From: Bacteroidota bacterium
GTDB taxonomy: Bacteria > Bacteroidota > Bacteroidia > Bacteroidales > F082
Assembly (NCBI GenBank): GCA_023396415.1
Contig: JAEWWJ010000114.1
Coordinates: 4,116 to 68,115, forward strand
Reading direction: 5' to 3'
Length of the DNA: 64,000 nucleotides
Shown here: in pieces, positions 1-64,000 of the stretch
How the letters are laid out: every line of letters starts with the position of its first letter
Position numbering within the stretch: position 1 is the first letter of the stretch
Translations under genes and position numbers: made by a program
The notes under the pieces: model-generated
What the model was told of the DNA's origin: nothing
Database searches by the model: none
Seen by the model: only the letters and a program-made list of their open reading frames with translations

Positions 1-1624
1 GTTGTTGCGGAAACTCTACCGAAAGTGCTGTTGTATCTTCCTGTGTTTCACCCTCTTCGGCCATCAATGTCATCAGCTCGTCCACATCCACTTTGCCAGA
101 TTTCAAGGTCATTTCACCTTTCAAAGTGCCTTCGCTCAGGTAATATGCCAAATAGTTTTCAAGGCGGCCATTTAAACCAAAATCACTTTTACCAACCTTC
201 ATTTTTGTGTTGAGAAGGTCAACGAAAATGGGAGAAAAGTTAAGCTGGGCATTGGAAATCATCAATGGCAGTGCCATGATGGATTTATCGTCAACCAAAA
301 AGTTTTGCAAGAGTAAACTTCCACTGGCGTTGACTTGGTTAAAGCGTTCATTTTCAATGTCTGACATTCTTGCTTTTACGTTGAGGTCGGCTGTAAGCCT
401 ACCTTCCATTTTGCTGCGGTATTCCTCAGGTAGTACCTCGGTTATTTGCTTGAAATCGAGCACTCCATTGGCTGAAAGCGAAAAATCAGGATCGGAAATC
501 GGCGTGCTCAACATCAAAGCCATTGTAAAGGTCTGTTGGGCAACTTTAAAAGAAAAAGTACTGACATCAATTTGGGTGTCGTCGGGCTGTCCGGTTTTGC
601 TTTCGATGTTGGCTTTTCCGTTGATGGCACTCACGCCAACAGGCATTTCAGGATAATTGAAAGAGGCATTATTTACTTGAAGATCAAGACCATAAGCCGG
701 CATTTGCGTTTCGCTATAAACGCCTTTCACAAAACCTTTCAAGCTGAAAGTTCCTGCAGTTTTGACATCTTTAAAGGAGCTGGCATAAACCACCGGAACC
801 AACGACAACAACTGTTTGAAATTTGTATTTTTTGTTTCAAAATTGAGCAACAAGGTGTATTGATCTTCGGAGAGGCCGACAGTTCCATCAAATCCCAATG
901 ACAAATCATTCAGATTCAACACATTGTCTTTGAAAATGTAAATATCGTTTTTCAAATCAACAAGAAACACGGCATCGAAAACGGTTTTCACTGACGTCAA
1001 ATAGGAAATACCGTCATAACGAACAGTAAGGGCATCAGCCGTCATGCGTGTTGAGACTTCAGATTGATCAGTCGAAAGCGCTCCTTTCACCGTGGCATTC
1101 AGTCCGTTAATGTGGGTAAAAAACGCAAGCTCTTGGTCGTCATAAATGAGCTCGGCATCCTCAATGGCAAGCTTTTTTAATTGCAATGTAAAAGTTGTTG
1201 TATCCGTTTCATCGGCAGATGGTGTTTCAGATGCCAAAGCGATGTCCCAGTTGGCCTTTCCGTTTTCGAGCACTTTCAACTTGAGCAAGGGTTGGTTGAA
1301 CTTAACTTCCTTCAACTCAAAAGAACCTTTAAAGGCTTTTATGACATCAATGCGCAAACTTAAGACATTGGCGTAGAGCAAAGTATCATTTTCAAAATCA
1401 GTCTGGCCCACCACCGACAAGCCTTTTAGTTTGAGGGTAAAATCAGGAAACTGCCTGATCATGCCCAAGCTGGCATTCTCAAAATTGATGGTGGCCGAAA
1501 CCTGCTTATTAAGCTCCGATTTCACCAGCCTTACAATTTCTGCTCTAAAGAAAAACGGCAAAAGCAGGATCAAAACAAACAACAACAAAACTACGATTGC
1601 CAATATTTTAAAAAATTTTTTCAT
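1..1624 (-). CDS. AsmA-family protein, N-terminal part (gene continues beyond window start)
   Basis: Absent from the ORF track because there is no stop inside the window. The reverse complement from ATG 1624..1622 reads MKKFFKILAIVVLLLFVLILLLPFFFRAEIVRLVKSELNKQVSATINFENASLGMIRQFPD..., an N-terminal TM anchor followed by a long region typical of AsmA-like proteins. The plus-strand ORFs here are short and mutually overlapping. Confidence 0.7.
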   Translation of the reverse strand, partial: MKKFFKILAIVVLLLFVLILLLPFFFRAEIVRLVKSELNKQVSATINFENASLGMIRQFPDFTLKLKGLSVVGQTDFENDTLLYANVLSLRIDVIKAFKGSFELKEVKFNQPLLKLKVLENGKANWDIALASETPSADETDTTTFTLQLKKLAIEDAELIYDDQELAFFTHINGLNATVKGALSTDQSEVSTRMTADALTVRYDGISYLTSVKTVFDAVFLVDLKNDIYIFKDNVLNLNDLSLGFDGTVGLSEDQYTLLLNFETKNTNFKQLLSLVPVVYASSFKDVKTAGTFSLKGFVKGVYSETQMPAYGLDLQVNNASFNYPEMPVGVSAINGKANIESKTGQPDDTQIDVSTFSFKVAQQTFTMALMLSTPISDPDFSLSANGVLDFKQITEVLPEEYRSKMEGRLTADLNVKARMSDIENERFNQVNASGSLLLQNFLVDDKSIMALPLMISNAQLNFSPIFVDLLNTKMKVGKSDFGLNGRLENYLAYYLSEGTLKGEMTLKSGKVDVDELMTLMAEEGETQEDTTALSVEFPQQ

Positions 1625-1862
1625 GGATTAAAATTTTAAAGACGACTTTTTTAAGTGACACATCCTCTTTTGATGAACCGAAAGTTCGAATGTACGACAA
1701 ATATCAGCGATTTTGATTCATGCGCGATAAATAATTTGGAAATTGTTGCAACTTAGGTGCTAAGAAAAAAACTTGCGGCAATGATCACTTTTTCAAGTGA
1801 CAATGCATTTTTACTCGACAAAACATTTTTTAAAGCTAACCATCCTCCGTAAATCATTTTAT

Positions 1863-1870
1863 TACCTTTG
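1863..1870 (+). promoter_or_regulatory. Bacteroidota -7 promoter box TAnnTTTG (TACCTTTG)
   Basis: Exact match to TAnnTTTG, 37 nt upstream of ATG 1907. Confidence 0.45.
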
Positions 1871-1906
1871 CTAAATCATTTTAATATTCCTTATAATATC
1901 CTCATT

Positions 1907-2659
1907 ATGAAATGTTTATCTTCAAAAGCATTGTTCTTCATGCTGCTTTGTTTAGGTTTGTTTCCAAGGGATATTTTTTGCCAAAATTCTTCTTTATCGC
2001 AAGGTGATTGTGATAAATCACTTTCGTGCAGTTACAATGATGACAATCTGATCTATCAAACTTTCAATGAGTTCACCTAACTATTGCGTACAACTGTGGA
2101 ACCAAAGGACTTCAACCTTGATGCACATCCTTATCCGCTGGAGAAATTTCAAGAACCGATTGTTCTTCGACTGAAAATTCTTCCAGACTGTTACATTGAC
2201 CAAACAGCGGTGAAGTACGAATACCTCATTGGAGATTCAATTTTTAATTTTGAAACAACGGGATTGGTGGAGGATCGAAAAGGAATTTGGATCCATCCGC
2301 CCCGCAGCCTGATTGCCGAAGCCACGTTTTCGCCCTATTTTGAGTACCGATTTGAACAAAAAAAGTGGCGGAGTGGTTTTATAATTTCAAACGAAAATCC
2401 AAAAATATCTGACAAAAAACTCCTTTTTGCAAGAAACAAAACCACCATAGCAAAGGATACGCTTGTCAGGTTTAAAGATGAAGAAATAATGTGTAAACAA
2501 ATGAAAATCAACACCAAGCATAGAGGAAAGACTTATCATTCAACGATGCTTTTCAACGAAAAAATTGGCTTTGTTTATATTGATGTCCACTTCATCAATG
2601 GAAAGCAACTGAGCCTTGAACTCATAAACATGGAACCTAATTTTTGTAAAGAAAAATAA
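1907..2659 (+). pseudogene. Hypothetical secreted protein, one reading frame interrupted by an in-frame TAA (2078..2080); alternatively two adjacent ORFs
   Basis: ORFs 1868..2080 and 2084..2659 are in the same frame (both coordinates = 2 mod 3) and are separated only by TAA then CTA. The upstream part carries the signal peptide MKCLSSKALFFMLLCLGLF. The downstream part has no ATG start (TTG at 2084). Confidence 0.5.
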
Positions 2660-2717
2660 ATAGAACACACTCAGCACTTCTACCGACACACTTTCCACAA
2701 TTCATCTCCATAAAAAA

Positions 2718-2759
2718 CCGGTCATTTTTCTTTCATTTCTATGAAAGAAAAATGACCGG
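2718..2759. terminator. Bidirectional intrinsic terminator hairpin between convergent genes
   Basis: CCGGTCATTTTTCTTTCAT / ttct / ATGAAAGAAAAATGACCGG forms a perfect 19-bp stem, with an A-run on the left. Confidence 0.75.
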
Positions 2760-2788
2760 CCTCGGTCCTTAAAAAAGGATTTATATGA

Positions 2789-5725
2789 TTAATTGCGCAG
2801 CAGCAACTTCACTGTTGAAGTGGTGTTGTCGGAAATAATTTTCACAAAATAAACCCCTGATGGATAATCTTTTACATCCAAATTTTGAAGTTGGTTAACT
2901 GCCGACCAAGATTGAAGCATTTTTCCGTTTTGGTTCAACAGTTGAACTTCATAAGCCACGCCTGTTGAAGCATCAATGCGGAAAGAACCGTTGGTCGGAT
3001 TGGGGTAAACGCTCTGAGCTTTTACATTTTGATCGTTAAGCCCTACATATTCATCAAAAACGAAAACCCATGTTTGCGCATTTTCATTGTCGGGGCCACC
3101 GGCGATGTTGGCTGTTGGCACAACTTTCCAATAGTTTGGTACTTCAAAGGCGTAATTGAAATTGGTGTTGTCCAACAGTTCAAGCGAAAAATTCGTGACC
3201 CCACTTTGGTAGTTGACAATCCCAACCGGAGTGTTCCATGGAGCGCTTGTTGTATCGGCTGCAGCATAAACTTTAAAGGCAACAGGCAGTGTATGTTGGG
3301 GTTGTGGAGTAAACTGCCATCCAAAATTAACACGCAAAGCATCGCCTAAACGGATGATGCCGCCATTGACCGGACTTGGATTTTCAACCAAATTAGGATA
3401 AGGAACTAAGCCGGTCGAAAACGACCATGTAGTTACGTTTTGTGCATCTGGGCCGCTATTTTGATCCATCGTTGGAACTACTTTCCAATAATAGGTAGTA
3501 GCATAATTCAAATTGAAAGCGGCCAAAGAAACAGTGTAAGCACTCACACCGGTAGTGTAAGGAATCCAAGCAAGAAAATCAGCTGCGCCGGGTGTTGCCG
3601 ATGTTCCAACATATACTTTAAAACCCACAGGATCGAGGTGCGATGGAACGCTGGTATAAGTCCAACCCAAATTACTGAGATTTACACCCACTTGAGCTTC
3701 ATTTAAAGGAACAGGATTTTCAGCCGGTTGTGGAAAAGGATTCACAAACAACTCTGTTTCAAAACTCCAAACAACAACTCCGCTGGCATCAGGACCATTA
3801 ACTACATCAGCAGTGGGGACGACTTTCCAAAAATAAGTTGTTGCATAATCCAAAGTCGTCGAAGCAGCTGAATAGTTTTCTGTTCCAGGCACAAAGTCCA
3901 CCACTGCAAAGGGATCAACACCTGTGAAATCATTGGTGGTATTCAAATAAACTTTAAAGGCCACCGGATTCACGAAGGCTGAATTGGCTATAAAACTCCA
4001 TTGCAGGGCAGGCAAAGCTACTTGCACATTGCTACTGCCATCAACCGGCACAGGATTTTGAGCTTCAGTGGGATAAGGATTTGCCATTTCATCGGCACCG
4101 ATATCCGGGGTAACAGCATCCCGGACGTCGCCATCATAATCAAGGGCGATATTCACCGGAGTAGCTACCGGCTGTGCGTTTCCGCGAACTACGGTTGTGG
4201 CCAACGGTTGCACATGAAGGTCGTTGACACCAACAAATGGAACATCTTCAGTAACTGAATTTTGATCGAAAGTAACAGCCCGTGTCTTATAATCGGCCAG
4301 GGTTTGATCAACAGCAGGTGCTGAAGAATTGTGGCCATAAAAAATAACATTGTTGGCTGATGGCACACCTGCATAATACAGGTTATTGTCGGCCCCGGCA
4401 GTAACGTTCGTTAAGCTGGGCGTACGTTTGAAAAAAGCTGCCCCGATTCCCGTGGCTCCTTCAGGATAAGTAGTTTTGTTGATGAAGATGTTGTTGCGCA
4501 TCTGCACAGGATCGGAATTGTTATAAATGATAAATGCAGCCGAATTATGCACGGGGTTGGTAGCTGTAAAATCAAGTAAAACAGTGTTGTACATTAAAAA
4601 AACTTCGCCATACGAACGCACATTGATGCCCCTCGTTGCAGCATTACCGCCAATAGATGAGGCTGGCGCTTCAATGCCCCAAACCATATTGTTGTAAACG
4701 TATGCCACAATATCGGTTCCGAAAACAATCAAACCATCGGCTGAGCTGTTGCTGCCGCCAGTGGCCGAAACATCATAAATTTTATTGTTGGCAAAGGTGT
4801 AAGTGGCTTTACGCGCACTCAAATAGCAGCCATAAATACTTGTGAAAGAAGATGTTAGACTATGAAAAGTATTATTGGTAATCACAAATTCATTGTCGAG
4901 AGGGGCGCTTGGGTTTCCACTCAGTGTAGATAAACCCGCGGGAGCAGTCGTTCCTTCACCAATACGGGTGAGATTGCGGACGGTAATGCCATCTAAGGTA
5001 AAACCATTTTGATCGTCCACCAAAACACCGGCCAAAACTATGTCTTGAATAATGTGTTCGCCTCCGTTGATGGTTTTCACTTCGTTTCCAACAGCCATTA
5101 AAGTAGTGTTGCTATTGGCACCATCAAAGCTGTAACCAATCATCATATTCTGTAATGTATTATTATAGAAATGATTATGATTGGTGTTGCCATCAAGCTC
5201 AGTGGCTGTAAATGCAGGCACTACATTAATTCCAACGGTTTGAATGGGATTCATTTTGTTGAGGGTAATCACACAGTTTTGAACCGTATTGTGATGGGCG
5301 CCATTGGTTGCGCTGCTGCTGCTGATCCAAATACCATAATCGAGATTATCAGACTGATCCTGAATGTCTAAGCCATCCAATGTGATATAATCACCCCCAC
5401 TGAGTTGAAATCCGGCCTCAGCATTGGACACCGTTGCCGTAAACTTGATGATGGGTCGTGAAGACATTCCGTTCCACATAATTTTGATGGGCGAGGTAAC
5501 TGAGCCACTCGCAGTAATTGTCAAGGGAGAGGATTCAAAGACAGTTCCTCCGGCAAGTAGAAAAGTGATTCCACTGCCGCCTGAACCGTATTGATTCAAC
5601 GAATCAACAACAGCTTGCATCGTGGGGTAATTTGTTGAAGGAACCTGACGTTCGCCGCTCAGCTGCGCAAACATAGCCATCGGAATGATGAATATGGACA
5701 GTGCTAAAAAGAAAAAATATTTCAT
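2789..5725 (-). CDS. T9SS-sorted surface protein with a beta-helix-like region and four FN3-like repeats
   Basis: 978 aa with signal peptide MKYFFFLALSIFIIPMAMFAQ. There is a long Asn/Gly/Thr-rich region resembling a right-handed beta-helix. Four ~95 aa tandem repeats each end in YATTY(F/Y)WKVVPT-like strings. The C-terminus VYPNPTNGSFRI...GVYFVKI...VKLLLRN matches the T9SS C-terminal sorting domain pattern. Confidence 0.85.
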   Translation of the reverse strand: MKYFFFLALSIFIIPMAMFAQLSGERQVPSTNYPTMQAVVDSLNQYGSGGSGITFLLAGGTVFESSPLTITASGSVTSPIKIMWNGMSSRPIIKFTATVSNAEAGFQLSGGDYITLDGLDIQDQSDNLDYGIWISSSSATNGAHHNTVQNCVITLNKMNPIQTVGINVVPAFTATELDGNTNHNHFYNNTLQNMMIGYSFDGANSNTTLMAVGNEVKTINGGEHIIQDIVLAGVLVDDQNGFTLDGITVRNLTRIGEGTTAPAGLSTLSGNPSAPLDNEFVITNNTFHSLTSSFTSIYGCYLSARKATYTFANNKIYDVSATGGSNSSADGLIVFGTDIVAYVYNNMVWGIEAPASSIGGNAATRGINVRSYGEVFLMYNTVLLDFTATNPVHNSAAFIIYNNSDPVQMRNNIFINKTTYPEGATGIGAAFFKRTPSLTNVTAGADNNLYYAGVPSANNVIFYGHNSSAPAVDQTLADYKTRAVTFDQNSVTEDVPFVGVNDLHVQPLATTVVRGNAQPVATPVNIALDYDGDVRDAVTPDIGADEMANPYPTEAQNPVPVDGSSNVQVALPALQWSFIANSAFVNPVAFKVYLNTTNDFTGVDPFAVVDFVPGTENYSAASTTLDYATTYFWKVVPTADVVNGPDASGVVVWSFETELFVNPFPQPAENPVPLNEAQVGVNLSNLGWTYTSVPSHLDPVGFKVYVGTSATPGAADFLAWIPYTTGVSAYTVSLAAFNLNYATTYYWKVVPTMDQNSGPDAQNVTTWSFSTGLVPYPNLVENPSPVNGGIIRLGDALRVNFGWQFTPQPQHTLPVAFKVYAAADTTSAPWNTPVGIVNYQSGVTNFSLELLDNTNFNYAFEVPNYWKVVPTANIAGGPDNENAQTWVFVFDEYVGLNDQNVKAQSVYPNPTNGSFRIDASTGVAYEVQLLNQNGKMLQSWSAVNQLQNLDVKDYPSGVYFVKIISDNTTSTVKLLLRN

Positions 5726-5857
5726 ATCACGTAATTTTTATGAAGGTCAAAAGTACTTAAAATCATAAAGAGCAACAGTAAATAAAGTAAAAACACAGTG
5801 ATTGCAACTGATGATGCCGAAAAAAACCTCAAAAGTCGTTTACTAACATGAAAGGTA

Positions 5858-5865
5858 TATTTTTG
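5858..5865 (+). promoter_or_regulatory. Bacteroidota -7 promoter box (TATTTTTG)
   Basis: Exact TAnnTTTG, 42 nt upstream of ATG 5907. Confidence 0.45.
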
Positions 5866-5906
5866 CATTTCTAACGCATTGATTAAATCCACTTCAGAAG
5901 TTTCAA

Positions 5907-8549
5907 ATGAAAAAAAAATCTACCCTCTTCCGCCTCATCGCGGCTCTTGTCGTCCTCTTATCCACACCATTTTCAACTGAGGCAGCCTGGCTAAAAAATG
6001 AAAATATTGAAATTTCGCAACCCAATGGGACTGTAATCCATTGCTTTGCAACAGGAGACGAGTTTTATAACTGGCTTCACGACGCCCAAAACTACACCAT
6101 CATACAAAGTGAAACTGATGGCTTTTATTACTACGCAGAGCTGATTAATGGCCAACTTCAACCCTCTGCTTTGAAAGTTGGAGAAGGCAATCCTGAAACT
6201 TTTGGACTAACTCCCAATGTCAATATCAGTGCGGAACAAATGAAAGCACGCAAAGAGTTTATGCAGCAAGAAATGCGGTTTTACGAACCCAACCGTGTGC
6301 CTGGAAGAGCCGAAGGCACGCTCAACAACTTGGTGATGTACATCCGTTTTAGCGACCAAGATGAATTTACCTCCGACACCGCCGTTGATTACAACCGTTT
6401 CAACTCAACGGCACCCAATGCCAACTCCATGGTGAACTATTACCAAGAAGTTTCATATGGACAACTCCACTTACCCTCAACCTTTTACCCCAAAACTACA
6501 GATGCTTTCGTTCGGTCGTATCAAGACAGTTTTCCCAGAAGTTATTATATGCCCTACAACGCGGTGACCAACCCCAACGGCTACCAAAACGATTCACAAC
6601 GCACCAACCGCGAGCACACACTTTTAGCCAACACGGTGACGTATATGAACCTCAATTCACCCATCCCGGAAAACATTGACCTCGACTACAACAATGATGG
6701 AAATGTGGACAATGTGGTATTTATTGTTAGAGGAGCTCCAACTGCCTGGTCCACTTTGCTTTGGCCTCACCGATGGAGTCTCTACACACAAGACGTTTAT
6801 ATCAATGGCAAAAGGGTGTATGACTTTAATTTTCAGCTCGAAACCAGCCTGAACAGCAGTGGCGTAGGGGTGCTTTGTCATGAAATGTTTCACAGTTTGG
6901 GTGCTCCCGACCTCTATCGGTACGAAACCACCGACATTACTCCCGTCGGTCCTTGGGACGTGATGGCTTCCAACAATAATCCGCCGCAATATATGGGTGC
7001 GTTTATGAAGTATAAATATGGAGGCTGGATTGAATCCATTCCATGGATTACCGAAAGCGGCACCTACACACTCAATCCGCTGCAAAGCAGCCAAAACAAT
7101 GCGTACAGAATTCCTTCTGCCAACTCATCCTCAGAATATTTTTTGATCGAATTTCGTAAAAAAGACGGCACTTTTGATGGCACACTCTCCAAATCGGGGA
7201 TGTTGATTTACCGCATCAATCCCAATGCCGGCAACGGAAACGCCAGCGGGCCGCCGGATGAGGTCTATGTTTTCAGGCCCAATGGCAGCCCCAACAACAG
7301 CGGCAGTTTAAATGAAGCCTTATTTGCTGCCAACTATGGCCGAACCGCCTTTAACAACACCACAAACCCTTATCCCTTCCTCCAAAATGGAAATGACGGC
7401 GGCATCTATATCTCTGATATTTCGAGCATTGGCGAAACAATGAGCTTTACAATTGATTTTCCTGGCACGGTTGAAGCACAGATTGAAACAAGTGTTCGGG
7501 TAGCCTGTCAAAACGATCCGGTGCAACTTTTCGATGCTTCAGTGGGATTGCCTTCCAGTTGGCAATGGAGTATCACTCCAAACACTTTCACCTTTCTAAA
7601 TGGTACCAACGCCAACTCAAAAGATCCTATAGTTGCTTTCACTGATTTGGGTTCATATACCATAAGTCTTACATCATCAAATAGTTACGGAACATCAACT
7701 GTTGAAATGACCGATTTTATCCATATTGGAAGTCAAGTCGGATATTTTACTGATGACTTTGAATCTGCCACCTTGAGCCAAGGTTCGTGGAAAGTTGAAA
7801 ATCCTGATGACGGTGTTACTTGGAGCATTTTCCCAACCGGCGGAAACGGTGGAACCATGTCAGCCGGCATCAACTTTCGCACTTATTATGCTATCAACCA
7901 ACGTGATAGGCTTATTTCGATGCCTTTTGACCTCAGTGGGATGAGTAGTGCCTATCTAAGTTTTGAACACGCTTATGCGCAAAATGCAGCCTACACCCAA
8001 GTGAGCGATTCTCTTATTGTGCTTGTTTCCGGCGACTGCGGTCTCAACTGGCAACGCATTGCCACCTACGGCGAAAACGGAAGTGGGAGTTTTGCTACAC
8101 ATTTGCCTGCATCTGAAATATTTTTTCCAGAATCTGCAACTGACTGGTGCGGCAATGGATGGGGAAGCCCCTGTTACACCCTCGACCTCAGCCCTTGGGC
8201 AGGAATGACTGATGTACGCATTGCGTTTGAATCGGTGAGTTTTTATGGCAACCCGCTGATGATTGACAACATCGTTGTTTCTCAATTTGTGGGCATTGAA
8301 TCCACTTCCGAAAAACCTCAACTGTGCCTCGTCCCTAATCCATCGCAAGGCAGCTTCACTCTTCAAACACTCGATAACCATCACTATGAAAAAGTTTCTG
8401 TGATGGATGCCAAAGGACAAATGGTTGCAGTTTATCCTTGGAAAAAATCCATGCAATTGAATGAAAATCAACAATGGGAAAGTGGTGTTTATTCGCTACT
8501 CATCAGCAGCAAAGAACATCAAGTTGTGAAAAAAGTGGTTGTTCATTAG
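5907..8549 (+). CDS. M6-type (immune inhibitor A-like) zinc metalloprotease with a T9SS C-terminal sorting domain
   Basis: 880 aa with signal peptide MKKKSTLFRLIAALVVLLSTPFSTEA and zinc motif HEMFHSLGAPDLY (HExxH). PKD-like and MAM/lectin-like middle segments follow. The C-terminus LVPNPSQGSFTL...GVYSLLI...KKVVVH is T9SS CTD-like. Confidence 0.8.
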   Translation: MKKKSTLFRLIAALVVLLSTPFSTEAAWLKNENIEISQPNGTVIHCFATGDEFYNWLHDAQNYTIIQSETDGFYYYAELINGQLQPSALKVGEGNPETFGLTPNVNISAEQMKARKEFMQQEMRFYEPNRVPGRAEGTLNNLVMYIRFSDQDEFTSDTAVDYNRFNSTAPNANSMVNYYQEVSYGQLHLPSTFYPKTTDAFVRSYQDSFPRSYYMPYNAVTNPNGYQNDSQRTNREHTLLANTVTYMNLNSPIPENIDLDYNNDGNVDNVVFIVRGAPTAWSTLLWPHRWSLYTQDVYINGKRVYDFNFQLETSLNSSGVGVLCHEMFHSLGAPDLYRYETTDITPVGPWDVMASNNNPPQYMGAFMKYKYGGWIESIPWITESGTYTLNPLQSSQNNAYRIPSANSSSEYFLIEFRKKDGTFDGTLSKSGMLIYRINPNAGNGNASGPPDEVYVFRPNGSPNNSGSLNEALFAANYGRTAFNNTTNPYPFLQNGNDGGIYISDISSIGETMSFTIDFPGTVEAQIETSVRVACQNDPVQLFDASVGLPSSWQWSITPNTFTFLNGTNANSKDPIVAFTDLGSYTISLTSSNSYGTSTVEMTDFIHIGSQVGYFTDDFESATLSQGSWKVENPDDGVTWSIFPTGGNGGTMSAGINFRTYYAINQRDRLISMPFDLSGMSSAYLSFEHAYAQNAAYTQVSDSLIVLVSGDCGLNWQRIATYGENGSGSFATHLPASEIFFPESATDWCGNGWGSPCYTLDLSPWAGMTDVRIAFESVSFYGNPLMIDNIVVSQFVGIESTSEKPQLCLVPNPSQGSFTLQTLDNHHYEKVSVMDAKGQMVAVYPWKKSMQLNENQQWESGVYSLLISSKEHQVVKKVVVH

Positions 8550-8747
8550 AAGGAGAGGAGGTCGAGGATCAAAGGTCTTAGGTCGTAATCAAAACGATGA
8601 TTGATTTACGATTTTGAACTTACGAATTACGATTTGTGTTCTAAAACGCTCATCGTTTTAAGACAAAAGATCAAAGGCAAAAGATAATAAAGGGATGGAT
8701 AATTTGCGATGAATGATTGTGTTTTAAAACGTAAGACGTTGTAAATC

Positions 8748-8787
8748 AAATTTTGAATCTTGAATCTTGAATCCCAGAACAAAAAAC
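8748..8787. repeat. Intergenic repeat with tandem TGAATCT heptamers; a second copy lies at 26649..26710
   Basis: AAATTTTGAATCTTGAATCTTGAATCCCAGAACAAAAAAC recurs nearly verbatim at 26649..26710. Both copies sit in convergent-gene spacers directly 3' of a minus-strand stop codon. Confidence 0.7.
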
Positions 8788-8795
8788 TATAACAC

Positions 8796-10091
8796 TTACT
8801 TTTTTGAAACCATAATTTGCAATAGCATTTCATCGGTTTGCATCATTCCTTTTGATCCGATCTGGCCCAAATTGTAAATTGTTTGTTCAATGTCGTCTTC
8901 GATAATTCCGTCATTGGACGAAACCACCACCCCTTCAATTGCAAGCAAAGCCGATTGAACTGCAGCAGCAACACAGGTACTCACCTTTAACGCACATCCT
9001 TCTTTTGCACCGTCGCAGGCCATACCTGTAATGTTAGCAATCATGTTTTTTATGGTATAAACCATTTCATTTTTGTCACCTTTCATCAAATAAGAGATGC
9101 CGCAACCTGCTCCTATGGCCGCCACAACCACTCCGCAAAGGGCCGAGAGCCTGCCGAGGTGGCGTTTGATATGTATCGTTGTGAGGTGCGAAATTACCAG
9201 CGCACGGGCCAGTTGCTCAGGATTGGAATTTAATTTTTTTGCCACAGAATACACCGGCATGGTGGCAGTAATTCCCTGATTTCCACTTCCTGAGTTGCTC
9301 ATCACCGGTAAAACCGAACCTGCCATCCGTGCATCGCAGGCAGCTGCTGTAATGGCCATCGCATTGTTGATCAAATCATCTGAAATGATTCCGCGGTCAA
9401 CAAAACCCATCATTTTGCGTCCCACCATCAAACCATAATCCTTAGACAAACCCTCGTCGGCAATGGCTTTGTTATATTCAACGGTTAGATGAAGGAATTC
9501 TATTTGATGGTAAGGAACTTCAGTTGCAAAGGCAAAAATGCCACCAACAGAAAGTGGAGGGAGAATCTGCTCTGCAACTGCCGAGCCATTTTCTTCAACT
9601 TTTCTGTTCTCACCACTACATTCCAGCATATCGCCATTCAGCTCTACGTGCGAAATATTATTGTGTTTTGTGGTTATGACAGCTTTTGAAGTGGCATTGC
9701 CTTCACCAAAACATAGGGCTTCGATATAGAGTTTCTCGGTATTTTTTTTCACCGCTATCTTCACCCTATCCTCAGCAACCATCGCTTTGGCCTTTGTCAC
9801 AGCCTTATTGTCAACGCCTTTAAGCACTTCAAGACAATCTGAAGATTTTCCGTAAACAGCACCTAAGGCTGCCGCAATGGGAAGTCCGGTAATTCCGGTG
9901 CCGGGAATGCCCACCCCCATGCCATTTTTAAAAATATTGGCGCTTAACAAAAGTTCAACCCGTTGGGGTTTTTCGCCCAAAACCTCGCGCGCACGCGCCA
10001 CAGCCAGCGCTACAGCAATGGGTTCGGTGCAACCAAGTGCCAGCACCACTTCTGAATTTAACAGGTCAAGATAAGCTTGAAAATTCTTCAT
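8796..10091 (-). CDS. UPF0597 / YhaM(CyuA)-like L-cysteine desulfidase family protein (serine dehydratase alpha-like)
   Basis: Strings shared with E. coli YhaM: ALGCTEPIAVALA, GIPGTGITGLPIAAALGAV, MSNSGSGNQGITATMPV, RLSALCG, CDGAKEGCALKVST. The start is set at MKNFQAY (10091) because a -7 box sits 30 nt upstream and the longer track ORF adds a non-homologous extension. Confidence 0.85.
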   Translation of the reverse strand: MKNFQAYLDLLNSEVVLALGCTEPIAVALAVARAREVLGEKPQRVELLLSANIFKNGMGVGIPGTGITGLPIAAALGAVYGKSSDCLEVLKGVDNKAVTKAKAMVAEDRVKIAVKKNTEKLYIEALCFGEGNATSKAVITTKHNNISHVELNGDMLECSGENRKVEENGSAVAEQILPPLSVGGIFAFATEVPYHQIEFLHLTVEYNKAIADEGLSKDYGLMVGRKMMGFVDRGIISDDLINNAMAITAAACDARMAGSVLPVMSNSGSGNQGITATMPVYSVAKKLNSNPEQLARALVISHLTTIHIKRHLGRLSALCGVVVAAIGAGCGISYLMKGDKNEMVYTIKNMIANITGMACDGAKEGCALKVSTCVAAAVQSALLAIEGVVVSSNDGIIEDDIEQTIYNLGQIGSKGMMQTDEMLLQIMVSKK

Positions 10092-10120
10092 TTCCAAATT
10101 TGGGATTAAAATAATTTTGG

Positions 10121-10128
10121 CAAAATTA
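10121..10128 (-). promoter_or_regulatory. Bacteroidota -7 promoter box (TAATTTTG on minus strand)
   Basis: The plus strand reads CAAAATTA. It lies 30 nt upstream of start 10091. Confidence 0.45.
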
Positions 10129-10403
10129 TCAAGATATATCAAGCAAAAGACACCAAATAGGTCAAGGTGTAGCCACAATGCTCCATCGTGGGGTAAAGTA
10201 ACGCCAATATGAATAAGCATTTCGTAAAAATTTCAATTTATAGACATGATATACAATCTGTTATGTAAAGATATCTGCCTATTTTGAATGTGTCTAATTA
10301 GAGCATTGTAACATGATTGTAGTATAAAAAACGACCTTCACGTTGGAGCTTAGGTGATTCTTTAGGGAATAAAATGGATAGCAATGCGCAATGGGTAAAA
10401 AAA

Positions 10404-10430
10404 GGCCTTCTGTAAAAAATACAGAAGGCC
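10404..10430 (-). terminator. Intrinsic terminator of the 10453..13578 gene
   Basis: GGCCTTCTGTA / aaaaa / TACAGAAGGCC forms an 11-bp stem. It is flanked by an A-run (a T-run on the minus strand) and lies 23 nt past the stop. Confidence 0.8.
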
Positions 10431-10452
10431 TTTTGGATGATGTCAAAGTGAT

Positions 10453-13400
10453 TTATTGAGGAATCACATAAATATTTGCGTTGTTGCGATAGCCTGTTTT
10501 ATCCAAGTACCAATCTCGAAAATCTAAACCTGACGATTGAGCCCAAGCGGCAAATTTTAAGTGAGCCGTAAGTATATCGGCATTTTCAATGGGATAGTTG
10601 AAATTTACAGGAGTTTCAATGCCCCAAGGCAAACCTTTGGGCGACATATAATAACTTCCTGTTGATGGGTTAGAGGCATCGTCAGCAGTGCCAAAAAGTT
10701 CTTCATTAACAAATTCCGTTGGCTTTTGACCTTTAAGATGCACTTCATGTCCACGCTCTTGGTTCACAAAGATAAACGGATTGTAAGGCGGTGTTCCTAT
10801 ATTTGCTTTAGGTGTGCTGAAGTGCGCTGTTACAGTGTTGACGGTAGTTTGCACATATTTCCCGTTAGGAATTGTATTGGCCATTCCGCCTTCCATGATG
10901 GGGTTAATGTTGTCAATTAAAATAATTACCGTTTCGTTGGTATGTCCGGCTTCAAAACCTTTGGCATCATACACAATGGCATTTCCCATAGCGATATAAC
11001 CTGTTACGCTTTCAATCGCTGAGGGTTGGGTGTCAAACACAATTCCAAAACCATTGTCGAGCGAAGCGCCGTCGGCCATAATCTGGTATTTTACAATCAC
11101 GTCAACCACCTGATTTTGAGCATTGGTAACGGTTTGATAATTCAGATTCACCACAAAGTCATTCAAGTCATAATCGCCATAAGCCGGCCAAAGGTCCTCG
11201 AAGGCGATGCTCACAAAATCAACCTGATTGGGGTAATAAGAGTCAAAGCTGCGTGTCGGGTCGTTGGGATAATCATCCAGGTTATCCGGCACTCCGTCGC
11301 CATCAGTATCTAACGAACCCCCTGTTATGATTGAAATTTCGAGTGTTTTGCTGTCGGTTCCGGCGGCGTTGGTTGCTGTAATTTCTACATTGTAAGTACC
11401 ATGAACGGTAGGAATTCCACTCAAGGTATTTCCGCTGATTGTGATGCCGGCAGGCAAATTGGTAGCATCAAAGGTCATAGGTTGAGAGCCATTGGCTGTG
11501 ATGGTATAACTGAATGGGAAGCTTGTTGTGGCATTTGCTGTCAGAACACTGGTGATGGTTGGCGGCTCCAGACCTTCTTCAATCGTTATCACAAGAGTTT
11601 GAACATCAATTCCGTAGCTGTTTGTAACTGTGAGTAAAACTTCCGTTACACCGGGGAAAAGTGGTGTGCCGTTAATGGTACGGTTGGTAGCGTCGAAAGT
11701 AAGTCCCTGTGGCAGATTGCTCACTTGGTAGGCAATGGTTGGCGATCCGGTAGCAGTGAAAGTATAGGTGGAAAACTGATTTCCGGCAGTTCCAGAGGCG
11801 GTGAGCTGGCTTGTGATTGCTGGAGGTGTTCCAACGGTAAGTACCAGTGTTTTATTGGCAGTGCCGCCTGCATTGGTTGCCGATAAGTTGATATTGTAAA
11901 CTCCGGCTGTGGTCGGACTTCCCGAAATCACTTGCGTTTGTGCATTGAAGGACAATCCCGCGGGTAAGTTGCTCGCCGCATAAGTGATTGGACCCGATCC
12001 GCTGGCGGTGAGGATATAGTTGAATGTAGTATTTACTGTAGCCTTAGCCGTAAGAATGCTTGTAATTACAGGTGGATCAACAGGTTGGGTTATAGTAATT
12101 TTTAGGGTTTCTACATCTACACCAAAATTATTGGTTGCGGTTAGCTCCACGTTAAAAGTACCGGCAACCGTTGGAGTTCCGCTGATTACACCGTTAGTGG
12201 CATTAAAAATCAATCCCGAAGGTAGGTTTCCAACAGTGAACGTAACAGGAGAAGTTCCTGTAGCAGTAATCGTATAAGGTGCAATGGCTTCGTTACGCAA
12301 ACCTCCAATTTGCAATGAACTGGTAATTTCAGGAGCTTCAAACACTCCACAATCAGGAACAGGAACTACGAATTTACAATAAGTCATATTGATGTAACTC
12401 GCGTTGTTATTGTAACCGTCATTATCATCCGAACAAAGGTCAAAGTTTGAAAGTGACGCTCCGCCGGTTACTTCGCCATCATCATCGGCTCTGATTTGAG
12501 CATAGCCCGATGCAGGCCCTTCGATGGTTCCATTGATTTTGAACTCATCTACCTTGATAAGGCTACCATGACCCAAAGCGGTCTTGTTGTTGCCATTGCC
12601 CGTAAAATGAGCTACATCATCAATATACATATAACCGTTATTGATCAGGCTGCCCGATTGTTTAAATTCGCCGTTGTCGGTAACAAAAAACTTGCAATTG
12701 TTCGTTAGGCTTCCGTTGGAATTGATATCAAAATCCTCGTTGGTTTTGAACGTACCATTGTTGACAAACTCCCCCATATTCACCAGTTTGAGCGTTGCAG
12801 TGATGGTTCCCCAATTCAAAATTGTCCCGTCCAATTGGCCGGCACCTTTTCCTGAAATATTAACCGTTCCATAATTTTCGATGTCGAACTCGACATGATC
12901 TTTCGGAAGACTTGTAACACCATCGGGCGAAACCAGCAATTTGCTTCCACTTGATATGCCGTTATACTTTTTGATAAAAGCACTCCCACATACTTTTAGA
13001 CTTGCACCATTGCCCATTTTCAGCTTTTTGATGGTAGCGTGGTTGCCCGAGGCAATGCAGCGAGTCTCACCATTTGGGATGTTCAAGTTATCGTTGAAAT
13101 TGTTGGGCAAAACATCATCGGGATTGCAGTCGCAGTAGGGATCAACAACTTGCACATTTTTGGCCGTCATAAAGCTATACTCAAGCCTGTCGCCTTTTAA
13201 TGTAACCGGGATGTAATCATTCATTCCCGATGCAGTTAAGCGCGCTACATACACCTCTTGTAAGTTGGAAGCTATGCGCAGCGGCAAGGTAAATTCGCCT
13301 TGACCGTTTGGCGCACCAGTACTAATCAAACGCCCCCCATTATTGGGATGCGCATCATAAATCCGAATGATTTCGGCGCCGGTGGACTTGTTGTTGGTAA

Positions 13401-13578
13401 GCTGTATGGCGGTTTGAACATTCTTGAAGCTTTCAAATTTAAAGGCCTTGTCAACATTTAATTCTACAAACTTAGAAGGAGCCTCAGGATTTGGCTTGTT
13501 GGTGTCTTTTTGGCAAGATTGCAGTGCAAGTGTAAAACTCATCAACAGCAATAGACCTAATGTTAGTTTTTTCATCAT
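10453..13578 (-). CDS. Large surface lipoprotein: N-terminal lipoprotein module, beta-rich region, five putative-Ig (He_PIG-like) repeats, a calcium-binding TSP3-like motif and a C-terminal LruC-type domain
   Basis: 1041 aa with lipobox LALQSC. There are five ~88 aa repeats of the type ITS.L.A..G..F.Y...A.GS.P..Y..SNLP.GL.F....ISG.P...G.Y. These are followed by DTDGDGVPDNLDDYPNDP. The C-terminal domain contains AFEDLWPAYGDYDLNDFVV...NPFIFVNQERGHEVHLKGQ...LPWGIETP...HLKFAAWAQSSG, as in LruC-domain proteins. Confidence 0.85.
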   Translation of the reverse strand: MMKKLTLGLLLLMSFTLALQSCQKDTNKPNPEAPSKFVELNVDKAFKFESFKNVQTAIQLTNNKSTGAEIIRIYDAHPNNGGRLISTGAPNGQGEFTLPLRIASNLQEVYVARLTASGMNDYIPVTLKGDRLEYSFMTAKNVQVVDPYCDCNPDDVLPNNFNDNLNIPNGETRCIASGNHATIKKLKMGNGASLKVCGSAFIKKYNGISSGSKLLVSPDGVTSLPKDHVEFDIENYGTVNISGKGAGQLDGTILNWGTITATLKLVNMGEFVNNGTFKTNEDFDINSNGSLTNNCKFFVTDNGEFKQSGSLINNGYMYIDDVAHFTGNGNNKTALGHGSLIKVDEFKINGTIEGPASGYAQIRADDDGEVTGGASLSNFDLCSDDNDGYNNNASYINMTYCKFVVPVPDCGVFEAPEITSSLQIGGLRNEAIAPYTITATGTSPVTFTVGNLPSGLIFNATNGVISGTPTVAGTFNVELTATNNFGVDVETLKITITQPVDPPVITSILTAKATVNTTFNYILTASGSGPITYAASNLPAGLSFNAQTQVISGSPTTAGVYNINLSATNAGGTANKTLVLTVGTPPAITSQLTASGTAGNQFSTYTFTATGSPTIAYQVSNLPQGLTFDATNRTINGTPLFPGVTEVLLTVTNSYGIDVQTLVITIEEGLEPPTITSVLTANATTSFPFSYTITANGSQPMTFDATNLPAGITISGNTLSGIPTVHGTYNVEITATNAAGTDSKTLEISIITGGSLDTDGDGVPDNLDDYPNDPTRSFDSYYPNQVDFVSIAFEDLWPAYGDYDLNDFVVNLNYQTVTNAQNQVVDVIVKYQIMADGASLDNGFGIVFDTQPSAIESVTGYIAMGNAIVYDAKGFEAGHTNETVIILIDNINPIMEGGMANTIPNGKYVQTTVNTVTAHFSTPKANIGTPPYNPFIFVNQERGHEVHLKGQKPTEFVNEELFGTADDASNPSTGSYYMSPKGLPWGIETPVNFNYPIENADILTAHLKFAAWAQSSGLDFRDWYLDKTGYRNNANIYVIPQ

Positions 13579-13659
13579 AATAATTTTTTATGGATGCTCA
13601 AGATTTGTTCCAAATTAGTTATACATCAAATTTTCAAAGCTTTATATATTTTCAATTCG

Positions 13660-13701
13660 GGATATTTTTCCTTTATCGGGAATTTAGTCCAATATTAGGA
13701 C
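13660..13701 (-). promoter_or_regulatory. Composite inverted-repeat element (double copy) upstream of the LruC lipoprotein gene
   Basis: The minus strand reads TCC-TAATATT-GGACT-AA-ATTCC-CGATAAA-GGAAA-AA-TATCC. The half-site architecture matches the elements at 28387, 31538, 32533 and 51437. The central GGACT is 112 nt upstream of start 13578. Confidence 0.5.
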
Positions 13702-14090
13702 AACGTCTTATCTTCTTTGACAGCGATTTCATCTTAATTTGTTTGATGCTTAATCTTATTTTTAATTCATAACACGGCAGATTCGATTCTTTCATTTTAT
13801 GTAGTGTTTGAGTTACAGGTAGGTTGGGTAGTCAGGGCCAAATCTATGAGGCCAAAGAGTTTGGATGTAAAAATACAAAAAAATTGCAAAAACCGCAAGC
13901 CTCTCTCGGCATTGATTCAAAAAATGTGGTTATCACCAGCACAAACCGTTTTTTTTGAAATGCACCCACCATCTAAAACAAGTTAAACTATAAAGCGTTA
14001 GTCGCAAAAAAAAACCATTCGGCGATTTCAATGCTGCAACAAGCACCAAAAAGAATTGAGATCACATTCGTGAGTTCTACTTTTTTAAAA

Positions 14091-14098
14091 TACCTTTG
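14091..14098 (+). promoter_or_regulatory. Bacteroidota -7 promoter box (TACCTTTG)
   Basis: Exact TAnnTTTG, 56 nt upstream of ATG 14154. Confidence 0.4.
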
Positions 14099-14153
14099 TA
14101 AGCAGCAGTCATTTTAATTAATGATCTCATTAACAGTGATATAATATATTTTT

Positions 14154-17100
14154 ATGTTTTTAATTTTTGACACCGAAACCACCGGACTACCCCGCGAAAG
14201 AAACGCTCCACTTACTGATTTTGATAACTGGCCCCGTGTGGTGCAGTTGGCCTGGCAGATACACGATGCGGAAGGCGGCTTGATAGAGGTTGCCAACCAC
14301 ATCATCAAGCCCGATGGTTTCACCATTCCATTTAATGCAGCAAAAATTCATGGCATCACTACCGATTTTGCCTTGCAAAACGGTGAGCCACTGATCGAAG
14401 TGCTGAAAAAATTCAATCAATCCCTGTCAAAGTCGGACTATATCGTAGGCCATAACCTCGATTTCGACAGAACAATTTTAGGAGTTGAATACCTGCGCTT
14501 ACAACTGGAAACGTCACTTCTCGAACGTCGTCAACTCGACACCTGCACAGAGCTGACGGCCACTTTTTGTCAGCTGGCGGGTGGAAAAGGCGGAAAATTT
14601 AAACTACCCACCCTCGAAGAGTTGCACAAAAAACTTTTTAACGAAGGTTTTGGCGATGCCCACAATGCCGCCGCTGATGTTGAAGCCACCTCACGTTGTT
14701 TCTTGGAGCTGCTGCGTTTGGGACAATTTCCGGATGACGGCCACCGCCTCGATCCGTTTTTTATTGAGCGTTTCAGGTTGGCCAATCCCGACCCTATCCA
14801 AGCTATAGGCCTTGCCATCCAATCCAACAGTGCAGCATCCTCAGAAAAAACTGAAATTGAAACAGTTACCGAAGCACCCAAAGAAACAACTGATCACGAT
14901 CATCCGTTTGCTCACCTGCGCACCCACAGCACTTTTACCATCCTTAACTCGACAATAGACGTTCCCGACCTGATTAAAAAGGCTGTAAAAGAAAAAATGC
15001 CGGCTGTTGGCCTTACCGATACCAATAATTTGATGGCGGCCTTCCAGTTTATCACCGCCGTGAATGATCACAACAAAAAAGAAAACACTGCCGTTGAAAA
15101 AGGAGAAAAAACAGCTCCGCAACACCTCAAAGCCGTTTTGGGCTGCGAGTTGTATGTTTGCCGTGATTATACCGACAAAACGGTCAAAGACAATGGTTTT
15201 TTGGTACCCTTTATTGCAAAAAATAAAATCGGCTATCAAAACCTCTCCATGCTCAGTTCCATCTCCTTTACCGAAGGCTTTTATTATGTGCCGCGCATTG
15301 ATAAAGAACTGATTTTAAAGCACAAAGATGGCCTAATTGTTACAACCGGCGGACTGACGGGCGAAATTCCATCGCTGCTGCTCAACATGGGTGAACAACA
15401 AGCCGAAGAAGCGATCCTTTGGTGGAAAACACAATTTGGTGATGATTTTTATATCGAGTTGAACCGTCATGGCCTGCCCGAAGAAGATTTTTTGAATCTG
15501 TTTCTGCTGCAAATGGCCGAAAAATACAACATCAAATATTTTGCCGCTAACAACGTGCATTACCTCGAAAAAAACGATGCCGAAGCACACGATCTTTTAA
15601 TTTGCATCAAAGACAACGCCAAAAAGCGCGACCCCATTGGGCGCGGCTACGGCCACCGTTTCGGTTTTCAAAACGACCAATACTATTTCAAAAGCGAAGA
15701 GGAGATGCTGAAGCTTTTTGCCGATCTGCCGCAAGCTATTGAAACCATTGGCGAAATCATTGAAAAGGTAGAGGCGTATGAACTGGCGCGACCGATACAA
15801 CTGCCTGAGTTTACAATCCCTGAGGATTTTATTGACCCTTTAGATGCCGCCGACCACGGCAAAAGAGGCGAAAACAACTACCTGCGACATCTTACCCTTG
15901 AAGGTGCTTTGAAACGCTACGGAACCATCACCGATGAAATTCAGGAACGTATTGATTTTGAACTCGCTACAATAGAGATGACCGGTTATCCCGGATATTT
16001 TCTCATCGTTCAAGATTTGATTGAAGCGTCAAGGAAAATGGGTGTTTGGGTTGGGCCCGGACGTGGTTCTGCCGCCGGTTCGTTGGTGGCCTATTGCATT
16101 AAAATCACCAATATTGATCCACTTAAATACGGACTACTGTTTGAGCGTTTCCTCAATCCCGAACGCATCTCGATGCCCGATATTGACATTGATTTTGATG
16201 ACGAAGGTCGCTCTAAGGTGATCGAATATGTGACCAAAAAGTATGGCCAAAACAAAGTAGCCCAAATCATTACCTATGGAACCCTTGGAACAAAATCGGC
16301 CATTCGTGATATTGGGCGTGCCTTGGAAACCGACATGGCCACCGTCAACAAATTGGCAGCTTCCACCAACAACATCAAGTTGGGTGATTTTTACAGCCTC
16401 GACAAAGCGAAGTTGACAAACAAATACCGTCCGGAACAAATGGAAGCCGGCGAAAGTCTCAAACAAAAAGCACTTGACAAAGGCACCGAGGCCGACATCC
16501 TAAAAAATACCGTTGCAATAGAAGGTTTGGTGCGCAATACGAGCATTCACGCCTGCGGAATTGTGATCACTCCTACCGATCTGCGCGAGCTGGTGCCGGT
16601 AACAGTAAGCAAAGAATCGAACCTTTGGGCAACTCAATTCGACAATGCTGTGGCTGAATCTGCCGGATTGCTGAAAATTGATTTCTTGGGACTAAAAACC
16701 CTCTCGCTTATCCGCGACACCATAGAAATCATCAAAAACAGAAGACAAATTTCCATTGACCCCGACACCATCCCCCTCGACGACGAAAAAACATTCAAGC
16801 TCTTTCAAGGCGGCGAAACAGTAGGTGTGTTTCAATATGAAAGCCCCGGAATGCAAAAGCACTTGCGTGATTTAAAACCCAGCAACTTCAACGATCTTAT
16901 TGCCATGAACGCCCTCTACCGACCGGGGCCGATGGCTTACATCCCTACCTATATCAAACGCAAGCTCGGGTTAGAACCCATCAGCTACGACCTTGACATC
17001 AGCCGTGAAATATTGGAAGAGACCTATGGCGTAACCGTTTATCAAGAACAGGTCATGCTGCTCTCGCAAAAGCTGGCCAATTTCACCAGAGGGCAAGCCG

Positions 17101-18491
17101 ACACACTACGCAAAGCCATGGGAAAGAAAAACTTGGATTTGCTACAAAAACTTCATGCTCAGTTTGTCGCCAACGGAGTAGAAAACGGGCACCCGGAGAA
17201 GGTATTAGAAAAAATTTGGAACGACTGGATCGCGTTTGCCAACTATGCTTTCAATAAGTCACACTCAACCTGCTACGCCTTTATTGCCTTCCAAACGGCT
17301 TACCTCAAAGCCAATTATCCCGCAGAGTTTATGGCCGCGGTACTGAGCAACAACATCGGCGACATCAAACAGGTTACCTTCTTCATGGAAGAGTGTAAAC
17401 GAATGAAAGTAAAAGTGTTGGGTCCCGATGTGAACGAATCGGCCTATAAATTTACCGTCAATGAAAAGAATGAAGTGCGTTTTGGATTGGGGGCTATAAA
17501 AAACATGGGCGAAGCAGCTGCCGGAAGCATCCTCGAGGAACGTGGAAACAATGGACCTTATAAAAGTGTTTTCGATTTTCTGGTTCGCAGCAACCTTCGC
17601 AGCATCAACAAACGCAACATTGAAGCCTTGGCAACCTCAGGCGCCTTCGATTCGTTTGAAGGAATACACCGTGCACAGTTTTTCTATAAAGAAGGCAACG
17701 ACAATCAGACTTTCCTCGAAAAACTCATCCGCTATGCCACCCAAACACAGGAAGCGAAAAACTCAGCCCAAATCAACCTCTTTGGCGAGGTGTCAGAAGT
17801 AGAGGTGTCCGAACCTAGCTTTCCGCAATGCGACCACTGGTCGAAGATGAGGGAGCTGCAAGAAGAGCTGGATTCTATTGGGTTTTATATCAGTGCGCAT
17901 CCCATGGACAGCTACAAAATCCCTATCCGCCACTTTGCCAACACCAGCATCCAGCAAATCAATGCGTCTATCCAAGAGATGAAGGGGCATCAGCTTAAAT
18001 TTGCTGCTCAAGTTACATCAGCAGAGCATCTTACAAGCCAACAAGGCAACAACTACGCCCGCTTTAAAGTAGAAGACCATAATGCCGGCATCGAGCTGAT
18101 GGTGTTCAGCGAGCTATACCTAAAAATCAAACACCTGATTGATCCCGGTTTGTTTGTGCTTATCCACGCCACTCCCACTCCTTCATATCGCGATAAAGAA
18201 AAATTAGAACTGAAAATCAATGACATACAGCTTCTTGATCGCGTGGTAGAAACATCAGGACGAACCATCTACCTCAAGCTCGACTTGAACAGTATGACCG
18301 ATGATGATTTGTTTACCTTTCAAGAAACCATTCTGGCACATCTCGATGGTAAAAATCCGTATGCGATTCAATTTTTGGATACGGCCAACAAAATGGTCTC
18401 TACCCTCACGCCCAAAAAAGGCCGCTTAAACGCCAACCATTTTCTACCCCTCCTTGATGCCTTTGATTTTGTTTCTTATGATTTGAAGTAA
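14154..18491 (+). CDS. dnaE: DNA polymerase III alpha subunit with an N-terminally fused DnaQ-type 3'-5' exonuclease domain
   Basis: 1445 aa. The first ~190 aa carry the DEDDh motifs FDTETTG, GHNLDFD and HNAAADVEAT. The PHP region follows (FAHLRTHSTFT, GLTDTNNLM), and then the DnaE core (GYPGYFLIV, MPDIDIDF, GLLKIDFLGLKTL, NKSHSTCYA). Confidence 0.9.
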   Translation: MFLIFDTETTGLPRERNAPLTDFDNWPRVVQLAWQIHDAEGGLIEVANHIIKPDGFTIPFNAAKIHGITTDFALQNGEPLIEVLKKFNQSLSKSDYIVGHNLDFDRTILGVEYLRLQLETSLLERRQLDTCTELTATFCQLAGGKGGKFKLPTLEELHKKLFNEGFGDAHNAAADVEATSRCFLELLRLGQFPDDGHRLDPFFIERFRLANPDPIQAIGLAIQSNSAASSEKTEIETVTEAPKETTDHDHPFAHLRTHSTFTILNSTIDVPDLIKKAVKEKMPAVGLTDTNNLMAAFQFITAVNDHNKKENTAVEKGEKTAPQHLKAVLGCELYVCRDYTDKTVKDNGFLVPFIAKNKIGYQNLSMLSSISFTEGFYYVPRIDKELILKHKDGLIVTTGGLTGEIPSLLLNMGEQQAEEAILWWKTQFGDDFYIELNRHGLPEEDFLNLFLLQMAEKYNIKYFAANNVHYLEKNDAEAHDLLICIKDNAKKRDPIGRGYGHRFGFQNDQYYFKSEEEMLKLFADLPQAIETIGEIIEKVEAYELARPIQLPEFTIPEDFIDPLDAADHGKRGENNYLRHLTLEGALKRYGTITDEIQERIDFELATIEMTGYPGYFLIVQDLIEASRKMGVWVGPGRGSAAGSLVAYCIKITNIDPLKYGLLFERFLNPERISMPDIDIDFDDEGRSKVIEYVTKKYGQNKVAQIITYGTLGTKSAIRDIGRALETDMATVNKLAASTNNIKLGDFYSLDKAKLTNKYRPEQMEAGESLKQKALDKGTEADILKNTVAIEGLVRNTSIHACGIVITPTDLRELVPVTVSKESNLWATQFDNAVAESAGLLKIDFLGLKTLSLIRDTIEIIKNRRQISIDPDTIPLDDEKTFKLFQGGETVGVFQYESPGMQKHLRDLKPSNFNDLIAMNALYRPGPMAYIPTYIKRKLGLEPISYDLDISREILEETYGVTVYQEQVMLLSQKLANFTRGQADTLRKAMGKKNLDLLQKLHAQFVANGVENGHPEKVLEKIWNDWIAFANYAFNKSHSTCYAFIAFQTAYLKANYPAEFMAAVLSNNIGDIKQVTFFMEECKRMKVKVLGPDVNESAYKFTVNEKNEVRFGLGAIKNMGEAAAGSILEERGNNGPYKSVFDFLVRSNLRSINKRNIEALATSGAFDSFEGIHRAQFFYKEGNDNQTFLEKLIRYATQTQEAKNSAQINLFGEVSEVEVSEPSFPQCDHWSKMRELQEELDSIGFYISAHPMDSYKIPIRHFANTSIQQINASIQEMKGHQLKFAAQVTSAEHLTSQQGNNYARFKVEDHNAGIELMVFSELYLKIKHLIDPGLFVLIHATPTPSYRDKEKLELKINDIQLLDRVVETSGRTIYLKLDLNSMTDDDLFTFQETILAHLDGKNPYAIQFLDTANKMVSTLTPKKGRLNANHFLPLLDAFDFVSYDLK

Positions 18492-18492
18492 G

Positions 18493-18540
18493 TGGGCTTT
18501 TGGTCTTTGGCTTTTGGGTGTTGGCTCGATTGTTGGGTGG
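18493..18540. repeat. Degenerate heptamer-periodic tract (TTGGNNN)n
   Basis: Reads TTGGTCT TTGGCTT TTGGGTG TTGGCTC GATTGTT GGGTGG immediately after the dnaE stop. Partial inverse copies (GCCAAAAG, GACCAAAA) lie at about 18591..18630. Confidence 0.5.
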
Positions 18541-18635
18541 AATTAATTTTTTGCTTTACATTGGTTTATTTTCACAAAGCAAGAAACAAAGCCAAAAGCT
18601 CTCGTCTCAAGACGAGACCGAAGACCAAAAAAAAA

Positions 18636-18655
18636 GGCCGGACAAACATCCGACC
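18636..18655. terminator. Putative bidirectional terminator hairpin
   Basis: GGCCGGA / caaaca / TCCGACC gives 6 of 7 pairs. An A-run lies upstream and a T-run downstream, between convergent dnaE and the OMP gene. Confidence 0.45.
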
Positions 18656-18679
18656 TTTTTTATTTAAAAATACTTTTTA

Positions 18680-20290
18680 TTAGAAGCTGATATCGAGACC
18701 TAAAGCCGCTGTAAAGGTATGGCGGTTATAGGTTTCGGTGTATGCCGGATAAGGTGCGGCAGCGGCAAAATCGCGTTTGCCTTCTTGGTATGCAGTGTTC
18801 ATTGCACCCAAGTTGATGGCAATCTTTTCGTTGAATTTATATTGCAAACCACCTCCAAAAGTGTTGGTGTTGAGGCTATGGCTCAGGTCGCTTTGGTAAA
18901 GCTCCATCACACCGGTACGTGTGCCAAGGTATCCAAGACTTACCAACCACTTGTCGTTGAGGGCATACTCAAGGCCAAGGGCAAACTCGTTGGAGTTTTT
19001 ATCCATCACCTTGTCGTTTTTTACGTATTCACCATTGATTTTTTTGCCGTATTCAGCAGATTTGTCCATGTAAAGATGTAAGCCGGCGCTCACTTTCAGT
19101 TTATCTGTTACATCATATGCTGCGCCTATGGCAAACATGGCAGGCATGTCGCTGGGTACTTCGGCGCCATCAGGAAACATTCCTACATCATCAACTTTGG
19201 TTGAGTTCTTCACTTTTACACTGGCTTTGAGTTCGTATTTAAGTCCAATGTTGAGGCGCTCGAAATTGAAATTCACACCTATAAAAGGAACAATACCCGA
19301 GCCCGATTGGCTGGCATCCACTTCTTTGTCGCCGGTAGCCTTGGCATTGGCTGACATAGCAGCAGATTGACCAGCATATTGCGTCGAAGCACCTGCGAAA
19401 AATCCTTGGGCATCGCCAATAGTCATGTTGGTAGGATCGCCTCCCAAGGAGGTAATGGTTTGTTGCAAACTAGCCACTTGAGCAGCGGTTAGACCGGCCA
19501 TGGTTCCTGCTGACAGAGGAACTCCGCCGCCACCGCCATCAATAATTGGCTGAAGTGAGCTACCGGTGGCTCCAAGCTGGGTACTTACTGTGCCAAGGTA
19601 GCCTGAAAGTTTTGTGAAAAATTCAGGAGCTCCTACCATTGAACCATCATAATTCAATGCCGGAAAAGTTGGATTTACTTGGATATTTTTCAAATATCCA
19701 ACATAGCTGTTGCTCATGGTCACATAACGCAAACCCAAAGCTACTGAAACCATTTTATTGACTTTGTAGCTTGCTCCACCTTGAAAACCATAGTATATGG
19801 ACTTGCCTTCAAACTCGGTTTCATAGCTGTACTTTGTTGTAGGAATACCACCAGCACTCAACATTGAAGGTAAGCCTGCTACTTGCATCTCAAAGGAGGG
19901 CAGCCCATCTTCAAACAAGGCACCACCGCCACCCCCAATGGGAGTGAAACCAAAAGAAAAGGCAAACTTACCTGTTTTGTAAACGGCATAAACCGAAGGG
20001 AAGAGCGGAGCTTTTACACTTCCATCGAACTCACTACGGTTCAATCCGGGAAAAGTTGTTTTGATGTTTCTACTTTGGGTAATGAATTGGTTACTCAAAC
20101 TCAAGTGAAAACCATCTTTAAGGTAGGTGAGACCCGCCGGATTAAAATAGGTTGCATCCAATCCTAAGGACGCATCGCGGGCCGGCATTCGGACAAAAGA
20201 CGCGCTTTGGTTGGTATTGTGAACAATACCGCCAGCCATTGAAACAAGTGCTAAAGCACTGAACATAAAGGATAAAATTGTTTTTTTCAT
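18680..20290 (-). CDS. Outer-membrane beta-barrel transport protein, FadL/TodX-like
   Basis: 536 aa with signal peptide MKKTILSFMFSALALVSMA. The N-terminal hatch-like segment is ARDASLGLDATYFNPAGL. The body has alternating amphipathic strands rich in G/Y, and the protein ends in an aromatic residue (ISF). Confidence 0.6.
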   Translation of the reverse strand: MKKTILSFMFSALALVSMAGGIVHNTNQSASFVRMPARDASLGLDATYFNPAGLTYLKDGFHLSLSNQFITQSRNIKTTFPGLNRSEFDGSVKAPLFPSVYAVYKTGKFAFSFGFTPIGGGGGALFEDGLPSFEMQVAGLPSMLSAGGIPTTKYSYETEFEGKSIYYGFQGGASYKVNKMVSVALGLRYVTMSNSYVGYLKNIQVNPTFPALNYDGSMVGAPEFFTKLSGYLGTVSTQLGATGSSLQPIIDGGGGGVPLSAGTMAGLTAAQVASLQQTITSLGGDPTNMTIGDAQGFFAGASTQYAGQSAAMSANAKATGDKEVDASQSGSGIVPFIGVNFNFERLNIGLKYELKASVKVKNSTKVDDVGMFPDGAEVPSDMPAMFAIGAAYDVTDKLKVSAGLHLYMDKSAEYGKKINGEYVKNDKVMDKNSNEFALGLEYALNDKWLVSLGYLGTRTGVMELYQSDLSHSLNTNTFGGGLQYKFNEKIAINLGAMNTAYQEGKRDFAAAAPYPAYTETYNRHTFTAALGLDISF

Positions 20291-20625
20291 AGGTTAAAGT
20301 TTTGATTTGTGCGGGTTAAAAGTATAGCAACTATTTCATATGGCAAAATTTATATTTGTTCTTTTTCAAGCTGAAGGAGGGCGGCTGGCTGTTTAAGGCT
20401 TAGACGATTAGCTAAAGGAGACTATAAGTGATTGCAGCTTTTCAAGAAATTAGAGGGTTTCAACCCGCACCTATGGGATAAATGATTGGATTTTCTATCT
20501 GAGGCTTAACCCTAAATCTTTATTTCCACATGGAGTTAAGACCTCTAGGAAATTTATTTTCGACTCCACAGAACCCTTTTGATGGGGGTTGCTGAAACCG
20601 TTTGTAAATCATGTGCTTTTATATT

Positions 20626-20633
20626 TAAATTTG
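20626..20633 (+). promoter_or_regulatory. Bacteroidota -7 promoter box (TAAATTTG)
   Basis: Exact TAnnTTTG, 16 nt upstream of ATG 20649. A second exact box (TATATTTG) lies at 20351..20358. Confidence 0.35.
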
Positions 20634-20648
20634 CGGCTTCAATTTTCA

Positions 20649-21848
20649 ATGGTTCTACTTATGTTAACTACAATTAACCTCCGCGGAAAGTGGTTTCGGT
20701 TGCTTTCAATCCTTATCATTTTGCTTGTTTTTAATCCGTTGATGGCACAGCCGCCTGCCGGCTACTATGCCACAGCCACGGGAACAGGAGCAACACTGAA
20801 AACACAGTTGTACGAAATCATTAAAGGTCATACCAATATGGGTTATGATGGTTTGTACAATTGTTATAAAACAACCGATGATGTGGACAACGCAGGCCAG
20901 ATTGTTTGGGATATGTACAGCGACATTCCCGGCCCGACTCCCGAGCCTTACGTGTATCGCTTCAGCAATTCGAGCGATAAATGTGGAACATACAACAGCG
21001 AAGGCGACTGCTATAACCGCGAACATTCCATGCCCGCGAGTTGGTTCAAGGACGCATCGCCCATGTATAGCGATCTTTTTCTCGTGGTGCCCACAGATGG
21101 TTATGTCAACAACCGACGTAGCAATTACCCATTTGGAGAAGTTGGTGCAGCCTCTTGGACTTCGCTAAACGGCAGTAAATTAGGTAGTTGTGATGTTCCA
21201 GGCTACTCAGGCATGGTATTTGAACCCATTGATGAATACAAAGGCGATTTTGCACGTGCCTATTTTTATATCGCTACACGCTATCAGAACGTCAATGCCA
21301 ATTGGTATAACAATACGCCACAGGCCAATGTAGCCTTGGTCAACAATAACTTTCCGTTTTTTGAAACCTGGTACCTCAACATGCTGGCGAGTTGGCATGT
21401 GAACGATCCTGTTTCGCAAAAAGAAATTGACCGCAACAATGCTGTTTATGCTTTTCAAGGCAACAGAAACCCGTTTGTTGACAATCCAGGCTATGTATAT
21501 AAGGTGTGGGGTGTGGGTCAACCCGAAACGATTGCCGAACCCACGCAATTGCCGACTAATTTTTCGAGCCGCAGTGTAGCCCTCAATTGGACTGATGGCG
21601 GCAATACCGATGGCTATTTGGTGCGCATCAGCAGTGTGGGCTTTGATGATATTGTTGCTCCAACCGACGGTTTGATGTACAGCGGCACCTCCGCTTATTA
21701 TATCACAGCCGGCACAGAAACTGCCATTATTGGTGGATTACAGCCCAACACCACCTATTATTTTAAACTTTTCCCCTACAACGGCAGTGGATTGGGCATC
21801 AATTATAAAGTGGACGGTCCGCCACAGATAAGCGTGCTTACAGATTAG
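20649..21848 (+). CDS. Secreted endonuclease I family nuclease with a C-terminal FN3 domain
   Basis: Signal/TM segment WFRLLSILIILLVFNPLMAQ. Endonuclease I-type strings are present: YYATATGTGATLKTQLYEIIKGH, YNREHSMPASWF, DLFLVVPTDGYVNNRRSNYPFGEV, NRNPFVDNP. The FN3-like tail contains YYFKLFPYNGSG. The start is moved to Met21 of the track ORF. Confidence 0.75.
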   Translation: MVLLMLTTINLRGKWFRLLSILIILLVFNPLMAQPPAGYYATATGTGATLKTQLYEIIKGHTNMGYDGLYNCYKTTDDVDNAGQIVWDMYSDIPGPTPEPYVYRFSNSSDKCGTYNSEGDCYNREHSMPASWFKDASPMYSDLFLVVPTDGYVNNRRSNYPFGEVGAASWTSLNGSKLGSCDVPGYSGMVFEPIDEYKGDFARAYFYIATRYQNVNANWYNNTPQANVALVNNNFPFFETWYLNMLASWHVNDPVSQKEIDRNNAVYAFQGNRNPFVDNPGYVYKVWGVGQPETIAEPTQLPTNFSSRSVALNWTDGGNTDGYLVRISSVGFDDIVAPTDGLMYSGTSAYYITAGTETAIIGGLQPNTTYYFKLFPYNGSGLGINYKVDGPPQISVLTD

Positions 21849-21888
21849 TAACGATTGACAAGTAAAAAGTTTTAAACCCGATCATTTT

Positions 21889-24800
21889 ATGAAACAAAGC
21901 ATATACCTCAGCTGTCTTCTCGCCTTCGCCCTGTTTATGGGGCCAAAAGGATGGACACAAACAGCGTTTACAGCCACTTATACTTTTGGGTCTAACGGCG
22001 ATGTAACTTCTTTTACCTATAATGGCACTACATACACCGGTATTGCACCTGCACCTATTATGAAAGTTGGTGTTACAAATACCTCCAGTACAGGGAATTT
22101 TCGCGCAAGCGGATGGCCAACTGCCGCAACAGCTGATGTGAATAAATATATCGGTTTTACGATTGCTGCTCAATCCGGATATAAGTTCACTGTAAACACC
22201 ATCAATTTTGGCATCGGACGCAGTGGAACCGGAACACGCACAACACAATGGCGAGGAAGTGCAGATACTTACAGTGCACTTTTAAATAATTATACTACAC
22301 TCAATAGCTCAATCACCAACACTTCTGGAGAACTCGCTAATCCCAATGAAAACTCTAACTGGACCGGAAACATTTTGACACTCGGTTCAGAATACGCAAA
22401 CATCACTACATCATGTGGTTTCAGGATGTATTTATATGCTGCTGGAGCCACCGCAGGCACAGCTGGTTTAGCAGGTCCTATTACCATCACCGGAACTTTT
22501 GAGCCCGATGCTCTGGTTCCCACTTTAACTGTTACCCCAACCACTTTGTCCAACTTCAATTATACTGTCGGGAACGGTCCTTCAGCAAGCCAATCCTACA
22601 CTTTGAGTGGTGCAAACCTAAGCGGCTTCCCAGGCAATATCACCGTAACCGGAAGTACCAACTACCAAGTTTCCACCAATAATTCAACTTTCAGCAATAG
22701 CCTACAAGTGCCGTACACAACTGCTACTTTGGCTTCAACACCAATTTATGTTCGCCTAAAATCCGGCCTTGCCGTTGGTTCATACAACAGCGAAACCATT
22801 GCCAGCACTGGCGGTGGAGCCACCGTAAAAAATGTTACAGTAAGCGGTAGCGTTTCGCCTCTGCCGATACCCGAAGCCCCTTTTGCCAATGCTGCAACTG
22901 CCGTTGGCGCGACAACATTCACTGCCAATTGGGAGACGACAGCAAATGCAACATCTTATGAAATAGATGTTTACACCCTAACCGGAAGTCCGACCACCGT
23001 CATATCAGAAAATTTTAATGGCTTTACTGCCGGCACAAGTGGTTCAGGAGCAGATGGTTCAGATGTTTCCGGAGGCCTCAACACCTATACCCAAACCGCA
23101 GGCTGGACTGGAAGCAAGGTGTATCAAGCCGGAGGGACGGCAAAAATGGGTTCATCGTCCGCTTTAGGATCTATCGTCAGCCCGGAAATAGATTTATCAT
23201 CCGCCTCAGGAAATTTCAGTCTTGCTTTTGAAGCCATGGCCTGGAGTGGAGATGCCACAAGTTTAAAAATTTATCTGAATGATGTTTTGGTGCAAACAGT
23301 AACGGGCTTGAATAACTCAAGTTACACTTTAAGCCCCTTCAGTATTGATTTATCGGGAGGCACCGCCAACTCAAAAATAAAATTTGAGGGCCAGCAAGCC
23401 TCAAAAGGTCGTTTCTTTTTGGAGAATTTAGTTGTAACTAAAGGTGCCACAACAATTACACCTATTTCCGGCTCGCCTTTTACCACCACCGAAACCAATA
23501 AAATCATAAGTGGCTTGAGTCCAAACACCACCTATTACTATAGGGTTCGGGCGAAAAACGCTGCCGGAACCAGTAACAATTCAAATGTCATTGCAACAAC
23601 AACTTTAGCAGCAGTAGGTCTGCCGGTCGTGTCCAATTCAACGGCCACCGCCATTGGTGAAACCATTGCTACACTAGGCGGCGAGATCATTTCCGACGAA
23701 GGATTTGCCATCACCGAAAGAGGAACGGTTTGGGCCACCAATCCGGGAGTTACCATCAGCGACAATAAACTGGCCGAAGGAAACACGGCAACAGGCGTTT
23801 TTAGTCATCAAAGAACAGGATTGCCGGCTGAAACATTGATTTATTTCAGGGCTTATGCCACCAACGCCAACGGAACAAGCCTTTCAGAAGAAAGCAGTTT
23901 CACCACTTATGCCTCTGAACCACTGACACATGCCACAGGGTTCAATGGCTCAAACGTTTCTACCACCTCAACTACCATCACCTTGACCTGGACAAACCCA
24001 ACACCGGCCTCGGAAAGCTATTTGATTAAAGGGGTTGTGGGCACAGGAACCATTGCCAATCCTGTTGATAATGTGCCAGAAACTGATGCCCTTTTGGTGA
24101 AGAATTTAGCCGCAACTGCTGAAAACTATACCTTTACGGGACTGACACCATCCACCACTTACACATTCAAGATTTTTCCATACAATGGATCAGGTTCAAA
24201 CCTTAACTATCTCGTTACCAATGCTCCTCAAACATCGGCTACCACCACAGCCCTACAGCCAAGGGCGAAAATTTTTATCAGCGAATACATCGAAGGCAAC
24301 TCCAATAACAAAGCCATCGAAATTGTAAACAAAGAGGCAACACCCATCAATCTGGCCTTACTCCATGTTAGGAATTATTCCAATGGTTCCGCTACAATTT
24401 CAACTCAACTGAATACGCTTTCGGGAACTCTTGCTCCCGGACAGGTTTTTGTGGTCGCCAATTCCGGCGCTGCTGCTGACTTTCTATCTTATGCCAATCA
24501 CACCGGTTCAGCAGTTACAACTTTCAATGGTGATGACGCTTTGGAGATTGTTTATGACGGACAAGTGACGGATGTATTCGGTACTATTGGCACAGACCCC
24601 GGCACTGCTTGGTCCGTTTGTGGTGTTGCCGATGCAACAGTAAATAAAACCCTCATCAGAAAATTAAGTGTAACCCAAGGAAACACTATAAATGCCGGTT
24701 CTTTTGGCACTGACCTTGAAAATACAGAATGGATCATCAAAGACATTGACTATTCCGCCAATTTGGGTGCTTATGGAAGTGCTTTTACCGGAACTACCAG

Positions 24801-26316
24801 CAGCGAATGGAGCATCAGTGCTAACTGGGACATGGGAATTCCCACTGAGAGTGTTGCCGCCATAATTCCTATTGCTGCTAACAATCCTCTTTTAAGCACT
24901 GAAAAAACGGTGGCCAATCTTTTGGTAAAAGAGGGCGGCAGCCTCAGCATTTCAGGCCGATTGACCGTTTCCGAAAAGCTCACCAACAATGCCGGAACAA
25001 GCGGAATGATCATCAAATCAAGTGGTTCGGGCACAGGATCGTTGCTACACAACAGCAACAATGTGTCGGCCACTGTTGAACGCTACATCACCGGAAACAC
25101 CGTCCTCACTGCCTTTGACTATCATTTGGTTTCCATTCCGCTCAACACCAATGTAACCACGGCACAGTTTATGGGAGCATATCTTTACCAATTCAATACA
25201 GCTAGTCAACAGTGGGAAACGATGGGTACTTCAACAACAACGCCGCTTTGGAACAACCAAGGCTTTATGATTTACTACCCCAATAGCAGCCACACTTACA
25301 ATTTCGAAGGCGAGCTCAACAATGGGACATTCAGTTTGTCAACACCTCTTTCATCGGCTGATCAATTTGCTTTGGTGCCTAACCCCTACCCCTCGGCCAT
25401 TGACTGGGATCAGGCTTCGGGCTGGACGAAAATGAATTTTTATGATGCCATCTGGATTTGGGATCCTGTAGCCAATCAATACGCCACTTACGGCGCATAT
25501 CTCGGAGTAAATGGCGCAACAAAAGACATCCCCTCTGGTCAAGCTTTTTTTGTTAAATCGAACGGTGGCAGTGCCTTTTTATCGGTCAACAATGCTGCCC
25601 GTTTGCACAGTGGTCAGCATTTCTTTAAAAAAGGTTCAAATCTCGAAAAAGACGTTTTGCGGATTCATGCCCATGCCAACAATTTGAAAGACGAGATCGC
25701 CATCAGATTTACACGCAATGCAGAAGCTGCCTTTGACACAAAAGACGTTGACAAGCTTTTTGGCGCCGATATCGCTCCTCAGCTCTATAGCCTCACTTCC
25801 GACAACCGCCAATTGGCCATCAACAGCCTTCCGTATTCTGCTGAAACGATGGTTGTTCCAATGGGTTTTGAAATTACGGGCGATGAAACCGTCAGTTTTA
25901 CACTGGAAGGTATTGAAAGCTTTGAACCTACGGTGGGCATATTACTCGAAGACGTGGTTTTGAATCAATGGATCAATTTACGCGAACAAAACACTTATAC
26001 TTTTCAACATTTGACCAACGAGAATCCACAGCGCTTTCTACTTCATTTTATGGGAGTTACAGCCACGGGCGAGCAAGCTGCAGCCGAAACCGGACAGATT
26101 TGGAATGTGGGTTCAAAGTTGTATTTGTCATTTCCTGAACGCCAAAATGAACGCGCTGAATTAGAAATTTATGATGTTCTTGGTCGCAAAATCGACAGTC
26201 AATCCCTAACCTTAGGCGCAGCCACAGTTGTTTCCATCTCTTATAATGGAATTGCTTTTGTTCAATTGCGCGTGGGCACTCAGGTGTATTCCAAAAAAGT
26301 GTTCATTCAACAATAA
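21889..26316 (+). CDS. Giant T9SS-sorted surface protein with FN3 repeats and a lamin-tail domain (LTD)
   Basis: 1475 aa with signal peptide MKQSIYLSCLLAFALFMG. FN3 signatures are YYYRVRAKNAAGTS and YTFKIFPYNGSGSN. The LTD-like segment is KIFISEYIEGNSNNKAIEIVNKEATPINL...LAPGQVFVVANSG...FNGDDALEIVYDG. The C-terminus LEIYDVLGRKI...VYSKKVFIQQ is T9SS CTD-like. Confidence 0.85.
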   Translation: MKQSIYLSCLLAFALFMGPKGWTQTAFTATYTFGSNGDVTSFTYNGTTYTGIAPAPIMKVGVTNTSSTGNFRASGWPTAATADVNKYIGFTIAAQSGYKFTVNTINFGIGRSGTGTRTTQWRGSADTYSALLNNYTTLNSSITNTSGELANPNENSNWTGNILTLGSEYANITTSCGFRMYLYAAGATAGTAGLAGPITITGTFEPDALVPTLTVTPTTLSNFNYTVGNGPSASQSYTLSGANLSGFPGNITVTGSTNYQVSTNNSTFSNSLQVPYTTATLASTPIYVRLKSGLAVGSYNSETIASTGGGATVKNVTVSGSVSPLPIPEAPFANAATAVGATTFTANWETTANATSYEIDVYTLTGSPTTVISENFNGFTAGTSGSGADGSDVSGGLNTYTQTAGWTGSKVYQAGGTAKMGSSSALGSIVSPEIDLSSASGNFSLAFEAMAWSGDATSLKIYLNDVLVQTVTGLNNSSYTLSPFSIDLSGGTANSKIKFEGQQASKGRFFLENLVVTKGATTITPISGSPFTTTETNKIISGLSPNTTYYYRVRAKNAAGTSNNSNVIATTTLAAVGLPVVSNSTATAIGETIATLGGEIISDEGFAITERGTVWATNPGVTISDNKLAEGNTATGVFSHQRTGLPAETLIYFRAYATNANGTSLSEESSFTTYASEPLTHATGFNGSNVSTTSTTITLTWTNPTPASESYLIKGVVGTGTIANPVDNVPETDALLVKNLAATAENYTFTGLTPSTTYTFKIFPYNGSGSNLNYLVTNAPQTSATTTALQPRAKIFISEYIEGNSNNKAIEIVNKEATPINLALLHVRNYSNGSATISTQLNTLSGTLAPGQVFVVANSGAAADFLSYANHTGSAVTTFNGDDALEIVYDGQVTDVFGTIGTDPGTAWSVCGVADATVNKTLIRKLSVTQGNTINAGSFGTDLENTEWIIKDIDYSANLGAYGSAFTGTTSSEWSISANWDMGIPTESVAAIIPIAANNPLLSTEKTVANLLVKEGGSLSISGRLTVSEKLTNNAGTSGMIIKSSGSGTGSLLHNSNNVSATVERYITGNTVLTAFDYHLVSIPLNTNVTTAQFMGAYLYQFNTASQQWETMGTSTTTPLWNNQGFMIYYPNSSHTYNFEGELNNGTFSLSTPLSSADQFALVPNPYPSAIDWDQASGWTKMNFYDAIWIWDPVANQYATYGAYLGVNGATKDIPSGQAFFVKSNGGSAFLSVNNAARLHSGQHFFKKGSNLEKDVLRIHAHANNLKDEIAIRFTRNAEAAFDTKDVDKLFGADIAPQLYSLTSDNRQLAINSLPYSAETMVVPMGFEITGDETVSFTLEGIESFEPTVGILLEDVVLNQWINLREQNTYTFQHLTNENPQRFLLHFMGVTATGEQAAAETGQIWNVGSKLYLSFPERQNERAELEIYDVLGRKIDSQSLTLGAATVVSISYNGIAFVQLRVGTQVYSKKVFIQQ

Positions 26317-26322
26317 AAAACC

Positions 26323-26562
26323 ATGAAAACACGAACGATTAAAAATATTTTTATTGTAGCCCTACTTTTGTTGGGAAGTCATTTATTGGCTCAAGGCCCT
26401 CCCAATCCTCCGGGCGATCCATCCGTTGGCGGCGGCCCTATCGGTGGGTCGGCACCTCTTGAAGGTGGTCTTGGTATTTTATTGACATTGGGTGCCGCCT
26501 ACGGCGGAAAGAAAATCTATATTGCTTTTCGCAAGGAAAAAGATGCAATGAAGAGTGAATAG
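26323..26562 (+). CDS. Small secreted Pro/Gly-rich protein ending in a CTERM-like signal (motif, TM helix, basic tail)
   Basis: 79 aa. Signal peptide MKTRTIKNIFIVALLLLGSHLLAQ, then GPPNPPGDPSVGGGPIGGSAPLEGG, then the hydrophobic stretch LGILLTLGAAYGG, then KKIYIAFRKEKDAMKSE. It starts 6 nt after the stop of the giant gene. Confidence 0.6.
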   Translation: MKTRTIKNIFIVALLLLGSHLLAQGPPNPPGDPSVGGGPIGGSAPLEGGLGILLTLGAAYGGKKIYIAFRKEKDAMKSE

Positions 26563-26648
26563 AGCTTGCGCCAGCCCGCTGTCCTGAACTTATCGAAGGG
26601 AAAACAAAAATCAAAGAACACTAAAAGAGACCTTAAAGTCTGAAAACC

Positions 26649-26710
26649 AAATTTTTGAATCTTGAATCTTGAATTTTGAATTTTAAATCCCAGAACAAAG
26701 AACAAAAAAC
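26649..26710. repeat. Second copy of the TGAATCT-heptamer intergenic repeat
   Basis: AAATTTTTGAATCTTGAATCTTGAATTTTGAATTTTAAATCCCAGAACAAAGAACAAAAAAC. Compare with 8748..8787. Confidence 0.7.
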
Positions 26711-26716
26711 ACCTCG

Positions 26717-27652
26717 CTAATACATCCTGCTTCTCTTAATCAAAAACTGGCTTAAAATCTGGTTGTATCCTTTGTTGATGTCGGCTTCCACATAGTCTAT
26801 TTTATACTGGCCGCATTTCAATTTGATCTCATTTTTGCGTTCTATAACGGCCTTACGGTAAGCCTCTTGCACTTGAATAGGATTGAGCTTGAGGGTAGTT
26901 TTGGTTTCCATATCAACAAAACGATAGGGACGATTTTCGAGGTTCAGCTCCTCCTCCAATTGGTGGTCCATCACATGAAAGAGCACCACCTCGTGCTTGT
27001 TGTATCTCAGGTGGCGCAAAGCCGGAAACAGTTCATCGGCTTGGGCCGGATCGTCCATCATGTCACTGAAAATGATAACGAGGGAACGCCGGTGGGTGCG
27101 TTCTGCAATTTGATGCAAAGCCTCGGCAGCCGCGGTGCGGCGAGCTTGTTTGGCTTTTACGGGATCAATGAGGTTTTCCAGCAGACTCAAAAGGTAGCGG
27201 TGATGTATTTTGTTCGATTTTACCGCAGTGTGCATGTCTAACTGTTCCGAAAAAAGACTCAATCCAACAGCATCGCGCTGACGTTGCATCAACTCCATCA
27301 AGCTGGCTGCCGAATACACCGAAAACAACAGCTTGTCGGGCTGGTCAATGGAAGGCTTCTCGCGAAACGGAAAATACATCGAAGAGGAGTGGTCAATCAC
27401 CAATTGGCAGCGCAAGTTGGTTTCTTCCTCGTAGCGTTTCACAAACATTTTTTCGGAACGTGCGTAAAGCTTCCAATCAATATGGCGCGTGGATTCACCA
27501 TTATTATACAAACGATGCTCAGCAAACTCCACCGAAAAACCATGAAAAGGACTTTTGTGAAGCCCAGTGATGAAGCCTTCCACAACCTGACGCGCCAAAA
27601 GCTCTAGGCTTCCTAAACGGGCAAGATGATTACGATCAATGAAGTGGCTCAT
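26717..27652 (-). CDS. DUF58 domain protein (MoxR-associated vWA-like)
   Basis: HKSPFHGFSVEFAEHRLYNNGESTRHIDWKLYARSEKMFVKRYEEETNL and DHSSSM are typical of DUF58. The start is set at MSHFIDRN (27652). Confidence 0.8.
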   Translation of the reverse strand: MSHFIDRNHLARLGSLELLARQVVEGFITGLHKSPFHGFSVEFAEHRLYNNGESTRHIDWKLYARSEKMFVKRYEEETNLRCQLVIDHSSSMYFPFREKPSIDQPDKLLFSVYSAASLMELMQRQRDAVGLSLFSEQLDMHTAVKSNKIHHRYLLSLLENLIDPVKAKQARRTAAAEALHQIAERTHRRSLVIIFSDMMDDPAQADELFPALRHLRYNKHEVVLFHVMDHQLEEELNLENRPYRFVDMETKTTLKLNPIQVQEAYRKAVIERKNEIKLKCGQYKIDYVEADINKGYNQILSQFLIKRSRMY

Positions 27653-27766
27653 CTGTAATGGTTTAATGTGTAATATGGAGCTATTTAATGAAAACAAAGG
27701 CTACCATCTTTTGCAAACGTTTAAAGGCGTTCAAAAAAATGGCAGCTCAATGCGAAAGATTACCGG

Positions 27767-28084
27767 TTAAAGCAAGGCTTCCAATTTCTTTACAATCGCA
27801 GCTTTTGGAACCGCTCCAACTTGTTTATCCACTACCTGACCTCCTTTAAAAAAGAGAATAGTGGGAATATTGCGGATGCCATAGGCATTGGCTGAGGCCG
27901 GGTTGGTATCCACATCGAGTTTCACAACCTTAGCTTTGCCTTCGTATTCTTTACCAATTTCCTCGACAATTGGACCTACCATGCGACAAGGACCGCACCA
28001 AACTGCCCAAAAATCAACAATAACAGGAACATCGGAATCTAAAACATCTTCTTTGAAAGAAGCATCAGTAACATTAAGCGCCAT
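27767..28084 (-). CDS. trxA: Thioredoxin
   Basis: 105 aa with the active site WAVWCGPC and typical thioredoxin length and flanks (VIVDFWA...[11 protein letters not shown]). Confidence 0.95.
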
Positions 28085-28113
28085 AACGGTATTTTTTTAA
28101 AGTTTTATGTGGG

Positions 28114-28121
28114 CAAAGATA
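28114..28121 (-). promoter_or_regulatory. Bacteroidota -7 promoter box (TATCTTTG on minus strand)
   Basis: The plus strand reads CAAAGATA, 30 nt upstream of trxA start 28084. Confidence 0.45.
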
Positions 28122-28386
28122 AAGCTATTCTTTAAACAAGGTTTGAAATTGGCATTTCTTAAAGTAAAAACAGAAAGGCTTCAATCATAAAATGCTCCGC
28201 ACCAAAGACAAAACAAATGAGCAATACTTGACGGTTTTGACAAGGTTAGGTGGGCAATGGCTTATTCATAAAAAACGATAAAACAATGATTTATTCCGAA
28301 AATAGCGATGACTTTTAGCGCATTTCTTAGATAAAACAAAGGAAGGCAACAATACGAAGCTTGTTGAATGTCAAAATGAGATTTTC

Positions 28387-28403
28387 ATTCCAATATTCGG
28401 AAT
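28387..28403 (+). promoter_or_regulatory. Inverted repeat ATTCC-N7-GGAAT upstream of lipoprotein paralog 1
   Basis: ATTCC AATATTC GGAAT. The GGAAT is 121 nt upstream of ATG 28520 (133 nt from ATG 28532). It belongs to the same half-site family as 31538, 32533, 13660 and 51437. Confidence 0.45.
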
Positions 28404-28519
28404 CGGTACGTATGAATACTTATACATATCAACCGATAAAAAAAATATATGTCTGAAAATAAGTTATATACTGAGGTCAAAAATATCTTGGTCTGATTAT
28501 TGCTTACCTCTAACCCCAA

Positions 28520-28894
28520 ATGAAAGAAAATATGAGAAAACTTACTTTTTTAACTGTTATAACGCTTCTTTTTGCTTTTTCGTCATGTAAAAAAGACACT
28601 CCCGAACCTGCTCAAACACTTCCTTCTAATATGAATGAGATGGTTGTCCCGCAAGGCTTTGATTGGAAAACATCCAAAAGCTTTGAGATTGTCATCACTG
28701 CTTCGGAAGGCGGCATTGTGGAAGCCGGCTCCACCGATGGAAGGAGCTACCAACGTGCTTATTTGAAAGCCAATCAACCTTACACCATGAAACTGAGTGT
28801 TCCTACGTATGAAAAAAAGTTGGTTCTCAGTTTTGCAGGCCAGCAAACCATTTTAGAGCTTACAACACAACAACTCAACCATCGTTTTCAATAA
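28520..28894 (+). CDS. Small lipoprotein, LruC-locus-associated paralog 1
   Basis: Lipobox LFAFSSC. It aligns along its full length with the 31673 and 32675 products (NMNEMVVPQGFDWKTSKSF..., YQRAYL, YTMKLSVPTYEKK). The start may be ATG 28532 (MRKLTF). Confidence 0.8.
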   Translation: MKENMRKLTFLTVITLLFAFSSCKKDTPEPAQTLPSNMNEMVVPQGFDWKTSKSFEIVITASEGGIVEAGSTDGRSYQRAYLKANQPYTMKLSVPTYEKKLVLSFAGQQTILELTTQQLNHRFQ

Positions 28895-28921
28895 CATTTT
28901 CTTAACCAGCAATAAATAACT

Positions 28922-31369
28922 ATGAAATATACAACATTCACTTACGCACTTAGTCTATTCATCGCATTGACATTTGGCACTCAAACCCATGCGCAAGAAT
29001 ACCTTCGGGTTTATACCAGCGCCCCCGGAACGATGTTTTCCAACGTCACGGGCAACACACTGATCACTGAAAATTTCTCCGGCTTCACCATTCCCAACAC
29101 CAGTTGGGCACCGCTACCCGGCGGCTACACCTCGGCGCTGGGCACCTACTACCAAACAGGTGGACAATCGTATGTTAAAGCCGACGATCAATATGGCGCA
29201 GGCCAAGGCAAATACATGTCAATTAAAGTAGGTGGAACAGTTAAGCTTAACTTTACCAATCCCAAACAGTATTTTGGTTTTGCTTGGCCTGCTGGCGATG
29301 GTAAAAACACCATTAAAATTATCCGTAGCGGACAAGTAATTGGAACTTTCACCACCAATAACGTTATTGCACAGTTGCCCAACAATGCCAGCAATTCAGT
29401 TACTGCTATCAACGGGTCGGTCTATACCACAAACCAATTTTATGGCAAACCCGGCACCGGCCAAAACGCCAACGAGCCTTATGCCTATTTGCATTTTCTC
29501 TCCTCACCCGGATTGATGTTCGATGCCGTTGAACTCTCGATGGGTGCCGGTGGCGAATTTGAAAACGACAACCACACTGTACTTATTGATGGCGCCCCCA
29601 TTTTGCAAGGCGACTGGGTAGAATTGATTTCTATTGTAACCCCAACGGCTGCCAACGACAGTAAAGTTGGCCTTTTTGGCGCAGCGGTAACACTCGATGT
29701 TTTAAGCAACGATACGCCCGGCGATGCCGCTTTGATTCCCGGAAGTGTTCAAATTGACGGAACAACAACCGCAGCTTCACCGCTTAACGTTGCAGGCGAA
29801 GGCGTTTGGAGCGTCAATTCCATTACCGGAGCCATCACCTTTACACCCGAAGTAGGTTTCATAGGCAATCCTACACCAATAAAATATTTCGTAAAAGACG
29901 CGAACAACTTCGCCTCTAACTTGGCAACCGTTACGGTAACCTATCCCATTCCGCCAACAGCTGTTGATAACACTGCAAGCACAGATATGAACGTTCCGGT
30001 TGACATCAATGTTTTGGCCAACGATATGGAAGGCAGCAGCGCCCTAGATCCAACAACGGTTACTTTCGTTGCCGGAACAACGCCTAATCCAACAACTGTA
30101 GGCACTTTTACCGCTGATCCACTGACCGGATTGGTAACCTTTACGCCAGCATTTGGTTTTACCGGAATTGCCACCGTTGACTATCGCATTTGCGACGTGG
30201 CAGGCAATTGCGCAATCGCCACCATCACCGTAACCGTAAATACCGTCAGTGGCCCTACCGCCAACGATGACAGCGCCATAACCCTCGTCAACACGCCTGT
30301 TGATATTGATGTGTTGGACAACGACACTCCAGGAGCTGTTGCTCTAGACCCCACTTCAATCACTTTTATCCCTGCCACAGCTCCCAATCCAACAACGGAA
30401 GGAATATTTACTGTTGATCCCTTATCGGGAGTGGTTACCTTCACTCCTGTAAATGGATTTTTGGGAGTGGTTTCCATTGATTACAGCGTTTGCGACCTGA
30501 ATGGATTGTGCCATATAGCCACCATTACTGTGAATGTAATCGTTGGTTTAACCAACCTCTATCCTGCCTTAGGCCCCGGCACACTTGCCTTCGAAGACCT
30601 CTGGCCAGGCAAAGGTGATTATGATTTTAACGATATGGTGATTGATTATCAGTTTAAAATTATTTCCAACCTATCGAACAACGTAGATGAAATTACCGGC
30701 ACATTTGTTCTCAAAGCTTTTGGCGCCTCCTTTGAAAACGGCTTTGGCTTCCAATTGGCCGATGGTATTGACCCCAACGATGTAACCGTTACAGGAACCG
30801 GTCTCACCGAAAACATCATTACCCTCAACCCAAGCGGCACTGAGGCCGGACAAACGAAAGCAACCATTATTGTTTTTGACAATGCTTTCGCCCATATGCC
30901 CCATCCCGGAATTGGAATAGGTGTAAACACAACCCCAGGCGCACCTTATGTAGCTCCGGTAACATTCACCGTGAAAATGGTTTTTAAACCCAATACCTAT
31001 AGCTACAACGATTTGGCTATTGGCAGCTTTAATCCTTTCCTTATTGTGAACAAAGTGCGCGGCCACGAAGTGCACCTTCCAAATGATGAACCGACCGACC
31101 TTGCCGATCTATCTTTGTTCGGACAATGGGAAGACAACAGCGATCCCGCAAACGGAAAATATTACATCACTGTGTTGAACCACCCTTGGGCGATCAACAT
31201 TTATGAAAAATTTGATTATCCCATCGAAAAACAAGATATCCTCGGCGTTCACCTGAAATTTGCTGAATGGGCTACCAGCAGCGGGGTGCTTTTCCCTGAT
31301 TGGTACAAAAACATTTCAGGATACCGCAACGAAGCACTGATATACGAAATTCCATCTACTACGCCATAA
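28922..31369 (+). CDS. Secreted surface protein with three cadherin/CshA-like repeats and a C-terminal LruC-type domain
   Basis: 815 aa with signal peptide MKYTTFTYALSLFIALTFGTQTHAQ. There are three ~100 aa repeats (..VD..A.T..N.PV.I.VL.ND....ALDP..V.F......P.T.G.FT.DP..G.VTFTP..GF.G...). The LruC-type region follows: LAFEDLWPGKGDYDFNDMVIDYQFK...NPFLIVNKVRGHEVHLPN...HPWAINIYEKFDYPIEKQDI...HLKFAEWATSSG. No T9SS CTD is present. Confidence 0.85.
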   Translation: MKYTTFTYALSLFIALTFGTQTHAQEYLRVYTSAPGTMFSNVTGNTLITENFSGFTIPNTSWAPLPGGYTSALGTYYQTGGQSYVKADDQYGAGQGKYMSIKVGGTVKLNFTNPKQYFGFAWPAGDGKNTIKIIRSGQVIGTFTTNNVIAQLPNNASNSVTAINGSVYTTNQFYGKPGTGQNANEPYAYLHFLSSPGLMFDAVELSMGAGGEFENDNHTVLIDGAPILQGDWVELISIVTPTAANDSKVGLFGAAVTLDVLSNDTPGDAALIPGSVQIDGTTTAASPLNVAGEGVWSVNSITGAITFTPEVGFIGNPTPIKYFVKDANNFASNLATVTVTYPIPPTAVDNTASTDMNVPVDINVLANDMEGSSALDPTTVTFVAGTTPNPTTVGTFTADPLTGLVTFTPAFGFTGIATVDYRICDVAGNCAIATITVTVNTVSGPTANDDSAITLVNTPVDIDVLDNDTPGAVALDPTSITFIPATAPNPTTEGIFTVDPLSGVVTFTPVNGFLGVVSIDYSVCDLNGLCHIATITVNVIVGLTNLYPALGPGTLAFEDLWPGKGDYDFNDMVIDYQFKIISNLSNNVDEITGTFVLKAFGASFENGFGFQLADGIDPNDVTVTGTGLTENIITLNPSGTEAGQTKATIIVFDNAFAHMPHPGIGIGVNTTPGAPYVAPVTFTVKMVFKPNTYSYNDLAIGSFNPFLIVNKVRGHEVHLPNDEPTDLADLSLFGQWEDNSDPANGKYYITVLNHPWAINIYEKFDYPIEKQDILGVHLKFAEWATSSGVLFPDWYKNISGYRNEALIYEIPSTTP

Positions 31370-31402
31370 GGCACAGGGTGGACCAGCCAAACGACTAAGC
31401 TA

Positions 31403-31437
31403 AATTCCCCGGTTTCTTTGCAAGAGATCGGGGGATT
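31403..31437 (+). terminator. Intrinsic terminator after the 815 aa LruC gene
   Basis: AATTCCCCG ... CGGGGGATT forms a 9-bp stem (one G-U pair) followed by TTTTCATTTT. Confidence 0.6.
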
Positions 31438-31537
31438 TTCATTTTACCCATGCAATTATTGCCTACTTTTGATGCAACTACACAAACAAAAACGGTAGCT
31501 CATACAAACAGAATACAAATCTACTTTTTATAACTTG

Positions 31538-31559
31538 TCCATTTTTTGGAATTTATTCC
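31538..31559 (+). promoter_or_regulatory. Composite inverted repeat TCC-N7-GGAAT-TT-ATTCC upstream of lipoprotein paralog 2
   Basis: TCC ATTTTTT GGAAT TT ATTCC. The GGAAT is 125 nt upstream of ATG 31673. TTTTGGAATTTATTC is identical to 51445..51459. Confidence 0.5.
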
Positions 31560-31627
31560 TAATTATGCATTTTCAAATAAGATTTATTTTTTTTATTTGC
31601 CTTAATATCAATGTTTTAAATAAAATT

Positions 31628-31635
31628 TAGGTTTG
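31628..31635 (+). promoter_or_regulatory. Bacteroidota -7 promoter box (TAGGTTTG)
   Basis: Exact TAnnTTTG, 38 nt upstream of ATG 31673. It overlaps a weaker -24/-12-like string, TTGGCATCATTTTGG. Confidence 0.45.
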
Positions 31636-31672
31636 GCATCATTTTGGAATAAGTAGATAAAACGCAAACATT

Positions 31673-32035
31673 ATGAAAAAGATCGCATTGTTACTGACCA
31701 TAGGATTTGCCCTTACCTTTACCTCATGTAAAAAAGACAAGGTAGAAAATCCTGTAAGCAAACCCAACACCATGGAGGAATTGCAAGTGCCTGCCAGTTT
31801 CAACTGGAAAACCACAAAAGACATCAGCCTTACCCTCACCGGAAATGGCAATGGTTTGGTGGAGGTGGCCAACGCAACAGGCGTGGCTTACCAAAAAGCA
31901 TATCTGAGCAGCGGCGTGGCCTACACCATGAAGCTAACCGTCCCCAGCTACGAAAAGACTGTTCAACTTAAATTTCTCGGCCAAACCGCAAGTCTGGAAT
32001 TGACAGCCAATGTTCTGCAATACCAATTCAACTGA
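31673..32035 (+). CDS. Small lipoprotein, LruC-locus-associated paralog 2 (orphan, no large partner gene downstream)
   Basis: 120 aa with lipobox LTFTSC. It is roughly 55-60 percent identical by eye to the 32675 product (TMEELQVPASFNWKTT, YQKAYL, YTMKLTVPSYEK). Confidence 0.85.
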   Translation: MKKIALLLTIGFALTFTSCKKDKVENPVSKPNTMEELQVPASFNWKTTKDISLTLTGNGNGLVEVANATGVAYQKAYLSSGVAYTMKLTVPSYEKTVQLKFLGQTASLELTANVLQYQFN

Positions 32036-32148
32036 TCCACAACAAAGAGCAAAAGCTGTGCAGGTGTTCAATTGAGCTTTTCAGCTTCAACTGTGAAGGA
32101 AAAACGTTGACAAGGCGCATACTCAACCTCAGTAGAAAAAAATAGATT

Positions 32149-32182
32149 ACACCCGAAGCATTCATTCAAATGCTTCGGGTGT
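32149..32182 (+). terminator. Intrinsic terminator after orphan lipoprotein gene
   Basis: ACACCCGAAGCAT / tcattcaa / ATGCTTCGGGTGT forms a perfect 13-bp stem followed by TTTT. Confidence 0.8.
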
Positions 32183-32532
32183 TTTGCTTTATACCGCAAC
32201 ACAAATTCAGAAAAATTTTCGAGTGGTTGTCAGCCATGCATCTCAGATGTATAGAATCTTTATCCCTACCCTACCCAAAGCACGGAAAACATTTAACTTT
32301 GGACTTAGCAGCCATATCTTTCGAAGGTAGGCAATGAATTTGTTGTCGAAAATGTTTGCTAAAAAAATATTGACCTTGTCATAAGTGATTTACTTATAGC
32401 TACATTTGTGTTCAGTTTATCCAACATCACCAAAAAAACTCCTTTAGAACCAAAAAACTACCCTTCCCTACGGAATAAAATGTTGGCGCATAAAAAAGTT
32501 GAGCTAAAAAAGATATATATCACCAAATTTCG

Positions 32533-32554
32533 TCTATTTTTTGGAAATATTTCC
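32533..32554 (+). promoter_or_regulatory. Composite inverted repeat TCT-N7-GGAAA-TA-TTTCC upstream of lipoprotein paralog 3
   Basis: TCT ATTTTTT GGAAA TA TTTCC. The GGAAA is 132 nt upstream of ATG 32675. Its flanks align with the 31538 element (ATTTTTTGGAA). Confidence 0.5.
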
Positions 32555-32674
32555 GATTTTAGATTTGATATTTTATAGGATTATATTTTATAAGCATTTA
32601 TATATCAACTATATACGAATCATTATTTTTTTGGCACGATATTAGAACTCAACGAATTGAAAATATAAAAACCC

Positions 32675-33034
32675 ATGAAAAAAACCACATTATTCATCGC
32701 CTTAGGTTTCATTCTGGTTTTGAGTTCCTGTAAAAAGGAAACTCCTCAACAACCGGATAACAAACCAACCACCATGGAGGAGCTCAAGGTTCCGGCGAGC
32801 TTCAATTGGAAAACCACTTCGGATTACAACCTCACCCTCACCGCCAATGCCAACGGCATTGTAGAGGTGAACAACACCAATGGTGCCACCTATCAAAAAG
32901 CCTATCTCACCGCCGGGATACCTTATACGATGAAGGTTGTTGTACCATCATACGAAAAGAGTGTTAAATTAAAATTTAGCGGTTCGGAAACGGTGCTTAA
33001 CCTAACCACTTCCAACTTAAGCCATCAATTTTAA
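32675..33034 (+). CDS. Small lipoprotein, LruC-locus-associated paralog 3
   Basis: 119 aa with lipobox LVLSSC. It is a paralog of the 28520 and 31673 products and ends 32 nt before the 1916 aa gene. Confidence 0.85.
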   Translation: MKKTTLFIALGFILVLSSCKKETPQQPDNKPTTMEELKVPASFNWKTTSDYNLTLTANANGIVEVNNTNGATYQKAYLTAGIPYTMKVVVPSYEKSVKLKFSGSETVLNLTTSNLSHQF

Positions 33035-33066
33035 AAAGATTTATCATCCAAGAAAACCGCAATAGA

Positions 33067-36000
33067 ATGAAAACAAAAACGTCTATTCCAAAAAAAGAGC
33101 AGAAAATGATCAGTAGATCATTGCTAACCTCACTCATGATGGTCATCGTTTTAATCCTTTCGGGATTGAACGTTTCGGCACAACAGTCTTTTATTTTGAA
33201 CCTTCAGGGTCAAACCTTGAGTTTCAAAGAAGTCAACCGCACTATTCTTGTCAATACCGGTAATGCCGGAAAAAACCAAGGTTCTATTCATAAATACGCT
33301 AATGTCATCACCAAAGATGGGATAACAGTTTATGCAAAAATGACGATTAAGGAAGTTCAAAGTGCGTTTATCACCCTATTTGATGATGATGCCATCACCG
33401 GCGAAATCAATCGTTTTCAGCCAAGGATAGGCACAACAAGTAATAGCAGTGGAGGCTTTATAGTTTATGAACTTGAGTTTTTCAATACGGCCAATAACGC
33501 TTCCGTTTTTGTTTACAACTATAACCTTACAGGAATTGATATTGATGGCAATAACTCTGCAAACAGAGAATATGTTGAAGTAGGCGGATATACAAGTTAT
33601 ACTTTAAACAACCCTACAGGTTTGACGGTTACAACCAATAATGCTACCGGAAGAACACGCTTCACAGGTATAAGTTATAGTTTAAATGGAGTTACTTTTG
33701 ACAACAGTGCTGCATTTATTGCTAACTTCTTAAATGCCAACAATAAAATCTCTTTTGCCTTAGGTCAAACGAAAGCTAACGATGAAAGGTTTTATTCTGT
33801 TCAGTTAGGTGTTGCCGGCGGAGTTTTTTCAGATCCTGTGATTGTTAACAATCCACTTCCTATTGCAGTTGATGATGTTGGAACACCAGTTAACAGCAAT
33901 ACCGGAGGAACTGCTGTGAACAATGTTCTTACAAATGACTTATACAATGGCTCAGCTGTTGTGCCCTCACAAGTAATGATTTCATTGGTTTCTCCTGCAT
34001 CCAATGCCGGTATCGTTCTGAATACAAGCACCGGAAAAGTTACCGTTGCACCCGGTACTCCCGCCGGAGATTACGAGCTGATTTATAAAATATGTATGGT
34101 TGCAGCACCCTCCGATTGTGATATCGCCACTGTATTCGTTAAAGTTTTAGCAGCTGATTTAAGCGTAGTAAAAACAGCAAGTAGTTTAGCTCCTGTTGTG
34201 GGTTCAGATATCACCTTTACGATTACTGCCACTAACAATGGCCCCAGTTTGGCAACCGATGTTACGGTTAACGATGTGCTTCCAAACGGTTATACATTAG
34301 TGAGCGCAACTCCTTCAACCGGGACATGGTCAGCACCTAACTGGACGATAGGTGATATGGAAGACGATGCAAGTGCTACTTTAACCGTTGTGGCTACAGT
34401 GAAAGCTAGTGGTTCTTATGCAAATACAGCAAGTATTTCAGGAACTTCCTATGACCCAACTTCAAATAACAATTCAAGCACGGTAACGCCAGTCCCTGTT
34501 GCATCAGCAGATTTAGGCATCGCTAAAACTGCCAGCTCGTTAACACCGGCAGTTGGTTCAAACATCACTTTCACACTAACAGCTACCAATAATGGCCCAA
34601 GTGCTGCAACCGGGGTCAAAGTTGTGGATGCGTTGCCCAATGGATATACTTTTGTAAGCGCCACTACTTCAACCGGATCCTATACCGCCCCCAACTGGAA
34701 CATTGGCAACCTTGCATTGAGTGGAACTGCCACCTTAAATATTGTAGCTACTGTAAACGCAACAGGAACTTATCTTAATACAGCTACAATTAGCGGAGCA
34801 CAAACCGATCCTGTTTCGGGAAACAATACAAGCAGTATAACCCCCGTGCCTACCGCTGCTACCGATCTCGCAATTACGAAAACAGTCAACAATGCTGCTC
34901 CCGCAGTGGGAACAAATGTTACTTTTACACTATCCGTAGTGAACAACGGCCCTAGCGCCGCCACCGGAGTAAAAGTTGTTGATGCACTGCCCGCAGGATA
35001 TACTTATGTTAGTAACACTCCTTCAACCGGAACATGGTCGGGCTCAACTTGGACCATTGGTGCTTTAGCCAACGGCGCCACAGCAACCCTGGCACTCGTT
35101 GCAACTGTAAATGCTACAGGTCCTTATGCCAACTCTGCAACTGTTAGCGGTAGCCAAACCGATCCTACTCCGGGAAACAACACCGGTACTGCAACAACAG
35201 TTCCAGTAGGCGCTGCCGATCTTTCGATTACAAAAACTGTTAGTAACGCTTCTCCCAATGCAGGAACAAACGTTACCTTCACCCTAACAGCAAAAAATAA
35301 CGGCCCCAGCGCTGCCACCGGAGTAACTGTAAACGATGTTTTACCCTCAGGATATACCTTTGTAAGCGCAACGCCGTCAGCAGGCACATGGACTGCTCCC
35401 AACTGGGTTATCGGCAATTTGGCCAATGGAGCAACTGTTACCTTGAGTATTGTTGCTACTGTTAAAGCCACCGGAAATTATGACAATACCGCCACCATCA
35501 CCGGCAACCAAACCGATCCGGTTTCTACCAACAACAGCAGCACTGCCACCGTAACCCCTTCGGCTGTAGCTGATTTGGAAGTTACAAAAACAGTTAACAA
35601 CACCACTCCTGATGTTGGCTCTACAGTAACCTTTACCATTACTGCCAAAAACATTGGCCCCAGTACTGCCACCGGAGTGATTGTAAATGATGTGTTACCG
35701 GCAGGATTTTCCCTCACCGGTGCAACTGCAAGTGTTGGAACATGGACTGCTCCCAACTGGACTATCGGTAGCCTTGCCCTTAATGCTACTGCTACTTTGT
35801 CTATCACGGCCACAGTAAACGCCGCCGGCCCTTATGTGAACACAGCAACCATCACTGGTCAGCAACCCGATCCTAACACAGCAAACAACTCATCTCAAGC
35901 AACTTGTGTTCCTGTTGCTAAAGCTGATCTTTCGATTACAAAAACTGTCAACAGCAGTGCGCCTGTTGTCGGCACCAATGTTACCTTCACCTTAACGGCC

Positions 36001-38817
36001 AAAAACAACGGCCCCAGCGCTGCCACCGGAGTGAGTGTAAACGATGTTTTACCCACAGGATATACCTTTGTAAGTGCCACGCCATCAGCAGGCACTTGGA
36101 CTGCACCCAACTGGACCATCGGTAATTTGGCCAATGGAGCCACCGTAACTTTAAACATTGTTGCCACCGTTTTGGCTACCGGAAGCTATGCCAACACCGC
36201 TACAATCAGCGGAACCACATCAGATCCAAATCCTGCCAACAACAGCAGTACCGTTACGCCCGGGCCGGCAGCATCGGCTGATGTAGCCATTGTGAAATCG
36301 GTGAACAACAGCAATCCATCGGTTGGAACAAACGTTATTTTTACCCTCACGGCCACCAACAACGGCCCGAGCAATGCTGCCAATGTGGTTGTAAACGACG
36401 TTTTGCCCTCAGGATACACTTTTGTAAATGCAAATACCACCTCCGGTAGCTGGGCAGCACCCAATTGGACAATTGGTACTTTAAACAATGGTGACACAAA
36501 AACCCTTACTATAGAAGCTAAGGTGAAGGCAAGCGGTTCATATACCAACACCGCTACCATCACAACCACAACCAACGATCCCAATACAGGAAACAACACA
36601 AGCAGTGTAACGCCGGGGCCATCAGCCGCTGCCGACCTCAGCGTGACTAAAACTGTGAGTAACGAAACCCCTACGGTAGGCACCAACGTAACCTTTACGA
36701 TTACTGCCACCAATAACGGCCCGAGCGCTGCCACCAATGTGAAGGTAAATGATATTTTGCCTGCAGGATACACTTTTGTAAGTTTTAGCCCTGTAACCTC
36801 CAACTGGACGGCCCCCAACTGGACCATCGGCAATTTGGCCAATGGCGCAAGCGCTACTTTGAACATTGTAGCCAAAGTTAACGCCGCCGGACCTTATGTT
36901 AATACGGCAACCATTTCAGGTACTGAAACCGATCCCAATATGGGAAATAACAGCAATTCAGCCACTTGCGTCCCGGTATCTTCGGCTGACCTCTCCATCG
37001 TTAAAAGTGTTGACAACGCCACTCCTACCGTAGGAAACAACGTTTCATTTACCCTCACAGCATCTAATATCGGTCCCAGCAACGCTACCAACGTGAAGGT
37101 TGTTGACCTATTACCGGCCGGATATACCTTTGTAAGTGCTACGCAGTCATCAGGTACGTGGGCTTCACCCAACTGGACGATCGGCAATCTGAATTCGGGA
37201 AGCACGGCCACCTTAATTATGGTTGCCAAAGTGAACGTAACAGGGCCTTATGCCAACACAGCCACCATCAGTGGTGATCAAACTGACCCCAACACTGACA
37301 ACAATTCAAGCACCATCACCCCCGGACCGGCAGCTTCTGCTGACCTCGGAGTACTTAAAACTGTTGACGTTACCACTCCAAAAGTAAACGATACCGTTAC
37401 CTTCACCATTACTGCCTCCAACAATGGCCTCAGCAATGCCACCCTCGTAAAGGTAACAGACGCTTTACCCGCAGGCTACACCTTTGTAAGTGCAACGCCT
37501 TCAGTAGGAGCGTGGGCTGCACCCGTCTGGACCATTGGCAATTTGGCCAAAGATGCCACTGCCACATTGAAAATTAAAGCCAAGGTAAAAGCCAACGGCC
37601 CTTATGCCAACACAGCTACCATTGAAGGCAATGAAACCGATCCTGTAGATGAGAACAATACTTCAACCGTTACCATCACTCCGGTAGCTTTGGTAGGCCC
37701 GGATGCCATCAATGACAATGCTTCCACCCTTGCCAACAGCCCTGTTGAAATCATTGTGCTATCAAACGATCTAATCGGCGAAGCAGCCTTGAATCCAACC
37801 ACTGTTATGCTCATCGCGACAACCGCACCCAATCCATCAACCGTTGGTGTGTTTACTGTTGATCCGGTTACCGGAGTGGTTACTTTTACGCCCGCACTCG
37901 GCTTCACTGGTGTTGCCTCTATTGACTACCAGGTGTGTGATATGAACAGCCTTTGCGATATCGCTAAAATCACAGTAACAGTTATTCAAGGTGCTGATAT
38001 TCTGTATCCTGCTACCGGTTTTGGAACTTTAGCTTTTGAAGATTTGTGGCCCGGTAAAGGCGACTACGATTTCAATGACCTTGTTTTGGATTACCAATTC
38101 AAAGTGGTGATCAATGCTTACAACAAAGTTGAAAAAGTTACAGGAACCTTCATCATCAAAGCTTTTGGAGCCACTTTTGAAAACGGATTCGGATTCCAAT
38201 TGAGCAACGCCATCAACAGCAGCGATCTTACAGTAACCGGTTACGAACTTAGCGAGAACTTTATTAGCCTCGAAGGAAACGGAACGGAATCAGGTCAATC
38301 GAAACCTACCATTATTGTGTATGACAACGCCTACAAACAAATGGAACATCCGGGCATTGGAATTGGTGTGAACACCACTCCCGGCGCACCTTATGTTACT
38401 CCTGATACATTGGTGATTAACATCGTGTTAAAACCCAACACTTATTCGATTTCCGATCTCGACATCAGCAACTTCAATCCTTTCTTGATCGTGAATAAAG
38501 TGCGGAGCCATGAAGTACATTTGCCTTATTATCCACCCACTGACCTTGTCAATCCTGCCTTGTTCGGTCAATATGAGGACAATAGCAATCCTTCAAGCAA
38601 CAGATATTATGTTACAGACACCAACTTGCCCTGGGCCATTAACATCTACGAAAAGTTCGATTATCCTCATGAAAAACAAGAGATCATTTGGGCTCACCTT
38701 AAGTTTGCCGAATGGGCAACAAGCGGCGGCGTTCAGTTCCCCGACTGGTATAAAAACCTTACGGGATATCGCAACCAAAGCTTGATCTATCAAGTTCCTG
38801 CACAACCCAACCCATAA
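33067..38817 (+). CDS. Giant secreted surface protein: N-terminal domain, Ig/cadherin-like domain, ten DUF11-type repeats, cadherin/CshA-like repeat, C-terminal LruC-type domain
   Basis: 1916 aa with signal/TM segment LLTSLMMVIVLILSGLNVSAQ. There are ten 118-aa units beginning ADL(S/G)(I/V)(T/V)K(T/S) and containing TF(T)(L/I)TA.NNGPS.A..V.V.D.LP.GYTFVSA. The C-terminal region is LAFEDLWPGKGDYDFNDLVLDYQFK...NPFLIVNKVRSHEVHLP...LPWAINIYEKFDYPHEKQEI...HLKFAEWATSGG. The start could instead be ATG 33106. Confidence 0.9.
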   Translation: MKTKTSIPKKEQKMISRSLLTSLMMVIVLILSGLNVSAQQSFILNLQGQTLSFKEVNRTILVNTGNAGKNQGSIHKYANVITKDGITVYAKMTIKEVQSAFITLFDDDAITGEINRFQPRIGTTSNSSGGFIVYELEFFNTANNASVFVYNYNLTGIDIDGNNSANREYVEVGGYTSYTLNNPTGLTVTTNNATGRTRFTGISYSLNGVTFDNSAAFIANFLNANNKISFALGQTKANDERFYSVQLGVAGGVFSDPVIVNNPLPIAVDDVGTPVNSNTGGTAVNNVLTNDLYNGSAVVPSQVMISLVSPASNAGIVLNTSTGKVTVAPGTPAGDYELIYKICMVAAPSDCDIATVFVKVLAADLSVVKTASSLAPVVGSDITFTITATNNGPSLATDVTVNDVLPNGYTLVSATPSTGTWSAPNWTIGDMEDDASATLTVVATVKASGSYANTASISGTSYDPTSNNNSSTVTPVPVASADLGIAKTASSLTPAVGSNITFTLTATNNGPSAATGVKVVDALPNGYTFVSATTSTGSYTAPNWNIGNLALSGTATLNIVATVNATGTYLNTATISGAQTDPVSGNNTSSITPVPTAATDLAITKTVNNAAPAVGTNVTFTLSVVNNGPSAATGVKVVDALPAGYTYVSNTPSTGTWSGSTWTIGALANGATATLALVATVNATGPYANSATVSGSQTDPTPGNNTGTATTVPVGAADLSITKTVSNASPNAGTNVTFTLTAKNNGPSAATGVTVNDVLPSGYTFVSATPSAGTWTAPNWVIGNLANGATVTLSIVATVKATGNYDNTATITGNQTDPVSTNNSSTATVTPSAVADLEVTKTVNNTTPDVGSTVTFTITAKNIGPSTATGVIVNDVLPAGFSLTGATASVGTWTAPNWTIGSLALNATATLSITATVNAAGPYVNTATITGQQPDPNTANNSSQATCVPVAKADLSITKTVNSSAPVVGTNVTFTLTAKNNGPSAATGVSVNDVLPTGYTFVSATPSAGTWTAPNWTIGNLANGATVTLNIVATVLATGSYANTATISGTTSDPNPANNSSTVTPGPAASADVAIVKSVNNSNPSVGTNVIFTLTATNNGPSNAANVVVNDVLPSGYTFVNANTTSGSWAAPNWTIGTLNNGDTKTLTIEAKVKASGSYTNTATITTTTNDPNTGNNTSSVTPGPSAAADLSVTKTVSNETPTVGTNVTFTITATNNGPSAATNVKVNDILPAGYTFVSFSPVTSNWTAPNWTIGNLANGASATLNIVAKVNAAGPYVNTATISGTETDPNMGNNSNSATCVPVSSADLSIVKSVDNATPTVGNNVSFTLTASNIGPSNATNVKVVDLLPAGYTFVSATQSSGTWASPNWTIGNLNSGSTATLIMVAKVNVTGPYANTATISGDQTDPNTDNNSSTITPGPAASADLGVLKTVDVTTPKVNDTVTFTITASNNGLSNATLVKVTDALPAGYTFVSATPSVGAWAAPVWTIGNLAKDATATLKIKAKVKANGPYANTATIEGNETDPVDENNTSTVTITPVALVGPDAINDNASTLANSPVEIIVLSNDLIGEAALNPTTVMLIATTAPNPSTVGVFTVDPVTGVVTFTPALGFTGVASIDYQVCDMNSLCDIAKITVTVIQGADILYPATGFGTLAFEDLWPGKGDYDFNDLVLDYQFKVVINAYNKVEKVTGTFIIKAFGATFENGFGFQLSNAINSSDLTVTGYELSENFISLEGNGTESGQSKPTIIVYDNAYKQMEHPGIGIGVNTTPGAPYVTPDTLVINIVLKPNTYSISDLDISNFNPFLIVNKVRSHEVHLPYYPPTDLVNPALFGQYEDNSNPSSNRYYVTDTNLPWAINIYEKFDYPHEKQEIIWAHLKFAEWATSGGVQFPDWYKNLTGYRNQSLIYQVPAQPNP
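34153..37692 (+). repeat. Ten in-register 354-bp coding tandem repeats (DUF11-type units)
   Basis: Unit starts fall at 34153, 34507, 34861, 35215, 35569, 35923, 36277, 36631, 36985 and 37339, exactly 354 nt apart with no indels. Units 4 and 6 are the most similar pair. Confidence 0.9.
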
Positions 38818-38834
38818 TTGGTTTTCAAAAAAAA

Positions 38835-38857
38835 GCCGCTTCAAAAAATGAAGCGGC
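38835..38857. terminator. Bidirectional intrinsic terminator
   Basis: GCCGCTTCA / aaaaa / TGAAGCGGC forms a 9-bp stem flanked by an A-run and a T-run, between convergent genes. Confidence 0.8.
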
Positions 38858-38880
38858 TTTTTTTATCCAACATTTTGCTT

Positions 38881-40620
38881 TTAGTTTGGCATCAAAAATT
38901 GATTATCGGTTTGATTGATGAGATTTTTCTTAAAGCCCTCATCATAACCCGGAAATATTGGGGGTTCAGGATAGCCATATGGGTTTCTTAGAAAACGTCC
39001 ATATTTTTCTTGTTTCACATTGCCATCCAAATACTTAACAAGCAAAAACTCATTCAGCTCCTTCCATCTTTTCACCGTGTAATCGCCCATATTGGCGCTG
39101 TAATCGGTTAAAAAAGCTACGGCCATGGCAGGATCGGCTTCGTGGAGCTTGAGGGCTGCTGCATCCACTGCCGGTGTGTAATCGCGAAATTTATTTTCCA
39201 ACTCTTGTTGTACTTTTTGAATATCGGGCATCACCCTGTCATAGAAGAGATACGCGAAATGAGCCAAGCGGTTAAACACCCAAAAAGCGGCATTTTCTTC
39301 GTAGGTTAAGATGTCGCCATAACCTTCCGACCAGGTTTGTGGCACCCTTGTGATAGAGCTGTAAAAAGGCACATAAACACTGGTGCCGGCATCGTCAACA
39401 CCCATCCAAAAAATTCCACCAATGGCGTTGGGCAGCCAGGAGCGCATTTGTGCAATAAATGAAAAACCGGTTTGTTGGGTTGCTGTAACCCTTTCGTGAA
39501 AATAGTCCTTGTCGTTGTACTTCCATGTCAATGGACGCCAGCGGTATGGCAAACCAAACGGGCCGGCGCCGGCATCTTTCGACATATCGAGCTCAGTTCC
39601 TTGCAAATAGTCGCGCTTAAACGACATCAGGTCTTGAGGCGTAAGCTTGCGGTTGGGTTTGATAAACAAAGGCATCCTTTGGATGGTTTCTTTGCCTGTA
39701 GCATAATCCCAATAGGCATCCATCTCTGCGTTCACATGATTGAACATGCTCCAAACGCGCAATTCGCAAAAGCGCACTGCACTAAAATCGAGTGGTGCAT
39801 ACACATCGCTGAAGCTGAAATCAGCGTCATTGCCATCGAAAAAACCTTTTTGCCGGGCAAAACTGATCACATCGTGGCTGTAAATCACACGAATATCTTC
39901 ATTTGTCAAATTTTGCCATTGCTGATCGCTCATGCTGGTTTTTCCATCGGACAACGGAAAAGTGGTGATGCGGGCATGGTTGGCATGGGCCGAAACATAG
40001 CCGTCAGGAATACGAACAGCCACCCACACTGCTCCTTTATCCGCGTTGTAGGTCTTTTTAGTTTTTCTATCGGTTTTCAGGCTTGTTCCTTTTCCAATGA
40101 TTTCCATGATCCAAACCTCATTTGGATCGCCAATGGAAAACGACTCACCTGAGCTGGCATAACCATATTCGGCAACAAGATTTGCAATCACCTGAATGGC
40201 TTCGCGGGCCGTTTTCGACCGTTGAAGGGCAACAAACATCAAATAGGCATAGTCCATCACGCCGGTGGTATCCGTCAGTTCGGGCCTCCCACCAAAAGTA
40301 GTTTCCCCCATTGCCACTTGGTATTCGTTCATAAAACCCACAGTTTGAAAAGTGTGTGCCACCTGCTGAATTTGTCCCAAAGGCTTGGCGGTACCGCGAT
40401 CGTAAATGGTGAGCATACTGCCTTGGGGCCAATCTTTGGCTGGGCTGTAATACAGTTCGCCATAGCGGATGTGCGAATCGGCGGCGTAACTCACCATGGT
40501 AGAGCCATCGGCAGAAGCACCTTTTGTGACCAAATAATTGGTGCATGAGCGGGCATCCGGCACTGCCATAAATAAGATAAAACCGGCAGTTAGAAGTGAA
40601 AATATGCTTTTTTTCATCAT
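38881..40620 (-). CDS. C69 family dipeptidase (Ntn-hydrolase type, secreted)
   Basis: 579 aa. The signal peptide ends ...VPDARS and is followed by CTNYLVTKGASADGSTMVSYAADSH (N-terminal nucleophile Cys). The length and WVAVRIPDGYVSAHANHARI-type segments are typical of C69. Confidence 0.8.
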   Translation of the reverse strand: MMKKSIFSLLTAGFILFMAVPDARSCTNYLVTKGASADGSTMVSYAADSHIRYGELYYSPAKDWPQGSMLTIYDRGTAKPLGQIQQVAHTFQTVGFMNEYQVAMGETTFGGRPELTDTTGVMDYAYLMFVALQRSKTAREAIQVIANLVAEYGYASSGESFSIGDPNEVWIMEIIGKGTSLKTDRKTKKTYNADKGAVWVAVRIPDGYVSAHANHARITTFPLSDGKTSMSDQQWQNLTNEDIRVIYSHDVISFARQKGFFDGNDADFSFSDVYAPLDFSAVRFCELRVWSMFNHVNAEMDAYWDYATGKETIQRMPLFIKPNRKLTPQDLMSFKRDYLQGTELDMSKDAGAGPFGLPYRWRPLTWKYNDKDYFHERVTATQQTGFSFIAQMRSWLPNAIGGIFWMGVDDAGTSVYVPFYSSITRVPQTWSEGYGDILTYEENAAFWVFNRLAHFAYLFYDRVMPDIQKVQQELENKFRDYTPAVDAAALKLHEADPAMAVAFLTDYSANMGDYTVKRWKELNEFLLVKYLDGNVKQEKYGRFLRNPYGYPEPPIFPGYDEGFKKNLINQTDNQFLMPN

Positions 40621-40812
40621 AAAAATGGGTTTAAGAATGGATAATCTTTAGATTCGAAACGCTAAAATAATGGAATCTCCGAACGCCTACGCCATACAAT
40701 CAGTTTTCGGCAAAAGTGATAGTTCAACTGGTATCAAAGAAACAGATTGCAAAACGCAATAAAAACTCCTTGCTGCAAAAACAAAGAACCCACAAAGATG
40801 TTATTTCCATCG

Positions 40813-40820
40813 TATCTTTG
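40813..40820 (+). promoter_or_regulatory. Bacteroidota -7 promoter box (TATCTTTG)
   Basis: Exact TAnnTTTG, 67 nt upstream of ATG 40887. Confidence 0.4.
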
Positions 40821-40886
40821 TGCCGCGAAAAAACCTACCATCATATTATAACTATTTATAATTGATTGACTTACTATCTAAAATCA

Positions 40887-41387
40887 ATGGATCAACAAAA
40901 CCTTCTTTTTCTTGCTTTCGGCGTTTTAATCGGACTTGGATTTCTGTTCAGGAGGTGGTATGTGCGTCAACCCAAATCCTACCAGGTGTCGGAACAGTTT
41001 TCGGGTGGATATTTTTTAAGTGTTACCGACCTCAATCCGCGCTCCAACGAGGCCTCGCTCAAACTTCGCCTGACCACGCAACACCCCTTTGAATCGCCAC
41101 CCTGTTTGGCTGTTGAGCTGATAAAAAAAACCGGTGAGTTCGATCGGATCACTTTTCAGGAATTGGGTATCGAAGACCATTTCGTTCCTATTTTTGGAAA
41201 AGACAAAGAATTGGAAATCACTTTTGAGAAACGTGATATGCTCCACCCTATCCGCGACCGCGAGCTTAAACTGAACCGCTTTCGGCTCACGGTAATGGAA
41301 AACAGCAAAGTGTTGATTAAAACACCGGTTTTTATGCTCTCGCAAAAATTTATGCTCATCCCTGTGGAGCGCGGTAAATTTAACTAA
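40887..41387 (+). CDS. Hypothetical membrane-anchored protein
   Basis: The ORF has an N-terminal TM helix (NLLFLAFGVLIGLGFLF) and no recognisable motif. The start is set at MDQQNLL. The overlapping ORFs on both strands are weaker. Confidence 0.55.
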   Translation: MDQQNLLFLAFGVLIGLGFLFRRWYVRQPKSYQVSEQFSGGYFLSVTDLNPRSNEASLKLRLTTQHPFESPPCLAVELIKKTGEFDRITFQELGIEDHFVPIFGKDKELEITFEKRDMLHPIRDRELKLNRFRLTVMENSKVLIKTPVFMLSQKFMLIPVERGKFN

Positions 41388-41420
41388 CAACAAAACAACA
41401 ACTTAGACGCTATAATTAGC

Positions 41421-42461
41421 ATGAAAATTCACGACACGGCCACCACCAACAAGCTGCTGCTGCTTTTGGTAATTCCTCTGGTTTTTTACATCCTCCAGAT
41501 TTTCGGATTCATTTTCGCTCCGTTGATGATTGCTTTTTTCATCACTTTGCTGTTCATGCCTATGATTCGGTGGCTTTTGCGAAAAAAAATTCCGCGCGTT
41601 CCCACCATTGGCTTCATCCTTACTTTGGTGGTCGCCGGCATGTCGCTCCTGTTTTACTTGATCAAACTTTCGGGCAAAGAAATTATCGAAGGCAAAGACC
41701 AACTCTATCTTTTATTGGATACTCGGGTAGGACAAACCATCGCACCTTATGCTCAAATGATTGGCATTAAGACAGATACGTATTCAAGCACCATCAAAAG
41801 CATCCTTTTTAGCGACCAAGTGAGAGAGGTGCTTTTTGGAAATTTCAACGAAACCATCGTTTTACTTCAACAAACGGCCAGCTTTTTATTGATGACACTG
41901 TTTTTTTTGGTGTTGCTGTTGGCCGGTTCACTCAACTTGGAAGCCATATTAGGCCAAACCCTTTTCAGCAGTAAAACACGTTCGGTACGCACGTATATGG
42001 TGATAGAACGTAGCATTGCCCGTTTTTTGAAAGTCAAATTTTTGATGAGTTTATTCACAGGCATTGGGTTCGGATTGGTGGCTTGGATTGCCGGCCTCAG
42101 TTTTCCGTTGTTTTGGGGATTGCTGGCGTTTTCGCTTAATTTCGTTCAAATGATTGGCTCCATTGTGTCAACGCTTATGGTAGTAGTGTACGCTTTCATT
42201 GAAATCAACCAACCGCAAACCCTGCTTATTTTATCCATTTCCTTCACCATGGTACAAGTTATTTTCGGTTCCATCCTTGAACCTATTCTCATGGGCAAGT
42301 CGTTCAAAATTAACATTATAACCATCCTTGTCATGTTGATGTTTTGGGGATATTTATGGGGCGTTCCCGGTCTGATTCTGTCCATTCCGGTTACTGTATT
42401 TATCAAAACTATGCTCGAACAATTTGAAAACACCAGAAAAATTGCCCGTTTGATGTCATGA
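41421..42461 (+). CDS. AI-2E family transporter (PerM/UPF0118)
   Basis: 346 aa polytopic membrane protein with the typical AI-2E layout, including the C-terminal stretch MGKSFKINIITILVMLMFWGYLWGVPGLILSIPVTV. Confidence 0.75.
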   Translation: MKIHDTATTNKLLLLLVIPLVFYILQIFGFIFAPLMIAFFITLLFMPMIRWLLRKKIPRVPTIGFILTLVVAGMSLLFYLIKLSGKEIIEGKDQLYLLLDTRVGQTIAPYAQMIGIKTDTYSSTIKSILFSDQVREVLFGNFNETIVLLQQTASFLLMTLFFLVLLLAGSLNLEAILGQTLFSSKTRSVRTYMVIERSIARFLKVKFLMSLFTGIGFGLVAWIAGLSFPLFWGLLAFSLNFVQMIGSIVSTLMVVVYAFIEINQPQTLLILSISFTMVQVIFGSILEPILMGKSFKINIITILVMLMFWGYLWGVPGLILSIPVTVFIKTMLEQFENTRKIARLMS

Positions 42462-42590
42462 TCGTAAATTTTAAGACTATCTTAAAAAGAGAGAAAAAAT
42501 CAAAAAGAATACCGATTATTTTGTTGTTCTTCAATCAGTTGAAAGACTAAAACCATTCAAATATATTGGCCACGGTAAGGTAATATTTGT

Positions 42591-42598
42591 TAGTTTTG
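42591..42598 (+). promoter_or_regulatory. Bacteroidota -7 promoter box (TAGTTTTG)
   Basis: Exact TAnnTTTG, 80 nt upstream of the speA ATG. Confidence 0.4.
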
Positions 42599-42677
42599 TC
42601 CCGTCGGACAGATGAAAAGCAAATCACCGACAGGAGATTTTTTGCAAATTATTCATTTCTAATACCTTATTTGCCTT

Positions 42678-44570
42678 ATGAGAAAATGGCGTGTTGAAGA
42701 CTCAGCTGAGTTATACAACATAAACGGCTGGGGAATCAACTACTTTTCCATCAATGATAAAGGAAATGTTATTGTAACACCACGCAAAGACGCGGCTGCG
42801 GTTGACATGAAAGAGTTGATTGATGAGCTGACATTGCGTGATGTTTCGACACCGGTTTTGGTGCGTTTTCCTGATATTCTTGACAGCCGTATTGAGCTTA
42901 TGGATACCTGTTTCAGGCAGGCTGCCGCCGAATACGAGTTCAAAGCACAAAATTTTATTGTTTATCCCATCAAGGTGAACCAAATGCGACCTGTGGTGGA
43001 AGAGATTGTTAGTCATGGCAAGAAGTTCAATATAGGCCTCGAGGCCGGATCAAAACCCGAACTGCACGCGGTATTGGCCATCAACACCGACAACAACTCG
43101 CTTATTATTTGCAACGGTTACAAAGACGAAAGTTATATCGAGCTGGCTCTTTTGGCCCAAAAAATGGGACGCACTGTTTTTATTGTAGTAGAGAAACTCA
43201 ATGAGCTTAAGCTGATTACCCGTGTAGGAAAGCGACTGAAAGTTAAACCCAGCATCGGCATTCGCATTAAATTGGCCAGTTCGGGAAGCGGAAAATGGGA
43301 AGATTCGGGTGGCGACGTCAGTAAATTTGGCCTCACCTCCAGCGAGTTACTCGAAGCCCTCGACTTTTTGGAACGCAACAATATGAAGGAAAGCCTTCGT
43401 TTGGTTCATTTTCATATTGGTAGCCAGGTCAATAAAATCCGTCGTATCAAGATTGCTTTGCGCGAAGCTGCCCAATTTTATGTACAAGTGTATAAGATGG
43501 GCTTCCATTTGGATTTTGTTGACGTAGGTGGCGGTTTGGGTGTTGACTATGATGGCACGCGCTCGGCCAACAGCGGCAGCAGTGTCAATTACAGCATTCA
43601 GGAATATGTGAACGATGCCACTTTCGCGATGGTGGATGCCAGCGACAAAAACGAAATTCCGCATCCCAACATCATTACCGAATCGGGACGCGCACTCACT
43701 GCACACCACTCCGTTTTGATTATTGAAGTACTGGAATCAACCCATTTATCTACTTGGGATGATGATGAGGAGGTGAAAGAAACCGACCACGAATTGCTGC
43801 ACGAGTTGTACAAATCTTGGGAAAACCTCAACCAAACCAAGATGCTCGAAACTTGGCACGACACCCAACAAATTCGCGAAGAGGCCTTGGATATGTTCAG
43901 TTTGGGATTGCTTGATTTGAAAACAAGGGCACAAATTGAACGCTTGTTTTGGTCTATTGCCAAAGAAATTCATCAAATGGCCAACGAAATGAAACGTCCA
44001 CCAGAAGAGTTTCTTAACCTTTCTAAGTTATTGTCTGATAAATACTTCTGTAACTTCTCCTTGTTTCAATCCCTACCCGATTCATGGGCCATTGATCAAA
44101 TTTTCCCGATCATCCCCATACAGCGGCTCGATGAGAAACCCGATCGCTATGCCACCATACAAGATATTACTTGCGACTCTGATGGCAAAATTGACAACTT
44201 CATTGCCACACGAAATTTCTCGCACCACCTGCCCGTTCATAGCCTAAAAAACAAAGAATCCTACCATCTCGGGGTATTCCTTACGGGAGCCTACCAAGAA
44301 ATTTTGGGCGATTTACACAATCTTTTTGGCGATACCAACGCGGTACACGTGTCGGTAGATGCCAAAGGATACTACATTGACCAAGTAATTGATGGCGAAA
44401 CGGTTGCAGAGGTATTAGATTATGTTCAATACAACTCGAAAAAGTTGGTTCGAACGGTTGAAACTTGGGTGATGACCTCAGTAAAGGCAGGTAAAATTTC
44501 GGCTGAAGAAGGTAAGGAATTTCTATCTATCTATCGCTCCGGCCTTTACGGTTACACTTATCTCGAATAA
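42678..44570 (+). CDS. speA: Biosynthetic arginine decarboxylase
   Basis: 630 aa. The N-terminus WRVEDSAELYNINGWGINYFSINDKGNV, YPIKVNQ, HFHIGSQ, and the length and C-terminal region are typical of SpeA. Confidence 0.9.
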   Translation: MRKWRVEDSAELYNINGWGINYFSINDKGNVIVTPRKDAAAVDMKELIDELTLRDVSTPVLVRFPDILDSRIELMDTCFRQAAAEYEFKAQNFIVYPIKVNQMRPVVEEIVSHGKKFNIGLEAGSKPELHAVLAINTDNNSLIICNGYKDESYIELALLAQKMGRTVFIVVEKLNELKLITRVGKRLKVKPSIGIRIKLASSGSGKWEDSGGDVSKFGLTSSELLEALDFLERNNMKESLRLVHFHIGSQVNKIRRIKIALREAAQFYVQVYKMGFHLDFVDVGGGLGVDYDGTRSANSGSSVNYSIQEYVNDATFAMVDASDKNEIPHPNIITESGRALTAHHSVLIIEVLESTHLSTWDDDEEVKETDHELLHELYKSWENLNQTKMLETWHDTQQIREEALDMFSLGLLDLKTRAQIERLFWSIAKEIHQMANEMKRPPEEFLNLSKLLSDKYFCNFSLFQSLPDSWAIDQIFPIIPIQRLDEKPDRYATIQDITCDSDGKIDNFIATRNFSHHLPVHSLKNKESYHLGVFLTGAYQEILGDLHNLFGDTNAVHVSVDAKGYYIDQVIDGETVAEVLDYVQYNSKKLVRTVETWVMTSVKAGKISAEEGKEFLSIYRSGLYGYTYLE

Positions 44571-44576
44571 ATACTA

Positions 44577-45494
44577 ATGACCTCACGCTGCGTCATCGGC
44601 TTTGGCGAAACGGTACTCGACATTGTGTTGGGTCACCAAAGTTTTCAAAAAGCCCTGGCCGGAGGCTCGGTTCTCAACACTTTGGTGTCGTTGTCAAGAG
44701 CAGGATACAATTGCCGTTTGATTTCAGAAACCGGCAAAGATGCGGCAGGTCAGCACATTCATCAGTTTTTATTGAACGAAAAAGTCAACAGCGCGTTTGT
44801 GTATCAAAACCCAGATATACAAACGACGCTGGCTTTGGCAGTGCTCAATCCATCAGGAGATGCCGCCTATAGCTTTTATAAAAGCACTTCCGAAGCGCGT
44901 TTTAAAGATTTGAAAATCAGCTTTAAAGCACAAGATTATTTTATTTTTGGATCTTCACTCGCCCTTGACCCTACGGTTCGTCCAACACTGGAAATGCTAC
45001 TCAACGCGGTTCATAAAGCGAATGGTTTGGTATTTTATGATCCCAACATTCGCAAACCCATTGCTGAGAACGATCCGGTGCTGGCTTTCCTTCAATATAA
45101 TTTTGCACAGGCAGATGTGATTCGCGGCTCGCATGAAGATTTCCTCACTGTTTTCAATGGTCAGAATGCACAAGAAATATTTCAATTGATTCAGCCCTCT
45201 AATTGTAAACTACTGATTATTACCGCTGCTGCCGGACGGATTCATTTATACACCCCTCATCAATTGGCAACGGTTGAAGTTCCAAAAGTAGAAGTTGTCA
45301 GCACCATCGGGGCCGGCGATGCTTTCAATGCCGGAGTTTTAGACTACCTCATCACCAACAATATAGGCATCAAGGAGCTCGAAAGCCTCACGAAAAATCA
45401 ATTGATAGAAATGGGTCAAAACGGACGAAAATATGCTGCCTTGGTTTGTGCTTCTGATGAAAATTATATTCCCCGAAATGATAGAAACGGCTGA
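44577..45494 (+). CDS. PfkB-family carbohydrate kinase (fructokinase/ribokinase-like)
   Basis: 305 aa with GGSVLNT near the N-terminus and the C-terminal motif TIGAGDAFNAG. It starts 6 nt after the speA stop. Confidence 0.75.
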   Translation: MTSRCVIGFGETVLDIVLGHQSFQKALAGGSVLNTLVSLSRAGYNCRLISETGKDAAGQHIHQFLLNEKVNSAFVYQNPDIQTTLALAVLNPSGDAAYSFYKSTSEARFKDLKISFKAQDYFIFGSSLALDPTVRPTLEMLLNAVHKANGLVFYDPNIRKPIAENDPVLAFLQYNFAQADVIRGSHEDFLTVFNGQNAQEIFQLIQPSNCKLLIITAAAGRIHLYTPHQLATVEVPKVEVVSTIGAGDAFNAGVLDYLITNNIGIKELESLTKNQLIEMGQNGRKYAALVCASDENYIPRNDRNG

Positions 45495-45500
45495 GAATAG

Positions 45501-47942
45501 TTATTTTTTTCGTTTCAAGGCTTGCAGCTGTTGCCAGTCAATATAATATAACATTTTAATGCTGAGGCTGTTGCCCACAGGTGAATCAAATAATTTATCC
45601 AGATTGGTAAAATAATTTCCCGAAACATCATCCCCCGAGAGCAAAGTATAAATCGCATTCTTCCACACCAGCAATAGCTCGCTTCCGGGCGCAAAATTCC
45701 ATCGGTAAACCATATCCACATTAAACGCATTGACCGAAAAATCGTGCTTTTCGTTATAAACATTGGGTACAAGTTCGGCATCGGCCTTTAAGTCGAAATA
45801 ATTGAGATAATCAACATATAAGAGATAATGCCTCAAACGCAACGCCAGCGAGGCTTTCGGATTAAAGCTGTAATTCAGACTCAGTGAGCTGGTGATATTA
45901 TTGACATTTCTTTTACCAAAAACAATCGCCTTTTGCTGTCCTACGCCAATATCAGTAACAAAACCAATATCGTTTTTGCTGATATCCGCCATCAGGCTAG
46001 GCATCACCAAAAAGTTCTCGGAAATTTTCCACCTTGGTGATAAAGTGCCCCACCAGTTGAAACTATTCCACTCGGGATACAACATCATTCCCAAGCGGTA
46101 ATCTACCAAAAACTTTTTGCGGTAATCGGGTGATCCAAAGATACCTGCATGAAACCGCCATGGACGTTGAAAATACTTTCCCTGGGTGCGCGACTCAAAA
46201 AAATCGAGCTTCCCCAGCGGATAGATAGAAAAGTTACCTCCAATGGTCAAGTGCTTCACGGTGGTCAATCGGCTGTTTCCTCCAATTTCCATCGAGCTGA
46301 ACTTCAAAGGTTGATACTGAGATATTTGGTTGATAAAGAGGTTAGCATATTTCTTTAAAAACATACCTTTTGGCTCAAACACATAAAATTTGAAATTAAG
46401 CCCGGCATCAATTTCGTTGTTCGAGCGCTGAAAACCCATGTCATTGGGATCGTAGTTTTCGGTCATCACATTCAACCACACATCGGGCCTGAATTGGCCG
46501 CTAATTTTGTTGAAACCCATGAGCAAGCGCTCACCAAAAACCGGAAATCCAATTTCGTCGTATTGCTGGCTAATATTCAGCATAGAATAAAATTCGGTGC
46601 TGCCTTGCTTGTTGCGCAAAGCTGTTTCGACACCTGTAACATTGGCAACCCGCTTGTTGTCAGGCTGTAAAACATTGGTGTTATAAAAACTAATTTGCGA
46701 GTTGTTGGCCAATGCCTGTTCGGCCACCACCATATTAAAGTTGGTGTAAGGTTCGGTAATGATTTTTTTTCTGACACCCTCCACCTCCACTTCAGCAAAG
46801 GTATTGGTTGTTATAGCATTGAAAACGCCAATTCCTAAACCTTTTGATGTTTTGCCCGACAGCTTGGCCGCATTGATCAGTTGCACTGCTTCCGGATTCT
46901 TTATAATCTGCTCTTGGGTGTAAGCATCGGTCAAGTCGAAATATCCTGAAGGTGTTGCGCCTATCCGCCTAGAATAGAACACATTGCCTTTTGAAAACAA
47001 TTCAGTTCCTTCGGTAAAAAAAGGTCTTTTTTCATCATAATACACCTCAAATGGAGACAATGAATACACCAATTCATCGGATTCTACTTGTCCAAAGTCG
47101 GGAATTAAAGTCAGATCGAGGGTAAAACTTTCATTCAGGCCCACTTTCAAATCCATCCCATAATTGTAGCCGGTTCCCCATTTATTGGTGGCGCTGTTGT
47201 GACTTGTTGAGGCTGAAAGGTAAGGCGTTGCACTCAACCTCATGGGAGGAGTGATGGTTTCTTCAATACGTATCTCGCCCATCTGAGTTAAAAAACCTTG
47301 GCGGTTGACATCCACCAAATTCCAATTGGAATACTCGCGTAGGCGTTGGATGCTTCTTTGAAAATTGATCCCCCAGACTTGAGTTTCGCTCCGTGGAAAA
47401 CGAATGGCGGAGTAGGGAATCATCACTTCCGCAGTCCAGCCATTGGCTGTGATTTTGGTAGCCGAACGCCAAACAGCATCCCAACTTTCGTCTTCCTCAT
47501 CCTCGGCAGTGTTGAATTTCATGTCCATTTGCACCCCTCGGGCGGTTACAAAAAATCCCAGTCCGTTCAGCCCATCGTTAAATGGGTTCAAAATGATTCC
47601 GAAATAATCAGCCAAACCGAGATTGTCTCTTTCATGCAACTCCAATGAAATGCTGTCGGGATAGGCATCTTCGCATGAAGCGGCAAAATACAAAGCATGA
47701 TCATCGTAACCAATAAAAACGTGTGTAGCAAAAGTTGCAGGCCTTCCGTTGTAAGGCTCATTTTGAACAAAGTCTTGTGCAACAGCCGTTTGCCTCCAAA
47801 ACTGTTCGTCCAACAGCCCATCAATGACAAGTTCTTGGGTCAATTTCGTGGCTACAATAGTCTTTCTATCTTGCGAAAACAGTTCTAAATCGTTAAAAAA
47901 AAGCAACGAAAGCAATGATAGTATGACAAAAGGAAATCGCAT
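45501..47942 (-). CDS. CBM9-like / DUF5916-type outer-membrane-associated protein
   Basis: Signal peptide MRFPFVILSLLSLLFF, then IDGLLDEQFWRQTAVAQDFVQNEPYNGRPA (CBM9/DOMON-like), then a long beta-rich C-terminal part. The start is set at 47942, 23 nt downstream of a -7 box. Confidence 0.6.
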   Translation of the reverse strand: MRFPFVILSLLSLLFFNDLELFSQDRKTIVATKLTQELVIDGLLDEQFWRQTAVAQDFVQNEPYNGRPATFATHVFIGYDDHALYFAASCEDAYPDSISLELHERDNLGLADYFGIILNPFNDGLNGLGFFVTARGVQMDMKFNTAEDEEDESWDAVWRSATKITANGWTAEVMIPYSAIRFPRSETQVWGINFQRSIQRLREYSNWNLVDVNRQGFLTQMGEIRIEETITPPMRLSATPYLSASTSHNSATNKWGTGYNYGMDLKVGLNESFTLDLTLIPDFGQVESDELVYSLSPFEVYYDEKRPFFTEGTELFSKGNVFYSRRIGATPSGYFDLTDAYTQEQIIKNPEAVQLINAAKLSGKTSKGLGIGVFNAITTNTFAEVEVEGVRKKIITEPYTNFNMVVAEQALANNSQISFYNTNVLQPDNKRVANVTGVETALRNKQGSTEFYSMLNISQQYDEIGFPVFGERLLMGFNKISGQFRPDVWLNVMTENYDPNDMGFQRSNNEIDAGLNFKFYVFEPKGMFLKKYANLFINQISQYQPLKFSSMEIGGNSRLTTVKHLTIGGNFSIYPLGKLDFFESRTQGKYFQRPWRFHAGIFGSPDYRKKFLVDYRLGMMLYPEWNSFNWWGTLSPRWKISENFLVMPSLMADISKNDIGFVTDIGVGQQKAIVFGKRNVNNITSSLSLNYSFNPKASLALRLRHYLLYVDYLNYFDLKADAELVPNVYNEKHDFSVNAFNVDMVYRWNFAPGSELLLVWKNAIYTLLSGDDVSGNYFTNLDKLFDSPVGNSLSIKMLYYIDWQQLQALKRKK

Positions 47943-47964
47943 ATCAACTTGATGAAGGTGGATG

Positions 47965-47972
47965 CAAATATA
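47965..47972 (-). promoter_or_regulatory. Bacteroidota -7 promoter box (TATATTTG on minus strand)
   Basis: The plus strand reads CAAATATA, 23 nt upstream of start 47942. Confidence 0.45.
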
Positions 47973-48225
47973 GAAGTAGTAAGCCAGCAATTGGTTTTCA
48001 ATAAGTTTTCGGTACGAATGAGACAATCAACGTATAGACAGAGGACGTTTTAAAATTTTTGGAGGAATTTTTGACGCAATTTGTCTTAAATCCATCAAAA
48101 ACTACCCGGCGACGATTAGAAAAGCCATAATGATTTTGAAGGTAAAACGACCATTCGGGCTGAAAACTTGATGTTTTAAGGCGTTATAAATGTTATTGAA
48201 TAACCATTACAATCAAATAGTTCCG

Positions 48226-48233
48226 TATTTTTG
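48226..48233 (+). promoter_or_regulatory. Bacteroidota -7 promoter box (TATTTTTG)
   Basis: Exact TAnnTTTG, 24 nt upstream of ATG 48257. Confidence 0.45.
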
Positions 48234-48256
48234 CAAAAACAAACCATCAATTGGGC

Positions 48257-48991
48257 ATGAATAATTACGACCGCTTTTGCTCGTCAGGAAAAAAAATCGC
48301 CATTCTAATTGACCCCGACAAACCTTCAGACGAAGCCTTGATTTCGTTGATATCAGAGGCCGATCGCTGTGGCGTAGATTTTATTTTTGTGGGCGGATCA
48401 TTACTAACCAACAATGGATTAGACAGTTGCATCAAGATCATCAAGAGTGTTTCAACTATTCCGGTAATTCTTTTTCCGGGAAACACCCATCAGGTGAGTG
48501 CTAAGGCAGATAGTTTTTTGTTTCTATCGCTCATTTCGGGTCGCAACGCCGAAATGCTGATTGGCGCACACGTTATCGCTGCCCCTTATTTGAAACTGAG
48601 CGGGCTCGAAGTCATTTCAACAGGATATATGCTGATCGAAAGCGGTCGTTTTACTACCGTAAATTATATGAGTGGCAGCTTCCCTATCCCGTACGACAAA
48701 AACGACATTGCGATGTGCACTGCTATGGCAGGCGAAATGTTGGGTATGAAATTGATTTTTATGGACGCCGGTTCGGGTGCTATCAACCCCATCAACGACG
48801 AAATGATTGCCACTGTGAAAGCCAGCATTGGCATACCTTTGATAGTGGGAGGAGGAATAAAAACTCCTGAAATTGCCGTTGCCAAACTCAAGGCCGGCGC
48901 CGATGTGGTGGTGATTGGCAATATGTTAGAAAAAAAACCACAAATGTTGAACGAATTTGTTGAAGCCGTACACCACCTCAATTCGATTTAA
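48257..48991 (+). CDS. Geranylgeranylglyceryl phosphate synthase family protein (PcrB/GGGPS)
   Basis: About 244 aa. IAILIDPDK, DFIFVGGS, IPVILFPGN, FLSLISGRN, MDAGSGA and PLIVGGGI follow the GGGPS/PcrB TIM-barrel pattern. Confidence 0.75.
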   Translation: MNNYDRFCSSGKKIAILIDPDKPSDEALISLISEADRCGVDFIFVGGSLLTNNGLDSCIKIIKSVSTIPVILFPGNTHQVSAKADSFLFLSLISGRNAEMLIGAHVIAAPYLKLSGLEVISTGYMLIESGRFTTVNYMSGSFPIPYDKNDIAMCTAMAGEMLGMKLIFMDAGSGAINPINDEMIATVKASIGIPLIVGGGIKTPEIAVAKLKAGADVVVIGNMLEKKPQMLNEFVEAVHHLNSI

Positions 48992-49121
48992 AGACAATTT
49001 GATCTTTTAGAAACTGCTTACTTGTCGGGAGTTACCGAAAACTTGTTGCAACATTACATCCGCCACATTTGTGGTAACATTGCCTTCCATAAAACTGTTG
49101 CATAAACCAAAAATCACAAAA

Positions 49122-51257
49122 ATGAAAAGAATCAGCCTCATTCTCTGCTTCCTCTTGGGAGGTGTTTTCAGCATGTTACATGCTCAAGATCAAGTTTTTA
49201 CCCCCGAAGATGTGGTGGGCATGAACAGTGCCTTGTATGCAAAAAATATTTCTCAACTGAAATGGAGGGCCGATTCCGATCTGTACTCCTTTACCGATGG
49301 GGATTTTTTACTTTCGTCGGGACCTTTGAAGAAAACCTCCGACACTTTGGCTTCATTGTCGCAGCTCAACAAGGCAATGCAAGACATTGGCAGCGATAGC
49401 CTCAAACGTTTGCCGCAACTGACTTGGATTAACCCAAACAAAGCCTATTTCTGGACAAAAAGCAAATTGATTACCCTTCAATGGCCCCAAATTAAAGCCG
49501 AGTTGATTGCCACCCTACCCGAAAACGCCGCCAGGATTGACGTTGCGCCAAAAAGCCTCAATGTTGCTTACACCATTGACAACAATCTGTATGTGGCTGA
49601 AGGCGAAAAACACACGCAAATAACTCAGGATGAAAACGGTATAGTTAATGGGCAAAGTGTGCATCGCAACGAATTTGGCATCAACAAAGGAATTTTTTGG
49701 TCGCCTGATGAACAAAGAATCGCTTTCTATCGCATGGATCAATCCATGGTTAGCGACTACCCATTGGTGGACATCAGCGAACGAATTGCTAAGCTCACTG
49801 CCGAAAAATATCCAATGGCCGGCATGACTAGCCACCAGGTGACCATTGGCATTTACCAATTGCGCACGCATAGCACTCTTTTTCTCGAAACAGGAACACC
49901 TGCTGAGCAATATTTGACCACCGTTACTTGGAATCCGGAAAGCACTTTGATTTACACAGCCATCTTAAATCGTGATCAGAACCACTTCAAAATGAAGGCT
50001 TTCAATGCTTCTGACGGAAAAGAAGCATCCACTCTTTTTGAAGAAATTGATGATAAGTATGTTGAACCTTCCAACCCTTTGTATTTTGTGCCCGGAAAAC
50101 CCGATCACTTCATTTGGACCAGCGACAGAGATGGCTTTGATCATTTATACCTCTACAAAACCGATGGCTCACTGGTGAAAAGACTCACCCAAGGCGATTG
50201 GGCTGTAACTGATTTTTTGGGTTTCAACACAGATGGAAGCACGGCTTACTTTAGTGCCACCAAAGAAATTCCGCTCGAGCAAAACACTTACAGCATCAAC
50301 CTGAAATCGGCGAAAATAACCCGACTTAGCCCGGTGAAAGGCACCCACAGAAGTCAAATCAGCAGTAGCGGAAAATATCTTATTGATAGCTACAGCAACA
50401 GCCAATCAGCCCGCGAAATACTTGTGGCCAACAACAAAGGCAACACTTTAAAAACCTTACTTTCGGCTGCCAACCCACTGGAAAATTATAAAATGGGAAC
50501 CACTCAATTGATGTCGGTGGAGGCCAACGATGGTACACTTTTGTATGCCCGTATGATTTTTCCCTTTGATTTTGATCCATCAAAAAAATATCCTGTTGTG
50601 GTGTATGTGTATGGCGGCCCTCATGCACAATTGATTACCGAAAGCTGGTTATCGGGTGCCAATTTCTACCTGCATTACTTGACCCAGAAGGGTTATATTG
50701 TGTTCACGCTCGACAATAGAGGCTCCGACAACAGAGGCAAAAAGTTTGAACAAGCCATCCATCGTCAAGTAGGAAAAGTTGAAGTGGAAGACCAAATGAC
50801 GGGCATTGCTTACCTAAAAACCTTGCCTTACATTGACACCAATCGCATTGGAGTGGATGGTTGGAGCTATGGCGGATTTATGTCAATAAATTTGAAACTC
50901 ACTCATCCTGAAACTTTTAAAGTTGCAACAGCAGGTGGCCCTGTGATTGATTGGAAGTATTACGAAATTATGTACGGCGAGCGTTATATGGATCATCCCG
51001 ATGATAATGTTGAAGGCTACAAGCAATCAAATCTGTTGTTGAAAGTGCCACAACTCGAAGGCAAATTGCTTGTCATTCACGGCACTAATGACCCTGTGGT
51101 GGTTTGGCAACACAGCCTTCAATTCATTAAAAAATGTGTGGACGAAGGAAAATTGGTGGATTATTTCGTGTATCCCGGCCACGAACACAATGTAAGAGGA
51201 CGCGATCGAGCACATTTGATTCGGAAAATTGTAACTTATTTTGATGAAAATTTGTAG
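49122..51257 (+). CDS. Dipeptidyl-peptidase IV (S9B prolyl oligopeptidase family)
   Basis: Signal peptide MKRISLILCFLLGGVFSMLHAQ, a DPP-IV N-terminal propeller region, the catalytic serine motif DGWSYGGFMS, and a later HGTNDPVV ... GHEH. Confidence 0.85.
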   Translation: MKRISLILCFLLGGVFSMLHAQDQVFTPEDVVGMNSALYAKNISQLKWRADSDLYSFTDGDFLLSSGPLKKTSDTLASLSQLNKAMQDIGSDSLKRLPQLTWINPNKAYFWTKSKLITLQWPQIKAELIATLPENAARIDVAPKSLNVAYTIDNNLYVAEGEKHTQITQDENGIVNGQSVHRNEFGINKGIFWSPDEQRIAFYRMDQSMVSDYPLVDISERIAKLTAEKYPMAGMTSHQVTIGIYQLRTHSTLFLETGTPAEQYLTTVTWNPESTLIYTAILNRDQNHFKMKAFNASDGKEASTLFEEIDDKYVEPSNPLYFVPGKPDHFIWTSDRDGFDHLYLYKTDGSLVKRLTQGDWAVTDFLGFNTDGSTAYFSATKEIPLEQNTYSINLKSAKITRLSPVKGTHRSQISSSGKYLIDSYSNSQSAREILVANNKGNTLKTLLSAANPLENYKMGTTQLMSVEANDGTLLYARMIFPFDFDPSKKYPVVVYVYGGPHAQLITESWLSGANFYLHYLTQKGYIVFTLDNRGSDNRGKKFEQAIHRQVGKVEVEDQMTGIAYLKTLPYIDTNRIGVDGWSYGGFMSINLKLTHPETFKVATAGGPVIDWKYYEIMYGERYMDHPDDNVEGYKQSNLLLKVPQLEGKLLVIHGTNDPVVVWQHSLQFIKKCVDEGKLVDYFVYPGHEHNVRGRDRAHLIRKIVTYFDENL

Positions 51258-51301
51258 GCGTTTGTATTCATAGACTCTCCGGATTTTTAAAATCAGTTGC
51301 G

Positions 51302-51343
51302 TTTTCAGCCGGCTCAGCCAAAAGTGGTTGAGCCGGCTGAAAA
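51302..51343 (+). terminator. Intrinsic terminator after the DPP-IV gene
   Basis: TTTTCAGCCGGCTCA ... TGAGCCGGCTGAAAA forms a 15-bp stem followed by a T-run at 51347..51355. Confidence 0.8.
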
Positions 51344-51436
51344 TGCTTTTTTTTTGCTCTAAAAGTATATCGTAGAGTAAAATTATTTTGATACTTTTGG
51401 AATCACAACAATTGAGCATAAAGCGATAACCCAACA

Positions 51437-51460
51437 ATTCCTACTTTTGGAATTTATTCT
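51437..51460 (+). promoter_or_regulatory. Composite inverted repeat ATTCC-N7-GGAAT-TT-ATTCT upstream of the response-regulator gene
   Basis: ATTCC TACTTTT GGAAT TT ATTCT. The GGAAT is 115 nt upstream of ATG 51564. The 12-mer TACTTTTGGAAT also occurs 50 nt upstream, at 51392..51403. Confidence 0.5.
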
Positions 51461-51563
51461 TAATTTGAAACATAATACTCAAAACAGATGAATTTCAAAT
51501 AATTATAAACCAGTGACTTATAAGAGTGGTTCGTTTGTTGCTTTACTGAAAACAAAGAAAAAA

Positions 51564-51980
51564 ATGACAACGCCCGACAAAATGACAATTCCAAAGCCGA
51601 AACCGAAAGTAGAGTCTGAACGCATCATTCATATTTTGGTGGTGGACGACCTCAAGGTGAACTATCTGTTAGTGAAGGCCATGTTGGGCAAGCTGAACGC
51701 ACAAATTTATTATACCGAGAGCGGCTTTAAAGCCATTGAACACGTCAGAAGCAGCAATAAAATTGACGTTGTTTTGATGGACTTCAATATGCCCGGCATG
51801 GATGGCAGGGAAACCACCGAGTTGATTAAATCATTTAAACCCAACCTTCCTGTCATTTCGCTCAGCACTTTCACCGACAAGGCTGTTTTTGACCAAAGCA
51901 GCGCCCCTTATGATGCATACATCACAAAACCCGTCAACCCTGAACTCCTTATTGAATTGATTTTCAAGGTTATTCAATAA
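51564..51980 (+). CDS. Stand-alone response regulator receiver protein (CheY-like)
   Basis: ILVVDDLKVNYLL, VLMDFNMPGMDG and AYITKP are receiver-domain hallmarks, and there is no output domain. The start is set at ATG 51564 rather than GTG 51513 because promoter-like strings lie inside the extension. Confidence 0.8.
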   Translation: MTTPDKMTIPKPKPKVESERIIHILVVDDLKVNYLLVKAMLGKLNAQIYYTESGFKAIEHVRSSNKIDVVLMDFNMPGMDGRETTELIKSFKPNLPVISLSTFTDKAVFDQSSAPYDAYITKPVNPELLIELIFKVIQ

Positions 51981-52080
51981 AACATCTCCTCCTGTCCATT
52001 TTTCTATTTAGTTCATTTTTAGGGTTGAAACCTGTTTTTTCATTGTCAAAAAATGAAGGAAGCAATTCATCACAAAAATG

Positions 52081-52088
52081 TATATTTG
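52081..52088 (+). promoter_or_regulatory. Bacteroidota -7 promoter box (TATATTTG)
   Basis: Exact TAnnTTTG, 30 nt upstream of ATG 52118. Confidence 0.45.
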
Positions 52089-52117
52089 CCAGCTGTACCC
52101 TAAAAATCATTTACTGC

Positions 52118-54892
52118 ATGAAATTGGCACTGCGGTCAGGCATATTTTTTTTTATTGCAATTCAATTGTGCTTTGGCTTGTCGGTTCATGCCGATACACC
52201 GACAAAAGTTGATAGTCTCAAAAACCGCCTTGCCGAAGTTTATGGAATAGAAAAACTCCAGGTGTATGTTGCGCTCATTGCTAACCTTCGTAATATTGAT
52301 CCGGTAATTAGTGTAAAGTATGGTAAAGAAGCCCTTTTATTGGCTGACTCATTGGACCACAAGCCTTTAAAAGCAAAAATCTTGAACGAGCAAGGCGTTT
52401 GCTACAAAAAGCTAAACATTACCGAGAAGGCACTTCAGCTACACCTTGAATCGCTACATCTGTTTGAAAACATGAATGATAGCATAGGAATTGCCTACAC
52501 CCTGGCCAATATTGGAAACGTGTATCACCAATATGGTGAGTTAGAAAAGGCCCTTGATTATCATTTCCGCGCCCTTTTTCTAAAAGAATACCTCAACGAC
52601 GAACCTCAAATTGCCTACTCGCAAAACGCTATAGGAATGATACTTAGCGAAATGGAGGAAAATACGCGTGCCCTTGATTTTTTTATTAGCGCCATGGCTA
52701 TTTTTAAAAAACACAACAAGGTGCTCGAACTGGCCAATGTGTATTCCAATATTGGAAAAGTAATGATTAGAACCGACCGCATCGAAGAGGCTAAATCCTA
52801 TTTTAATAAAGCTTACGAGGTGTATGTAGCAACAAAAACGGAATACGGAGAAGCATTGGTTTTGAACAACTTAGCAGAGTTAGATTTCAAAAATAATGCC
52901 TTTGAAGAAGCAATTAAAAAACTTGATCGGTCAGGAGAAATTGCACGGGCTTTAAACAATCTTGAAATTTTACATTTCAATTATAAACTCAGGAAAGAAA
53001 TTTATAAACGACAAAATAAGTTTAAAGAAGCTGTTGTTCTTGCTGAAAAAGCAGCCGAGCTAAAAGATTCATTGGTAAGCGAACGGCGGAACTATGAAAT
53101 TGAAGAACTACAAGTAAAGTATGAAACACAAAAGATTGACTCCGAAAACGTCATTCTTAAGCTAAAAATCAAAGAACAATCCTATAAACTACAATATACA
53201 ATAGCCGGTGCTTTCATCCTCATTTTATTCCTTGTGGCCTTTTTTATCTTGCGCTTATTTTTAAGAAAAAAGAAAGCTGCCGATATGCTCACTGAACTCA
53301 ATCAAAGCCTGGAACAACGTGTTGAAGAGCGTACCAAAGAACTCAATCAACTCATAAAAGAAAAACAAATTGCTTATAACTCCCTCAAGCAGAGCGAGGA
53401 GCGCTTAAATGTTATCAACGACACTTCGCCATACGGTATTGCAGTAACCAACGCCGAAGGTAAGATTGTGTTTCTAAACCAACGGCTTACTGAAACAACC
53501 GGACTTATTGGCAACGATTTTACCGACAGCAGTTGGATAGGCTATATTCTGCATGAAGACCGAAAAAATGTTGAATCCTATTGGCAAAACGCGCATAAAT
53601 ACCAAGGCAATTTGCCCGAGTTGAAGTTTCGCCTGCGCAATGCTAACAACTTCCGTTGGATCAAAATGAAGGGAGCCCCGATGCGCGACGACAACAACTT
53701 TGTAGGCTTGGTTGTAGTGTTTGAAAACATTACTGAGAGTAAGAAATTTGAGCACGACCTAATCATTGCAAAAAACAAAGCCGAAGAATCAGACTTACTC
53801 AAATCGGCCTTTCTTGCCAATATGTCGCATGAAATTAGAACCCCCATGAACGCCATTTTGGGTTTCTCCGATCTCCTTTCGTCTGATGAATACAGCAGCG
53901 AAGAAAAAATTGAATTTGTTGATATGATCCGTTCCAGCGGCAAAATTCTTCTCAATCTGATCAACGACATTATTGACATCTCTAAAATTGAGGCCGGCGA
54001 ACTAAAAATTCAACACACCACCTTCAAAGTGGTGAATGTGCTTGACGAACAGTATCAAAATTTCCGCCAACAACTCAACCATAACGGCAAGAAAAATGTA
54101 CGCTTGATCTTTAGCGGACGCAACGAAATATTGAACAGCGAAATCACCACCGACAAACATCGGCTCACCCAAATTTTAACCAACTTGCTCAGCAACGCCT
54201 CCAAATTTACGCTAAAAGGACAAATTGAATTTGGGATGATACAAGTAGGAAAAGAATATGAATTTTTTGTAAAAGACACAGGCATAGGCATTCCTGAAGC
54301 AAAACTTGAAATCATTTTTCAACGATTCAGACAAGCAGATGATTCACACACCCGCATTTATGGCGGAACAGGATTGGGATTGGCCATCACCAAAAACCTC
54401 ACCCAATTGCTGGGCGGCAACATCTGGGTTGAATCGGTTGAAAACAAAGGGACAGCATTTTATTTTACCCTTCCGGCCAATGAGTTGGGGTCGCAGCACG
54501 AAGGCTTTTATCCCGATTTTAGCTCAAAAACCATCCTCATTGCCGAAGATGTAGGAGCCAACTTCACCCTTTTAAACGGTATGTTGCGCTACACCAACGT
54601 CAACGTTTTACATGCCGACAACGGACTTATAACCGTTGATATGGCCTTGGAAGCACAACCGGATTTGATATTAATGGACATACAAATGCCTGAATTGGAT
54701 GGCATTAAAGCTTTTCAGCAACTTAAAAAACGTCAATTTAAAAAACCTATAGTGGCCATTTCAGCGTTCGCACAAAGCGAAGACGAAGAACGCTTTCTCA
54801 GACTAGGCTTCGACAGCTATCTCAGCAAACCTTTATCCATTGAAAAAGTGATGGCGGTTTTGCGTCTGTTTCTCGAAGATAAAACGCAATAG
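52118..54892 (+). CDS. Hybrid sensor histidine kinase (TPR sensor region, TM, PAS, HisKA, HATPase, receiver)
   Basis: Signal/TM at the N-terminus, a TPR-like region of about 250 aa, and the TM helix AGAFILILFLVAFFILRLFL. PAS is marked by SPYGIAVTNAEGKIVFLN, the H-box by FLANMSHEIRTPMNAILGF, and the G-box by GTGLGLAITKNL. The C-terminal receiver is marked by ILIAEDVGANF...LILMDIQMPELDG. Confidence 0.9.
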   Translation: MKLALRSGIFFFIAIQLCFGLSVHADTPTKVDSLKNRLAEVYGIEKLQVYVALIANLRNIDPVISVKYGKEALLLADSLDHKPLKAKILNEQGVCYKKLNITEKALQLHLESLHLFENMNDSIGIAYTLANIGNVYHQYGELEKALDYHFRALFLKEYLNDEPQIAYSQNAIGMILSEMEENTRALDFFISAMAIFKKHNKVLELANVYSNIGKVMIRTDRIEEAKSYFNKAYEVYVATKTEYGEALVLNNLAELDFKNNAFEEAIKKLDRSGEIARALNNLEILHFNYKLRKEIYKRQNKFKEAVVLAEKAAELKDSLVSERRNYEIEELQVKYETQKIDSENVILKLKIKEQSYKLQYTIAGAFILILFLVAFFILRLFLRKKKAADMLTELNQSLEQRVEERTKELNQLIKEKQIAYNSLKQSEERLNVINDTSPYGIAVTNAEGKIVFLNQRLTETTGLIGNDFTDSSWIGYILHEDRKNVESYWQNAHKYQGNLPELKFRLRNANNFRWIKMKGAPMRDDNNFVGLVVVFENITESKKFEHDLIIAKNKAEESDLLKSAFLANMSHEIRTPMNAILGFSDLLSSDEYSSEEKIEFVDMIRSSGKILLNLINDIIDISKIEAGELKIQHTTFKVVNVLDEQYQNFRQQLNHNGKKNVRLIFSGRNEILNSEITTDKHRLTQILTNLLSNASKFTLKGQIEFGMIQVGKEYEFFVKDTGIGIPEAKLEIIFQRFRQADDSHTRIYGGTGLGLAITKNLTQLLGGNIWVESVENKGTAFYFTLPANELGSQHEGFYPDFSSKTILIAEDVGANFTLLNGMLRYTNVNVLHADNGLITVDMALEAQPDLILMDIQMPELDGIKAFQQLKKRQFKKPIVAISAFAQSEDEERFLRLGFDSYLSKPLSIEKVMAVLRLFLEDKTQ

Positions 54893-54914
54893 AAAAAATA
54901 ACACCTACCGCTTT

Positions 54915-56477
54915 ATGAATACAGGAATGAAATCCAGCCCCTACAGCCCAAACGAACAAAAACAAGAATCTAAAAATCATGCGGTTAGCATAAGAAAAAT
55001 TGTCTTGCTTTTGCTTTTCAGCAGCTTATTTATACCGGTAAAATCTCAAATTTTTACCGAGATTCCCAATTCAGGACCGGGCATGGTGCAGGCCAAAGCC
55101 ATTTGGTTTGCCTCAGGAAACCGGCTTCACCCCATCGTGAGCGGACAATCTTCGGCCAACGCTGCGCAAGTACGCACGGTGTTTTTGCAACAAAAAAGCC
55201 GCAACAATTTTGCTGTAACCACAAGCCAACTTCCCGACTTTGGTTTTGGTGCCCTCGATGCCATTGACTTTAACAAAGACGGAATGGAAGACGTTGCCCT
55301 CACAGGAATTGGAACAGGAAATCGTTATATTTCAGGTGTTTACCTCCGACAATCCAATGGAACTTTCGCGAGAAGCAACAACAACCTTCCCACACTTTCA
55401 GATGGCTCGATAGAATTTGGCGACTTTGATAAAGATGGCGACTTCGATCTGCTGATCGCCGGAAAAGACCCTTCGGGAGGATTGCACACCAAAATACTTC
55501 GAAACGACAACGGCAAGTTATCTGAAATCAAAACCGATTTGCCCGGCATTCGATTCGGCAAAGCAAGATGGGGCGATTTCAACAATGACGGCCAACTTGA
55601 CGTAATCATCACAGGCCAATCCAACCAAGGTCTGATGACAAAAATATTCATTCAAAAAGATGGCAATTTCAGTCCACTGCGCCAAAGCTTTACCCCACTG
55701 TATCATAGCGATGTAGCGTTGGCCGATTTCAACAACGATGGGTTTTTAGACTTCTTTATTGCCGGACAAACCAAAGCCGGAACACCCTTCACAACCTACT
55801 ATTTAGGTTCTAAAGACTTGCAATTTAATTCGGGCAACAACCGAGAAATAAGACAGTTAATGAACGTCAGCGTGGATGTTGGCGATTACAACAACGACGG
55901 TCATGTGGATGTTGTGATGACAGGTGAAAGCCTCGAAAGGCCCTACACCATTGTTCTGCAAAACCTGCAAGGACGAGGCTTTCGCGACATCATGGCCGGA
56001 TTACCCGGTGTGGCCAACGGAACAGCACGATGGGGCGATTATGACAACGATGGCGACCTCGACCTTTACATTGCCGGTGTTGACGTATGTTTCAACCTCA
56101 TTGGAAGCGTATATCAAAACGGCCTCAGTCCAGCACGAGAGGTTGACGATATGCAAGTTGAAACCATTCCGATGGAGTTGGTTGCAGGCCCTAAATACTA
56201 TTTTGTGTTCTCTTCCTGCTACTGCGATCCCGAGCACACAGGAACCAAAAGCTATCACGGTTTCGTTTCTAATATCCACAAGGAGAGAAAAGATTTCGAC
56301 CTCAATTATGAGTTCAATTATCGCGTCATCAAAAATTATCCCGGCTGGAACAAAGCCGACCGAGGTCATCGCACTTCCAATGCCTTCACCAGTGTAAGCG
56401 ATGCCGAAAATGGACGCAAAACTGTGATTGCAAGTTATGTTCAAGACAACTATACCATTCATTATATCAACTGGTAA
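54915..56477 (+). CDS. FG-GAP/VCBS repeat protein with an unassigned C-terminal domain
   Basis: Repeated GDFDKDGDFDLLIAG, GDFNNDGQLDVIITG, ADFNNDGFLDFFIAG, GDYNNDGHVDVVMTG and GDYDNDGDLDLYIAG. There is an N-terminal TM/signal segment and a Cys-containing tail of about 120 aa with no recognised motif. Confidence 0.8.
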   Translation: MNTGMKSSPYSPNEQKQESKNHAVSIRKIVLLLLFSSLFIPVKSQIFTEIPNSGPGMVQAKAIWFASGNRLHPIVSGQSSANAAQVRTVFLQQKSRNNFAVTTSQLPDFGFGALDAIDFNKDGMEDVALTGIGTGNRYISGVYLRQSNGTFARSNNNLPTLSDGSIEFGDFDKDGDFDLLIAGKDPSGGLHTKILRNDNGKLSEIKTDLPGIRFGKARWGDFNNDGQLDVIITGQSNQGLMTKIFIQKDGNFSPLRQSFTPLYHSDVALADFNNDGFLDFFIAGQTKAGTPFTTYYLGSKDLQFNSGNNREIRQLMNVSVDVGDYNNDGHVDVVMTGESLERPYTIVLQNLQGRGFRDIMAGLPGVANGTARWGDYDNDGDLDLYIAGVDVCFNLIGSVYQNGLSPAREVDDMQVETIPMELVAGPKYYFVFSSCYCDPEHTGTKSYHGFVSNIHKERKDFDLNYEFNYRVIKNYPGWNKADRGHRTSNAFTSVSDAENGRKTVIASYVQDNYTIHYINW

Positions 56478-56528
56478 TCAATAATTTAGTAGTATTTGTC
56501 ATTACAACTATGATTCAATAATCACATC

Positions 56529-59033
56529 ATGGAGCTGTCCAACAATCCACAACTCGACCTTGCAAGAGCATTTGTTAGCAACACCAACAACCATATTTTC
56601 TTAACAGGAAAGGCAGGGACAGGAAAAACAACTTTTCTTCATCAGCTCAAAAAGATCACCTACAAACGTTTTGTAGTGCTGGCACCTACAGGCGTAGCCG
56701 CTATGAACGCCGGTGGAGTAACCATACACAGCTTTTTTCAGCTTCCGTTCGGCCCGCAGATACCGGAGTCGTTAGAAAAAGCAAACAATCCACAAGACCA
56801 AACACCAAGCAACACTTCGGCTCGTTTCCAGCGTTTTAACCGCACAAAAATCAACATCATCAGAAGCCTCGATCTGCTTGTGATTGACGAGATCAGCATG
56901 GTTCGGGCCGATTTGCTCGATGCCATTGATGCAGTGTTGCGGCGCTACAAAAACCGAAGTCTGCCTTTTGGCGGCCTGCAACTGCTGATGATTGGCGACT
57001 TGCACCAGCTGGCACCCGTTGCCAAAGACAATGAGTGGGAATTGCTGAAAAACTATTACGACTCCGTTTATTTTTTCAGCAGCAAGGCCCTGAAAGAAAC
57101 CAATTATGTGAGCATTGAGCTGAATCATGTCTATCGGCAATCCGACCCCCATTTCATTCGTCTGCTCAACAAAGTGAGAGACAGCGAACCTGATGAAGAA
57201 ACCATTAAAACCCTGAACAAACGTTACCTCCCTGAAGTTTTTCAAGCCGACCCGGAAGGTTATATCACCCTCACCACCCACAACCTTCAAGCGCAATCAC
57301 TCAACAGCGAAAAATTGGATGCCCTGCCCGGAAAACCATATCGCGCCAAAGCAGACATACGCAACGAATTTCCTGAATATATTTACCCCACCGAAGAGGA
57401 ACTCCTGCTAAAAAAAGGAGCGCAAGTGATGTTTGTCAAGAATGACCCCTCACCCATCAAACAGTTTTTTAATGGTAAAATTGGAAAGCTCATTGATATT
57501 GACACTGAAAACCAACTGCTTACCATTGAGTGTCCGGGCGATGACGGCCCTATCATTACAGGAAAATTGGAGTGGCAAAACAACGTTTACACCCTCAATG
57601 AAACCAGTAAAGAAATTGAAGAAAAGATCGTTGGCACCTTCACCCAGTTTCCAATAAAGCTGGCTTGGGCCATCACCATACATAAAAGCCAGGGACTTAC
57701 GTTCGACAAAGCCATTATTGACGCCCAAGCCGCCTTTGCACACGGCCAAGTGTATGTGGCGCTGAGCAGATGTCGCAGTTTGGAAGGCATGGTGTTTCGC
57801 TCGCGTATCCCTTCATCGGCCATCAAAAGCAATGCAACCGTAAAAGGATTCATGCAAAAGGTAGAAGAAAACCCACCCAACGAAAGCAGCCTTCAGCAAG
57901 CCGTTGAAGCCTATCAATTGCAGTTGGTAAATGACCTTTTCAATTTCAACACCTTTCGATGGCGGCTGAAATCATTGCTTAAAAACGCCAACGAAAACAG
58001 CCAAAGCTTATCCAAAGAACTGATTGATAACTACCAAAAAACCTACGAACAGCTTGAAAAAGAACTCATTGAGGTAAGCATTAAGTTTCAGCAGCAGATT
58101 GGTCAACTAGCAGTGCAGCAACCCTTTATAGAAAATAACACCGCGTTGCAAGAGCGGATTCAAAAAGCATCCGCTTTTTTTGCTCCACTGCACAAAAGCC
58201 TGCTCTCGAAAATTGAAATGACCATTGAAACCGACAACAAAGCCGTAAAAAAACAATTGAATGATGCCCTCAACAACCTCCTGAATGATGAAGCAATAAA
58301 ACAAGCCTGTCTTGTGGCCACTCAAAAGGGATTTGTGGTAAGCGAACTACTTTCCGTTCGGGCAAAGGCTGCCGCCGGAAGTGAAGACAAAAAAGTAAAG
58401 CCCACCCAAAAAGAAACGAGCTCCAAAGGAAAAGAAAAGAAGCTGTATCAAATGCTCAAGGCCTGGCGCGATGAGGTAGCAGAAGCTGAAGATATAGAGG
58501 TTTACGATGTGATTCAACTCAGAACAATGAGAGAAATTGCCGAGATCATTCCTACCAACAAAAAGGAACTACTTAAAATTCATGGACTTGGACGGGTTAG
58601 GCTGGCGCGCTATGGGAATGAAATTTTAAAGATTATTGAAACTTATCTTGAAGAAAGCAACATCGAAAAAGCGCTCGATTACACCAATTTGGAAGAACCC
58701 GAACCAAAAGTAAAAAAAGTTGCCAGCCACCTCATCAGCTATGAAATGTTCAAAAGTGGAAAAACACTTCAAGAAATTGCCACCGAAAGAGGCTTTGCCG
58801 TAACCACCATCGAAGGGCACCTGTCCCACTATGTCGGCACCGGCGAACTCGAACCCGAAGCTTTAGTAGCACCGGAAAAACTTGCTGTTATTTCAGAATA
58901 TTTTATTGAAACCCAAGACCCAAAGTTTTTGCCTGCCCGCGAAGTGCTGGGCGAGGAATACAGTTACGGAGAGCTCAGAATTGTGTTGGCCTACCTGAAA
59001 TTCAAAAAACAGATGGACATCTACAGTGAGTAG
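56529..59033 (+). CDS. Pif1/RecD-like SF1 DNA helicase with C-terminal HRDC-like and HTH domains
   Basis: Walker A FLTGKAGTGKTT, Walker B LLVIDEISMV, and AITIHKSQGLTFD. The HRDC-like segment is LYQMLKAWRDEVAEAEDIEVYDVIQLRTMREIA, and the terminal HTH-like segment is TLQEIATERGFAVTTIEGHL. Confidence 0.85.
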   Translation: MELSNNPQLDLARAFVSNTNNHIFLTGKAGTGKTTFLHQLKKITYKRFVVLAPTGVAAMNAGGVTIHSFFQLPFGPQIPESLEKANNPQDQTPSNTSARFQRFNRTKINIIRSLDLLVIDEISMVRADLLDAIDAVLRRYKNRSLPFGGLQLLMIGDLHQLAPVAKDNEWELLKNYYDSVYFFSSKALKETNYVSIELNHVYRQSDPHFIRLLNKVRDSEPDEETIKTLNKRYLPEVFQADPEGYITLTTHNLQAQSLNSEKLDALPGKPYRAKADIRNEFPEYIYPTEEELLLKKGAQVMFVKNDPSPIKQFFNGKIGKLIDIDTENQLLTIECPGDDGPIITGKLEWQNNVYTLNETSKEIEEKIVGTFTQFPIKLAWAITIHKSQGLTFDKAIIDAQAAFAHGQVYVALSRCRSLEGMVFRSRIPSSAIKSNATVKGFMQKVEENPPNESSLQQAVEAYQLQLVNDLFNFNTFRWRLKSLLKNANENSQSLSKELIDNYQKTYEQLEKELIEVSIKFQQQIGQLAVQQPFIENNTALQERIQKASAFFAPLHKSLLSKIEMTIETDNKAVKKQLNDALNNLLNDEAIKQACLVATQKGFVVSELLSVRAKAAAGSEDKKVKPTQKETSSKGKEKKLYQMLKAWRDEVAEAEDIEVYDVIQLRTMREIAEIIPTNKKELLKIHGLGRVRLARYGNEILKIIETYLEESNIEKALDYTNLEEPEPKVKKVASHLISYEMFKSGKTLQEIATERGFAVTTIEGHLSHYVGTGELEPEALVAPEKLAVISEYFIETQDPKFLPAREVLGEEYSYGELRIVLAYLKFKKQMDIYSE

Positions 59034-59173
59034 GTGAGCCCAAAGAACTAAATTATCCAAAACCTACCGACTAAAATAGTAGCTCAACAAGTTAACAAAA
59101 AAATTACAAAATGTTTGAAAAGACTCTTAAAGATAGAAAGTGACAAAATTTTGGATAGGATTAAAGTGCCACT

Positions 59174-59299
59174 ATGAGTAAAGAATTCATTTTATCATAA
59201 AAGCAGATTGAGAATCGCATTGTCTCTGTTGGTGGCATACAAGTAATGCTTGATAGCGATTTGGCTGAAATTTACAATATATCGAAGGCAACACCAATA
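59174..59299 (+). pseudogene. Remnant of an ORF6N (KilA-N-like) domain gene
   Basis: Reads MSKEFILS*KQIENRIVSVGGIQVMLDSDLAEIYNISKA. The string I..I....G.QVMLDSDLAE.Y is the characteristic ORF6N N-terminus. There is an in-frame TAA at 59198..59200, and similarity is lost after about 40 codons. Confidence 0.6.
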
Positions 59300-59382
59300 C
59301 AACCTCATCAGTTTCATTCAAAACCGGAAAATAAAGTAAGCCAAAATAAATTCTCAAGGCAGTATGGTTGCCAAAAAAAAAG

Positions 59383-59390
59383 TACTTTTG
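59383..59390 (+). promoter_or_regulatory. Bacteroidota -7 promoter box (TACTTTTG) for the tRNA
   Basis: Exact TAnnTTTG ending 15 nt before the tRNA 5' end. Confidence 0.5.
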
Positions 59391-59404
59391 CGCGTGTTTT
59401 TAAG

Positions 59405-59478
59405 CGGGGTGTAGCGCAGTCCGGTAGCGCGCGTCGTTCGGGACGACGAGGCCGCTGGTTCGAATCCAGTCACCCCGA
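59405..59478 (+). tRNA. tRNA-Pro (anticodon CGG)
   Basis: Hand-folded cloverleaf: acceptor CGGGGTG/CACCCCG, D-stem GCGC/GCGC, anticodon stem CGTCG/CGACG with loop TTCGGGA, T-arm GCTGG-TTCGAAT-CCAGT, discriminator A. No CCA is encoded, and a T-run follows. It closely resembles E. coli proK. Confidence 0.9.
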
Positions 59479-59726
59479 CTTTTTTTATCCCATCCCATCA
59501 TCTTCTAAAAACGATTCTATCACTGCTAAAGCTGCTGGTTTGTTGTGTGTTGCATAAATTTATTGAACACGAAATACCATTCAAAAGTCAGAATCTATAC
59601 CAAACTTAGCCAAAAGCCATTCGTTGTTTTTTAAATTGTAGTGCTTCCGGTTGAACAACGCGACTTCGTTTGTTGTTGTAGAGTTGAAAATTTACACACA
59701 CCAGTCCAAACTAAAAAAACACTCTC

Positions 59727-59891
59727 ATGTTTAAACTGTTCAAAAAAAAGTCGCCCACCGAGAAGCTTCACAAACAATATGAGTTACTCATGGCCGAATC
59801 TCACAGGCTATCGAAAACCAATCGTACCGAAAGCGATAAAAAATATGCCGAAGCGCAAGAACTATTGAAACAAATAGAACAGCTGGGATAG
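59727..59891 (+). CDS. Small conserved Bacteroidota protein (Lacal_2735-like), 54 aa
   Basis: Below the ORF-track cutoff. It reads MFKLFKKKSPTEKLHKQYELLMAESHRLSKTNRTESDKKYAEAQELLKQIEQLG, which fits the short helical family recalled as Lacal_2735 (MF.LFKKK...KL...Y..L..E...LS..NR..SD....EA). Confidence 0.55.
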   Translation: MFKLFKKKSPTEKLHKQYELLMAESHRLSKTNRTESDKKYAEAQELLKQIEQLG

Positions 59892-59919
59892 ACACTGCCA
59901 TTTTACAACAATCAAATTC

Positions 59920-60132
59920 TTATACAGCATTTTTTGAAGCTTTTTGTCGGGTAGGTTTTGACACCGTAAAAAGGGCCAAAGCCTCAATCGGCGGGGGTAT
60001 ATTGTGTGCTTCGGCCATGCGCCGGTATTCAAACTCCAGCAAATCCATTGGTAAATCATCCAGCGCCTTTTCCCAATAAAGGGTGTTGAGATACAGCGTA
60101 AACTCATCCATTAAAACCAATTCTGCTTCCAT
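59920..60132 (-). CDS. Hypothetical acidic 70 aa protein downstream of dinB
   Basis: An ORF on the same strand as dinB, 78 nt downstream of it, with no recognisable motif. An overlapping alternative-frame ORF (59862..60107) is less plausible. Confidence 0.35.
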   Translation of the reverse strand: MEAELVLMDEFTLYLNTLYWEKALDDLPMDLLEFEYRRMAEAHNIPPPIEALALFTVSKPTRQKASKNAV

Positions 60133-60210
60133 AATTTTTCATTTTTAAAGTTGCAACCGACTAATATTATAGTATTCATTATCTGATATTTATCTTTATA
60201 TTTCTTGGGT

Positions 60211-61377
60211 TTAAGTCAATTTTCTATCTTTTTCCTGCATCCCTCCTGCCCTTCCCACGGCATTTTTCCCAAAACGATGTCGAATGCGGTCCATAGCTTG
60301 ATACAAACTCACCATCTCGGTTGAATCTTCAAACATATTGAGCTGTTGCAATCCACCCACAAGATGGCTCAAACGCACTCCCACAAGCCGTATCAGCATC
60401 CGTCTATTGTAGAGTTTTTCAAACGTTTCGAGTACGGTGTTGAGCAGCAGATGGTCGAAAGCTGTATAAGGGATTTTTTTTTGCTGGCTGTGGGTATCAA
60501 AATTGGCATAGCGTATTTTCACCGTGATACATCCTGTCAGCTTTTGTTTTGAACGCATGTCGAAGGCCAGTTTTTCCACCATTGCCGTCAATGTTTGTCG
60601 CAGCAACACCAAATCAGTGGTGTCTTGTTCGAAAGTATGCTCACTGCTGATGGACTTGCGCTCGGTGTAAGGCTGCACCGGTGTGGGATCAATGCCATTG
60701 GCTTTGCGCCAGATCACCAATCCATTTTTGCCCATCACCTGCTCAATCATTAACGGAGGAACTTGCCTGAGCGTACCAATGGTAGAAACACCCATCGAAC
60801 GCAACAAACGATAGCCGGCATCGCCCACCATCGGAATCTTACGAATGGAAAGCGGATCGAGAAACACATTCACGTCGAGAGGCTTCACCTGTAACTCACC
60901 ATTGGGTTTGGCCTGCCCGGTGGCTATTTTTGAAACCGTTTTATTGCCCGACAAGCCAAATGAAATGGGTAAACCGGTGTGATGGATGATGCGTTGGCGC
61001 AACTCGTGCGACCATCTGTAACAACCAAAAAAACGATCCATCCCCGTCAGGTCAATATAATGCTCGTCAACCGATGTTTTTTCATACACAGGCGCATACT
61101 CGGCAATCACATCCGTAACCAAGCGCGAATAACGACTATAAAGCTCCATGTCGCCACGGATATAAACCGCCTGCCCACACAACTGCTTGGCCATCCGCAT
61201 GGGCATGGCCGAATGTACGCCAAAGCGACGGGCCTCGTAACTGCAACCGGCCACCACACCACGATCCGACATTCCGCCCACAATCACCGGTTTGCCCACC
61301 AACGAAGGATTCATTAAACGCTCTACCGATACAAAAAAAGTGTCCATATCCATGTGCACAATCGTTCTTTCACCCAT
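60211..61377 (-). CDS. dinB: DNA polymerase IV (Y-family)
   Basis: IVHMDMDTFFVSVE, PVIVGG, ARRFGVHSAMP, SVDEHYIDLT, SFGLSGNKTVSKIATGQAKPNG and IRKIPMVG are Y-family DinB motifs. The ATG start at 61377 is preferred over GTG 61392. Confidence 0.9.
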   Translation of the reverse strand: MGERTIVHMDMDTFFVSVERLMNPSLVGKPVIVGGMSDRGVVAGCSYEARRFGVHSAMPMRMAKQLCGQAVYIRGDMELYSRYSRLVTDVIAEYAPVYEKTSVDEHYIDLTGMDRFFGCYRWSHELRQRIIHHTGLPISFGLSGNKTVSKIATGQAKPNGELQVKPLDVNVFLDPLSIRKIPMVGDAGYRLLRSMGVSTIGTLRQVPPLMIEQVMGKNGLVIWRKANGIDPTPVQPYTERKSISSEHTFEQDTTDLVLLRQTLTAMVEKLAFDMRSKQKLTGCITVKIRYANFDTHSQQKKIPYTAFDHLLLNTVLETFEKLYNRRMLIRLVGVRLSHLVGGLQQLNMFEDSTEMVSLYQAMDRIRHRFGKNAVGRAGGMQEKDRKLT

Positions 61378-61429
61378 GATCACGCCCTCCACTTTGCCAA
61401 CAAGCCTTCGCTGCCCATGCTTTAGCTTT

Positions 61430-61437
61430 CAAAATTA
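61430..61437 (-). promoter_or_regulatory. Bacteroidota -7 promoter box (TAATTTTG on minus strand)
   Basis: The plus strand reads CAAAATTA, 53 nt upstream of dinB ATG 61377. Confidence 0.4.
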
Positions 61438-61633
61438 TTTCTATGATTGAAAATATTTTTTTCATTTTTTTGATTAAACTATTGACATTTTAATATAATG
61501 ATGTATTTTTGACGTGTTTTTAATCATTTTATACGACGTAAATTTAATCATTTATTTAAAAAAGGCAAGAAAAAATGAATATTTCCTTTCCTAAAAGGCG
61601 AAAATCATTTGAATCAAAGAATAACTTAAAGCC

Positions 61634-62437
61634 ATGACACACTTCAGCAACAACATCAAATTTTTGCGCAAACGACGCAACCGCACCCAAGACGACCTTG
61701 CCTTTGCGCTCAACATCAAGCGCTCAACCCTGAGCGGATATGAAAACCAAGTGGCCCAACCGGGTATGGAAAGCCTCGTTGCTTTTTCTAAATATTTCAA
61801 TGTTTCCGTTGATACACTCATTAAAGTGGACTTGTCGGGCCTCAGCGAAAGCCAACTCAATCAGCTCGAAAGAGGCTACGACGTGTATATCAGAGGCAGT
61901 AATTTGCGCGTACTCACCACCACGGTTGACAGCCAAAACAACGAAAACATTGAGCTGGTTGAAGAAAAAGCCAAGGCCGGATACACCACAGGCTTTGCCG
62001 ATCCCGAATATATTAAGGTGTTGCCTGCTTTTCACCTGCCTTTTCTTTCGAGCAGCAAAAAGTACCGCAGCTTCCAAATCAGTGGCGATTCCATGCTGCC
62101 CATCCCCGACAAGTCCTACGTTACCGGCGAATATGTCGTGGACTGGAACTTCATACGCAGCCACCAGCCTTACATCATCCTCACGCGCGATGAAGGTGTT
62201 GTGTTTAAAATTGTCGAAAACAAACTCAAAGAAGAAGGTGTCCTCGGCCTACACTCGCTCAACAGCCTTTACGAACCTTACGAACTGGCCGTGAGCGAGA
62301 TACGCGAAGTGTGGAAGTTTGTTCATTACATCAGCTCCGAAATGCCCGAACCGAACCGCGAACGCGATCCCCTTGCCGAAACAGTAAAGCAACTGCAGCA
62401 ACAAGTGCAAGCCATACAAACCAAGCTCAATCTTTAA
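61634..62437 (+). CDS. XRE-type HTH plus S24 (LexA-like) peptidase repressor
   Basis: The N-terminal HTH is IKFLRKRRNRTQDDLAFALNIKRSTLSGYENQ. The S24 catalytic region has FQISGDSMLP (Ser) and VVFKIV (Lys). A coiled-coil-like tail follows. The gene is divergent from dinB. Confidence 0.85.
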   Translation: MTHFSNNIKFLRKRRNRTQDDLAFALNIKRSTLSGYENQVAQPGMESLVAFSKYFNVSVDTLIKVDLSGLSESQLNQLERGYDVYIRGSNLRVLTTTVDSQNNENIELVEEKAKAGYTTGFADPEYIKVLPAFHLPFLSSSKKYRSFQISGDSMLPIPDKSYVTGEYVVDWNFIRSHQPYIILTRDEGVVFKIVENKLKEEGVLGLHSLNSLYEPYELAVSEIREVWKFVHYISSEMPEPNRERDPLAETVKQLQQQVQAIQTKLNL

Positions 62438-62509
62438 ACCTTTGCATTTCTGAAACAAAAAAATTACTTTTATCGCCGATAGTAAAAAACAATCCTCTAA
62501 CAAACTCTT

Positions 62510-64000
62510 ATGATACCGAAAATTTCTACCCTCGGCGGTTACATCTTCGAATACCAAAAAAGCGTTACCAACCCCACAGGCTTTTGGTCGAACATTGCAG
62601 AAAGCTTTTACTGGCGCAAAAAATGGGACCATGTTTTAGACTGGAATTTCAACAATGGCCATGTGAAATGGTTTGATGGAGCACGGCTCAACATCACCGA
62701 AAATATTTTTGAACGCCATATGTTTTTTCGTGGACAACAGCCTGCCATCGTTTGGGAGCCTAACGATCCTTCGGAAGCACACCGCAGCCTCACCTACGCC
62801 GAACTCTTCGGCGAAGTAAAACGTTTTTCTAATGTATTGATTTCCAATGGAATTAAAAAAGGAGACCGGGTTGCCATTTATATGCCTATGGTACCTGAAC
62901 TGGTGATTGCCATGCTGGCCTGCGCCCGCATTGGCGCCATACATTCGGTTACTTTTGCCGGGTTTTCCGCCCAAGCACTCAGCGAAAGACTTCAAGACGC
63001 TGGTGCCAAACTACTCATCACCTCCGATGGTGGTTATAGAGGCTCAAAAACAATTCCCATCAAGCAAATTGCTGACGAAGCCATGAACAACTGTCGCTGT
63101 GTGAGCAAAGCCATCGTTTTTCAACGTACAAAAGAAAACATCAACATGCAAGCCGGACGCGACTTCTGGTGGCATGAGCTGATGAAAGAACAAACCGATG
63201 AAAACGAAGCCGTTACCGTTGAGGCCGAAGACCCACTCTTTATTCTTTATACCAGCGGCTCCACCGGAAAACCCAAAGGATTGGTACACAGCACAGCAGG
63301 ATATATGGTGTATTCGGCTTACACCTTCCGCAATATTTTTCAATACGGTGATGGCGATGTGTATTTCTGCTCGGCTGATATCGGATGGATCACAGGTCAC
63401 TCCTATTTGGTTTACGGACCACTGTTGGCCGGAGCTACAAGCCTGATGTTCGAAGGTGTTCCCACTTGGCCTGATGCCGGTCGGTTTTGGGAAATCATTA
63501 ACAAGCACAAAGTGAACCAGTTTTATACAGCACCCACTGCCATTAGATCGCTGATGGCTCTGGGTATGGAATGGCTCGAAAACAAAGACCTCAGCTCACT
63601 CAAAGTGCTGGGAACTGTGGGCGAACCCATCAACGAGGCTGCCTGGCATTGGTACCATGACCATATCGGTAAAAACCGCTGTCCCGTTGTGGACACTTGG
63701 TGGCAAACCGAAACCGGTGGCATAATGATTAGTCCGTACGCAGGCATCACCCCAACCAAACCCTCCTATGCTACCCTTCCAGTGATGGGTATTCAGCCTG
63801 TTATTGTTGACCCACAAGGCAAGGAGCTGATGGGCAACAGCGTCGAAGGAAACTTATGCATCGGCTACCCCTGGCCTGGAATGGCCCGCACCATCTGGGG
63901 CGACCACGAACGCTTTGTGAAAACATATTTTAGTACATATGCCAACCTCTACTTTACCGGCGATGGCGCTAAACGCGATGAAGACGGCTACTACCGTATT
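62510..64000 (+). CDS. acs: Acetyl-CoA synthetase, N-terminal 497 codons (gene continues beyond window end)
   Basis: Absent from the ORF track because there is no stop in the window. It reads MIPKISTLGGYIFEYQKSVTNPTGFWSNIAESFYWRKKWD..., LFILYTSGSTGKPKGLVHSTAGYMV, WWQTETGG and YFTGDGAKRDEDGYYRI, which are classical Acs strings. Confidence 0.9.
   Translation, partial: MIPKISTLGGYIFEYQKSVTNPTGFWSNIAESFYWRKKWDHVLDWNFNNGHVKWFDGARLNITENIFERHMFFRGQQPAIVWEPNDPSEAHRSLTYAELFGEVKRFSNVLISNGIKKGDRVAIYMPMVPELVIAMLACARIGAIHSVTFAGFSAQALSERLQDAGAKLLITSDGGYRGSKTIPIKQIADEAMNNCRCVSKAIVFQRTKENINMQAGRDFWWHELMKEQTDENEAVTVEAEDPLFILYTSGSTGKPKGLVHSTAGYMVYSAYTFRNIFQYGDGDVYFCSADIGWITGHSYLVYGPLLAGATSLMFEGVPTWPDAGRFWEIINKHKVNQFYTAPTAIRSLMALGMEWLENKDLSSLKVLGTVGEPINEAAWHWYHDHIGKNRCPVVDTWWQTETGGIMISPYAGITPTKPSYATLPVMGIQPVIVDPQGKELMGNSVEGNLCIGYPWPGMARTIWGDHERFVKTYFSTYANLYFTGDGAKRDEDGYYRI

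Follow-up and report, generated by a model that had tools for sequence, protein, structure and literature searches.

Organization of the locus

The window analysed here, the whole stretch of 64,000 nucleotides, contains three genes for small predicted lipoproteins, two genes for giant proteins with an LruC domain and, on the opposite strand, a third LruC gene (Table 1). The initial annotation had described the three small genes as paralogues, and their open reading frames, lipoboxes and pairwise identities of 43-59% bear this out. Its coordinates also hold for the secreted proteins of 815 and 1916 aa, which follow small genes 1 and 3 at distances of 27 and 32 nt, respectively. Its description of the pairing as strict is right for these two genes and overstated for the window, as one small gene in three (31673) is an orphan with a terminator-like hairpin of its own.

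Table 1. Genes, domains and candidate regulatory elements of the small lipoprotein/LruC modules in the window.
Feature	Position	Strand	Description
Fused LruC lipoprotein	10453-13578	-	1041 aa, lipobox LQSC; repeat passenger between N-terminal domain and LruC
LruC domain of fused protein	aa 790-1024 (nt 10507-11211)	-	236 bits
N-terminal small-family domain of fused protein	~137 aa (nt 13168-13578)	-	
-24/-12-type promoter-like element TTGGAAC-AAATC-TTGA	13598-13613	-	~37 nt upstream of fused gene; one mismatch to family motif
Inverted repeat ATTCCAATATTCGGAAT	28387-28403	.	~94 nt upstream of -24/-12-like element; candidate activator-binding site
-24/-12-type promoter-like element TTGGTCT-GATTA-TTGCT	28488-28504	+	before small gene 28520
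Small lipoprotein 1	28520-28894	+	124 aa, lipobox FSSC; partner of giant 1; family HMM E 1.3e-43
Giant 1	28922-31369	+	815 aa; signal peptidase I type signal, Npun_F0296-like domain, CshA/Big_9 repeats
Giant 1 LruC domain	aa 553-796 (nt 30578-31309)	+	
Intrinsic-terminator-like hairpin	31402-31438	+	17 pairs and T run; closes small1-giant1 unit
Inverted repeat GGAATTTATTCC	31548-31559	.	upstream of orphan small gene 31673
-24/-12-type promoter-like element TTGGCAT-CATTT-TGGA	31633-31648	+	before small gene 31673
Small lipoprotein 2	31673-32035	+	120 aa, lipobox FTSC; orphan, without large ORF downstream
Intrinsic-terminator-like hairpin	32149-32182	+	14-15 pairs; after orphan small gene
Perfect inverted repeat GGAAATATTTCC	32543-32554	.	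upstream of small gene 32675
-24/-12-type promoter-like element TTGGCAC-GATAT-TAGA	32631-32646	+	before small gene 32675
Small lipoprotein 3	32675-33034	+	119 aa, lipobox LSSC; partner of giant 2
Giant 2	33067-38817	+	1916 aa; signal peptidase I type signal, at least 10 DUF11 repeats, one Big_9/CshA repeat
Giant 2 LruC domain	aa 1653-1896 (nt 38023-38754)	+	

The two giants had been thought to share a C-terminus behind unrelated passengers. Their final 400 aa are indeed 63% identical and their remaining sequence is unrelated. The three LruC proteins of the window, including the third one that had been reported at 10453..13578, score 245.2, 245.1 and 236.4 bits with the LruC_dom model TIGR04456 (cut-off 36), and the giants reach 189 and 183 bits with PF16130 (DUF4842; cut-off 22). 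In all three proteins the domain ends 17-20 residues short of the stop. The same C-terminal domain characterizes Leptospira LruC, LIC13086 and Bacteroides ovatus BACOVA_00967 (PDB 3OQQ, ‘putative lipoprotein’), and the LruC/DUF4842 proteins described so far are lipoproteins with a C-terminal DUF4842 (PMC8280789). In sister contigs, giant 2 is called from an internal ATG at 33106, which gives a protein of 1903 aa. Six independent metagenome contigs (99.3% identity) show the identical split between small gene and giant; one sister contig has giant 2 broken into two ORFs.

The shared upstream DNA element claimed by the initial annotation proved to consist of -24/-12-like elements and inverted repeats, which precede all three small genes. 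Of 101 upstream regions of the family, 45 have the motif TGGYAY-N5-TWGM between -80 and -30 (shuffle mean 0.1; no occurrence on the reverse strand), and 42 have TTGGAA/TTCCAA inverted pairs (shuffle mean 1.45), with a peak at -160 to -120. A strict motif search in the window retrieved the element at 32631 and one match inside the coding sequence 21889-26316, probably due to chance; the sites at 28488, 31633 and 13598 each carry one mismatch. Sigma-54 promoters follow the consensus TGGCAC-N5-7-TTGCT, in which the GG at -24 and the GC at -12 are conserved (PMC12316311). Compared with this consensus, the -24 part and the N5 spacing are kept, the -12 part reads mostly T(T/A)GA, and among the elements of the window the canonical TTGC is found only at 28488-28504. 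No rpoN or enhancer-binding protein gene is present in the 64-kb window, and sigma-70-type promoter matches are no commoner than in shuffles. The modules may depend on sigma-54. Hairpins resembling terminators are located behind the giants and the orphan, and no small gene is separated from its giant by one.

Near-obligate adjacency of small lipoprotein and LruC genes

The signal peptide and lipobox predict that the small proteins are bacterial lipoproteins. Their profile matched 672 cluster representatives at E<=1e-3, and nearly all of the 150 family matches listed measure 110-135 aa. The lipobox Cys is invariant in the 58 members aligned, and position -1 before it is S, A or G in 147 of 148. 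One match, P0126 (2998 aa, 19 profile matches), turned out to be a cadherin-repeat RTX-type protein and was rejected as a false positive. Searches of Pfam, NCBIfam and PDB sequences assigned the small proteins to no characterised family: those of the window had no such match in NCBIfam or Pfam, all 58 members gave no recurrent Pfam family, and PDB sequences returned only noise for the family. The collection of papers searched contained no description of it either. By these comparisons, the small lipoproteins are a large and previously unnamed family.

We surveyed gene neighbourhoods with a degenerate DNA pattern for V-x3-F-[DN]-W-K-T-T-x-[DE] in one genome per species. The small family was present at 98 of the 117 loci recovered, the 19 others being chance loci with neither small domain nor LruC. 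Among 75 assessable stand-alone small genes, from representative genomes of many Bacteroidota lineages, 63 are directly followed by an LruC ORF, 4 further ones by a frameshift-like LruC fragment, and 8 are orphans; about 11-16% of small genes thus lack a downstream LruC gene, including 31673 in the window. Conversely, the best-scoring 120 LruC proteins include 78 with a fused N-terminal small domain, and seven of the 42 non-fused proteins, picked blind to their upstream DNA, all have a family member directly upstream (E 1e-28 to 1e-38). The enrichment of small genes beside LruC genes predicted by the initial annotation is therefore strong in both directions, and the adjacency is near-obligate. 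It spans orders of Bacteroidota. The passenger N-termini of the 67 partner giants fall into 10 unrelated clusters, so that all partners have only the LruC domain in common.

The two genes could be merely co-regulated neighbours with independent functions and no contact, as the orphans (31673 and 8/75 in the survey) might indicate. Such an explanation would have to accommodate an adjacency kept across Bacteroidota orders with 10 unrelated passenger types, the result of the reverse test (7/7), and the recurrent fusion of exactly the small domain and LruC with a lipobox strictly complementary between the two forms; we regard it as highly improbable.

The protein encoded at 10453-13578 is no unpaired exception but itself such a fusion, which the initial annotation had missed, its N-terminus belonging to the small family (hhalign, 97.6%, E 3.4e-12 over 121 columns; family HMM, E 8.9e-11). 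The mature part alone of this N-terminus scores 19.5 bits, the best of 1000 shuffles reaching 8.7, and the match is weak beyond the linker and first-strand motif. Each of the 16 fused ORFs that could be assessed in the survey carries LruC. On a tree of 174 LruC domains the fused or split state changed at least 5 times, compared with a mean of 58 for shuffled labels. Fused and split forms are equivalent. Two genes in one genome that correspond to a single gene in another, so-called ‘Rosetta stone’ pairs, are a classical sign of a functional, usually physical, link. The parts of the present module are likewise separate in one genome and a single gene in another; what differs is that the fused parts occupy opposite ends of the protein, with a variable passenger of up to ~1600 aa between them, and that the split shifts the lipid anchor to a separate polypeptide.

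Fused versions in other genomes, like the sister contig with an interrupted giant 2, could also be taken to mean that the split is a frameshift or mis-assembly of a single lipoprotein gene. This explanation is refuted: each giant has a start codon and a complete signal peptide of its own, the same split recurs in the six independent metagenome contigs, and it is seen in at least 60 species.

Predicted lipid anchor, export signals and predicted structures

The signals of giants 28922 and 33067 (…THA-QE and …VSA-QQ) are of the signal peptidase I type and without lipobox, and all 67 paired giants have signals of the signal peptidase I type. The 16 fused ORFs of the survey all have a lipobox; of the 78 fused database proteins, those not truncated at the N-terminus have a lipobox-like Cys. 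As the lipobox is found in the fused forms and the paired giants have ordinary signals, there is exactly one predicted lipobox, and hence one predicted lipid anchor, per module. Of the three LruC proteins in the window, only 10453-13578 has a lipobox of its own, like the known LruC-type lipoproteins; the predicted lipid anchor for giants 28922 and 33067 lies on a separate upstream gene.

Two routes are known for placing proteins on the surface of Bacteroidota, lipoprotein export and the type IX secretion system (T9SS). The export signal of surface lipoproteins is C-X-K-(D/E)2-X, in which the second consecutive acidic residue was needed experimentally (PMC5080379). The small family matches it only in part, with K at +3 (87%) and D/E at +4 (68%) but the second acidic residue at +5 in only about one-fifth of its members; in the window, the residues from the lipobox Cys onwards are CKKDT, CKKDK and CKKET. 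Surface exposure of the small lipoproteins is plausible from this pattern. As for the T9SS, the three LruC proteins of the window have no match to the sorting domains TIGR04183 or PF18962 at E<=0.1, in agreement with the initial annotation, and the NCBIfam and Pfam searches found no type B T9SS domain or PorP/SprF-type match on giants or small proteins. The neighbouring genes that had been said to carry the sorting domain clearly do so in two cases (2789 and 5907, above the TIGR04183 cut-off), while 21889 falls just below it (22.3 vs 23 bits).

In the model of small lipoprotein 3, a signal helix and a linker of ~25 aa precede a predicted seven-strand beta-sandwich (aa 48-118, ~72 aa), for which Foldseek retrieved generic Ig-like sandwiches only (best E 0.03) and no specific relative. 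The model of a natural minimal fusion of 423 aa reached a pLDDT of 87.6 and a pTM of 0.87; by our arithmetic a freely placed N-terminal domain would keep the pTM at ~0.7, and the fusion is predicted to form one rigid unit. Its only significant structural match is 3OQQ (E 1.2e-10). The alignment is full-length, but with a TM-score of only 0.49-0.51 and an rmsd of 10.4 A, so that 3OQQ brings no independent confirmation of the domain arrangement. The small-family profile did not detect the N-terminus of 3OQQ, and searches against PDB sequences gave one weak match for the LruC domain (3oqq_A) and nothing for the minimal fusion protein. Adhesin and leukocidin folds appeared among the weak secondary Foldseek matches of the fusion model.

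A proposed two-piece anchoring module and its possible roles

The sequence data suggest that the small lipoprotein and the LruC giant constitute a two-piece membrane-anchoring module. In the reading that we favour and consider reasonably probable, the region is the split form of a widespread Bacteroidota module in which the small beta-sandwich binds LruC and thereby supplies the only lipid anchor by which the giant is held in the outer membrane. The one-gene form would comprise a lipidated Cys, a linker, a small N-terminal beta-sandwich, a variable passenger and a C-terminal LruC domain; the split form would consist of a separate ~120-aa lipoprotein and a co-transcribed passenger-LruC protein, the latter exported by Sec via an ordinary cleavable signal peptide. 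The beta-sandwich would bind the LruC domain of the cognate giant as it may do within one chain of the fused proteins, and the giant, adhesin-like and otherwise unanchored, would thereby be tethered. We infer the physical binding, the anchoring role and the face of the outer membrane involved. Leptospira LruC has been reported at the inner side of the outer membrane (PMC9901810), which counts against this reading, as does the passage of a non-lipidated giant across the outer membrane, for which it offers no explanation. The interpretation of the initial annotation is supported in part. Its dedicated partner module, absent from the family libraries, withstands the refutations that the annotation had itself named and is supported by the adjacency, the reverse test, the fusions, the prediction of a natural fusion as one rigid unit and the lack of a match to a characterised family. 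The surface display of the giants is an assumption.

It is conceivable, if rather unlikely, that the small lipoprotein acts in trans as both anchor and escort, capturing LruC in the periplasm and carrying the giant to the surface through lipoprotein export (‘piggy-back’) independently of the T9SS, the modules being co-activated by sigma-54 and an activator bound to the inverted repeats. If true, this would represent a surface-display pathway separate from the T9SS. Alternatively, the small lipoprotein could be a transient folding, export or quality-control helper at the outer membrane, and an intramolecular chaperone when fused. The adjacency and fusion data apply to a helper as well, a role in export would account for giants leaving the periplasm without T9SS signals, and the family has a partial export-signal pattern, C-X-K-(D/E) (PMC5080379). 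However, one-to-one fusion in a single chain in 78 of the 120 LruC proteins sampled is more in keeping with a structural role than with catalytic help, the natural fusion, modelled with confidence as a single unit, points in the same direction, and the fold, with its generic Ig-like matches only, holds no hint of enzymatic or chaperone activity; we therefore think a helper function unlikely.

LruC could instead be a distal, ligand-binding adhesin head, with the small lipoprotein holding the giant elsewhere or binding the same external ligand. DUF4842 models are similar to the domain with which an adhesin of Staphylococcus aureus binds collagen, and host components are bound by LIC13086 (PMC8280789); the secondary adhesin and leukocidin folds may be added. 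Since the N-termini and passengers of the partners are mutually unrelated, the conserved small protein would be left without a conserved target except LruC, and such an adhesin head seems quite improbable.

Under the anchoring reading, LruC/DUF4842 gains a role that can be tested for the first time, that of docking to a partner with a lipid anchor. The small lipoproteins, with several hundred clusters, can be named as a new protein family. The many and varied adhesin-like proteins concerned, among them giants with DUF11, cadherin-like and beta-helix passengers, have neither lipobox nor T9SS signal and all end in LruC, a domain always accompanied by one small lipoprotein domain, be it within the chain or encoded by the adjacent gene. 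They would fall under a simple annotation rule: a lipobox-free LruC protein should have a small gene upstream. The module would also lend itself to simple genetics on how proteins that are not lipidated stay at or cross the Bacteroidota outer membrane.

A parallel in logic is the type B T9SS, where a variable giant surface protein with a constant C-terminal domain is encoded next to its cognate PorP/SprF partner (e.g. SprB/SprF), a pair often duplicated as a unit. The window modules share the variable giant, the constant C-terminus and the dedicated neighbouring partner. Unlike in SprB/SprF-type pairs, the C-terminal domain is LruC (~245 aa) rather than a sorting domain, and the partner is a ~100-aa lipoprotein with a predicted beta-sandwich encoded upstream, not a beta-barrel. 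Leptospira, Vibrio and Shewanella are not known to possess a T9SS. The LruC domain also occurs in these three genera (PMC8280789), and ice-binding proteins with a C-terminal DUF4842 have been reported in the literature.

Small genes, giants and transcription units

The three small lipoprotein ORFs and the two adjoining giants described in the initial annotation are present as stated, and the observation as a whole is confirmed. Small proteins 1-3 are 119-124 aa long, with a mutual identity of 43-59%. Small gene 1 lies 27 nt ahead of giant 1 (815 aa) and small gene 3 lies 32 nt ahead of giant 2 (1916 aa). Giant 2 has two possible starts: its first ATG (33067) adds 13 residues (MKTKTSIPKKEQK) ahead of a typical signal peptide, whereas in sister contigs the gene is called from the internal ATG at 33106, which gives 1903 aa and a distance to small gene 3 of 71 nt instead of 32. 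Both giants carry ordinary signal peptides and a C-terminal LruC domain (TIGR04456 LruC_dom, 245 bits vs a cut-off of 36), with PF16130 (DUF4842) also detected at this end. They share 63% identity over their last 400 residues and are unrelated in the remainder, the passenger of giant 1 consisting of an Npun_F0296-like domain plus CshA/Big_9 repeats and that of giant 2 of at least 10 DUF11 repeats. The window derives from an uncultured Bacteroidales species that recurs in several metagenomes at 99.3% identity. In one metagenome contig of that species (99.3% identity), the gene calls divide giant 2 into two ORFs (490 and 1394 aa) instead of a single one of 1903 aa (L001:6410-12160 vs L002:6427-12138), owing either to a frameshift or stop among the DUF11 repeats or to faulty assembly.

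A model search detected no T9SS sorting domain in giants 1 and 2. A T9SS cargo cluster flanks the region (2789-8549 and 20589-26316); of the three neighbours previously credited with such a domain, two score above the cut-off and the nuclease-like protein falls just below it.

Terminator-like hairpins follow giant 1 and small gene 2, and no such hairpin stands between small gene and giant in the two pairs of the window, so that the transcription units are small gene 1 with giant 1, small gene 2 alone, and small gene 3 with giant 2. Small gene 2 is an orphan (region 31673-32674): it has a promoter-like element and a terminator to itself, and the next 640 nt contain no ORF. In L007, a relative at 55% identity, there are only two small genes, each with a giant, so the orphan looks like either a lineage-specific duplication of promoter and small gene or the remnant of a lost giant. 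Orphan small genes occur again at L013, L069, L099 and L116. Elsewhere in the window, the stretch 51513-56477 holds side by side a stand-alone response regulator receiver, a hybrid histidine kinase of 955 aa that contains TPR and PAS domains, and a protein with FG-GAP repeats; as far as seen, these have no relation to the small-protein/LruC genes.

Coordinates of the genes and DNA elements discussed
Feature	Position	Strand	Remarks
Small gene 1	28520-28894		lipobox FSSC, signal peptide
Giant 1	28922-31369		
Small gene 2	31673-32035		lipobox FTSC, signal peptide
Small gene 3	32675-33034		lipobox LSSC, signal peptide
Giant 2	33067-38817		
Third LruC gene	10453-13578	minus	fused type, lipobox LQSC
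T9SS cargo	2789		978-aa protein, sorting domain above cut-off
T9SS cargo	5907-8549		M6-family metalloprotease, sorting domain above cut-off
T9SS cargo cluster member	20589-21848		endonuclease I
T9SS cargo cluster member	21889-26316		1475-aa nuclease-like protein, sorting-domain score just under cut-off
Terminator-like hairpin	31402-31438		3' of giant 1
Terminator-like hairpin	32149-32182		3' of small gene 2
Promoter-like element	28488-28504		before small gene 1
Promoter-like element	31633-31648		before small gene 2
Promoter-like element	32631-32646		before small gene 3
Promoter-like element	13613-13598	minus	before third LruC gene
Inverted repeat	28387-28403		upstream of element 28488-28504
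Inverted repeat	31548-31559		upstream of element 31633-31648
Inverted repeat	32543-32554		upstream of element 32631-32646

The small-protein family and its association with LruC domains

The small proteins match no Pfam or NCBIfam model, Pfam gives no recurrent family among all 58 aligned members, and the family has no sequence match in the PDB. A word-indexed protein search returned 9 relatives only; an exhaustive profile search gave 672 cluster representatives at E<=1e-3 (218 at E<=1e-10), with a length of 110-135 aa in nearly all of the 150 listed. The AlphaFold model is of high confidence (pLDDT 93): besides a signal helix it has a seven-strand beta-sandwich, and about 25 residues of linker follow the Cys. 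For this model Foldseek found generic Ig-like matches only. The best-conserved segment, V-P-x-x-F-[DN]-W-K-T-T, lies directly ahead of the first strand. The small proteins form a large, unnamed and new family.

A survey with a degenerate DNA pattern for this segment, using one genome per species, yielded 117 loci. A family member was recognized by HMM in 98; the other 19 came up by chance (Enterococcus, Psychromonas, Chloroflexota and others) and have neither small protein nor LruC domain. Carriers include Bacteroidales, Lentimicrobiaceae, Prolixibacteraceae, Paludibacter, Chitinophaga, Cyclobacterium, Arcicella, Schleiferiaceae and a Chlorobiota MAG. Cyclobacterium, Arcicella, Chitinophaga and a further carrier, Draconibacterium, can be cultivated. 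Among 75 assessable stand-alone small genes, an LruC-domain ORF follows immediately in 63 and an apparently frameshifted LruC gene in 4, with another ORF in 4 and nothing in 4. In 16 assessable ORFs of this survey, the LruC protein itself begins with the small-protein domain. Of the 120 LruC proteins that scored best in a search with a minimal fused protein, 78 have this N-terminal domain and 42 lack it. When seven of these 42, with differing passenger types, were picked blind to their surroundings, all seven had a family member directly upstream (E 1e-28 to 1e-38). Comparative genomics thus strongly supports the earlier proposal that small lipoprotein and LruC giant form a partner system.

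The third LruC protein of the window is itself a lipoprotein of the fused type. Its first ~137 residues match the small-protein family by hhalign (probability 97.6%, E 3.4e-12) and by the family HMM (E 8.9e-11), and after removal of the signal peptide still score 19.5 bits, where the highest of 1000 shuffles reached 8.7. Since giants 1 and 2 each have an upstream small gene, one rule holds for each of the window's three LruC proteins: its partner domain is either part of its own chain or the product of the gene upstream. When 174 LruC domains were placed on a neighbour-joining tree, at least 5 changes between fused and split state were needed, against a mean of 58 for shuffled labels; the division is therefore old and heritable, and came about or reverted on a few occasions.

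In fused-type proteins, an Asp-rich motif (DTDGDGVPDNLDDYPNDP) stands directly ahead of the LruC domain (around residues 745-765 in the third LruC protein of the window and 100-135 in P0159, a natural minimal fusion); we take it to resemble a thrombospondin type 3 calcium-binding repeat. In split-type giants this place is taken by a Big_9/cadherin-like repeat. Some genomes carry tandem arrays of at least five small-gene/giant pairs with differing passengers (L048, L034 and L062 on JAGXRB010000375.1, 1-24000; L108, L102 and L127 on PHDU01000075.1), which suggests diversification via duplication of the whole module.

Putative anchoring of LruC proteins by the small lipoprotein

Signal peptides of the signal peptidase I type, mostly …A|Q…, are present in all 67 giants preceded by a small gene, and all 16 fused ORFs of the survey have a lipobox; the sample of database LruC proteins behaves likewise. 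Gln follows most predicted cleavage sites of the paired giants (L014-L130; 28922 and 33067 in the window), as in …A|QE and …A|QS, in line with the reported preference of Bacteroidota for N-terminal Gln (pyroglutamate) in exported proteins. The N-terminal passengers of the 67 giants form 10 clusters among which no similarity was detectable, so the LruC domain is the only element that a conserved small protein could recognize in every partner.

As a proxy for contact, we modelled P0159, whose 423 aa comprise an N-terminal domain, a short Asp-rich linker and the LruC domain; the model has a pLDDT of 87.6 and a pTM of 0.87, with about 30 residues disordered. Such a pTM would require confident placing of the N-terminal domain on the LruC domain, a free domain giving about 0.7 by our arithmetic. 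A structure search gave a single significant match, PDB 3OQQ (BACOVA_00967, 'putative lipoprotein'), over the full length of 3OQQ (E 1.2e-10), but with a TM of 0.49-0.51 and an rmsd of 10.4 Å; the two proteins thus share the order of their two domains, their arrangement receiving no independent confirmation from 3OQQ. We infer that the small protein may bind the LruC domain, and putative anchoring is, with moderate probability, the likeliest mechanism of the small lipoprotein.

K is found at +3 in 87% of the family and D/E at +4 in 68%, the second acidic residue usually being missing, so that only the first half of the experimentally defined surface-lipoprotein export signal C-X-K-(D/E)2-X (PMC5080379) is present. 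The adhesin-like and ice-binding passengers argue for a putative surface location; ice-binding proteins with a C-terminal DUF4842 have been reported (PMC9957290). Leptospira LruC is reported to lie at the inner face of the outer membrane (PMC9901810).

We class the finding as LruC-type lipoproteins whose lipid-anchor module is split off into a separate co-transcribed gene; with them go a new protein family and a conserved promoter architecture. The closest analogue in logic is T9SS type B cargo, which goes with an adjacent PorP/SprF partner, although the small-gene/LruC module lacks both defining features of that system. LruC/DUF4842 is a known domain of unknown function, C-terminal in proteins of Bacteroides, Vibrio, Shewanella and Leptospira (PMC8280789), and we found no mention of a small partner in the literature searched.

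Conserved upstream DNA

The shared upstream element noticed initially proved real and conserved across the family. The motif TGGYAY-N5-T(T/A)G(A/C) occurs 30-80 nt ahead of the start codon in 45 of 101 upstream regions (shuffle mean 0.1), with no matches on their opposite strand. TTGGAA/TTCCAA inverted repeats form pairs in 42 of the 101 (shuffle mean 1.45), peaking at -160 to -120; those of the window lie 81-94 nt upstream of the promoter-like elements. Compared with the sigma-54 consensus TGGCAC-N5-7-TTGCT (PMC12316311), the spacing and the -24 half agree, whereas the -12 half is mostly TTGA/TAGA and not TTGC. There is about an even chance that this DNA represents a sigma-54-like promoter with a candidate upstream activator site. 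Neither rpoN nor an activator gene lies within the 64-kb window, and the promoter motif is missing from some family loci. At L140 (290-4248), where the -24/-12-like motif is absent, a small-gene/LruC pair is flanked by genes for an OmpR-type response regulator and a histidine kinase, with a second LruC gene just upstream; the response regulator and the kinase might control the module locally as a two-component system.

What the first reader, a model, noticed from the sequence alone, without database searches (positions are those of the whole stretch)
28387..32647. Shared composite inverted repeat (A)TTCC-N7-GGAAT-N2-ATTCC about 121-133 nt upstream of all three small-lipoprotein genes
The three elements are: 28387 ATTCC-AATATTC-GGAAT; 31538 TCC-ATTTTTT-GGAAT-TT-ATTCC; 32533 TCT-ATTTTTT-GGAAA-TA-TTTCC. 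The central half-site lies 121 (or 133), 125 and 132 nt before the respective start codons. About 80-95 nt downstream of each box is a promoter-like string with invariant TGG-N9-T-N-G: TTGGTCTGATTATTGCT at 28488, TTGGCATCATTTTGGAA at 31633, TTGGCACGATATTAGAA at 32631. These strings can be read two ways. They could be RpoN -24/-12 elements, since the GG to G spacing is correct, TGGCACG is perfect at 32632, and TTGC is exact only at 28500. They could instead be ordinary Bacteroidota -7 boxes, exact only at 31628 (TAGGTTTG). A palindromic site at this distance from the promoter is the classic layout of an activator or enhancer-binding-protein site. It implies coordinated control of the LruC loci.
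Basis: partly seen in the sequence, partly recalled or inferred. Interest (0 to 1): 0.6.

Follow-up and report, generated by a model that had tools for sequence, protein, structure and literature searches.

The report
Sigma-54 promoters with phased activator sites
The repeated TTCC/GGAA boxes and the TGG...TTG strings in front of the small-lipoprotein/LruC genes are most likely binding sites for an unidentified activator and sigma-54 promoters, a classical switch that here co-regulates a set of surface-protein genes in an uncultured Bacteroidales bacterium.

Summary

- **Promoter.** About 50 homologous lipoprotein genes from other Bacteroidales/Lentimicrobiaceae MAGs were compared. Nearly all carry TTTGGCAY-N4-TTNGA 37-50 nt before the ATG. 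This has the GG-N10-G spacing of a sigma-54 -24/-12 promoter.
- **Upstream site.** Nearly all also carry one or two TCC-N7-GGA palindromes. Their centres lie about 94, 84, 73 or 63 nt upstream of the -24 GG, that is, one helical turn apart.
It is a full distal site plus the left half of a second site 19 bp downstream.
- **Sigma-A alternative.** This reading fails. TAnnTTTG is present in only 6 of 45 regions.
- **Two more units in the window.** One is on the minus strand before a third LruC gene (13578..10453). The other precedes a response-regulator/hybrid-kinase/FG-GAP operon (51564..56477), and orthologues keep it.
- **Open points.** No enhancer-binding protein or rpoN gene was found nearby.

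Verdict: a well-supported new member of a known kind, a sigma-54/EBP regulon with a UAS motif for which I found no published description. Interest is moderate.

The parts
28387..28403 (+). Unit 1 upstream activating site (UAS): ATTCC-AATATTC-GGAAT, centre 28395, 95 nt upstream of the -24 GG.
   Evidence: Sequence. In five syntenic orthologues the half-sites are invariant while the 7-nt spacer varies (A4).
28489..28504 (+). Unit 1 sigma-54-type promoter TGGTCTGATTATTGCT. GG at 28490-91, GC at 28502-03, predicted start of transcription about 28515. The -24 half is weak and the -12 half (TTGCT) is perfect.
   Evidence: TTGG, CTG and TTG are invariant in the syntenic orthologues. The site scores below 8 bits with the family PWM but sits in the canonical position: d=95, and 43 nt to the ATG at 28532.
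28532..31369 (+). Transcription unit 1: small lipoprotein (28532-28894) plus an LruC/DUF4842 protein (28922-31369). A terminator-like hairpin follows at 31402-31438.
31538..31569 (+). Unit 2 tandem UAS. The distal site is TCCATTTTTTGGA (centre 31544, d=91). The proximal site is TCCTAATTATGCA (centre 31563, d=72, one mismatch).
   Evidence: Conserved in orthologues L007, L047 and L048 (A5).
31606..31618 (+). IHF-like consensus TATCAATGTTTTA (WATCAANNNNTTR) between the UAS and the promoter of unit 2. It is a possible DNA-bending site.
   Evidence: The consensus occurs in 11 of 45 orthologous UAS-promoter intervals against 0.9 in shuffles, with a maximum of 5 in 200 shuffles. This is an inference only.
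31634..31649 (+). Unit 2 sigma-54-type promoter TGGCATCATTTTGGAA. GG at 31635-36, -12 GA at 31647-48, predicted start of transcription about 31660.
   Evidence: Scores 19.9 bits with a PWM built only from non-window orthologues, the second best site in the window.
31673..32035 (+). Transcription unit 2: a solitary small lipoprotein gene. A strong bidirectional terminator-like hairpin follows at 32149-32182.
32533..32564 (+). Unit 3 UAS. The distal site is TCTATTTTTTGGA (centre 32539, d=94, one mismatch). It is followed by a conserved proximal TTTCC half-site: the site TCCGATTTTAGAT is degenerate on its right arm.
   Evidence: Orthologue L007_1251 has GTCCGATTTTTGGAATTAATTCC (A6).
32632..32647 (+). 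Unit 3 sigma-54-type promoter TGGCACGATATTAGAA. GG at 32633-34, -12 GA at 32645-46, predicted start of transcription about 32658.
   Evidence: Scores 20.8 bits, the best site in the window. It is identical in orthologue L007.
32675..38817 (+). Transcription unit 3: small lipoprotein (32675-33034) plus a 1916-aa DUF11-repeat/DUF4842 protein (33067-38817). A terminator-like hairpin follows at about 38833-38865.
13668..13701 (-). Unit 4 tandem UAS on the minus strand: GTCCTAATATTGGAC (centre 13694, d=83) and TTCCCGATAAAGGAA (centre 13675, d=64). Both cores are perfect.
13597..13612 (-). Unit 4 sigma-54-type promoter TGGAACAAATCTTGAG, upstream of the third LruC/DUF4842 lipoprotein gene (13578..10453). 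The N-terminus of that protein is homologous to the small lipoproteins.
   Evidence: 13.0 bits. Geometry. DUF4842 assignment. N-terminal homology with E=7e-11.
51437..51470 (+). Unit 5 tandem UAS: ATTCCTACTTTTGGAAT (centre 51445, d=83) followed by ATTCTTAATTTGAAA (centre 51464, d=64, degenerate).
   Evidence: Orthologous regions L182 and L183 keep TCC-N7-GGA at d=84 and d=83.
51527..51542 (+). Unit 5 sigma-54-type promoter TGGTTCGTTTGTTGCT, with a predicted start of transcription about 51553. It lies upstream of three genes: a REC-only response regulator (51564-51980), a TPR-PAS hybrid histidine kinase (52025-54892) and an FG-GAP protein (54915-56477).

Best explanation
Each of the three small-lipoprotein genes is transcribed from a sigma-54 (RpoN) -24/-12 promoter. 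The family consensus is TTTGGCAY-N4-TTNGA, and gene 1 has the variant TTGGTCTG-N4-TTGCT. Two further units in the window have the same layout.

Such a promoter forms a closed complex that stays silent until an ATP-dependent enhancer-binding protein (EBP) remodels it. I infer that dimers of one, still unidentified, EBP bind the TCC-N7-GGA palindromes. Their half-sites are one helical turn apart. There are one or two sites per promoter, 19-21 bp apart, centred about 94/73 or 84/63 nt upstream of the -24 GG.

All four positions lie on the same face of the helix. The bound activator could therefore reach the promoter by looping the AT-rich intervening DNA, possibly helped by an IHF/HU-like bend.

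The result would be coordinated, signal-dependent expression of lipoprotein-LruC(DUF4842) surface-protein operons. A response-regulator/hybrid-kinase operon carries the same control region and may feed back on the circuit.

Shown here: the motifs, their conservation, their geometry and their gene associations.

Inferred: sigma-54 usage, EBP binding, looping, and the direction of regulation (activation).
For: - **Promoter.** 48 of 53 non-redundant homologous upstream regions have a strong -24/-12 match 37-50 nt before the ATG. In the 42-site PWM, GG is 40-42 of 42, C 40, A 37, Y 41, the -12 T 39 and the -12 G 40, with 16.4 bits in total.
- **Specificity.** In 377 kb of window plus loci, both strands, 53 of 81 PWM hits of 11 bits or more lie directly upstream of family genes. 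Of those 53, 52 have a TCC-N7-GGA site with at most one mismatch 50-115 nt upstream.
- **UAS found without prior assumption.** TCC-N7-GGA is the top dyad in non-window orthologues, z=31.
- **Geometry.** The class means of the distance from site centre to GG are 62.7, 72.8, 83.8 and 94.2 nt, with steps of 10.1, 11.0 and 10.5. The Rayleigh statistic is R=0.63 at a 10.5-bp period.
- **Footprint.** In syntenic orthologues of gene 1 the half-sites are invariant and the spacer varies.
- **Within the window.** All 5 intergenic perfect TCC-N7-GGA sites, in 4 intergenic regions, have TGG-N8-T-N-G at a phased distance on the gene-facing strand.
- **Independent genes with the same module.**
  - The LruC gene at 13578.
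  - A DUF4842 gene in L016.
  - The REC/HK operon and its orthologues.
  - A STAS gene in three Saccharicrinis genomes and a secreted protein in Flavitalea.
- **Sigma-A box.** Absent: 6 of 45 regions.
- **Other explanations.** No Rfam family matches the region.
- **Literature.** Sigma-54 promoters mapped by TSS sequencing in Flavobacterium psychrophilum drive exported proteins, lipoproteins and the remFG-sprCDBF adhesin operon, and that genome has three EBPs (PMC9723704). Sigma-54 regulons have also been predicted in Bacteroidia (PMC12316311).
Against: - There is no experimental 5' end.
- No EBP (GAFTGA motif) or RpoN box was found in the 64-kb window or within +/-4 kb of 40 loci. The gene listing for about 10 kb beyond the window's right end shows no Sigma54_activat or AAA+ family.
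- The presence of rpoN in this genome was not checked.
- The -12 dinucleotide is mostly GA (29 of 42) rather than the canonical GC (8 of 42).
- Units 1 and 5 have weak -24 halves (TGGTCT, TGGTTC). Unit 1 is not listed among PWM hits of 8 bits or more, and unit 5 is absent from the same list.
- Predicted leaders are short, about 8-24 nt.
- The homologous regions are related by descent, so the p-values on spacing overstate independence.
Confidence: 0.85

Rival explanations
1. The TGG strings are ordinary Bacteroidota sigma-A promoters (-7 box TAnnTTTG ending at the first G). The palindrome is then an operator for a classical activator or repressor.
For: TAGGTTTG at 31628 is an exact -7 box. T-rich sequence precedes the GG in most homologues. 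The divergent trxA gene in the same intergenic region uses a conserved TATCTTTG box, so sigma-A promoters of this type exist here.
Against: TAnnTTTG ends on the GG in only 6 of 45 regions. Any TAnnTTTG between 60 nt upstream of the TGG and the ATG occurs in 9 of 45. The best-conserved positions (second G, C, A, Y and the T/G 10 nt downstream) lie outside a -7 box and match sigma-54 spacing exactly.
Confidence: 0.03
2. The promoters are sigma-54 dependent, but TCC-N7-GGA is bound by a protein other than the activating EBP. This could be a repressor or anti-activator, or an architectural protein. The EBP would then bind elsewhere or act from solution.
For: No EBP has been linked to the motif. 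No published UAS with this sequence was found. Some EBPs lack DNA-binding domains (established knowledge of the family).
Against: The sites are the only conserved element in the -60 to -125 region. They are dyads with half-sites 11 bp apart, often in tandem, and helically phased with respect to the promoter. This is the signature of looping activators.
Confidence: 0.09
3. The similarity only reflects recent duplication of gene plus upstream region (paralogy) and has no regulatory meaning.
For: Units 2 and 3 share 18 of 22 positions in the box. The three proteins are paralogues with 43-45% identity.
Against: Outside the motifs the upstream regions do not align. The same motifs and spacing occur before about 50 homologues of 31-50% protein identity and before unrelated genes: the REC/HK operon, a STAS gene and a Flavitalea secreted protein.
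Confidence: 0.02

Closest known systems
Classical sigma-54/NtrC-family enhancer systems, for example glnAp2-NtrC, nifH-NifA (UAS TGT-N10-ACA) and pspA-PspF with IHF (from established knowledge)
   Same: A GG-N10-G(C) -24/-12 promoter. Dyad-symmetric upstream sites, often two. Sites roughly 70-120 bp upstream of the start of transcription. Face-of-helix dependence. AT-rich or IHF-like DNA between the sites and the promoter.
   Different: The UAS sequence is TTCC-N7-GGAA, for which I found no published description. The -12 element is mostly TTNGA rather than TTGCW. The host is an uncultured Bacteroidales/Lentimicrobiaceae-like bacterium. The EBP and its signal are unknown. The targets are lipoprotein/DUF4842 surface proteins.
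Flavobacterium psychrophilum sigma-54 promoter class SM4 (PMC9723704)
   Same: Same phylum. The -24/-12 promoters were mapped by 5'-end RNA-seq and validated by mutagenesis on remFG-sprCDBF. Their targets include exported proteins, lipoproteins and a surface adhesin operon. The genome encodes several EBPs.
   Different: The text I searched in that paper mentions no enhancer/UAS motif. The gene families differ: there is no DUF4842/small-lipoprotein module. The evidence here is purely comparative.
Bacteroidota sigma-A promoters (-33 TTTG / -7 TAnnTTTG)
   Same: T-rich sequence ending in TTTG overlaps the -24 element in some units, exactly so at 31628.
   Different: The box is not conserved (6 of 45). 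The conserved positions extend 14 nt further downstream, in sigma-54 register.
Leptospira LruC lipoprotein (DUF4842/PF16130)
   Same: The large downstream proteins carry the same C-terminal DUF4842 domain.
   Different: This concerns only the cargo domain. Nothing is known that links LruC proteins to sigma-54 control.

Membership tests
Sigma-54 (RpoN)-dependent promoter | Conserved GG (-24) and GC (-12) separated by exactly 10 nt, within TGGCAC-N5-TTGC | tested here: met
   GG is present in 40-42 of 42, CAY in 37-41 of 42, and the -12 T and G in 39-40 of 42, at fixed spacing. There is a deviation: the base after the -12 G is A in 29 and C in 8 of 42. Window units 1 and 5 have TTGCT.
Sigma-54 (RpoN)-dependent promoter | Transcription starts about 12 nt downstream of the -12 element | not testable with these tools
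Only the geometry is known: 37-50 nt from TGG to ATG implies leaders of about 11-24 nt.
Sigma-54 (RpoN)-dependent promoter | The genome encodes RpoN | not tested
   No RpoN box was found in the window or in loci L001-L040. RpoN is reported in Bacteroidota (PMC12316311, PMC9723704).
Sigma-54 (RpoN)-dependent promoter | No competing primary-sigma promoter explains the conservation | tested here: met
   TAnnTTTG overlaps the GG in 6 of 45 regions. E. coli-type -35/-10 matches are at shuffle level: 20 against 20.6.
Bacterial enhancer-binding-protein upstream activating sequence | Dyad-symmetric site or sites about 70-150 bp upstream of the promoter, conserved in orthologues | tested here: met
   TCC-N7-GGA is the top dyad, 20 of 42 against 0.5. 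Site centres lie 61-97 nt upstream of the GG. Half-sites are invariant with a variable spacer in syntenic orthologues.
Bacterial enhancer-binding-protein upstream activating sequence | Helical phasing with respect to the promoter | tested here: met
   The four position classes are 10.1-11.0 bp apart, with R=0.63 at a 10.5-bp period. Caveat: the sequences are related by descent.
Bacterial enhancer-binding-protein upstream activating sequence | A cognate AAA+ (GAFTGA) activator with a DNA-binding domain can be assigned | tested here: not met
   No GAFTGA or ESELFGH motif was found in the window or in 40 loci. No Sigma54_activat or AAA+ family is listed for the genes in the 10 kb beyond the window. 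The regulator remains unidentified, so membership rests on anatomy.
Bacteroidota sigma-A promoter | Conserved -7 box TAnnTTTG, with -33 TTTG, upstream of the start of transcription | tested here: not met
   6 of 45 regions. It is exact only at 31628 and in the close orthologues of that unit.

The most novel reading that the evidence does not exclude
TTCC-N7-GGAA could be the enhancer of one EBP orthologue group that is widespread in Bacteroidota, from Lentimicrobiaceae-like Bacteroidales to Saccharicrinis and Chitinophagaceae. Its regulon would be a cell-surface programme made of three parts: lipoprotein-LruC/DUF4842 modules, STAS partner-switching proteins, and a TPR-PAS hybrid-kinase/REC operon that closes a feedback loop. 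The promoters may also trade -24 strength against -12 strength: TGGCAY with TTNGA, against TGGTYY with TTGCT.
Probability: 0.3. Interest if true: 0.6.

Novelty: new member of a known kind. Interest (0 to 1): 0.45.

Why it matters
DUF4842/LruC proteins are large, abundant surface proteins of unknown role in environmental Bacteroidota, and nothing is published on how they are controlled.

A shared, sharply defined sigma-54 promoter and enhancer gives three things:
- A usable handle, as two PWMs plus a spacing rule, to delimit the whole regulon in any genome of the clade.
- A way to find the activator and its signal. The co-regulated TPR-PAS kinase operon is a first candidate component.
- Correct start codons and transcription units for these loci.

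It also adds a clear comparative case of sigma-54 controlling the cell exterior in Bacteroidota, with unusually clean helical phasing of the enhancer.

Tried and rejected
- **Collection scans for the UAS+promoter pattern.** I mis-registered the -12 element, writing N5 instead of N4 after TGGCAY. Each scan listed exactly 24 stretches, which may be a cap. Most hits were chance matches in coding DNA of unrelated phyla, and no family locus was recovered. Only the Saccharicrinis loci (L058, L059, L065) and the Flavitalea locus (L054) look genuine. A local check showed that exact patterns specific enough for a collection scan recover only 2-5 of about 55 known units, so the regulon cannot be delimited this way.
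- **Last genome scan, with the hybrid kinase as query.** It returned only generic kinase C-termini and no orthologues. Orthologues were then obtained through a search with the N-terminal TPR part.
- **Search for the regulator by neighbourhood.** No EBP or RpoN motifs were found in the window or in 40 loci. The gene listing for 10 kb beyond the window's right end shows none either. The left-end look-up found no record.
- **Rfam.** Nothing was found in 26000-40000 except sub-threshold terminator look-alikes.
- **E. coli-type promoter scan.** Uninformative: 20 sites against 20.6 in shuffles.
- **Function of the small lipoprotein.** No Pfam family matched. The AlphaFold model has pLDDT 86 and shows a 7-strand beta-sandwich on a flexible tether. 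No PDB match reached E<=0.001.
- **Literature.** Searches for a Bacteroidota EBP site or for DUF4842 regulation found nothing specific.
- **Rejected candidate sites.**
  - The 16-bit promoter-like hit at 24705, inside the 21889-26316 ORF, has no UAS. About 5 hits of 12 bits or more are expected by chance.
  - The TCC-N7-GGA hit at 41186 lies inside coding DNA.

Full report
**Observation**

The three genes are paralogous lipoproteins of about 120 aa, with 43-45% identity and a conserved lipobox (SSCKK/TSCKK). Genes 1 and 3 are followed after 27-32 nt by very large DUF4842 (LruC-domain) proteins. Gene 2 stands alone between two terminator-like hairpins at 31402-31438 and 32149-32182.

Within the window alone the statistics are unimpressive:
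- GGAAW-N2-WTTCC occurs twice against 0.37 expected.
- The promoter-like string is not enriched, at 15 against 11.4.
- The excess of TCY-N7-GGAAW (26 against 9.9) is largely due to repeated coding domains.

**Comparative evidence for the promoter**

A profile search found 125 homologues of the small lipoprotein, all in Bacteroidales/Bacteroidota metagenome bins. I fetched 40 genomic loci and extracted 53 non-redundant upstream regions, refining start codons against the lipobox.

In 48 of 53 regions a strong -24/-12-type match lies 37-50 nt before the ATG. A PWM built from the 42 non-window sites carries 16.4 bits. Its consensus is TTTGGCAY-N4-TTNGA, with these counts out of 42:

| Position | Count |
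|---|---|
| GG | 40-42 |
| C | 40 |
| A | 37 |
| -12 T | 39 |
| -12 G | 40 |

This is the GG-N10-G register of sigma-54 promoters. With this independent PWM the sites at 32632 and 31634 score 20.8 and 19.9 bits, the two best in the window.

The site at 28489 is not among the hits of 8 bits or more because its -24 half is TGGTCT. However, it has a perfect TTGCT and the right position. In five syntenic orthologues (thioredoxin-DUF58 neighbourhood, 74-84% protein identity) TTGG, CTG and TTG are invariant while the flanks drift. The same alignment shows that the ATG at 28520 is not conserved, so gene 1 starts at 28532.

The sigma-A alternative fails. TAnnTTTG ends on the GG in 6 of 45 regions, and the conserved positions extend well beyond a -7 box. 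By contrast, the divergent trxA gene does have a conserved TATCTTTG box (reverse complement at 28114-28121).

**Comparative evidence for the upstream site**

I ran an unbiased scan of all 3-mer/gap/3-mer dyads in the -150 to -20 region of 42 non-window homologues. TCC-N7-GGA ranks first, in 20 of 42 sequences against 0.5 in dinucleotide shuffles (z=31). GGA-N6-TCC is found in 11 of 42.

So the unit is a palindrome with half-sites one helical turn apart.

The centres of perfect sites lie 91-97, 82-85, 71-74 or 61-63 nt upstream of the first G of the GG. The class means are 94.2, 83.8, 72.8 and 62.7, giving steps of 10.5, 11.0 and 10.1 bp. The Rayleigh statistic is R=0.63 at a 10.5-bp period. 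All sites therefore face the promoter from the same side of the helix.

In the syntenic orthologues of gene 1, ATTCC and GGAAT are invariant while the 7-nt spacer changes: AATATTC, ACGTTTA, AAGTTTA, AAGAGCA, AAGAGTA.

Across 377 kb of window plus loci, both strands, 53 of 81 promoter hits of 11 bits or more lie directly before family genes. Of these, 52 have a UAS with at most one mismatch in the expected interval.

An IHF-like consensus (WATCAANNNNTTR) is over-represented between UAS and promoter, in 11 of 45 regions against 0.9 in shuffles. It is exact at 31606-31618. This is a suggestion only.

**Extension within the window**

All five intergenic perfect TCC-N7-GGA sites in the window have TGG-N8-T-N-G at a phased distance on the gene-facing strand.

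Unit 4 is on the minus strand:
- GTCCTAATATTGGAC and TTCCCGATAAAGGAA (13701-13668, d=83 and 64).
- TGGAACAAATCTTGAG (13612-13597).
- It precedes a third DUF4842 lipoprotein gene (13578..10453). The first 60 residues of that protein are homologous to the small lipoproteins, E=7e-11.

Unit 5 is on the plus strand:
- ATTCCTACTTTTGGAAT-TT-ATTCTTAATTTGAAA (51437-51470, d=83 and 64).
- TGGTTCGTTTGTTGCT (51527-51542).
- It precedes a REC-only response regulator (ATG at 51564), a TPR-PAS hybrid histidine kinase and an FG-GAP protein.
- Two syntenic orthologues, with 46-57% identity in the kinase N-terminus, keep TCC-N7-GGA and TGG...TTG at d=84 and 83.

**Gene associations**

- 37 of 44 assessable small-lipoprotein genes are immediately followed by a DUF4842 gene.
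- DUF4842 genes without such a partner carry their own unit. These are window 13578 and L016.
- My two collection scans were flawed (see below). Even so, the same tandem-UAS/promoter architecture (d=82/63) turned up before a STAS-domain gene in three Saccharicrinis genomes and before a secreted protein in a Flavitalea MAG. This hints that the motif pair is older and wider than the LruC loci.

**Mechanism**

The anatomy is that of a classical sigma-54 enhancer system. It has a -24/-12 promoter that needs an AAA+ activator. It has one or two dyad sites for activator dimers at about -85 to -120 relative to the predicted start. The sites are helically phased, and the intervening DNA is AT-rich and possibly bent, which allows looping.

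I put 0.85 on this. The motifs, the conservation, the geometry and the gene associations are shown. Sigma-54 use, EBP binding and activation are inferred.

Points against, or open:
- No EBP or RpoN gene was found in the window or the 40 loci, and none is listed in the 10 kb beyond the window's right end. The look-up at the left end found no record.
- The -12 dinucleotide is mostly GA, not GC.
- Two window units have weak -24 halves paired with perfect TTGCT. This may be a compensation, but it rests on few independent cases.

**Comparison with what is known**

Sigma-54 promoters have been mapped in Flavobacterium psychrophilum. There they drive exported proteins, lipoproteins and the remFG-sprCDBF adhesin operon, and three EBPs are encoded (PMC9723704). 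A 2025 survey predicts sigma-54 regulons in Bacteroidia (PMC12316311).

I found no description of a TTCC-N7-GGAA enhancer or of any regulation of DUF4842/LruC genes. The finding is therefore a new member of a known kind. The mechanism is textbook. The motif, the regulon and the clade are new.

**What did not work**

- Two collection scans used a mis-registered -12 element, and each listed exactly 24 stretches.
- The last genome scan, with the kinase as query, gave only generic kinase domains.
- Rfam found nothing in the region, and the E. coli-type promoter scan was at shuffle level.
- The small lipoprotein has no Pfam family. Its model is a generic 7-strand beta-sandwich on a tether, with no specific structural relative.

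Noticed in passing
window 10453-13578 (-): The third LruC/DUF4842 protein is itself a lipoprotein. Its first 60 or so residues are homologous to the small-lipoprotein family (E=7e-11). It looks like a fused or ancestral form of the two-gene module.
   Followed up: partly
window 51564-56477 (+): A REC-only response regulator, a TPR-PAS-HisKA-HATPase-REC hybrid kinase and an FG-GAP repeat protein form an apparent operon behind a UAS/sigma-54 unit of the same type. Synteny with the DPP-IV gene and the control region are both conserved in L182 and L183. This is a candidate signalling arm of the regulon.
   Followed up: partly
window 28114-28121 (reverse complement), upstream of trxA (28084..27767, -): A conserved TATCTTTG (-7 box of Bacteroidota sigma-A promoters) sits in a block of about 80 nt that is highly conserved in syntenic orthologues. 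It serves as an internal example of what a sigma-A promoter looks like in this genome.
   Followed up: partly
window 28369-28380: TGTCAAAATGAG lies immediately upstream of the unit 1 palindrome. It is almost invariant in the five syntenic orthologues, although it does not fit the TCC-N7-GGA pattern. Its role is unexplained.
   Followed up: no
L058 649-751, L059 6621-6723 (-), L065 4064-4166; L054 4646-4748 (-): Saccharicrinis (three genomes) and Flavitalea carry tandem TTCC-N7-GGAA sites plus TTGGCAC-N4-TTTGG at d=82/63. In Saccharicrinis the downstream gene encodes a 113-124-aa STAS-domain protein, followed by UspA in L065. In Flavitalea it encodes a 412-aa secreted protein.
   Followed up: partly
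window 28532-28894, 31673-32035, 32675-33034: The small lipoproteins have no Pfam family. The AlphaFold model (pLDDT 86) shows a 7-strand beta-sandwich of about 75 residues, held on a low-confidence linker of about 25 residues after the lipidated Cys. The CKKD/CRKD sequence after the Cys resembles the Bacteroidota lipoprotein surface-export signal. I saw that paper only as a title in a search result (PMC5080379) and have not tested the resemblance.
   Followed up: partly
window 24705-24720 (+): TTTTGGCACTGACCTTGAAAAT scores 16 bits with the promoter PWM, but it lies inside the 1475-aa ORF 21889-26316 and has no upstream palindrome. It is probably a chance match.
   Followed up: partly
window 32149-32182: A perfect 14-15-bp GC-rich hairpin has T-runs on both strands, so it looks like a bidirectional terminator. 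It lies between lipoprotein genes 2 and 3 and shows that they are separate transcription units.
   Followed up: no
window 51390-51405: An extra half-site-like string, GATACTTTTGGAATC, lies about 47 nt upstream of the distal palindrome of unit 5. Its conservation was not examined.
   Followed up: no
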